A stretch of DNA of 63,976 nt, the filler included, from Collodictyon triciliatum (lineage: Eukaryota): NCBI GenBank assembly GCA_043381765.1. It is 6 parts of 6 records of this genome, joined end to end, with 100 filler letters (N's around TTAATTAATTAA, not from the genome) between each part and the next. Parts side by side here need not be neighbours in the genome. Positions count along the whole stretch, not along the records: positions 11,565 to 23,004 come from JBHJMP010002399.1; 5 more parts are not named here. The stretch is one strand, 5' to 3'. Below are positions 1 through 63,976 of this stretch, one piece after another; positions within the stretch are counted from its first letter, which is position 1; each line of letters starts with the position of its first letter. The notes under the pieces were generated by a model, which was given only the letters and a program-made list of their open reading frames with translations, was not told where the DNA came from and made no database searches. The position numbers were made by a program, and so were the translations under genes.

Positions 1-101
1 TACATACATACATACATACATACATACATACATACATACATACATACATACATACATACATACATACATACATACATACATACATACATACATACATACA
101 T
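1..101. repeat. (TACA)n microsatellite
   Basis: Perfect TACA tandem run from the window start. Confidence 0.97.
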
Positions 102-203
102 GAATAAATAAAAATAGCAATTAAAAATAAAAATAAATTTATATTTTTTTTTTAGAAAAACAGAAACTCATTCCACTTTCTTTTTTCTTTATCAAAAGAA
201 AAG

Positions 204-2639
204 TGCATCGAAAAACAACACTTGGTGGTAGATGGTACATTGTGTTATTTTTTTGACTCCTTATTATACTTGCGCGTTGCGGACTCACTAGGCTGCTTGT
301 TGCTGATGGTAGAGGCTCTGTTGCTTTGTACGACTTTGGTGACTACGAAAAAATCTCTAGAGGGGCCAGATTGGCGATTCAACCCGTGAGCAAAGGTCGC
401 TGGTATGTGTAAAGTGGCTTTTTCAACTCATGACCCTGCTCTTGATATGCGGTCGTCCGGAACACATTTCTTGTGCTTTTTTTTTTATTCTGAGTTAAAT
501 TACTAACCTACAAACTCTTGATATTTTTTATATAAACGCATTGCACTTTAATGCATACTTTATCAGTTTTATTACAAGCCCTCGCTTTTCAGAATTAATT
601 TGAATTGAATTAGATTGATTTTATTTTATTTTATTTTATTTTATTTTATTTTATTTTATTTTATTTTATTTTATTTTATTTTATTTTATTTGGTTTGATT
701 TGGTTTGATTTGGTTTGATTTGGTTTGATTTGGTTTGATTTGGTTTGATTTGGTTTGATTTGGTTTGATTTGGTTTGATTTGATTTGATTTGATTTGATT
801 TGATTTGATTTGATTTGATTTGATTTGATTTGATTTGATTTGATTTGATTTGATTTGATTTTGCAAAGGAAAAGCAAAGGTTGAATACTTTGTGACGTAA
901 AACAGTGCCTCTATCTGACCAAACATGGGCACATAAACGATACGTAATAATAGAGGCGATGTGCTAATACAAACCAAACTAGGCCAAAAGAATGGGAGAC
1001 GCTATCGGGATTTGACAACAATACGATAAAATCAGTTTCCTGGTACTCGGTGGACAATTACATATTTTTTACTGCATCTGCAAATTCCAATTTGTGTGTC
1101 TGGGACACGTCCACTCTCCAAGTATGATGTGTATGATTTAAGAAAATTATTTCAGAGGCAATTTCACCTGAATACGTATAAATAAAATGCAACTCTTTTC
1201 AACGTTCCGTTAAGGTTGTAAAGTCGTTCTCCGCAGGAGCCGAACTATTTGAAAACCGCCCATCTCCATCATCATCACAATCACCCATGGTTGCCAGTAA
1301 TATTTTAGGGCAAAATTTTAAAATCTTTGTCATGGAAATTACGCACACTATGTGATATCGATTTGTTATTGCTAATAATCTATATTTTATTTTAGCTACT
1401 GTCAAGAATGGGTACATAAGAATATGTGATCTTCGAGTGTGCTCTTTTGTGATGGGTGTCCAAGGTTCGTTCGCGTTAGTTAGGGCGAATCCATTCAAAA
1501 AAATTGTGCACTCATATCAGTAAATACTTTTTCATTTCTAATGTATTTTAGGGGTACCTTAAATACACAAACAAACAAACGAATAAACAAATAAATATGC
1601 AGCGCACACAAAAGAAGCGTATAGTGTGGATTGGTCTCCTTTGGACGATTCCATAATTGCCTCTAGTGAATTTTACACAAATCTAGGCCTTCATAAATAT
1701 TCTTGGATACTTTGATTAGAAATGTTGTTCATGCTAATAGACTCTTATGGACAGGTTCTGCTGATAAGGACATTAAACTATGGGATATTCGTTATTTTAG
1801 ATCTCCACTGTCTTTGTTTTCTAGAAAAGAAGGTAGCAGATTCATTTTACTTGTTGCTTAACAAATAAAAAGCAGGTATATTATCATCTTTTGATAAATT
1901 ATATAGTTTGAATATACAATTTTGTGTTGACTCCAGTTATAACTTTGGATTCTTGTTTAAAAAAAAGAAGAAAAGGGCTCGCATCTACCGCATGTACATC
2001 CGCATGCGGATTCCATTACTTGCATTCGATTTACCGCAGACGGAAATCACTTAATAAGCTCTGGTGTGCAGTTTCGCCATCATCTATGAATGAAATCAGT
2101 GTGTTAATCATGTATTTTTTTTCCTGTTTTGTCTTATTTCTTTTAATTTTGTTAATTGAAAAAAAAATATAAGGCGCTGATGATGCGGTGAGGAAATGGG
2201 ATACATTCACCTGCAGGGAAACAAACGTATTTATAATTTTGCAAAAACAAAAAAGTAGAATGTGAATACTGCAAAAGAAATCGTCAAGTGAAATGAAATT
2301 GTTTGTGTAATTTAGTAAATTATACTGTTATTTCAGGTTGCATATCCTAATCCAAGCAACAGCTTCAGCGATAATACACGTGTAGGTTTATATCAAGCAT
2401 AAAATAAATTAAAAATTTACCAACTCCGTTCATTTCCCCTTTCATTAAAAGCAGGATATAAAAAATACAGTTTGCCCTGTCCCACCATAGTAATATCCTG
2501 TACCATCAGTCAGGAAACGATCTTGGAGTATATGATGTAAATACAGGTAAATGCAAAACCAATCATTCATCAACGTGAGGTTGAAAGACACCGATAGGAT
2601 ATGATTTTCTTTATCATGGAAATACCCCGAACGAAAATA

Positions 2640-2722
<83 letters not shown>

Positions 2723-3076
2723 ACTGCGCTCGCCACCATTTATTTCGTGAAAAGGATGCTAACATATCTGTTAAAAGGAGTATTGCTCGAAAAACTCAAA
2801 TGCACACATAATGTAATCAGCACAATCACATCATCGTACGACGGCTGTGTAAGTTTGCATCATATGGGATAATCAAGCAGAACCATATAATTTTCATTCG
2901 CAACTCTGCTACGCGCTATGTTCGTGACTGACACAATCTTTCGAATGAACACCGCCCAGCAATATGTCTTCACATCTGGACACGACAGCTCTGTAATCGG
3001 ATGGAAAACATCATTCCACAAGCTTGGCCTTAAGCATAATGCAGAAAAAACACGAGCCCGTCCAAAATCACTTTAA
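204..3076 (+). CDS. ERCC8: WD40 protein resembling Cockayne syndrome A / ERCC8; multi-exon, 5' end lies upstream of the window
   Basis: Spliced GT-AG exons read GRWLLVADGRGSVALYD, VSWYSVDNYIFFTASANSNLCVWDTSTLQ, GYIRICDLR, AYSVDWSPLDDSIIAS, SADKDIKLWDIR, HADSITCIRFTADGNHLISSGADDAVRKWD, QYVFTSGHDSSVIGWK...KSL* (TAA 3074-3076). The order matches recalled human CSA motifs (VQWYPHDTGMF...VWDTNTLQ; AHNGKVNGLCFTSDG). The start coordinate is approximate. Confidence 0.65.
601..860. repeat. Compound pentanucleotide microsatellite (TTTTA)n-(TTTGG/TTTGA)n-(TTTGA)n, intronic
   Basis: Directly visible; source of the spurious 'QIKSN' ORFs. Confidence 0.95.
2643..2719. repeat. poly(A) tract, intronic
   Basis: Homopolymer run. 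Confidence 0.9.
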
Positions 3077-3733
3077 ACAAAGCAACTCTATGCACACGTT
3101 TCTATGATAAGAATTAAAGATAGACACCGCCGCGCGGACACCAAAGCACTTTCTTTGATAGCACAGGTTATTTCCCCCTCAAAAATATAATTAAAATCAT
3201 AGACGCGAGGCAGCACACAAAACACCCCCACGTGCAGTCCAGTTTGTATGTGTTCTGCGTTGCTTTCAGGCATGCAGAGTCAGCCGCTGAGACAGCAAGG
3301 GGCTTCGAAGTGTTTGGAGGCAGAGGTGGAACCGTTCTTTGCTGTGGCTGTGGCTTGGAGTCTGCACACGGCTCAATGGCAGATTTCCACATACCCTCTA
3401 TATATATCTTTTCCGACCCCTTTGTGCTGTGTAAGCATGCCTGTCTGTCGCTTCATAGCAGGTGAATATCCTGTCACAAACCCTTCAAATACAATCATGT
3501 TTTTCATCTTTCAGTCTCTTCTGCCACCTCCCTGTTTTCTTTCTTTGTTTCAGAACAATGTTTCTGGCTGTTTGACATCAGGACGGAAGAGTCATCCTAA
3601 GTATCTTTTGTCTCAACCAAAATCATTCGATTGACGCGAAAAGGGAATGTGCACAACTCAATCGCAATAGTAATAGTAATGATAATAATAATAATAATAA
3701 CTAGTGGAAAAATTGTGCCAAGACCGGGCGAAT

Positions 3734-5066
3734 TTAAATGATATGTGGTCGCTGTGGCATGCAAAGGTTATAGAAGGCCTCTTTGAGGAAAAGGTCTGCC
3801 TTGTGCCACGCACACCTGAAGGAGGAAAAAAAAAAAAAAAAAGAAAATAGAGAAGACAGAAGTTTAGTTGGGTGGAGAGGGAAATGTGACAGAGACGGTG
3901 GTGAATGTGCAAGGAGGTGTTTTCGGGTGTTTTTAAGAGTATCGTAATTATACCATTTCTTTGACTGGATTGTATGCAAGTCTTCTGAGCCTGTGTAATG
4001 TGGGTCCAGTATCAAGAATGCGATATCTCCGGTTTGCTCGTTAAAATCGATTCCAAGCAACGTGTAGGCGAGGACACCGCCACCTTTATAAATATGGATA
4101 AGGGCGGGAAAAAAAAAAAAACTAAAACTAAAACAAAAACCTTTCTCTCAATAAACTGTTGAAAAGAAACCAAAAAAAAAAATACCAAAAGAAAAAAAAT
4201 AAAAACCAAAATAAAAGACGGGAAAAAAATGCTGAACAAATACAGGAATTATAAGTATCCCATACGAATCCATATACAAGGAAAAAAGAAAGAGACTTCC
4301 ATAATTATCATTATCACTAGGAATATTAAAGCAAAGAAAAGTATTACAAACCAATCATAATTGGTGTTCCTTGAGATAAGAAGTGACGCGACAGCTCTCT
4401 GCCTTTCTCCGCGAGCTGAGCTCCGGAGTTGACGGACAGAATTTTACAGGTTACCTGGGTGCTCAAATTGGGTTAGCCTTTGATACAAAGGGTTGTTTAT
4501 TTGTTTTCATATTATATTTATCAATATCGTTACAGTCATTTTCATCATCATTTATTACATCGTTTCTCCTTTCTTTTTTTTTTATGGGGTCATTCGACAA
4601 TAGCCCATAGTATATTTTATCTAGATTGGTAATGAATAAGCGATTTGTTTTACTAGCTTACACCATATAATGTATCCAAGCACATATTAACTTCTAAAGC
4701 ACCGATCCATTTCTTGGAACCAACAAAGGAGGGCTCCTTATCGCCAATTCTCACGAGTGTTTGTTGAATAGTAAGATGGTCTATATGCACGAGGATACTT
4801 CAAATACAGTAGTTTATATATGATGTGCTTTTTTTTTTAAAAAAACAACAACAACAACAACAACAAACAAACAAACAATAATAACGATAAAATACATGTA
4901 TACTAATAATAGAATAACCTGGAACTGGAACACCGGAATAATTCTGATGCAAAAACCATGAGCATATCGTTTGCAAGGAACGGTAAGCACAGCCCCAACC
5001 TTTATCATCGAATCGGTCCTATTACATCGACCAGTGGCATTACCGAAATAGTATAGGTGTTGCGCA

Positions 5067-5134
<68 letters not shown>

Positions 5135-8128
5135 GTTCATTTGGAGGAAAAAGAGTGCACCATAAGATTCCACTGACGGGTGTAAGGTAGAATTAATTTT
5201 TTTTTTTTATTAATTATTTTAGCTGTTATATATAAATATATTTTGATGTAAATCATTCCCATTCATCGCGTTTTACCTGCATATAGTGATAGTAATCATA
5301 CGAGCCCTGAACGAGATAATGGGTTCCACCAACAACTAGGAGAACAGGTAAGTAAGAAACGATCGAAAACATAGGCAAGATAGGATGTATGAAAATAGAA
5401 AGATTAAAAGAAAACCTCCGGATGATCCCAAACCAATGTGAACATCAGATAAACGACCTTTGGTTTACGTAAAATAAAATAAATTATTTTTAAAAAAAAT
5501 TTCATTCAGAAGAGAACATAGCTATATAAAATATACGAAAATATATTATCATTTTGTCTTTCGGAATACATATATTTTGCATGATAATGGGGAGGGGGAA
5601 TACAAGAAATCGGTCATTTATACCAGAAGAAAATTTCACGTTATCAAAATTGATTGCATTGGTGATTCGAACTAATGGTCTGTCAACTGGTAGTTGATAC
5701 ACCATGTGAATGTTTTGACGGTACGTAACTAAATTGAGTGTGGAAGAGTATCCATAAGAACTAGATGTTAATAGTAAGAGAGATACATGAAAATATAAAA
5801 ATAAAGGGTTTGCTCTATGAATGTATTCTTTATATTTTTTTTGGATTAAAATATTAGGTATACATGTGTTTTCCTCAGAGATGTCAGCATAAGTGGCCTT
5901 CATATATTACAAAAAAAAAATTAGACGAGAAATGTCGATTATAATTATCATTATTATTATTATTGAAAAAAAGTGAAAGAATTAAAGCAATGGAATATTG
6001 ATTGTAAGATGGTTCATGAATATACTTTTTCCTTCGGAATGACAGGATAGGAAATAGTCATGAGGTGAGGGACATGTGGAAACTTGTAGACGAAGTAAGT
6101 CGGCTAAACAGATAATAGTATTTTTTTAAAAAAAAATAATTTTTTTTTTGTATAAAGCACACGAGGCTGTCGATGAGTTCATAAATAAGCGTCATGTATA
6201 GAGTGGACAAACCACTGCTTGAGGCTTCACACTTGCCATCAACGCCAACGCATTAGCTTGGGATATGAGCGAGTTTTTGAGAGAATACAGTTGTTCCTCA
6301 ACTCGAATTATATATTGAAGTTTAAATGTTTATATATAAGTAACAGAGTTGGGAAAATATTAATCATGGAAGAGAAAGGAATATGAACACATGCGCACAG
6401 TATAGAAGTAGAAAGTGAATAGAAAAGGGAGAGTATAAAAGTAAAACAAATACGATTACTTGTTGATGATATGTGTGAGTACTGAACTACGTGTAGTCTG
6501 ATAGTTCTTTGTGTGTTTGAGACTTTTGGAATTTCTAGGTATATATTTATTTTTGTTATTAATATCCTGAAACATTCTAAAAATAATAATCACCCACCTT
6601 TGAGTTGGATATGTAGTATTTATACACCAAATATATACGTATATATAATATGAGATAGACTGAGGGAAAAATACACCACAGAAACGACGCGGTAATAGAA
6701 AAAAATAATATTAAAAAATGAGAGATTCTAAGAAAATACCTTTTGAGTAGGATAAGAAGAGTGCAGTTGGCTTTTTGGAGGAGGGCAACGACTGAGACCA
6801 AAATAATTTCAATTGTATTGGAGGAAGGAAAAACTTTCCGGAAGAAACTGCTGATTGCAAGTGTTGTGCCTGGGACTTGGAAGTCTTCTTTGTGGTGGCT
6901 TTTAAAGAAGAGGGCTCGTTTGTATTTTGACTCGCTGAGTAGAGACGACATGTTTTCTGCGCACTGACATTTTCTTCTCCATCACGCTTATTGACTTTTG
7001 CAACCAACCCGTCTGGATATGCAATGCATAATCTGGAGGACGAAAATATTTCGTCGATGTACTTTCTCCAATCCGCAATATCACCTGATGAAAATGAGAT
7101 GAAACGAGATATATTCACAAACACGTTTTTTTTTTTTAGTTTCCTTGTTTCAATTTATATATATTGAATTAGATATATATACAACCCCACAAAATCGGCA
7201 CCATAATTTTTATATAGGAGGTCATTGTACTCACCATTCAACTGCATCTTTAGCTCACACCGAAAGGGAACGTATTCACCATTGAATATTGCAGCCAGCT
7301 CGTCATCCGCCACCACGCAAACGTCAAGCGGTTCTATGGTTTCCTTGGAGGCCTGCATTTGCGCATCACATTTTCTTTACCATATCCACCTCGTTCCCAC
7401 CTCCCTCCCTTCCATAATAATAACAATAATAACAATAATAACAATAATAACAATAATAACAATAATAACAATAATAACAATAATAACAATAATAACAATA
7501 ACAATAACAATAACAATAACAATAACAATAACAATAAAAATAAAAATAATAACAATAACAATAACAATAACAATAACAATAAAAATAATAACAATAACAA
7601 TAAAAATAACAATAATAACAATAATAACAATAATAACAATAATAATAATAATAAAACTATAATAACAATACTCATAATCATATAAACACTGATAAGTATA
7701 TCATAGCAGGCAGAAAAAGCAAGGCAACAAAGGGGGATGGGGGGTCTTACGGCAGCGCAAATCTCGCCGGCCAAGGCGGCATGCCCAGCCCAGAGGACCA
7801 AGAGGCAGGGCCCTGCAGTCGACGAGCGGGGACCGGCCGGCGCATCCCACCCGCCCGCCTCAGCAGCCGCCGCCCACGCGAGCGGATCGACCGGGCCGCG
7901 CGGAAGAGCCACACCGAGAACGCGGATCCCGGCGGGGAGGAAAGCGCGGGCGTCTGCGAGGGACCGGGCGAAGGGCGCGGCGCAGTGCGCAGAGGCCGTG
8001 ACGACGGCTGCGTGGCCGATGCCGGTGCAGACGCAGGTGCCGAGCAGGAAGTGGGCTTTGCCTCCTGCGCTGCCCTCCGCACACACCCGCGCCGCAGTGC
8101 TGCGCCCAATCGTGACGCTGGTCTGCAT
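3734..8128 (-). CDS. UFSP2: Ufm1-specific protease 2 (peptidase C78) with a long N-terminal extension; about 15 exons
   Basis: Exons give [57 protein letters not shown] (catalytic Cys box), [42 protein letters not shown] (Asp-Pro-His) and [16 protein letters not shown] at 8128; exon 1 (8128-7751) splices in phase 0 to 7352. Confidence 0.9.
7414..7655. repeat. (AAT/AAC)n microsatellite in UFSP2 intron 1
   Basis: Directly visible. Confidence 0.95.
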
Positions 8129-8337
8129 CCCTGTGTGCTGCGCGTTTGGTGGGGCTCCGCTCTCTCGGCCGCTTCTGTGCTTTGGTTCTTGTTTATGGCG
8201 TTGTTCATGGCGCGGTCTCTCTTCTCTCTCCTCTCTCACTCTCACCCTCACTCTCACTCTCACTCCCACTCCTCTTCTCTTCTCTCTGACTTGTCTTGGC
8301 CGGCTCCTCTTTCGCCCTCGGCAGGCTGGGTTGCTCA

Positions 8338-10032
8338 TCATTTGTAGTTGAACTTCATGCGCATCACATAGCGCATGCGGATCTGGGCCACGTCGTAGAC
8401 AATAAACTCGTTGTAGAGCAGGCTCTGGGCGCGCGGGTTGTTGACGCCTTTGCCCTGGGCATTGGGGGTGGGCGTTGAGTCGGGGTCTTGGAATGTGCGG
8501 AAGGCAGGTGGTTCTTACAAGAGGCACCGTCACGTTCTCGGGGATCGTCTCGGCCTTGGACGGGTCGGGCTGCGTGCGTCCGATGCCCCACGTGCTGTGC
8601 TTGCCTTGTGCCCTGTCGTGCGGGTCAGTCGCTGGTTGCAAGGGACAGGATCGTCTGCTGTGTGCGGCAAACAAACAAGCAAACAAGCAAACAAGCAAAC
8701 AAGCAAACTAACAAACAAGCACTTGTCTGCACGTAATCATGCATGCATACTTGCAACTTTCGTTGGCCAGAAACTCAGAAGTGGTTCGCTCGTAGTAGTC
8801 ACCCAGGGCCACCTCGCAGAGCATCATCACGCTCACGTTTTCGGACGGCGTTGTGAAGCAGTAGTTTGCGCTCTTGCTGTATATATATATATACATATGC
8901 GTGTGTGCATGGTGTGTGGCGGTTAAGCGAGTGTATGAGTGCATATGGGAAAGTGCGTATGGAGACTCGGCCTCGTCTGCAGTCGGCACGCAAAAAACAC
9001 TCACCTGACCATGTCCGCAAAGTACACCCCCTTTCCAAACATGTACCCAGACACAGGCGCTTCTGGCGGGGCGATCCGCAGACCCTTTCATAAAAATTAT
9101 GATGATGATGGTGATGATGATGATGATGGTGATGATGATCCACAGAGTCTATCGAGTGCATGCTGATCACACCCATTGGGATAATTGATGCTGTTTTTTT
9201 TTTTTTTTTTATCTGTGATTCTTCTATGGTCAGAGTCTGGTGGCGGCGTTACCTGGCTGATGATGCCGACCCAATTCATGAGGCGCGACCCGTGCCACAG
9301 GAGCTGGTGGTTGTGCAACGATTTGTACTTTTCAAAGCGCGGGTCTTCGCTTTCGCGATGCGCACGAAACAGGTCCACAACCTCTAGGCTGTAGCTGCTG
9401 TGTGTGGTGGCGTGGGTATTCTCGACATACCGACTGCATAAGGATGCGTGTTGAAGCATTAGCCAATTATCAATTTCCATTATTTTCATTCTTTTCCTTT
9501 TTTTTTTTTTCTATCCTTATCTACATCTCGACTTTTAAACTCGTCCAAATATTTTTTCTTTCATTTTCTTCTCTTCACGCAGCCTTTTGCGTGCGTGCGT
9601 GCATAGTTTAATAACCATCCTACTATCTTATAACTTCGGTGCAGTGACAAAAACAAGGTTAAATGTAAACATACCGAACGACATCAAATTCGGGAGATGA
9701 CTTGTCCACCGGCTCCAAAGTGCACTTGAGGGCTTCATAGTTGATGTCGCTGGGATGCTTGGCCTTGGGCTTCGAGTCTTCTTCCTTCATCAGCCCACTT
9801 GCGTGGGAGACCGAAAGAATCGACTCGATTAGATCAATCTTTTGTCGAAGGAGCTCTTGCGTGTTAATGATGGGTGGAGGCTATTAAATGGTGATGATTC
9901 TCAGTCTTCAGAGATTGTGAGCGTGGAGGAAAAAAATTATGAATATGAATAAAAGCATTCCGTGTAAAATAATTGCGAGCAATATGTGTGATACAATGAA
10001 TCAAGGACTTCAATTGCTCGAAAATTTGGCAG

Positions 10033-10065
<33 letters not shown>

Positions 10066-10842
10066 CGTACTCTCTCGGGTGGGAACTGGTGGGGAATGGT
10101 ACTGTAGAATCGTGTGGTTGCGTCCCGGAATTTCAGCTCAAGAAGTTTTACATCTTTCGCAGCTTCTTTGTCTTCTTGCAAGAGTTTCTATGCACAAAAT
10201 AAAGTGGTTACTTCTTTCCTTATGATTGTTAATTGCAACACCAAACCTCAATAATATTGTTGTTGTTTTTTTTTTTTTTGATAAAAAAAAATATGTACTA
10301 AACGGGCGGGGTTTCCTTTTTCAATCACAATAACAATACATGTACACCACCTCAAATTCAGCAAGTTGGTACATTTCATAAAATGGCAAACCAACCAAAC
10401 TGGCAGGGGCAATCAATCATGGAAAAACGTGTATGTTTACAAATCCCTGCAGAGTATATATCACATTTACCTGTAACTCATTCAAAATTGCATAGCCGCT
10501 GCGAATTTGGTCCTGGCTCAGGGACTCCAGGTTGATTTTGCTTGTATCGATGTTTTGTTGCTGCAGAGAGCGCTGCATCATAGTCTTGTCGAAAATGAGG
10601 TCTACAAAGCTTTTCAGGGATGGAGCCAGCTTGCTCTGCAGACAAACCAGGTTTTTTTTTTTGTTAATAAATATTACACTGAGAACAAATAGACACGTCT
10701 CGCAACCATACTACCGCAAACATTATTTTCCTTTTCCAAAAGAAAATCATGGCAATTCACAGGAGAAGATATTACAGGTCATGATTTTTCTGTATGTAAC
10801 TTTCGATACCTTGACAAGATTGTTTTTAAAAATAATATTCAC

Positions 10843-10873
<31 letters not shown>

Positions 10874-11271
10874 AAGGTAAAGTGAATAAGGAATACTGCT
10901 TCCGTTGCTGTGCTTGTAGTGCCAGTAGATTTCTTCTCGCCAGACTTGCAGTTATATTCAAAAATTAGAAAATACATAAATTTGGCATATGTGGAAGGTA
11001 TGTGAGACCATTCCTATGTACCACATCGAAAGAAGGTAGATAGTATGACGTGTTTAATAAATATAACTTCTTTTAAATAAATGTCAGTCGAGTTTAAACT
11101 AAATATGCAAGGTTTGTACAAACTTTATTAGAAATAGCGCGATTGAGCCTGATGAGATTGTACTTTCCTGGTTTCTGGACAAAGGCGTGGACATTGTCCC
11201 AGCTAAAGTTTGTTTTCATCACGTAAATAATCCACAAAATACGAGATGTACATATGAGCATTTTGATATTA

Positions 11272-11311
<40 letters not shown>

Positions 11312-11464
11312 GGTTTTTATTTTTTTTTTTTTTTTTTTTTTTTTTGTCGTTCCTTGGGGTGTGAAACTATCTAATATATGTGGTTGATTACCCTAACATA
11401 AAAAAAAGTTGATAAAAGTAGATTCAACTCACTTATTTCCCGTATGTTTGAGAAAGATTTCACG
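8338..11464 (-). CDS. Poly(ADP-ribose) polymerase, PARP1/2-like (end of WGR domain, regulatory domain, catalytic domain); 5' end lost in gap
   Basis: Exons read [22 protein letters not shown] (WGR end), [16 protein letters not shown]...[19 protein letters not shown] (regulatory domain), [65 protein letters not shown]...YK* (TGA 8340-8338). The H-Y-E triad is intact. Confidence 0.93.
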
Positions 11465-11564
11465 NNNNNNNNNNNNNNNNNNNNNNNNNNNNNNNNNNNN
11501 NNNNNNNNTTAATTAATTAANNNNNNNNNNNNNNNNNNNNNNNNNNNNNNNNNNNNNNNNNNNN
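11465..11564. other. Assembly gap with synthetic TTAATTAATTAA linker; same pattern at 23005-23104, 34573-34672, 43327-43426, 54853-54952
   Basis: Identical N-run/TTAATTAATTAA/N-run block five times; the linker has stops in all six frames. Confidence 0.95.
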
Positions 11565-12491
11565 AAAATTATCGCATGGATAGACACTCATTCTGCCTCA
11601 TTTGAGCAGCTCCGACGCGTCGAAGGAGCAACCTTTGAAGGTAGGATTATTCGGGGATAATGTCCTGAAATACCTCTTTATATTTGACATATTAAACTAA
11701 ATCAGCATTTGCCGAATTTTAAGAGCTATATTTATATACGTAGATATCATAACCCCTCTTCTATGGGCACTGCTCGAAATCAGTTGTGGATTACCACAAA
11801 TTAAGGTGGTAGTCTTACATATATATTATTTTTTAAAAAAATAACAGAAGCAGAAGCGCAAAACACTTCTTTATTGGATTCAAAGGGAGGTCTTCATTTT
11901 CTATCCGGCTGTTTCCATTTTTTCACCCTTAGTATAATCACATTAGAGGGACACTTCATCCTATCTGTCTACCATTCGAGAAATATCAAAAGTGACTGGC
12001 ATACCCTTTCTATTCGAAGGTTCATTGACAGCACTTTTCATCCCAAGCGTATTGTTCATCATGTTACTTTAACACTTTTCATATTTTAATATATTTTTTC
12101 CTAAAAATAGGAGCCAAATTTGAGGAGCAGTATCTGCTGCACGTTGCCCACTATTCCATCGTCCAGGACAGAGTAAATGACAGATATAAACACTCGCATA
12201 TCCATAATGCCATCTCTTATCGGGCACTACTGATACAGCTTTAATCACGCTCTTGATTATCAACAGATTCAGATAGCCCGAGATGGAGAAAAGAAAAAAT
12301 TCCGCAAGTGGGTTGCCCCTCCTCAGCGCTACGAGACTACAAAGCCACTAGATATCAAAATTATGGAGCAAGGTGTCTTACGTATCTTCATGTCATCGAC
12401 ATTCAGAGACATGCAGAATGAGAGAGACCAGTTCTTCCAGCATGGAGCAGTGGAGTAAGCATATAGCCATACACAGCTGATCGATTATGTT

Positions 12492-12543
<52 letters not shown>

Positions 12544-15500
12544 ATTTCCATTCACAGTATAATGCTATAAGGTTGAGGAAATTGGCTAAAGGAAAAGGAA
12601 TCGAATTAGTCTTCATTGATCTTCGATGGGGACTCACAGCCACCGACAGTGGAGATGGATGGGTAAGATTGAGCCGTTTTTATACAGTTAATTTGTGTCA
12701 TCCCCCCTTCGAATCAAGAGAAAAAGTTATGTCTTCCCACTCAACTCTATAAATCATTGCCCAGGTTGTCATTAGATGCTGTGAATCAATCGAGAAGTGT
12801 CCATACTTTGTATGTTTCTTGGGAGCTCGATACGGATGGGTCCCTGACAACAAAGACCCAACCCACTGGCACCCATCCACGTGGACTCGATTTCCATTTC
12901 TTAACGAAATCCCTGGTCTCAGCGTTACCGAATACGAGGTAAGGGTATATCAAGGAGAGAATCTCATAATGTATCACACACATGAACTGCATATATATCA
13001 CACATAACTCATAGCTACTCCGCAAACACAGATACAATACGCAGCTTTGATTGAAAATCCTGCTGCCAGCAGAGCTTTCTTTTTCTTCAGAGATGAGGAT
13101 TACGCAGTCCAGCACGCAAGAAACGAGGCTGAGAAAGTTCTTTACAGACCTGTGGACGAAAAGGATGTAATTGGAAACAGTTTTTTTTATTTAACGTCCA
13201 ATATTAACTCCTTTCTTTCTTGATACTAAGACATTTATATGTGTCCTTGGATCATGATGTTTTGTTCATGTGTAGAGGGCCAACCAAAACGAGCTGAAAA
13301 GGAAAGTGGGCGAAAAGTTTGGCGTGCTTACCTACCGAGGGGCTGTAGAATTCTCTGAATTAGTGACCAACCATTTGACTTATGCCATCGAGAAAGACTT
13401 CTCCAACCGCATAGTAATAATAACTTTTCTTTATGCCACATCAGTATTATTAATATTCTTGATGAAAACAGTAGCATATCCGCTTAAAAACACTACATGA
13501 ATCCTAATATACCCTTCGCCATTGTTCTGTGCTTTATCATACTTTCGGTAATTCTCAATCCTCTCTCCTTTTTTTTTTTTTTAAAAAAAAAATCAATAGG
13601 TAAGAGAACCAGAAGACCAGGCGCACTTCCAATTCATGCAGCACCGTATGGCAGGGTTCGAGGGAAGGCAAGTTCTCTTGGATGAAATCAGCGCAAAGGT
13701 AATTGTTGGCTTGCCAGTAGAGTGCTTTTGCTTGTATCAATACATCAAAATTTGCTCGGTAACATAACCTCTGGAATGATATCAGGTAAACGAGCAATTA
13801 GACGGAGATGGCACGAATATCACTATGCTAGCAGCAGAATCTGGCATAGGCAAATCGTCACTGATGGCAGCATCGACCACTAGACTGCTGAGCGCAAAAA
13901 CACCCAACCTTTTTGTCATATATCATTTTGTTGGTTGTACTAACCTAAGTAATTATGTGGAAAGGTGACCGCTTCTTTTTTAAACATTTTTATAGTTGCA
14001 ATACAATCGTCTCCTTGTAAATATAATAAAATAAAATAAATATAGCATTTCGATTCGTTTCTGGAATTCTGTTTTGACGGTCGACAATTTGGGACTCGAC
14101 CCGAAACTGAAAGATGGTACCCTTTTTATTGTACAGAAAGAACAAAAAATTAATAAAAAATGAAACAGTAAAACCAGAACATCTATCTTATCATTCTTCT
14201 TTTTATAGAAACATTCTTCAAGAAGCAAGGAATTAGCGGACTATTGAAGCTCATATCTAATTCCAACTTGTTTGGTTTTATATTAACAATAATTATTTTA
14301 CAATTCAAATATATATATCATTACATATTTCCGTGGTTCGTAATTGTAAATAAAACAGAAAAGGAAGGGAATATGCAACGCTAAGAAAATACCATATAGG
14401 CCAAACAAATTTGTTTTCATGATTGACGCGGTGAATCAGCTTTATGCATCTCAAGAAACCCCCGTCCCTCATTTGCTGACTTGGTTACCAAAGAAAACAA
14501 AAAAGAATATTGCCTTAGTTGTTTCTACCATCGACACTCACGAGTCATGCAAAGTATGAATCCTAATTATTTTTTTCAGTAACTAAATATGCTAAAAACA
14601 TATTTTTTTATTCTTCCTTTCAATTTTGTGCGGGATGGTGGAAAATATGCTAAAAACAGACATTGCATAGCCTATTTTAATTATAATATTCGCCGCAAAT
14701 AGGTTGCACAGTCCAACCAATTACCATTGATTCCCGTCAAAAGACTTCAGAAAACAGAAATTCAACAGGCTGCTGTGTCCTTCCTGGGAAGATACGATAA
14801 GAAGCTTACTGAAGAACAAATTGATCTTATATTAAAAGATGAAGACGACACTGGTATGTACTCATTCAACCCTCACGTCTCATAGACTTCTATATAGTTA
14901 CTTATATTTCATCTAGTGTAAGATGAAATAATAAGAAAGCTTTGCACTTGAATCCAATTAAGGAAAAAAAGGAACTCTTCACTATTCGGTGCAAAAATGT
15001 TGCGTGTGAGTGCCCTGGACTAATCCAGATACCCCTAGGTCACCCATTGTATCTACGTCTGGTACTCGATGAGCTTAGGATATTTGGAGTTTATGAAAAA
15101 CTGACCGACGAGTTGCACGTCCTGTTGCGTACTAGTGGGACCATAGACCTTTACACACTGATCATCAACCGCTGGAAGATTAAATTCAATAAGAAAAGTA
15201 ACAAATAAAAAACATTCTTCACATCCCACTTTTAAGGTGGCCATTCTGTGGTTTACCTCCCAACTTCCTGATCCTTTTTTTTTTTTTTAAGGAAACAGTT
15301 TTACCTTGACTAAGTGGCATGTTTTAATTTAACTACATATTCCATTCATAGATTCAAACTTAGTCGATCTTGCTATGGCTGTCCTTCATGTCACCAGAAT
15401 TGGCCTTAGTGAAAGCGAACTTGATAACTACCTTGGTTCTAGTATAGGAACGTCCTTTGATATGGCTGAATGGTTCCATTTCTCATGTTCACTCTTTCCC

Positions 15501-18273
15501 ATATGCTCATAAAATTGCGTATCATTCCGATGATTAAATCTCAACTAAAACATCCCGATTTAGGAAAGCTTTCTTGTATACTCTGTCCGAGTCACTCTTC
15601 GTAAGAAATGGAAGGTATATCTATATTATGAAAGTATTACTTACAAGTGTTATAGCAGCATATCTAAACAAATATTCCCAGTATTTGCCTCAATATTCTA
15701 TGCATATCATTTTCTATTATCTTTTCACTATTTTTTAAACTTCCTGTCAGCACGATATACTTCATTCACAACAATATCTAATTAACACAGATATTATCTC
15801 TGCTTGCTTTAATACTGATTAAGTACCTTTCGTTTACATCGACGACAGGTTTATGTATTTCCATCAGCTTTTGGTAGAAACAGTGCAGAATTATTTCTTT
15901 GAGGCCAAAGGAAGTCGCCAGGTGGCTCAAAAGTCGTATGGGATGTGGTTATACGCAACCTACTTTGATGATAAAGATGCAGACGAGGAAATAATTGCCG
16001 AAACATGTTTTCACTTGAACGCGTCAGAATGTTTTATCGAGTTGATTGGGTACCTAAAAAAAGAACACGTAAGTAGCAGAACGTACGTATATAACCAATA
16101 TATCTCCTCATTTCTAATCCAAAATTCAGGTTGTCCAAAAAATGCTTCAAGGTCGCTACCGATACGAATTCTTTAAGCATTGGAGAGATATAAGTGCAGG
16201 GGGACATGCTAAAGCGACGGATACGTACGAAGTTTTTGTCAAGGTAATCACAGCACATCCATTTACAATCCTTCACCATGAAACCATAAAATAGTTTATT
16301 TGAAGATCCAACATTGGTTTTACCCAAAAATGTTCTCGGTAGCTTTGGAGGGATTGAAAAAAAAAAAAAAAAAAAAGAGAGAAGAAAAGAAGAAAAATTA
16401 AATATCTAGTACTGACCTTTTTTTCATCGAAGGATATCAATCTCATTGGGGATCTACTGGTCGAATACTTTTTGGAGGCTTACGAGAACTCTTTTCTTGT
16501 GCAATGCATCCCACTTCGAATAACGAAAAGGACTAAAGAAGGTCAGCTAAATGTCTCCCTTTGATAATCTGAAATCAGCCACATATCGCACATTCCATAA
16601 CACTAACATGTTTTTATTTACAGCCGATAAATTTTCTGATTACATTGCTCTGGGCAAAGTGTATAAGAGTCTCCGAAAGTTTGTTTAATAGCTCACTATA
16701 TTACCTCCACCATTCATGCAATCGTTGTGGGCACAATCATAAATGTAAAAAAATTCACTAAAAATTTTAGATGGAAAGAAGCCTTAGATAATTTTCTTAA
16801 ATGCTTGAGTCAAAAGACAGTCCTTGGCGAAACAGATGACGAAGTAATATCATCTCTTTATGAAGAAGTTGGTGACATATATATGAACCAAAATAGGTGA
16901 GTTAATGATAACCCTTAATACATTATGTTTACCCATTCATGCTGCACATGGTCTAATTATATCATGTCATACAGAGAAACGAGGAGTAAATATGTTGGTC
17001 ACGGTTGCCACCACACAAAATAATCCCTTTGACAAAATCTTTTTTTTTTTTTATAGTACTGATGATGCTCGTGAAAACTTTGAAAAAAGTCTCTCAATCC
17101 TCAAAAAGCTTTATGGAGAGTCCAATATGCAAGTGGCCCAATCCCTTGACCGTCTAGGCTCTGTTGACCTAAAATCAAACAGGTAGGAGCATATCTATTC
17201 ATTTGAGAAAAACAAGGAGCGCGAATCTTAGCCTTCGCTTGTCCCTCTACCGGCATTTTCTTTCCCTTCCTCTTTACATACATATTTTTTTCTTTTTAAG
17301 CACCACTATTTTTTGAGGATTCCTAATTATCGCATATCGATTAGGTTAGAAAGCTCCCTGAAGTACTTCGAACAGGCTATGGAAATTCGCAGCAAAGTTG
17401 TTGGGGCAGACCACCCTTCCTATGCCCTTTCTCTCATTAATATCGGACATGTTCATTTGGCCCAAAAAAAGTTCGTCATCAATCGGTTTCTTTACCTAAG
17501 GAACTAACCAATCATGTAATTACCATGGAATTGTGCGCAGTATATTGCTGACTTTTTTCTTTCAAATGCAAAGAGATGAGGTAGCCATGGAGAGTTATGT
17601 AAAGGCAAGCAAGATTCAAGAGGGAACATTTGGTCGCCAGCACCCTTCTGTGTCTAGCACCCTACGCTACATCGCATCTATCCACCAAACGAGACAAAAG
17701 TTTTTTTCTTTTTACAATGAATATTATTTCTCATTCTTAAATTTGAGTTTGTGCACATGTTCCCTTTATCTCATATTTTATGCACCAAATAACTCCTATC
17801 GAGGTTCCATAACGCCCCACCACTGCAGAAGAATATAATTAATTCTTTTTATATATAACACCTGAAGCTACGCTGAAGCTATCTCCGTCCTTAATGAATG
17901 CCGTGGGATTGATACCAAGTACTTTGGAGAAAACCATCCTGATGTCATCCAGACAATTGAATCAATCGGATCTTGCTACAGTTCAACAAAAAAGTATAGT
18001 ACTAGACTTCAATAATATGAAATATCCCAAAGCCTATTCTTTTATAGTAGCCTTTTAAGACGCAGAAAATCTTTTGTTTTGGATAATTCTCGGTCATTGT
18101 TATACTGAATCGAAAATATGTTATTTAGTCACGAGAGCGCGCTTCTACAGTACATCAAATGCTTAGAAATAAGACGCAGGACTTTGGGAGACAATCACCC
18201 TGATATAGCCACTTCTTTGGAGAACATCGCCAAATCGAACCACGAGTTAAAAAGGTAGAATAAAAGAAAAAAG

Positions 18274-18304
<31 letters not shown>

Positions 18305-21300
18305 GAAAAGAAAAACGGAAAAAGGGACACTGTGAATAAGTTGCCGATCATTAATCATAAAATATGACGCTCAGCGTAATAAGCCTTTCTTAATGCACCA
18401 TGTCGCATACACTCATATGCAGACGCTAAAGCCGCCTTAAAATCGTGTGCGATATATTTTAACTATGGAATCAATAGAAAGGACCAAGTGTTTGAATTCA
18501 TTGATGAGGCAATCAAAATTCGACTCCAATCTGAGACGTCCATGTCTTATCAGGACCCATCACAATCAAACCAAATCGGAGATCTTTTACTCGAGCTCAA
18601 ACGCATTGATGCTGCCCTTCACGTTTGGGTACACACAACGAATATTTATGGAGTCTTGTCTGGGTGGAACGCACCAGAGGTATGGAGCGTGACCACAAAA
18701 GCTGACCAGATGCTGCTGGCAGAAAAATTGTACGAGAAATCAGTAGAACTCTGGATAAATTTCCAGTCAAAGTTTATACCAGAGCTAACTTGGGGTCATG
18801 AAAATGCACTTCGAGCAATAATGTATCAAGAAGCAGCTCTCTACAAGAATGGACAACCCAAAGTTGTCGTGGATTTGTGGTACAAGATAAATAAAATCGT
18901 CCTGGACAATGTTGGATGGGCACATAAAAACACCTGGACTAGCTTCTCAAAAATCGACGAGTCTTTGGAAAAGATCAAAGATAACGAACGAGCAGTCGAA
19001 CTATGGAGCAGAGCATATCCATCTTTCATTGAAAAATTCGGTCGAGAGCACGAGTCCACTTGGTCTGGAATACTAAAATACGATTCATCTTTAGTAAAGA
19101 AAAACGATTTCCAAAAATTGTTCGACTTCTGGAAAAAGATGGAAGAAGGGTACGTGGATGAGTTTGGAAGTGGCCATAAGCATGCTCAGTATTGCACCAA
19201 CAAAGTGGCCGAGTATGCAAAGAAGCTCGGTGTCAAGGCGGAGGAAATGGATAATATACTATCTAAGGCCAAAGCAAAGGCTCTTTCCGTTGCGAGGGAA
19301 ATCCTCCATTGGCCAATGTCTGAGAAGCCATTTGGAATGCATGAAGTCGTCTCAGCCTTGTTTTCGGTCGTAATGATGTCAAAAAATAACGAAAGCGTAA
19401 AAAAAACAGCATCGGATTGTATGTCGCTGCTGAACCAGCTCGACGTTCCCCTATATGGACATGATTTTAACAAGATTTCTATACCCAACGCCAATCTAAG
19501 TGGGGCCATACTAGATGGATCAAACTTCCAACACGCACATCTAGAGGGCACCAACTTCAACAACTCATTCTTTGGAGGAGTCGATTTATCATACTCGCAT
19601 CTGAGCGAGGCCAATCTAGGAATTCCTCATGGTAGATTCGTTGCACATAAGGAAAAAATTCACTCTGTTTGCCCGCTTCCAGGTCCGAAAGGCGAAAATT
19701 GGATTGCATCGTGCTCTGGTGGATATGGAGGGGACAAGGTTGTAAGGATTTGGGATGTTGACACTGGCCTGCTGCTCAGAACGTTCACAGACCACACGGG
19801 CGACATTTATGATGTTTGCGCTTTAGAGGGTCCAGATGGAGAAAAGTGGATGGCATCCTGTAGTGGCAATCACGATAGAAAAATTCAAATACTGGATTTA
19901 GCTACAGAGAAGCGCATTCACTCTCTAACAGGACATACTTTCGATGTCCATTGCATCTGCCCAATAAGGGGCCCCAAGGGTGAAAAATGGATTGCGTCTG
20001 GTGGAGGCTATACGGACAAAACCATACGTATATGGGACTATGTAGAAGGTAAACATATCAAGACACTTCAAGGACATGCTGATTCTGTTCTATCATTATG
20101 CGCCATAGACGGGCCAGAGGGTCAACAGTGGCTCGCGGCTGGATGTAGATTTGGTGCAAAATTGGTCTACATTTGGGACGTAGAGGAGGGGAAGCTCATA
20201 AAGTCCATGAAAGGCCCGACTGGTGACACATTTTCCATTATAAAAGCGAAAGATGCTAATGGAAAATGGTGGCTTATTGTTGGAAGCCACGACGAGAAGA
20301 TAAGACTTTATGATTTGCCTGAACTAACAGAATGCAGGGAGATTAAAGGTCCAAATTATGTAAACGACATGACTGCTCTCGATGGACCAAACGGAGAAAG
20401 TTGGATTGCAGTCGGTTCAACATATAACTTCACTCGAGTTTATGATGTAACAACACTGGCCCAAGTAAAGGAAATCACACAAACTTCAAAAGTGGTCGGC
20501 ACTCAATCGATGTGCGTCATCAGAGACAGACATGGTGATCAATCAATAGTCACAGGAGGCGCCGACTACATTATTCGAGTCTGTAATGTCAAAAGCCCTC
20601 GCTCGTGCTCATCTAAAGACTTCAACAAATACGCAACGTTCAGACTCCCCAGTCAACCTAATGACTACCTCGTCACAACCAACGGAGGGAACATTTTGCT
20701 CATCTGGAATCTCTCCAACGGCACTCTAGAGTCAACACTAGAGGGACACACGAATTACATCAACGGGGTGGCTTCTGCGACGAGTGGTTCTGGCAAAGTA
20801 CTCATTTTGTCTGCAAGTGATGACAAATCTGTCCTCGTTTGGGATGCTGTTGAACGCAAGGAAATTGCCAGATTGACGGGGCATGAGCATGCGGTGACAA
20901 AAGTTGTATGCTTGCAGAGAGAAGGAAAGCCTCTCGTCGCATCCCGGAGTTCTGATAACACGATCAGAATATGGGACTTGGATACATTCAAGGAGGTTTC
21001 CAACATCCCAGTGGGTTCTTTCAGTTTCAGCGCAAACCTTGAAGCGATTTGGACCAAAGAGGAAGCAAAGGAGACCGTAGGTCGCTTTAAGAATATCGGA
21101 GATGCTATTGTGCTCACCGAGCACGACCTATCGAAAGGCGAAGGAATATTTGATGGGCAAAAGATCCGTAAAATCGAAGGTGGAGAAATCAGAGTGGATG
21201 GTGTCGATTGCCCTGCGTACTTGAGAGATAGTCTCATTTCTATCGGCGGATTTACAAACACGGCTGAATTTTGGGAACTTTTCAAACAAGGAATATGTAC

Positions 21301-22669
21301 AGAGAGTCACAAGTCCAGAATTATCAAAGAGATTCGATCAGGAGCGGATGATATTCTATCGTTGGTAAAGAATCTTGGGGAGGAAGTCCTCGAAACTGGA
21401 AAGTACAGATATCCACATGCATCCTTGATAATGTCAACATGTTACTCGAAAGGTGTTGGAGTTGAAAAGAATGTTATCATGGCCTATGAAATACTAGGAA
21501 AGAACAGCTTATTCAATTTACTAAGCAACCACGCCAAGACAGACCCCTTGGCTTTTAAGGTGTTATCTACGTACTTTGACAAAAAGGAGAAAGACGGAAA
21601 ATATTCGTTCCCCAGTGCTCTATCTGAGGGGGCTGAGTGCCACAAGAATGGATGGGGCACAGAAAAGAGCATCGACAAGTACTATGAGTTTATTGGGAAG
21701 CTGTCTCGATTCGATGAATTGTTTGAGTTGTCCAAGAAGGGCACACCAAAGGCATTCTCTGTATTGAAAGAGTATGCTGATGTCCAGGATTCCAACAAAA
21801 AATACCCTAACAGCAATGTTGTCAACCAAGTTACGCAATGTTATCTTAACGGATGGTCGACAGAAAAGAATACGGAGCTTTATTACGAGTATCTTGCTCG
21901 CCAGAATAAATTCGAGGTTATCATGCCGTTTGCTGAGAAACTAGACACAAAGGCCTTCGATGTCTTGAACAAGTACTCACTCATCAAGGACTCTAGCAAT
22001 AATTTTGTCTATTCTACGGCTTTGCTCTATGTCGGCGACTGCTATGCAAATGGATTCTGTGTCGAAAAGAACATATCCACAGCTGCTCTGAAGTATGGGT
22101 TAAGTGCCTATGAGCGAAATTCAAAAGCCTTAGAGAAGCTGAAGCCACTGGCTGATGCAGGAAATGCCCAAGCCCAAGCGCGATTGGGAATATGCTACCA
22201 TGATGGAAGGAGTGTGAATCAAAACTATGGCGAAGCCATGAAGTGGTACAAGCTGGCCGCTGCCCAAAACCATCTCTGGGCTTGTCGCAATATCGGTGTC
22301 CTGAATTACTACGGAAGCGGAGTCACAAAGAATCTGGAAGAAGCTGCTCGCTGGTTCTCCAAAGCGTTTGAAATGGGCGAAAAAGATGGGGCTGAGCAAT
22401 TCATCAAGAACTTTAAGGACTTTAAAGGGGCCAAAATGGACGAAGACGTGAGAATCACTTTCCTAAGCGTCAACTGCGTCCAACAAGATGCAGTCAATGA
22501 ACTCACGGCCATGCACAAGGCTGGAAACGAGAAAATCTTCAAAGCGTGCAAATATGCCTTCGATAAAGGATACACTAAGGCTGCGCTCATTCTGTCTCTC
22601 TGCTACGGCAGTGGACTCGGAGTTGAGGCTGATGCGACTAAAGCAGAGGAATGGAAGAAGGCGGCGTAG
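11565..22669 (+). CDS. NLR-like STAND protein: DUF4062 - NACHT-type NTPase - 42-aa TPRs - pentapeptide repeats - WD40 - Sel1; about 30 exons, 5' end in gap
   Basis: Exons read LRIFMSSTFRDMQNERD...IDLRWG...CPYFVCFLGARYGWVP (DUF4062, as in TEP1/NPHP3-like proteins), AHFQFMQHRMAGFEGR, LAAESGIGKSSLM (Walker A), FMIDAVNQL (Walker B), GHPLYLRLVLDELRIFG and kinesin-light-chain-type TPRs. These splice in phase 2 into terminal exon 18478-22669 (ORF 18488-22669), which has pentapeptide repeats, GH...WD repeats and Sel1 repeats. Confidence 0.85.
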
Positions 22670-22739
22670 TTCTCGCGAGTGCGGTGGAGATTGAAATGTG
22701 CGCACTGGTGGGCGGAGAGAAGAGGCGACGCACCATTTA

Positions 22740-23004
<265 letters not shown>

Positions 23005-23139
23005 NNNNNNNNNNNNNNNNNNNNNNNNNNNNNNNNNNNNNNNNNNNNTTAATTAATTAANNNNNNNNNNNNNNNNNNNNNNNNNNNNNNNNNNNNNNNN
23101 NNNNAAAAATAAAAAAAAAAGTAATAAAAAACAATAATA

Positions 23140-23181
<42 letters not shown>

Positions 23182-24061
23182 GGGGGGAATACAGTGCAGT
23201 ATTCACTATAAAAATGAATAAAGCCTCTGAAAAACGCGCCCAAATTACGTAATTTTTTTTTTAGTGGAGTCCGAGCGCAAGCCATGACAGAAACTGGCAG
23301 GTTTCATGACGACTTTGTGTTCGACCTTCCAGAAGGCACTCGAATATTGCATGTTCGAAACGCGCCCTCGCCAGCAGCAACATCGTCCTTTGCGATAGCA
23401 GGTTAAACTATGAGAGAAATAGAACGCAACACTTATAACTCACCCTATATAAGCATGAATCAATTTTTTTTTATTTATTTTTTTTGGTTATTCGTCTCTC
23501 TATTGGCCCATTTTATATATATTTTGCTGTCTCGGCGTGTGAAAGACTGTCCTCTGTGTAGATTCCATAGTCAAGCGGTTCGAGTCAGTATTAGAGTCGC
23601 TGTGATGCTCGCATAAGGACCACCACACCATCTCGCAGGCTTAACTTGCTATCTGCGCCGCTTGCAGGCAGTGCATAGCAACCAGAAATGAAAAGAAAAG
23701 AGAATGACCACCTGTTACAGGTGTTTGGTATGTTGAACGTCTCGCTTTGAGCGTCGAATGTCCAATAAAATGGGATATTTCTTGATAGTTAAGGCATTGC
23801 TAGTGTCCCTTTGCTTAGATAGTTTTATTCTTTTTCTTTTCCTCCAGTCGTGAAACCACCCGTGGGTGTGATAGGAGACATTGAGGAAGGTGAAGGAAAG
23901 TGTTTTTTTTCTTCTTTTTGTTCTTGGTTGGATGTGAAAAAGCAAGGGAAAGGTTGAAAGGAAAGGGAGGGTGAGGTAGGGCCGATTGCATGAGCAGAGG
24001 AGGTACAGAATGGCCAAAGAGCCCCAGCTTTGGGGTGCGACAGGGCTCCTCCTGCTGTTTT

Positions 24062-27000
24062 TTACGAGTGACCTTCGTAAAGAGGATTGCTCTTCATCAT
24101 GCCTTGCTCGGTGCTCGCTTCATAGAGAGGGTTACTGGAAAAGATATCACCCTCCTTCTCAGGCAGTTGGAAGTTGTAGTCTTCCTTAGCAGAAACACGC
24201 TTGAAGACCCAGAAGGCACCAGCGATAGCAGCAACGGCACCAACAGCACCACCAGCAACCGCGGGCATGATGCTTCCCCCGGTTTGGTTGAGATTCTCAT
24301 TTGAGGTAAGTGCAATCTTAATTCGGACAGTGGTTTCCTTTGCTCCTCCAGTGCCCGTGTTACCTCCATCGTTCACCGTCACCGTCACATGTGTTGTTCC
24401 GTTCACATTTGGCGGTGGATTGAAGACCAGGCCAGACAGCGCGCTATTGACATCGTCGAACTTTCCTGTGATTACGATTTCTGCCGCCCCAGTAGCGAAG
24501 CTTTCTGGAGACACCTCGACTCCCATAGTGTTTGGAATGCTGACTGTACCAATGTCTGCTTTGACTGTGGCGATGTACGGCTTCTGTGGATTATTGACGT
24601 TGAAATCCAATTCGCGGATAATAACACCCTTGATGACAACGGCTGTACCAGCAGGTGTTGTGATATTTGCTGGTATCTCAATTATTGGCGGGTCATTTAC
24701 AGCTACCACATTAATGGAGACAATGGACTCGACAGAATAAAGTCCGGCTGTACTTACCACCCGGAAAAAGAAGTTGTCGAAACCAAGCCCAGACTTGTAA
24801 GCAGGAGGCTGATAGACAACATACCATTTTCCATCGTCGCTTGGTGGGAAAACGTAGGGGTCGAACTCACTTGGAAGGCGAATCGGATTAATGTTGACAA
24901 TATTACCTTCCATGTCACTCAGATAGAGAGGTCCGTTTGCCGTTGCGGCTGTCAGCTGTGCACCCATCGAGAGTCCATTCGGGTCGCTGCCTTGCAGTGT
25001 GATGACAACCTTTGTGCCCTCATTTGTGGAGACTGTGGATGGATTGCTTATACTGGTTGGTGGGTAAATGACGTTTGTGACAACGATGTTGATTCTCTGC
25101 TCATTTGAAATGGCCTTTGAATCGTTCAGGTGGTACGAAAAGCCAAAAGAGCCTTCGCCTTTGAGAGATACCGGTTCGTATATAATTCTCCAAGCATCTG
25201 TCAGGTCAACTTTGTCTCCGACGTGTATCAGCCTCCCTATTGAAACTCCGTTCGTCGTTTGTCTCAATACACCAGTGGCTGGAATTGATGTTATGTAAGC
25301 GCTCAACAAATCGCCATCCATATCAAGACCGCCAAGCTTGATAACTACGTTCTTATTCTATAATAATAAAATTAAAAGTTTGGATGAATGGGAGTTAATA
25401 TAATGTTAAAATTGTTGGTTTTATTTGAAATGTAATTAGAAACCTCGGGTGTGGTGTATGTATCAGGATTTGCAAATGCGACTGGGGCGTTATTGAAGAA
25501 ACCGGTAATTACCACATTCACAAGGTAATCACCAGATTCATAAAAACCATTGAACGATGCATACTTGAAGCTAACATCAATTTGGGATGGTTCCAGCGAA
25601 TGGTATTCCAGCTTTGAAATGTTGGTGCTATCGATTGTGTAAGGGAGTTGGATTTCCTGGATAGTATGGCTGTTAAGGCTTAAAACCCCTGTCTCAGGCA
25701 AGCTCTTTATAAGAACACTTAAGACTTCTCCGTGGATATCAGATATTTCAGTGGCAAAATCAACTATTACAGACTCCACTAAGTTTCCAGAGACCTTAAA
25801 GTCCTTTGCGGTAGGAATGAAGTTCACTTTCTTAACATCAAAATCAATTTCCAACGAAGTAGATGAAGATTTCTGTCCGTCACCAATAGCGAATTCTACT
25901 TGGTCATATGATTCTCCGTATGAGACTGAGTAAATGCTGAAGCTTGGTCTGTATGTGAATGTCCAGACTGATTCCTCTCCTGTACCTAATTTGGATATTG
26001 GTCCGATTTCTCCATTGCTTGGTGGGGATATGATGGTGAGAATTAAGTTGTCATCATCTTTGTCTGTAAACAAGTACGCCTGTACAAGGGATATTGTCTC
26101 AGTGCCATTCTCAAGCACGCAGATTGACATCTTGGGCACAAGAACCTAGGTAGGGAGTGTTTTGACTTGGATAAATATCACAATTTCAAACCATATTTAA
26201 TAAAGTAAAAAAATTAAAGAAAATGTAAGAAAGGTTCCATATGAGTTTGTTATTGATAAGCTATAGAAGGGTGATTCCAAAAAAAAAACCTCTGGAGCGT
26301 GGTTGATGTGCGTAACGTGGATTTTAACTATTATGGGCTCCGTCACGGTTGTTCCATCAGATATAATGTAGCTGAAGGAGCCTGCGTCTCCACTAAAATA
26401 GTCAACTGGCACAAATGAGACCATTGCGCCAATAGGAAGAGATACTCCAGTTTGAGTCAAAATAACATTATTGATAATGACGTATCCAAACTCAGATTTC
26501 GGTAGTGAGTTTATTGTAAGCGTCAAAATGTCTGCTCTATCGACATCTGTAGCATCAAGTTTAATTACTGAATTGGGAACCGAGAATGACGAAATGTCAT
26601 CGGCACTATGAGGTTTTTCGAATACATTTATGTCAGAAGTTTCCACTGGAGAGGGTGCATGATTGACATGGTTGACTACAAGTGACAGTGTCTGCTCTGT
26701 TGACTCGAGTTTGCCGTCGCTTACATAGTATCGAATCGATGTTAGTGGATTGCCAAATGTGTACTTGGGTGGCGTGTATGTGAGTGTCCACTGTCTGCTG
26801 ATGCCCCCTCCAATCGCAGTGCCGCTTGATGATATAGCAGTTCCATTCCAGTCTGTCAATACCCCAGTGCTAGGAAGTCCGCTGATGTACGCACTCAGTG
26901 CGTCATTGTTGTCATCCTGTCCGCCGATTGTGAAAGTCACGGATTGGTCTTCATCGAGCGATGGCACACTGTTTGTGGTGGTGACAGGCGCGAAGTTGAC

Positions 27001-30000
27001 ATATGTGGTGCTCACAACAAGCTCCAGCTCACTGGACTTGAGTCCGGCTGGGTCTTGTGTGTATACCTTGATTCGGTCGACCTCACCGACATACAGCGCT
27101 GGCACTACTACGTCCAACATACATAGTCCGTCGCTTGTCTTTGCGAGTGGCTTGCTGGTGTCGATGCTAGCTCTGTTTTGTTGTAGCTTGATTTGTGCGT
27201 TTGTGTGGGTTGAAATATATGCTTCAGTCTCATCCCCATCCGGATCAATCCCTACAATTATGAAACTCACATATCGAATGATCTGTGAGTCAGGAATGAT
27301 GATGTTCGATTCTTGTGCATATGTGTATGGTGCAAAGTTCTTATCATTTATTGCTATGTTGACTGGGATATTAGAAACTGCCTGGCTTTCTCTAATTGTT
27401 ATATTGAAAAAATCTTGCTGAGTTCCTTCAGATATCTCTGGGTTTGGTGCTTGGTGAACGTACAATAGATCTGCACTGACGGTTTTACTAAATTGCATTA
27501 TAGTATTTGTGATATTGATGTGATTGGCATCAATCTCAAGAGCAGGATAATAGAGTTTTCCTTTCGTTGGCAACGAGATTATCTCCATTTGGGCATCTAG
27601 TGTGCTGGATTGGTCTGGAGTAATATCGATGCTAATTCTAACTGATTCTCTTTCACCCACAGTTGGTAGACTTGGTTTTAGCGTGGCCTTTGGCACCAAA
27701 GCTGAAAAAAGAACGTCTGATCCAACTGTCACAGAGACCGGAGCTGACAATTTGTCAGTGACTGTGACAGTAATTGAATCATAATCGGGAATATCTCCTT
27801 CGCCCATTTCTGGAGCTTTATAGATGAATTCCAATGATTTATAATTCATGCGGGTGATATTCAAAGTTTCATTAATAGGAATACCTCTGAAAAAGTAAGT
27901 ACCTTTCACGGGTACTTTTGGTATAATTGTAATATCCAATTTAGTAATATCTTCATAGCCCTTCATGGAAATAGAAAATGGGGCACTCTGTCTCTTTGCA
28001 ACACGTATATGCGATGATGGAGTCGAAACAAGAAGAGTGCGGTAGACTCCTGTGACCCCAATCGTCACGGTCGCAGCTTGCGAATCTGATTTGCCGTCGT
28101 TCGCTGTAAACGTAAATATTGTGTATGGGTTGCCGAATGAATTTGGTGCGTTCAAGAAGCTTACGGTCTTAGACGCACCGAGAGAAAACGGTACCGCGGT
28201 AATCGCTTTGCCGTTGAACGACAGCGTGCCTTTGGATGGGAGTGTGCGTATTGTGTACGTCAGTGTCTCAGCTGGTATGTTTGCGTCTGTCGCAGCTAGT
28301 GTGACGGTCACCGGCGTGCCTTGGTTTGCTTTGACACTTTGTGATTGAGAAACGGGTGCGATGTTGACATAGTTGACGGTTATCGGCACGGTCTTTGTGT
28401 CAGCCGCTTGGTTGTTGTCAATCACTTGTACACTGATTTGGTCTGTGTAGAACTGGTTCGCTGCTGGCGTGTATTTCAGTGTCACTCCGTTGGATGGAAG
28501 GGTGTACTTTGTGTTTACCACTATGGAAGTGCTTTCCATCATCAGCGATGAACCAGCTCTGGTCGGTAGTGCTGTCACGGCAAAGCTCAGGGTGTCGCCC
28601 ACGTCGACATCTTGTCCGTTGATAAGAATCGAAGCTTCGACATTCAGGTTGGTGGTGACTGCTGTCGGCACAGTCGCTGTGGGCGCGTGGTTGACGTGGT
28701 TGACGTTGATTGATAGCGTTTGCTCGTTCGACCGAAGCTGTCCATCAGATACGTAGTATCGGAAGGTGGTCACTGGTTTACCATACGTGAGCTTCGGAGG
28801 TGTGTACCGGATAGTGGTCGACCCACTGGTCATTACAAGTGGTGTATTTATCGTCACGTTCAAAGTTCCATACGTCAATGTCCCGGTTGTCGGAAGCTGA
28901 GATATGTACGCTGTGATAGCATCTTTGTTGTCGTCTTTGCCTCCCAGCGGTATATCGATGAAGCTGTCTTCGTTACAGTCAGGTGTTGTTGTGGTGGTGG
29001 TTGTAGGTTTTAAGTTGACTTTATTGACTGAGTTGACTAATACTCCTGGACTTCCTTTTGGTGGCATCAAAATATTGTCTCTTACATATATTTCTATCTT
29101 TGTGACCTTATCATATGTTAAAGGTGGGACATTTATGGATACAACCCAATTCGTAGATGCTGAATTATAAGATGGCATCACCCCCCTTTCTGTTTGGAGC
29201 CTTACATTCGAGTTGATGAGCACCGGGGTTAGCTCTGTATTAATGTTGAGTACACTTCCTTCGTTTACCGCTATAATATCATCAGAAATAACGAGTTCTG
29301 TGACTATCGCATTGATGTCATCTCCGTCTGGGTCGATACCACTAACAGTGAATATCACCGTCTGTGGCGATGGAGAAGCTTGGATGGTAATACTGGGCGG
29401 ATTCGTACTTACGATCGGGAAAAAATTGGTGTCTTCTACAACTACATTCACAGTTATGGTTGATGACTTGGCGGTGTTCTGAGTGCTCAGGGTGTATGTA
29501 TCGGTGTTTGCCCCAAGAGATACATAGACAGATGACGGAACAGGCGCAACATAAACAATCTGGCTACTGATGCTCCCCGCGTTGCTTGTAGATATGACTT
29601 GGCCGCTGCTCAGTGCATCGCCTGTGGCCCGACCTTGGCTATCTGCGAGATAGAGCTTGCCGTTGGTGGGCACGCTTGTGACAATGAGTGTGATCGCCAG
29701 TCCGTCAAGGTCGCTTGCCGTTACCGTTGTTGCTTGTTGTTGCTGCTCTTGTATCGAAATGCTGCTAGGATTGGACGATATCACTGGATTTCGTGCAACA
29801 AACTCTACATTTGTTGTCACGCTGGCAGCCGTCGATGCCAGATTGCTGTTGTCGATCACTGTGTACGAGAAGGCGTCGAGGTTGTTTCCGTAGTCTTTCG
29901 CTGCTCCTGCAGGTGGTGGTGTGTACACTACAGACACAGCGCTTTGCGATGCACCAAGCGGTGTGGTATATCCGTTGGCGATTGGTGTGCCTCCGATGCT

Positions 30001-33000
30001 CAGCGTGCCGAGGAATCCGCTGGGAATCGTAAACTGCACCTTGACTTGGTCTCCTGCATCGTAGTCGTTGGGGGTAATGGTGAATGATGTCGGGGTGTAT
30101 CGGTTGGTTTGGATGGGATTGGATGAGATTGTGCTCACAGGCGCATGGTTCACGTGCACGACAGAAATCGTCACAGTCGAGGCGGGAGAGTCTGCCTTGC
30201 CGTCGTTCGCTGTAAATGTGAACCCGGTGTATGGGTTGCCGAAAGAGTATGCGGAGTTTACAAAGCTGACAGACTTTGATGTGCCGAGAGAAAACGGGAC
30301 GGTGTTGATTGCTTGTCCGTTGAACGACAGCGTGCCTTTGGATGGGAGTGTGCGTATTGTGTACGTCAGTGTCTCAGCTGGTATGTTTGCGTCTGTCGCA
30401 GCTAGTGTGACGGTCACCGGTGTGTCTTCGTTGGTGCTGACACTTTGTGATTGAGAAACGGGTGCGATGTTGACATAGTTGACGGTTATCGGCACTGTCT
30501 TTGTGTCAGCCGCTTGGTTGTTGTCAATCACTTGTACACTGATTTGGTCTGTGTAGAACTGGTTCGCTGCTGGCGTGTATGTCAGCGTCGCTCCGTTGGA
30601 TGGGAGGGTGTACTTTGCGTTTACGGCTATCGAAGTGCTTCCCATCATCAGTGATGACCCAGCTCTGGTCGGCAGCGCTGTCACGGAAAAGCTCAGGGTG
30701 TCACCCACGTCGACATCTTGTCCGTTGATAAGAATCGAAGCTGCGACATTCAGGTTGGTGGTGACTGCTGTAGGCACAGTCGCTGTGGGTGCGTGGTTCA
30801 CATGGTTGACGTTGATGGTATATATGTTCGTAGCAGAGACTCCATTTCCATTGTCAGTAACACGAAACGTGAAAGTGGAATAAGGTGTCCCGTATCCGAT
30901 ATTGGGCGGGGTGTATGACACCTGAGAGCCATATGCAAATGTTCTAGGGACTGAAGTTGACGAGATGATGACTCCAGTGTTGTCCACGAGATTTCCAAAG
31001 TTTGGAACGGTCACAATTGTGAATGACAACGTCGAAACTGTATTATCGGGGTCACAGTTAGTATGGACACTCCACAAGTTGTTGACAATCGAATTCGATG
31101 AGCTGCTCTCTTGAATTGTCAGGGAGACTGGGGACGATACAGGCGGCTGGTTGACGAAATTTACGTTTACGGTGGCCGTATACGTATTGGATGAAATGTA
31201 ATCCTTCACATTGAACTGGAACGTCACCAGTCCTGCACCGTAGAGGTTTGTCGTAGGCGAGACCATCACTCGCCAGGAGGTCGGAGTAAGATTAGGGAGG
31301 ACTGTTCCTACCGTGGTAATTTGACTTCCACGAGAAATCCCATCGGGAGTGGCGAAAATTTGGCCATTTGATGGGATTGTAAGGATTGCTGCAGTCAAAG
31401 GGTCACCATTGGCATCATTCGCAGTGATATCAATTATCCCATTGCTATTTTGATTGATTGTTATCGTAACTGGCGAAGAGGTCGGGGCACTGTTGGGTCT
31501 CATGTTTACAGAGATGGAAACTTGAGCGTAGTTGGACAGAATCATGTTATTGTGCATCATGAATTGGAAAGAATCCGACACGGTTGAAGAGATATATTGA
31601 CTGTTACTCTGGTAAAATAAGCGATTGGCTGGGTCAATGAGGGTGGAGGCTCCGGTTATTTGAGCACCTTTTGCACCGGCGTTGTATTGGAATAGAACAC
31701 CTTGACTAGGTAAAGTCGCAACAACCCCAAATAAGTTGATGTTGTATGTGTCTGTGCCAGTGAGTTGGATGACAGTCAGTGCCCCGGCTGTGGAGGTAAC
31801 TGATGCAGATATGGGCGAAGGGCTATACCACCACCACCAGTACCACCAGTACCAAATGACATCAACACGCACAATAACCGGTATCACTTGTCCATCTGGC
31901 ATCCTTTCAGAGACAACAAAAGTGGTGAACGGTTGGCCGTACCAATTCCATGCTGGTGAAAAAATAAGATGACCGTACGGACTAGTTACTGTAGCAGACG
32001 TGGAGGTAATCGCAGCACCCTTTGTGCCGTCTGCATTAACTTGGTACAGGAGTCCGAGCGAAGGCAATGAGCTAAAGGTTATTGATGAGGCGAGCCCAGC
32101 ACTTAGTTGTAGAGTAAACTTAACCTCCGTGTTAATGGCTGTGGTAACCAGGATAGTAGTCGGGAATTGGTTGTTGTTGATGGAACCGTCCACGGTTACG
32201 AAAAAGACAGCGTCGTTGTAATCAGCATCCCCCAGGTTGTATAAGTCTTCAAATCCCATCATAATTTTACCAGATGTTCCCTCGGTAAACATTGCTATGT
32301 GCTGCTGTCCATCGTAATTCTTTGCTCGGATGGTGTAGTACGTAGAGCTACCCAGGTTTGTGGACCAGAATTGATTCGTGAATCCATTCGCAATTAGAAA
32401 GAAACCAACTTGTCTCCCACCCGCAAATGGGCCTATCTTGACTGTTTGGCCCGTCTGAAGAGTGGCGGGGTCATTGGATGCATCAGGGAACACAATGTTC
32501 TTGGAAACAATATTCTGATAGGTGTCGAAGACAAAGTATCCAAGCGAGCTGCGGTAGCCAGACCCTTCGGAAATGAAGGTGATGTAGATGGTACTTGTGG
32601 ACGTAAAAACGAGGTTGGGATTGCTGTTTGTTCTGATGAGGAAAGACATCGGAGAAGCCCAGTTGGGGAGCCACTGATTGACAGAGGCCACCATGCTAGG
32701 GGGTTGCGGGTTGATGGTGGACCCGAGGCAAGCACCGATAGACAAATCCGGGTTTAGCACCAGTCCGAAGGGTTGCGCACTAGGTACGGTACATTGCCCG
32801 CGCGCAACTTCAGCGCAAACGAGAATCCCAACCACGGCAAATGCAATCCACTAAGTAATTTAAAGAGGGTTCATCAGGGAATTAGCGAATCAATGGTGAA
32901 ATAAGATTGCCTGGTCGCACAAACGGTCAATTTTAAATTTGTTCAAATGCGGAAGTTATAAACAATATTTTCTGGCTTGTCTTCCCTTTCGCTTTTGGAG

Positions 33001-33083
33001 AAGCCTGGGACTTTGCCAGAAAACATCGAGAAAAAATAGCTCACCAGATCAAGCTTCCAGAGAGGCACTTTGGGAGTCGCCAT
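24062..33083 (-). CDS. Giant type-I membrane adhesin (~2865 aa), Sib/integrin-beta-like: signal peptide, DUF4114-like domain, about 20 or more cadherin/Ig-like (Big_9-type) repeats, TM helix, tail with two NPxY motifs
   Basis: Four exons, 33083-33045, 32850-26290, 26145-25444 and 25357-24062, with all three GT-AG introns in phase 0. The N-terminus MATPKVPLWKLDL|WIAFAVVGILVCAEVARG is signal-like. Other motifs: GFEDLYNLGDADYNDAVF; recurring VNHAP...D.D.D.L...I..LP..G.L repeats; TM AVAGGAVGAVAAIAGAFWVF; tail NPLY...NPLY. Confidence 0.88.
28091..28710. repeat. Internal ~620-bp near-identical direct repeat, copy A (partner at 30197-30816)
   Basis: Same sequence at a constant offset of 2106 nt; encodes NHVNHAPTATVPTAVTTNLNV...FTANDGK. 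Confidence 0.92.
30197..30816. repeat. Internal ~620-bp near-identical direct repeat, copy B (partner at 28091-28710)
   Basis: See copy A. Confidence 0.92.
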
Positions 33084-34890
33084 GGGGTTCGTCGGGGGAG
33101 GTGTTGTTCGAAACGGGTTCAGAGAAGGCTCAGCAGAAGTTTGGGGTGCTTCGTGCGGAATGGATCTAGTGTCAGAGTTAGATTGAGACGGGTCTCGGCT
33201 CCCTTCACAACAGATCACACAGGCGAAGGACTGAACTTATCATTTGCCTGTTCCATAAGTTTGGGGGCTACACTGCTGCTATTGGCGTGTTTTCTTTTCT
33301 TTTCTTTTCTTTTCTTTTCTTTTCTTTTCTTTCTTTTCTATCCTTTTTTTATTTTTTCTTTCCTGTTAGCACGCCATCAAGAGGAACGGTGAAGACCGCA
33401 CACAGGTTGGCCAACGCGTGTATGTTGGCCATCCTGGTGCTGGGATCAAGTCCAACCCTGCCCCAGCCGAGGCAACGCCTAGTACCGAGGGTCGTGGGCG
33501 GCTGCGGGGGGCATTGCGGTGGTTGAAGCAGGATTCTGTTATGGATTTATATATTGCAACGAATTGGATAGGAGAAATAGTCAGGCGTTTGGGTGTTGCG
33601 TTTGCGTTGGTTTGCTGCGGTGGTCTAGCGGGTGCAGAGCTAATCAAAGCTATGTAAGCTATGGCAAAAGCGTGATTTACTATAAAATTAACATCTCAGC
33701 TAATTTTGCTACGGGTCATCCCTCTCCTTAGAGTTCATCCTCCTTCGTTTCTGTAATGTGTTTCACAATTTTTTTTGAATAGCGCTTAATTTTTGCGCAA
33801 ACCTATGGCAAAAATCTATGAGGGAAGCACCATTGCCCCGCTAGAGTCCAGCAAACGGTTTTTCGCGCCAAAAGATAATCCCATATATGTATAAAATTTT
33901 GTTCAGTGTTATGTCTTAACTTCTTTTATAACAAATCTTTGAAGATTAAGTATTAATCTCATCAAACAGGAAATTCTCTTATAACAATATAATAAATGAT
34001 ATAAATACCCATAAATAGTGTAATTATGATACATATATGCAATTATGTCGATATAATGATAATATATATATTTATATATTTATATTCCATAATAATTTTC
34101 TTAATATGGAATTTCTTGCATTTTGTCCCTGTCAAACACAAGCCGCTTGGCTCAAGGAAGCAGGCTTTGCAGATTCTGATCGCAGAACAGCAGAGGCGCC
34201 AGGGGCAACCTGAAGTGCATAATAATCCCTCTTATTGATGAGTTCGCTCTGCAAGGTCCAACAAGGGTCTTGGGGATTATTTTACAAAGGGACGCCTGCG
34301 CAACACACGGTGCTGTGAAAAATGGCTCGAGCCGGCCTATCCGAGTTGTCATCGCTGACTTCATTCCACCGATGCCATCTCCTCGCTAGCCTCATATACT
34401 TACCTCTGCTTTTTTCTACTCACTCTTTATGTCCCTGTTATGAGTGACCTCGGGACCTCTTATCCGCTAAGAAAAATAAGAAGAGCAAAACCCGAGAACT
34501 GACCCTGGACAAATTGAAAGAAAAAAAAAGAAAAAAAAAGAAAAAAAAAGAAAAAAAAAGAAAAAAAAAGAANNNNNNNNNNNNNNNNNNNNNNNNNNNN
34601 NNNNNNNNNNNNNNNNTTAATTAATTAANNNNNNNNNNNNNNNNNNNNNNNNNNNNNNNNNNNNNNNNNNNNAAAAAAAGAAAAAAAAAAGGGAAAAAAG
34701 TGAAAAAAAAAAATTTTTTTTTTAAGAAAACAAATGAAAAGTTAAAAAAAAAAAAAAAACAGCAATCAAACATTAACCATAAATTGTTTTCAAAAACCAA
34801 TCCATTCACAATAAATTGACTTGTTTGAATATCCTCTTCCTCTTTCTCATTCTCTTTGTTGGAAATTCTAAAATCCTAAACATGCTACAG

Positions 34891-34987
34891 TTCTATGATG
34901 GGTCAGAGGGACGAAGAGTTAGAAGAAAGAAGACAACGTGAGCTTGACCGTCTAAGGAAAAAGAAAATGAAGCTATCTTCAAAATAA
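34891..34987 (+). CDS. Putative terminal exon of an unknown gene (charged/coiled-coil C-terminus); upstream exons not resolved, perhaps in the gap
   Basis: ctacag acceptor, then SMMGQRDEELEERRQRELDRLRKKKMKLSSK*. Confidence 0.35.
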
Positions 34988-35590
34988 ATCTCCCATTCAT
35001 TCAACCATCCGTCGTATAGGCTTCATCATCGCAGTTTCATCCCACCCCCTTTCCTGTTTCCCATTTCATGAAAAGAATTCCCTATCTTTTCCATGCCCAA
35101 TATTCGCGACACATGTATTCATTATGCTTTGCCCTCTTTTGCATTGAAGCATTTGATAAAGAAATCAATTATATGTAGCGTTTCTCACATAGATTTTCGG
35201 CTGGTTGTCTCGTACCCCAAGCCTTTTGGTCACAACAAACACCATAACCCAATTGAAGTGCGTAACCGCCCATGATTATTTTTTTTTTTTTTTGTCTAAA
35301 TTCTCAATTTTCAAAACTAATCAAAAAAATAAAAATAATCGCAGCTGAAATACAAATACAAATACAACAACCGCAAAAACAATAACAAAAGGACGATGTA
35401 TATATAAATACAAAGCCACCACATTCTTATGTGCAAAAGATAAAACCGCACTCGCTCTGCCGAGAGGCAGGACTCCGATCGTGTCAAGAGTTTAGGTTTC
35501 TCCGATCAAGCCCACCAGCACCAAAGCAGCCTCTCCTTATCTCCTGCTTGACCCACTCACACCACAAACTGTTCTATTTATCCCGCAGCT

Positions 35591-38322
35591 ATGGCGGGCT
35601 TTCGGATCCACGGCTTCGATCGACCCTTTGATCCTCTCCAAATTGTTGCTTGGGTCCTGCAGCTCGGGTTTCCAGTCTATATCTACGCTGCAGTGAATCC
35701 ACTGCTTAGTGGACCGTGGCTTTATGTGAACTCTGTGGTGAGTTGCTCATTCTCCTTTCTCGTTTCTCGTTTCTCCTTTCTCGTTTCTCGTTTCTCGTTT
35801 CTCCTTTCTCCTTTCTCCTTTCTCGTTTCTCCTTTCTCCTTTCTCCTTTCTCCTTTCTCCTTTCTCCTTTCTCCTTTCTCCTTTCTCCGTTATTCCTTTT
35901 CTTTCATCTTCTCTCGAAATTTTGTTGCGATTCGATTGGTGTCTTTATTATTTTATTATTATCACATCTATTTATTTATTCTGATGTTTCCATTTCTTCA
36001 TCTTTTATGATTAAGGAAACCCAACATGACTTATTACTCATCTCGGCATGCACCCATCAGATTTTTAGTATATTGGTGACTGGTTCAATTGCGTCCTGCA
36101 TCGCATGTACAGGAATAAATCCAGTCGATTCTGTCTTTTGGTCAAAAGTCTGTTCACAACAAAACAAACAGAGCCATAATAGAATCGATCTGGAAAGCGA
36201 AGAACTACTCTACTGCCCTATTTGTGAATCTAGGGTGTATCCTGCAAACTCTCATCCAATTACCAACTAAATATTATACATATCTTTATATCGACATTTA
36301 CCCTGATTTCTTTTGTAAAGTTCTTTTTCCATGTAAGCAGACAAAGACAGTCACAGCGTATAATATGTTTATTAATTTTTTTTATTTCTCCGAATCTTTT
36401 ATGTTGTGAACTCTTTTCATCGGACGTAAAAGTCTTCTCCTCTATTAGTCCTTGATAACCTTCCAGACGGAAAAAAAGCAAACACTGTCGTTTATGTGGG
36501 AAATGTGTAGAAGTATTCGACCATCGTATGTATATCTATTACCATAGTAAATAGTTATTTATAATACGATTTACTTTCTGATCGCCCATACAAAATTATG
36601 CAATTCTATTAAGATGATAAAGTACCTTTTATCTCCTTACAACAGACTGTCATTGGCTCAATAACTGCATCGGGCAGAAAAATTACAGGTTATAACAATT
36701 AATCTACAAAAACGCTTCTGCTTTGATGCTATTAGATATTTCCTAATGCATTTTTAAATAATAATTTTAACATATCTCCATTTTGTCTCCATAGGATCTT
36801 CTTTGTATATCTTTGCATGGTTTTCCTTACTACGTTGTGGATTCTATTCATAAGCCTGTGTCTTTTAATATCCTATCTTGGCGAGGATGGAACAACCAAT
36901 AATTTTATGAATCTAAAGGAAGGTTGGATCGCACTCATATGCCGATTATTAATGTGGATGTGGCAGATTGCTCCATTTTATTAAAATTTTACCTATTGGT
37001 TTCAAATCTGAAAAAAGAATCACATAATCGTAGTGCACACAGTCTTTACAACGATGAACACTGTTCGATACTGCTGGCTCGTAGGTGTATGTGGAGGGGT
37101 AGCATTCATAGCACTCCTTTTGGTTGGACAACTCCTATGTCTTCATATATACTTTGGTGACATGCCCATTCCTTTTTACTTTGCATATATATATATATTG
37201 ACCAAGATATTAAATCATTTATAAAAACTGGTCTCAACATCCAAATAACCTCCTAGTGAGAGAAAACATCACGACCTACGAATATGTCATGCGCCAATCT
37301 CCAAACGAAGACAAACCTCCCTGCGAAACATTCTGTTTACTCAAAGATAACATTATCAAGTAATACATTCTCTACTTTTTCTTCTTCCATTTTCACTTGT
37401 CTATATTATATCTAAGCCTGCCTTACCCTGTATCATTACTTATGATACACACACTACCTTGACTAGACTCCTCCTTGATGTGAAGGCCACAATAGCAGGA
37501 TTTAAGACACCAATCATATCATTTGCTGCATCTTCCCCGACCTCTCCTGAGCAACAAGGAAGACTTCAAAATAGCCGAGCTAACAGCTCCAGCCAACAAG
37601 ATGACCAAGTTCGCGGGCAAAGTGTGAATCAAGTGCAAACTCCAAAATCTTTGCGAAATCCGTTCAATAGGTGCACTTCACTCAATGGCATGAATCCAAC
37701 GTCTGCCCATGAATCTGACTCTGACCATGATGAGCTCTCATCTGGAGGAATCCCATCTGCACTATCCTCTCCGCGAATCTTTCAGAACCCCCAGAACGAA
37801 AGTCTTATTCGACAGTCATCTGAAAATCATACTGCAGACTCTGCCAATGCGATGGTTTGTGGGCCAGGCGGGTCATGCTTGTCCTCCCCCAAGAAGGGCT
37901 CGAGTCGCTCACAGCAAACAAACCACAGCCTGCCTGGTATCATCCAAGCCGAAAATCCAGAGAAAGATAGATACGACTTGAATCATACAGGCACGAATAA
38001 CAATGAGACCCAAGGTCACAACATTGAAAACCACCCGAATCTAGTTGTTGCGTCGCAATCAGCGTTCAACACCAGCCTCGCTTCTGTCACCACACTGGTT
38101 TCAAAGTCTAGCATGGATTCCGACAGTATACCTGAGCATAGGAAGCAATCCTTCTCTTCGAACAAGTCTGCCACGCACCATGCGATTCTGAACCCAACAG
38201 CACGGAGTCCATCTGCCCGTAAACTTCCGCCACTGGTCATCCCCCACAAAGCCGAGCCTCTGGGTGCATCGAACAAGCAGCAAAGGCCCCCTCGCAGAAT
38301 TATATTTGGTGCCCCAAAGTAA
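35591..38322 (+). CDS. DHHC palmitoyltransferase, ZDHHC1/11-like, with a long disordered C-tail
   Basis: MAGFRIHGFDRPFDPLQIVAW N-terminus; YCPICESRV, KHCRLCGKCVEVFDH|HCHWLNNCIGQKNYR (DHHC split by an intron); LLCLHIYF, ENITTYEY; last exon ORF ends at 38322. Confidence 0.9.
35750..35889. repeat. (TTTCTCC/G)n heptamer tandem repeat in DHHC intron 1
   Basis: Directly visible. Confidence 0.9.
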
Positions 38323-38689
38323 TGGCAATCCATTATTACAGTGATTTTGCTAACATTTTCAAATCCTATTCTATCTTTCTTTTTTCTTGGTTGCCTCTCT
38401 CCCTATATACCCAAAAAGATTATTTTGTTACCCCCTTACTATCATATATACCTTGAAAAAAAAAGAAAAGCACAAGAAAACGATGTATATAGTCATGGTT
38501 ATATAAGACCTTGAAAATCTTTTTTTCCCTCGCCAGAATATATAACCCAACCACCTACCCTTTTTTTTCTTTTAAAAAATAATCTCTTGAATAATAATAA
38601 AAATAAAAAAAATTTTCACGAACTCCTACCGTCTGCCAGTAGGAATGAGTTGCTCTTTACGGATATAATATGTATGGTGCTCTGTTGGT

Positions 38690-38790
<101 letters not shown>

Positions 38791-39289
38791 TCCTTTTCTT
38801 GTCTGTGACACCTTCCGAATCTTGGTTAATTCCTGGTCCTATAATTTCCGCCCTGTCTGGTGCATACCGCAACCCGCTCACGTCAAAACCTTCTCCCGTG
38901 CCCGTATCTGGTTAAGGCGCAGGGTTGTTGGGTATGTGCTTCCTTTTATTGTTTTTCCAATCCCTTTCTCTTCTCTTCTTTCTCTTTTTTCTCTTCTTTC
39001 TCTTCTTTCTCTTCTTTCTCTTCTTTCTCTTCTTTCTCTTCTTTCTCTTCTTTCTCTTCTTTCAGAGCTAGACGACGAGACATGGTCTTCTTCCGAGTTG
39101 TGAGGCGGAGGAGCGACTGGCTCACGATTTGTCGATGCTTACTGCCCCATTTCTTTTTCATTCCTCCTACTATCTCGACCACGTACTCAAGTAAGTACTT
39201 CAATAACTATGCTAACAGGGTTGCTATCATATTAAACAAGGTTACTCAGAGGTCATTACTGCTCTCATTTTTTTTTTTTTAAAAAAAAA

Positions 39290-54786: not shown

Positions 54787-54821
54787 CTGCATGTTGTTGT
54801 TTCTTTTGGTTAGGATTTCTA

Positions 54822-54852
<31 letters not shown>

Positions 54853-54952
54853 NNNNNNNNNNNNNNNNNNNNNNNNNNNNNNNNNNNNNNNNNNNNTTAA
54901 TTAATTAANNNNNNNNNNNNNNNNNNNNNNNNNNNNNNNNNNNNNNNNNNNN

Positions 54953-55045
54953 ATAAAAACAAAATAAAAACAAAATAAAAACAAAATAAAAACAAAATAA
55001 AAACAAAATAAAAACAAAATAAAAACAAAATAAAAACAAAATAAA
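54953..55045. repeat. (ATAAAAACAAA)n 11-mer tandem repeat
   Basis: Directly visible. Confidence 0.85.
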
Positions 55046-55226
55046 AATAAATAATCATGCCAAATGAACTCAAATGCCTTCTGAACGAATAATTAAGGAA
55101 GAAGCTTGGCTTGGCTTATCTCACGCCCTTACCCCAAGGAAAAACCACTTTCCTTCGAATTCTTGCTATGCCTAACAGACTCACTTTTTATTTAGCCTTG
55201 AAATAAATTCGGCTAGAAGTGAAGCG

Positions 55227-60220
<4,994 letters not shown>

Positions 60221-60456
60221 ATCTGAGCTAGTGGAGATAGAGATTCTTTTAACTTTTACTTTCGATTTCTTCTTGCCATACGGGTCGAAATAGTTCATAC
60301 TGTCTCTCGCAAACACATACAACCTTCCCATAGCATTTTGGCGGTCAAAGGGTGGTGCTTTATTCCATATCCTACTTGCCTCCTGGCTTCGTGAGTCTGA
60401 AGCAGAGTGCAAAAGACTGCCTCTATGTAAAAGACGCTCTGAAGGATGGATATAGA

Positions 60457-62800
60457 CTAGTGGACCCCCCAAATTTCAGGCAGCGCAGTGTAAATCTTGG
60501 TTGGCAAAAGTAGCTCCAAAGGCGTCCCCATCGTAATGCTGCCTTTGACCTATTTCATATGGGAAACATATGGTGAAAGAAGCAAAGAAAACCAAAGTTG
60601 GCAACAATAGTCTTAATTTCACAATTACCCGAATTAAATATTCGCACTGGACGAAGGTGCTGGTGATCGTCGGCTCCCTAGTCCTTGGAATAAGCAATGA
60701 AAGCATCATCGTCTTTTGCTGGTATTGGATACATAAGGGATAAATATCTATAGAAAGAAATGCAGGAACTCGTCCAACATAGCGAAATCACAAGACAAGA
60801 TTACTGGTGGGTATGAACATTAATCATAGTGGAATGTAATTGGAATCTAACCTCTCCGGCCGGAACACCCTCATACTTAGCCTTTTGGCATGTTCGAATG
60901 AAAGTCCTCTGGCCTGCTCCACCCTTTGGGTTCAGTGAAAGAGTTATACAGTAGAGGTTAGTAAGATTCATAGATGAGGCGACAAGCCAAGTGGTATTAA
61001 TTTGTTCTTACGGCTTGAGGGATGCTTATTACAATTGATCTCAGTAATTTGACTTTCACGTTACTGATATCACTGGTAGACCTGTTAAGGATCTCAGCCT
61101 GATGAATAGTAATTTCGTTAAATAAAACCAGAACCTGACACAGTCATAAACCGATTGACGATATGCTACTGTCGCTAACGGTCGATATTGGTTTAGGAAT
61201 GGTTTGTTTGTGCGTCACATTATCAAACCTTTATTTCCGCTGTTTCTCCAAAGCTAAACGAGTTCTTAGCTAGAAAGGCTTTCACAGTGGCATCCCCACG
61301 TGAGAAGCAGCAACAGAGATACAGCTGTTCAAGGACAGATGCATATGATATGTGTTCAAAATGATTAATCACCACAACATTGAATTAAACTTCTCTTTTA
61401 GATTTTTGAAGCAGAGAATGTCGATGATGATAATAACTCCTGGGTTTTCTCTTTGACAATTGGCTCTAAAGTGGGTGCGCCATTGTGGACTTCTAAATGT
61501 TGCTTAGCCTTTAAATCCTTTGAAAAACGCCCGTTAACTTCTAAGGTTGCCTTCATCTAGTCGAATTAATACATAAATAGATTCAACATTGTTATAGTAT
61601 GAGTATTACATCTTCAATAAAATTATGAGGAAATCAAATTTGTTCATCTCCAGTAAAATGACTTTAAAGATTTTATGCAAGACGCATTTTTTTCTCCTGG
61701 GCATACTTTGTACAAGATTTTAATTTCGTATTCCTTTCCTTCCGGATTTGCTACCCGGGCACCATCCGTTTTACTGTCCGCCCTATGACAAAACAACAAC
61801 ACTATAAAAATTTTGTTTTGATAAGCTTGTAATATTGGAGCGAGCAAACCATTTCTGTTCTGCCTCAAACGCACTAGGTAAGGTGTCAGGAAGTTTGTAG
61901 CTGAAGTTGAAGGTATAAGAGCCAGGCATGAAAGTTCCTCTTGCTTTTTTTTTTATGTTTTTCATTTACACGGTATTTGAGTAACATTAATATGGCTGCT
62001 CATTTAATTAACATAAAGAAGAAAAACAACGTACTATCTATTATCTTCAAGGTTTCTTTGAAGAATTCCTTCTTTGCTGTAGTTGTGGAAGGTACCATAG
62101 GCAATAGAATAAGTATAATGATAGTAGCGACAGTGATTATCATGACAATAAGCAACGCTTGTTTCTTATGGACTTGTTATTACTGATTTTAAATCACCTT
62201 TGTTCTCGTTAAAGTGGTAGTATGTTTCCGTCTGTTCTGATTCGCCGTGGACTGTCTTCAATGTAAAAGGAAGTGATAAGAGAAAGGCAAAGTGAGAGGT
62301 TGATCTGGCCACAATGGCGACAAAGCACTTCAATCGTAGCTGAGAAATAGAGTGAAACATGTGGTTACTCGAGTGCGCTTCTCCACCGTGGTGAGCTTCA
62401 CATTCTCAACACCAGTGGCCTACGAAGAAGGAAAAAGTGAGTCAATAAAAAGGAGGAAAAACACGAAAAAGAAGAACAAAAGTGCGGAATAAAACGTTGA
62501 GGGGAAGTTTTTTTAAGCCGCAGCCACCTTCAACACCAGACCGTCACAAGGAATGGGCTCGTTGATTTGGGCAGTGATCTCTCCAGTCACAACCTGCAGG
62601 ACGCAAAATAAAGTATTACGAGACAAGAGGAGGCTGACTGGAAAGTGTATCCCAGGATATTTATTTTGGATAAGACACCAAAGTCCACAGTTACTCGGTG
62701 GTATGAGAGTTGCAAGACTCACTTCGCCAGCAACATAGTATGCTTTGTGGGTGCGAATACCAAGCTTTCCTTTCGGGGAGAATGCAGAGAACAGACCCAT
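60457..62800 (-). CDS. Arrestin-domain (alpha-arrestin-like) protein, multi-exon
   Basis: MGLFSAFSPKGKLGIRTHKAYYVAGE|VVTGEI, PGSYTFNFSYKLPDTLPSAFE (arrestin-N F.F.LP..LPS), IKILYK|MKATL, LCCCFSRG, KNSFSFGE, NRSTSDISNVKVKLLR, PTITSTFVQCEYLIRV, ...PEIWGVH* (stop assignment is less certain). Confidence 0.82.
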
Positions 62801-63976
62801 TTCTTGAAACTAGAATCCTGTAGTATAGCATGCGAGCAGAGATTAGTGAAGAGATACACAAGCGGCTCTGAAGTGCCTTGAGCTTTAGCGTGGCCAGGAA
62901 AAAAAAGAGAGAGGGAGAAGACGAAGAAAAAACAACAGGAAGGAGGAAAATGAGAAGCACACAGCATAGGTTTCTGGCAAAGTCGAGCAGACGAGGCTGT
63001 GTGACAGGCGATCAGACAGACACCACCAACAATTCGCCATGTCATCTGCCTTGCGAGCGTTGACTGTTCTGCTTCGTGTTTAATTCTGACGTTTGCAGGC
63101 CAACTCAAATCAAGAAAATGCAAATCATGAATGTCTTTGGCAAACCATATCTTTCAACCCCTTTAAAAATGCAAATGAATGCCTTTATATTAACAAGCAG
63201 TACATAGGTTGTGGGAGGATAGCCGAGTTCAATCTTGGCGTGCGAAAAATCCAAGAATAAGTTAGAATATAGTATGTTCTAACCGAAAGTGGCCACAGAA
63301 ACGCCACAGGCCATGTTCTGGTCAAATCACTTCCATATGTGTATAATAATCAAATCTGGAATAAAAGGGTGGGCGTCTTCAAACCAAACGAACGCGACAC
63401 AAAACGAAGATGTAACACCATCCGCTCATCCTCCTTGTTGCGCTGTGGGAGTTGGACAGACGCCGTTGCCATGAAGCGTGCCAGCTGAAAATCCTAAGGC
63501 AATTTCATCGGCGTGATATATTCAATTCATGTGGCCTGATTTTTTTTATGTGAAATACAACTACTTGCTCACGTATATTGTAAAAAAGGAGCACTGTCCG
63601 ATGATGACAAGATGGCACATCAAGACAAAATGTTGGATTGTTAGGTTACCCTGAGCACAAACCATCACACGATGAGTTCATTAATTGTGGTGATGTTTTT
63701 TTTTCTTTAATCACCACCTTTGACATGGTAGCATGAGTCTATTGAATCGAAATCCTGCTTTTCTGATTTTTTCTGTTCGATTTTCTCTTAAATTCAGATA
63801 GACATAGAACTTAAGTAAAGCAGGCTCACTTCACCTCGCCAGCCTGATGATACGCTTCATGGGAGCAGATTCATATTTTTCCAGTGGACATATGATTGAC
63901 AACAGATCAGTCCCAAAAAAAGAAAAAAAAGGCTCTCTGGACTTTTTTTTTTTTTTTTTGCTTTTTAAAAAAATAA

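Follow-up and report, generated by a model that had tools for sequence, protein, structure and literature searches.

Six symmetric 126-nt TPR exons in a nephrocystin-3-like STAND gene of Collodictyon triciliatum probably belong to an old and fixed repeat array

In a STAND/NLR-like gene of the freshwater eukaryote Collodictyon triciliatum, six consecutive exons of equal length, all flanked by phase-2 introns, raise the question whether they form a working cassette that diversifies a candidate immune sensor, as a sequence-only reading of the locus had proposed, or whether they are parts of a repeat array that has been fixed for a long time. The gene lies on record JBHJMP010002399.1 (assembly GCA_043381765.1), which occupies positions 11,565 to 23,004 of the window, i.e. 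the whole stretch of 63,976 nucleotides that was analysed. All positions given here refer to this window.

The spliced gene model contains 25 coding exons, and its frame is open throughout for a product of 2373 aa. The domains follow each other in the order DUF4062 (TIR-like), NACHT/NPHP3_N NTPase, about 12 TPR units, pentapeptide repeats, WD40 and Sel1 repeats (Table 1). The RNA data consisted of assembled contigs of the coded public runs X1-X4 and not of raw reads; such contigs drop rare variants. The 30-letter consensus of the loose ends of X1, X2 and X4 corresponds to positions 12143-12172, after which a GT follows, placing the end of the upstream UTR exon at 12172. The intron 13414-13599 was placed by the arithmetic of the RNA records together with the open frame. 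The borders of exons 13 and 14 are ambiguous from the sequence alone (55 open solutions), and the chosen ones were confirmed by a gap-free alignment to the database protein P0159. The joint 16068>16130 was observed in contigs. Exon 18 is supported by the length arithmetic of X4 record 20 and by the joint 16678>16771, which is present in X1 and to which a loose end of X4 at 16678 corresponds, its 11 letters being the start of the next exon. The seven cassette introns are 92-223 nt long, and the last of them (18255-18477) contains an (AAAAG)n tract. As its acceptor, AG 18421-22 was rejected, since it leads to phase 1 and an immediate stop; AG 18476-77 agrees with phase and frame as well as with X1 record 5. 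TPR units 7-12 and all domains downstream of them are encoded by a single 4.2-kb exon, with pentapeptide repeats at about 19487-19591 (Pfam Pentapeptide, 6.9e-14), WD40 propellers at about 19682-21031 (WD40, 3.1e-33; Beta-prop_TEP1_2nd, 6.7e-13), Sel1-like repeats that are best at 22166-22273 (Sel1, 4.3e-25) and the stop codon at 22667-22669. A 3800-nt X1 contig spans 18479-22173. An Rfam scan of 12000-23000 gave no match.

Table 1. Features of the gene model, in window positions
Feature	Positions	Strand	Basis
5'-UTR intron, GT..AG, 94 nt	12173..12266	+	RNA loose ends before 12267 in X1, X2, X4
Coding exons 1-4, DUF4062	12363-12454, 12572-12662, 12765-12938, 13032-13166	+	Pfam, alignment, RNA joints
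Coding exons 5-12, linker and P-loop STAND NTPase (NACHT/NPHP3_N type)	13276..15197	+	Alignment of relatives, RNA joints
Coding exons 13-17, helical region between NTPase and TPRs	15352-15472, 15564-15614, 15849-16068, 16130-16243, 16433-16541	+	Model
Coding exon 18, 55 nt, 5' phase 1, 3' phase 2, helix A of first TPR unit	16624..16678	+	Model, RNA
Cassette exon 1/6 (coding exon 19), 126 nt, phase 2/2, degenerate TPR period	16771..16896	+	RNA joints on both sides
Cassette exon 2/6 (coding exon 20), 126 nt, phase 2/2	17057..17182	+	RNA joints X1, X4; TPR_12
Cassette exon 3/6 (coding exon 21), 126 nt, phase 2/2	17345..17470	+	RNA joints X1, X2, X4; TPR_12/TPR_10
Cassette exon 4/6 (coding exon 22), 126 nt, phase 2/2	17574..17699	+	5' RNA joint; 3' joint inferred (X1 record 4)
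Cassette exon 5/6 (coding exon 23), 126 nt, phase 2/2	17868..17993	+	Joints deduced from bin depths and the length of X1 record 4; TPR_12
Cassette exon 6/6 (coding exon 24), 126 nt, phase 2/2	18129..18254	+	TPR_10; X1 record 5
Seven consecutive phase-2 GT..AG introns, one repeat register	16679-16770, 16897-17056, 17183-17344, 17471-17573, 17700-17867, 17994-18128, 18255-18477	+	
Start of last exon, TPR units 7-12, intronless	18478..19231	+	Register, profile matches
Remainder of the 4192-nt last exon: linker, pentapeptide, WD40, Sel1, stop	19232..22669	+	Pfam, RNA

The exon structure that had been read from the DNA is real. On the sequence and by script, each of the six intervals is exactly 126 nt long, preceded by AG, followed by GT and part of one open frame with phase 2 on both sides. 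The other exons vary in size and phase, as had also been stated: the remaining 18 internal coding exons have 18 distinct lengths (51-220 nt) and mixed phases, and six neighbours of equal length are therefore not a matter of chance. The arithmetic also holds by which any single exon can be removed or added with the frame kept. That each exon carries one TPR unit was correct for the length of the period (42 aa) but not for the boundary of the unit, as the exons are offset by half a repeat. Each exon is a circularly shifted 42-aa unit of the KLC type: it opens with helix B of unit n, continues through the GxxHP linker and closes with helix A of unit n+1. The translation of 17346-17468, within the third exon, reads LESSLKYFEQAMEIRSKVVGADHPSYALSLINIGHVHLAQK. 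Neighbouring exons meet in the turn that connects helices A and B, at about position 19-20 of the Pfam TPR_10/TPR_12 profiles, and in five of the six exons peptide residues 1-6 correspond to positions 19-24 of TPR_12. The junctions are A-rich, with exons terminating in ..AG or ..AA ahead of GT.

The assignment to the KLC-type TPRs (Pfam TPR_12/TPR_10, helix-turn-helix period of 42 aa) is based on profile matches. Five exon peptides out of six matched TPR_12 (E 1.2e-8 to 0.026); two, those of exon 21 (TPR_12, 35.4 bits; TPR_10, 30.0 bits) and exon 24 (TPR_10, 30.6 bits), exceeded a curated cut-off on their own. For exons 20, 22 and 23 the TPR_12 E-values were 2.5e-5, 0.026 and 8.4e-5, respectively. 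The peptide of exon 19 had no Pfam match and an iE of 0.013 with a family profile, which gave 3.1e-8 for exon 22. Built from 977 units, this profile matched units 2-6 with iE 1e-13 to 1.2e-7.

Contigs from three studies join the cassette exons in genomic order. Four of the seven cassette joints are among those listed, i.e. 16896>17057 and 17182>17345 (both in X1 and X4) and 17470>17574 (X1, X2 and X4) in addition to the joint downstream of exon 18. We infer the joints 17699>17868, 17993>18129 and 18254>18478 because of the length of X1 record 4 and the offset of X1 record 5. The 689 nt of the former equal 28 nt plus 5 x 126 nt plus about 31 nt, which gives exons 19-23 in order and part of exon 24; in the latter, 105 letters precede and 18479 is reached at letter 106. 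By our own arithmetic, the RNA bin depths are consistent with these three joints. Stretches without RNA cover in X2, X3 and X4 were given no weight. Skipping of single exons, for which the sequence-only reading had suggested looking in RNA junctions, was not seen: no exon-skipping joint is among the joints listed for the contigs, from which rare isoforms could drop out. X1 represents a strain that is about 1% diverged, and its exon order is identical. Among the 40 listed differences between genome and RNA contigs, 27 are synonymous and 13 non-synonymous; the 2 inside the cassette are both synonymous and too few to judge selection there.

The TPR array continues beyond 18254, where the exons of the sequence-only reading end. 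Unit 7 begins at the phase-2 acceptor 18478 and is followed by five further 42-aa units without introns and in unchanged register. Units 8-12 represent a Trp-rich subtype in which W8 is invariant (5/5). An HMM of the six exon units was too narrow to detect units 7-12, and the 977-unit family profile was used instead, which matched unit 11 with iE 1.2e-6. Direct comparison with Pfam TPR_12 yielded only E 0.02 for units 7-12, and hhalign of this region against the six exon units gave E 4e-4 at a probability of 35%. A phmmer search with the region 18478-19231 found 188 matches at E<=1e-3, and ten of the 12 best are rich in TPR_12. An AlphaFold prediction of units 7-13 without alignment was all-helical at a mean pLDDT of 39 and unusable. 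In a search with the initial 400 aa encoded by this last exon, only pentapeptide proteins and one Reticulomyxa NB-ARC protein (32% identity) were found.

Upstream of the TPRs, the DUF4062-NACHT-type module named in the sequence-only reading is borne out, for DUF4062 by a score above the cut-off and for the NTPase by the alignment of relatives. DUF4062 reached 27.3 bits against a cut-off of 24.7 (Pfam, E 4.2e-6, ORF with exon 3; exon 1, E 0.022). Its motifs RIFMSSTFRDM, DLRWG, LGARYGWV and SVTEYE are intact, and S-[VI]-T-E-x-E is kept in the model and in all five relatives of the DUF4062 alignment. The best PDB match is the TIR-like domain of TEP1 (11gz_A, E 0.014). A Walker A motif (GESGIGKSS) is present in exon 7 (13786-13964) and a Walker-B-like motif (FVFMIDA) in exon 10 (14400-14553). 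Directly, the NTPase exons gave sub-threshold Pfam matches (AAA_16 0.013, nSTAND1 0.014, NACHT 0.061, NPHP3_N 0.094). For the spliced N-terminus there are end-to-end alignments (E 1e-45 to 2e-59) to relatives in which NACHT or NPHP3_N scores above cut-off. The N-terminal 724 aa match 6 of 150 listed relatives (E 1e-45 to 7.5e-72), and for five of these the alignment extends across about 1150-1250 aa, with an identity of about 24%. These five have DUF4062 plus NACHT or NPHP3_N and/or TPR_NPHP3 above cut-off. Among the relatives, P0262 passes NACHT, P0246 and P0229 pass NPHP3_N, and P0229 passes NB-ARC as well. Judged from its sequence, the NTPase module would best be called NACHT/NPHP3_N-like. 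With an N-terminal DUF4062 carrying the conserved Glu motif and a NACHT-type NTPase directly after it, the protein belongs to the DUF4062-NACHT STAND group.

An annotated protein of this gene is absent from a database of 5.8 billion proteins. A profile of the six exon peptides had 358 matches among longer proteins; the 120 that were listed comprise nothing but generic TPR proteins, most of them with bacterial names, and include no orthologue or paralogue. Two metagenome scans, with the TPR-like region of the window and with P0159, found no confirmed orthologous locus. The atlas search with P0159 pointed weakly to a eukaryotic cluster that includes one haptophyte record, and this lead was set aside. 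A search with a PARP exon had its best match, at 67% identity, in a EukProt transcript.

Furthermore, the age of the array was assessed. In 15 pairwise comparisons the six exons share 29-44% of their nucleotides (mean 39%) and 12-37% of their amino acids (mean 22%), and the cassette introns have nothing in common beyond T-runs; at this locus, no trace of recent duplication or exchange was found among exons or introns. Inactivated TPR exons were found neither in the introns nor on the opposite strand nor in the rest of the 64-kb window, where the next match of the six-unit HMM had E 0.53. The 977-unit profile had its next match outside the gene at E 5.9 and detected no second TPR gene in the window. 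Residues 505-1088 of the model align with residues 1-583 of P0159 at 41% identity (237/584) with a single one-residue gap (E 4e-139), and the first nine TPR units match one-to-one. The identity between units of the model and of P0159 averages 33% at corresponding positions and 20% off the diagonal, and the diagonal is the row maximum for five of the six cassette units. In relatives further removed, at about 24% identity, TPR_12 stretches number up to 15-18, and the number of units in the family thus changes over deep time.

That the intervals have been misread as exons, or that they belong to a pseudogene, is hardly conceivable: such an artefact is refuted by spliced GT..AG contigs in runs of three studies, and both the open frame and the collinearity of the spliced product with six database proteins contradict it. 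The proposal that the symmetric exons are a working cassette, in which skipping, duplication or swapping by splicing or recombination varies an immune NLR-like sensor as proposed for Ectocarpus, appears quite improbable. Although the seven flanking introns are all in phase 2, which leaves any subset of exons in frame, no skipping joint is listed and a single contig carries exons 19-23 in order. Exon skipping would still pair a helix A with a helix B because the border lies in the A-B turn, but neither similar exons nor similar introns nor pseudo-exons were found. The proposal also draws on precedents (PMC3341825; Teng et al. 2023, Plant J, as cited in PMC11378527) and on the role of DUF4062-type TIR-like domains in bacterial immunity (Osinski et al. 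2026, bioRxiv 10.64898/2026.05.01.722283, available part); against it, P0159 matches unit for unit, the listed differences are mostly synonymous, and the window holds no further TPR gene. The sequence-only reading had itself set out findings that would speak against diversification and, as far as this could be tested, these were largely what we obtained, i.e. a fixed order in the contigs, the same order in X1, the match to P0159 and a preponderance of synonymous differences.

We consider it most probable, at roughly three in four, that introns divide the first half of a KLC-type TPR solenoid of about 12 units into these six exons, that the solenoid belongs to a nephrocystin-3-like STAND protein, and that this arrangement is old and fixed, constitutively spliced and under purifying selection. 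One phase-2 intron in the helix A-helix B turn of each of the first seven units would make every exon exactly one period long, and each unit would have its own positional counterpart in the distant homologue. The in-register introns may go back to an ancient tandem duplication of a 126-nt exon with its intron, or else to parallel intron gain in the turn, where an A-rich proto-splice site (AAR-AAR / GT) recurs. Intron loss biased towards the 3' end may be the reason why the last 4.2 kb are uninterrupted. A scenario entirely without exon duplication seems unlikely. In it, an array lacking introns, like those of bacterial and other DUF4062-NTPase-TPR relatives, would have been fully assembled first, and its repeats would have received the seven introns afterwards, in independent events at one and the same proto-splice site. 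Such a history would be in line with units that resemble each other no more (22% aa) than they resemble units of unrelated proteins, with bacterial TPR proteins reaching 36-56% identity over parts of units, and with the unrelated introns and the junctions that are always A-rich. However, seven independent gains at an identical codon position and phase are a lot, and the Ectocarpus TPR exons, of the same length and approximately the same register in the accessible text of PMC3341825, fit an inherited split unit. Units 7-12 keep the register without introns, as expected for late gain, but 3'-biased loss accounts for this equally well. It is unlikely, too, that the 126-nt exon and its counterpart in the NB-ARC-TPR genes of brown algae are one split module, i.e. 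an ancient phase-2 TPR exon passed between NB-ARC and DUF4062-NACHT families by exon shuffling, which might yield rare or condition-dependent skipped isoforms; this idea is based on the equal exon length and on a border that in both lies next to the GKY motif, within the A-B turn. By analogy to TEP1, NWD1 and APAF-1, the repeats of the solenoid could keep the NTPase off until a ligand binds, and binding could lead to oligomerisation and activation of the TIR-like head.

TPR exons of identical length are already published for the NB-ARC-TPR genes of Ectocarpus, and the brown-algal precedent named in the sequence-only reading thus exists. The locus described here provides an RNA-supported STAND/NLR-like gene outside the brown algae with a TPR sensor of symmetric 126-nt exons, and it assigns the split-TPR-exon structure to the family with DUF4062 (TIR-like) and NACHT that includes NPHP3, NWD1 and TEP1. 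It can serve as a control case: a structure that was taken in Ectocarpus for a sign of dynamic shuffling can likewise occur in an array that is frozen and conserved, and symmetric exons by themselves should therefore not count as evidence of receptor diversification. If the intron positions are those of Ectocarpus, the split TPR unit would date from deep in eukaryote history.

A close parallel in exon structure is found in Ectocarpus siliculosus, where Zambounis et al. 2012 (PMC3341825, available part) describe 13 NB-ARC-TPR loci with 124 TPR exons that are each 126 nt / 42 aa long. Both systems have a STAND NTPase followed by KLC-type TPRs on a run of symmetric, frame-keeping exons, and the published search motif GKYxEA...LLxxQ suggests about the same register, with the border near the Q|GKY turn. 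In contrast to Ectocarpus, the gene has a DUF4062 head and an NTPase best classed as NACHT/NPHP3_N-like rather than NB-ARC, only six units are split into exons while the other six share one, and pentapeptide, WD40 and Sel1 domains are additional. Shuffling is indicated there by TPR exons that lie inactivated inside introns and by exons that closely resemble each other within or between loci; neither was found at this locus. Alternative splicing of TPR exons, gene clustering with birth and death, and positive selection are further traits of the Ectocarpus-type genes, whereas the joints listed for the contigs here include no skipping and the two differences in the cassette are synonymous. The brown-algal ROCO genes, with LRR exons of 72 nt (PMC11378527, available part), likewise combine one repeat per exon and all-phase-2 introns in a candidate receptor gene, but with LRRs and another GTPase family; the splice variants and intronic exon copies described for them were not seen here, in the contigs and at this locus. 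In domain order, the protein as predicted from its sequence matches nephrocystin-3 (DUF4062, P-loop NTPase, helical domain, TPR_10/TPR_12 array), and its end-to-end relatives pass the Pfam cut-offs for TPR_NPHP3, NPHP3_N or NACHT, at an identity to named-family relatives of only about 24%. The C-terminal WD40 propellers, with their match to a TEP1 propeller, resemble NWD1 and TEP1. In the available part of Osinski et al., DUF4062 is described as a TIR-like NADase fold adjoining NACHT in human NWD1, NWD2, TEP1 and NPHP3, with NADase activity for TEP1 but not for the other three. Unlike these four proteins, the Collodictyon protein combines TPR and WD40 repeats and in addition carries pentapeptide and Sel1 repeats.

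Each of the six cassette exons (coding exons 19 to 24 of the DUF4062-NACHT gene) is exactly 126 nt long (6/6 intervals), with AG before and GT after it, and carries an open frame with one base left over at the 5' and two at the 3' end, i.e. phase 2 on both sides. Translation of 17346-17468 yields the peptide quoted in the sequence-only reading. A full gene model was built from the splice joints in RNA contigs and open-frame constraints. No two of the remaining 18 internal coding exons share a length (range 51-220 nt), and their phases are mixed. A run of six equal neighbours can therefore not be put down to chance: if lengths are drawn from the 51-220 nt range, the odds for five repeats of one length are about 1e-11. 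Thus, the proposed anatomy of six exact 126-nt, phase-2/phase-2 exons is borne out by the sequence, the open frames and the RNA joints.

Features of the DUF4062-NACHT gene and its surroundings
Feature	Position	Strand	Remarks
5'-UTR intron	12173-12266	+	RNA contigs
DUF4062-NACHT gene CDS	12363-22669	+	25 coding exons, 7122 nt, 2373 aa
T-rich segment	14588-14657		intron 10
Exon 18	16624-16678	+	55 nt
Exon 19	16771-16896	+	donor GTGAGT
Exon 20	17057-17182	+	donor GTAGGA
Exon 21	17345-17470	+	donor GTTCGT
Exon 22	17574-17699	+	donor GTTTTT
Exon 23	17868-17993	+	donor GTATAG
Exon 24	18129-18254	+	donor GTAGAA
(AAAAG)n microsatellite	18259-18324		inside last cassette intron
Open frame before last exon	18383-18477	+	95 nt
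UFSP2-like Ufm1-specific protease exons	3737-5906	-	Peptidase_C78 E 4.7e-11, UfSP2_N E 3.7e-4
G+C-rich island (0.505)	7300-8900		both strands with long, overlapping open frames; low-complexity stretches (poly-Leu / ITI repeats)
PARP1-like gene	8711-10710	-	PARP regulatory and catalytic domains
Very long open frames	24065-32850	-	431, 257 and 2217 aa (2217 aa in one 6.6-kb ORF); G+C 0.42-0.49, above surroundings
Very long A/T and AAAAG-type tracts	22700-23050; near 11400-11520, 23000, 43380, 51130-51650, 54850		accompanied by assembly gaps (runs of N)

Elsewhere in the window, the very long open frames encode Ig and cadherin-like repeats of bacterial type (Big_9, Cadherin_4, Ig_SibA, DUF4114), with a segment resembling a membrane anchor at the C-terminal end. 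Within the gene, intron 10 contains a T-rich segment of about 40 nt between 16-nt direct repeats (AAATATGCTAAAAACA), which recurs at very high coverage in many unrelated RNA contigs of the public runs X1 and X3 (bin depth 210 and 130), has many loose contig ends at 14597-14644 and no match in Rfam; it looks like a small dispersed repeat. Upstream of the acceptor of the last exon its frame stays open, reading ..ADAKAALKSCAIYFNYGINR, a stretch faintly like the start of a TPR exon that gave no score in a narrow or a broad profile search.

Among the matches listed, the gene is partly present in 17 public runs from 14 studies, those on record as RNA being freshwater, lake or aquatic metatranscriptomes. 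Contigs of four runs (X1-X4) were compared with the gene. The GT..AG joint 16678>16771 was present in contigs of X1, 16896>17057 and 17182>17345 in those of X1 and X4, and 17470>17574 in those of X1, X2 and X4; eleven upstream introns are likewise skipped. For the last three cassette joints we infer splicing as modelled from X1 records 4 and 5 and the bin depths, which by arithmetic agree with the modelled cassette joints. In record 4 (689 nt), letters 540-661 correspond to 16771-16892 and letters 412-539 to 17053-17180; the 411 letters left over equal three further 126-nt exons plus 33 nt. Record 5 reaches 18479 only at letter 106. The total of 24 joints agrees with the intron number of the model to within one variant. 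Since contigs drop rare variants, they show the ordered form to be present, not other forms to be absent.

Pfam TPR_12 matched five of the six cassette exon peptides, with E values from 1.2e-8 to 0.026; exons 21 and 24 each exceeded a curated TPR_10 or TPR_12 cut-off by themselves, and nothing in Pfam matched the first. Every TPR match begins at profile position 19-24, so that the introns sit in the turn that links helices A and B. The claim of one 42-aa TPR per exon stands as to period and, for five exons, as to Pfam match, but each exon in fact combines helix B of one unit with helix A of its successor, joined by the GxxHP linker; exon 18 supplies the first helix A. The array continues past 18254: the next acceptor (AG 18476-77) is again phase 2, and the 4192-nt last exon begins with unit 7, followed by five more 42-aa units of a Trp-rich subtype in the same register. 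Profile-profile comparison of these units with the six exon units gave E 4e-4 at a probability of only 35%, and direct Pfam search a non-significant E of 0.02. With this region as query, exhaustive phmmer searching recovered 188 proteins (E<=1e-3), 10 of the 12 best being rich in TPR_12, and unit 11 matched a family profile of 977 units at iE 1.2e-6. A single-sequence AlphaFold model was unusable (pLDDT 39). For the remainder of the last exon, Pfam indicates pentapeptide repeats, Sel1 repeats and WD40 propellers, with a TEP1 propeller among the matches to the latter.

The N-terminal DUF4062 domain reached 27.3 bits on the exon-3 ORF (cut-off 24.7), its best solved relative being the TIR-like domain of TEP1 (E 0.014); P-loop matches of single exons in Pfam all remained below threshold. 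The spliced N-terminal 724 aa matched six of 150 listed relatives (E 1e-45 to 7.5e-72). Over about 1150-1250 residues, five of them can be aligned at ~24% identity; these carry DUF4062 together with NACHT or NPHP3_N and/or TPR_NPHP3 above Pfam cut-offs. Each of the motifs RIFxSSTFxDM, DLRWG, LGxRYG, S-[VI]-T-E-x-E and GESGxGKS (Walker A) is intact. A 2026 preprint describes DUF4062 as a TIR-like NADase fold adjoining NACHT in human NWD1, NWD2, TEP1 and NPHP3, with in vitro activity among these in TEP1 only (10.64898/2026.05.01.722283). The DUF4062 head, the alignable relatives, the intact motifs and this grouping point to an NPHP3-like protein of the order DUF4062-NACHT-TPR to which a WD40/Sel1 tail is added. 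About 1.6 kb upstream and head to head lies the PARP1-like gene, whose best relatives in the database have zf-PARP, BRCT and WGR as well. NAD+ would be used by both neighbours, and the vault is common to human TEP1 and PARP4; the neighbourhood may well be a coincidence.

The sequence-only reading had proposed a cassette of exchangeable exons that might diversify a sensor, a function not supported by the five tests made. The exons are dissimilar (pairwise DNA identity 29-44%, mean 39%; protein 12-37%, mean 22%), and their introns share nothing beyond T-runs; neither shows a trace of recent duplication, conversion or exchange. The narrow and broad profiles detected no decayed TPR exons anywhere in the 64-kb window, introns and opposite strand included. 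The exons follow genomic order in the RNA contigs, including those of X1, which differs from the window by ~1% (40 differences over 3695 nt within the last exon). Among the joints listed (15 of 24), none connects non-adjacent cassette exons, within contigs that lose rare variants. Synonymous changes make up 27 of the 40 differences listed (there are 24 more) and non-synonymous ones 13; both differences that fall within the cassette are synonymous.

A database homologue (P0159) aligns to model residues 505-1088, i.e. the helical domain and TPR units 1-9, at 41% identity with a single 1-residue gap (E 4e-139), and this alignment confirmed two exon borders ambiguous from sequence alone. Its units average 33% identity with their positional partners versus 20% with others, and five of the six cassette units match their positional partner best. 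This one-to-one match suggests that the array predates a deep split unit by unit, the unit number being kept. More distant relatives vary in unit number (up to 15-18 TPR_12 stretches), as is usual among repeat proteins. Two origins of the in-register introns may be considered: duplication of a 126-nt exon together with its intron, or insertion of introns into an already formed array, at an A-rich proto-splice site that recurs along it (the cassette exons end in ..AG or ..AA before GT). Two metagenome scans yielded no orthologous gene structures. Loss of introns biased towards the 3' end could explain why the 3' 4.2 kb has none.

Overall, anatomy and precedent of the earlier interpretation hold, and the function as a diversification device is not supported: the TPR array of this NPHP3-like STAND gene is conserved, probably constitutively spliced, and of a structural kind already known. 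Within the limited collection of literature searched, no lineage besides that of Ectocarpus is described with such TPR exons. In Ectocarpus, 13 NB-ARC-TPR loci are described whose TPR domain is assembled from exons encoding 42 aa each (124 of them, 126 nt long), and exon shuffling is argued (Zambounis et al., PMC3341825), which bears out the repeat-per-exon precedent; alternative splicing of these genes is the topic of Teng et al. 2023, as cited in PMC11378527. Inactivated TPR exons, a hallmark of the introns there (PMC3341825), are absent from the introns of this gene and the 64-kb window. Like its Ectocarpus counterparts, this gene has 126-nt / 42-aa TPR exons, and, judged from the published search motif GKYxEA...LLxxQ (PMC3341825), which bears on position and not on codon or phase, their borders lie in the same A-B turn, the junction codon being the counterpart of K in GKY.
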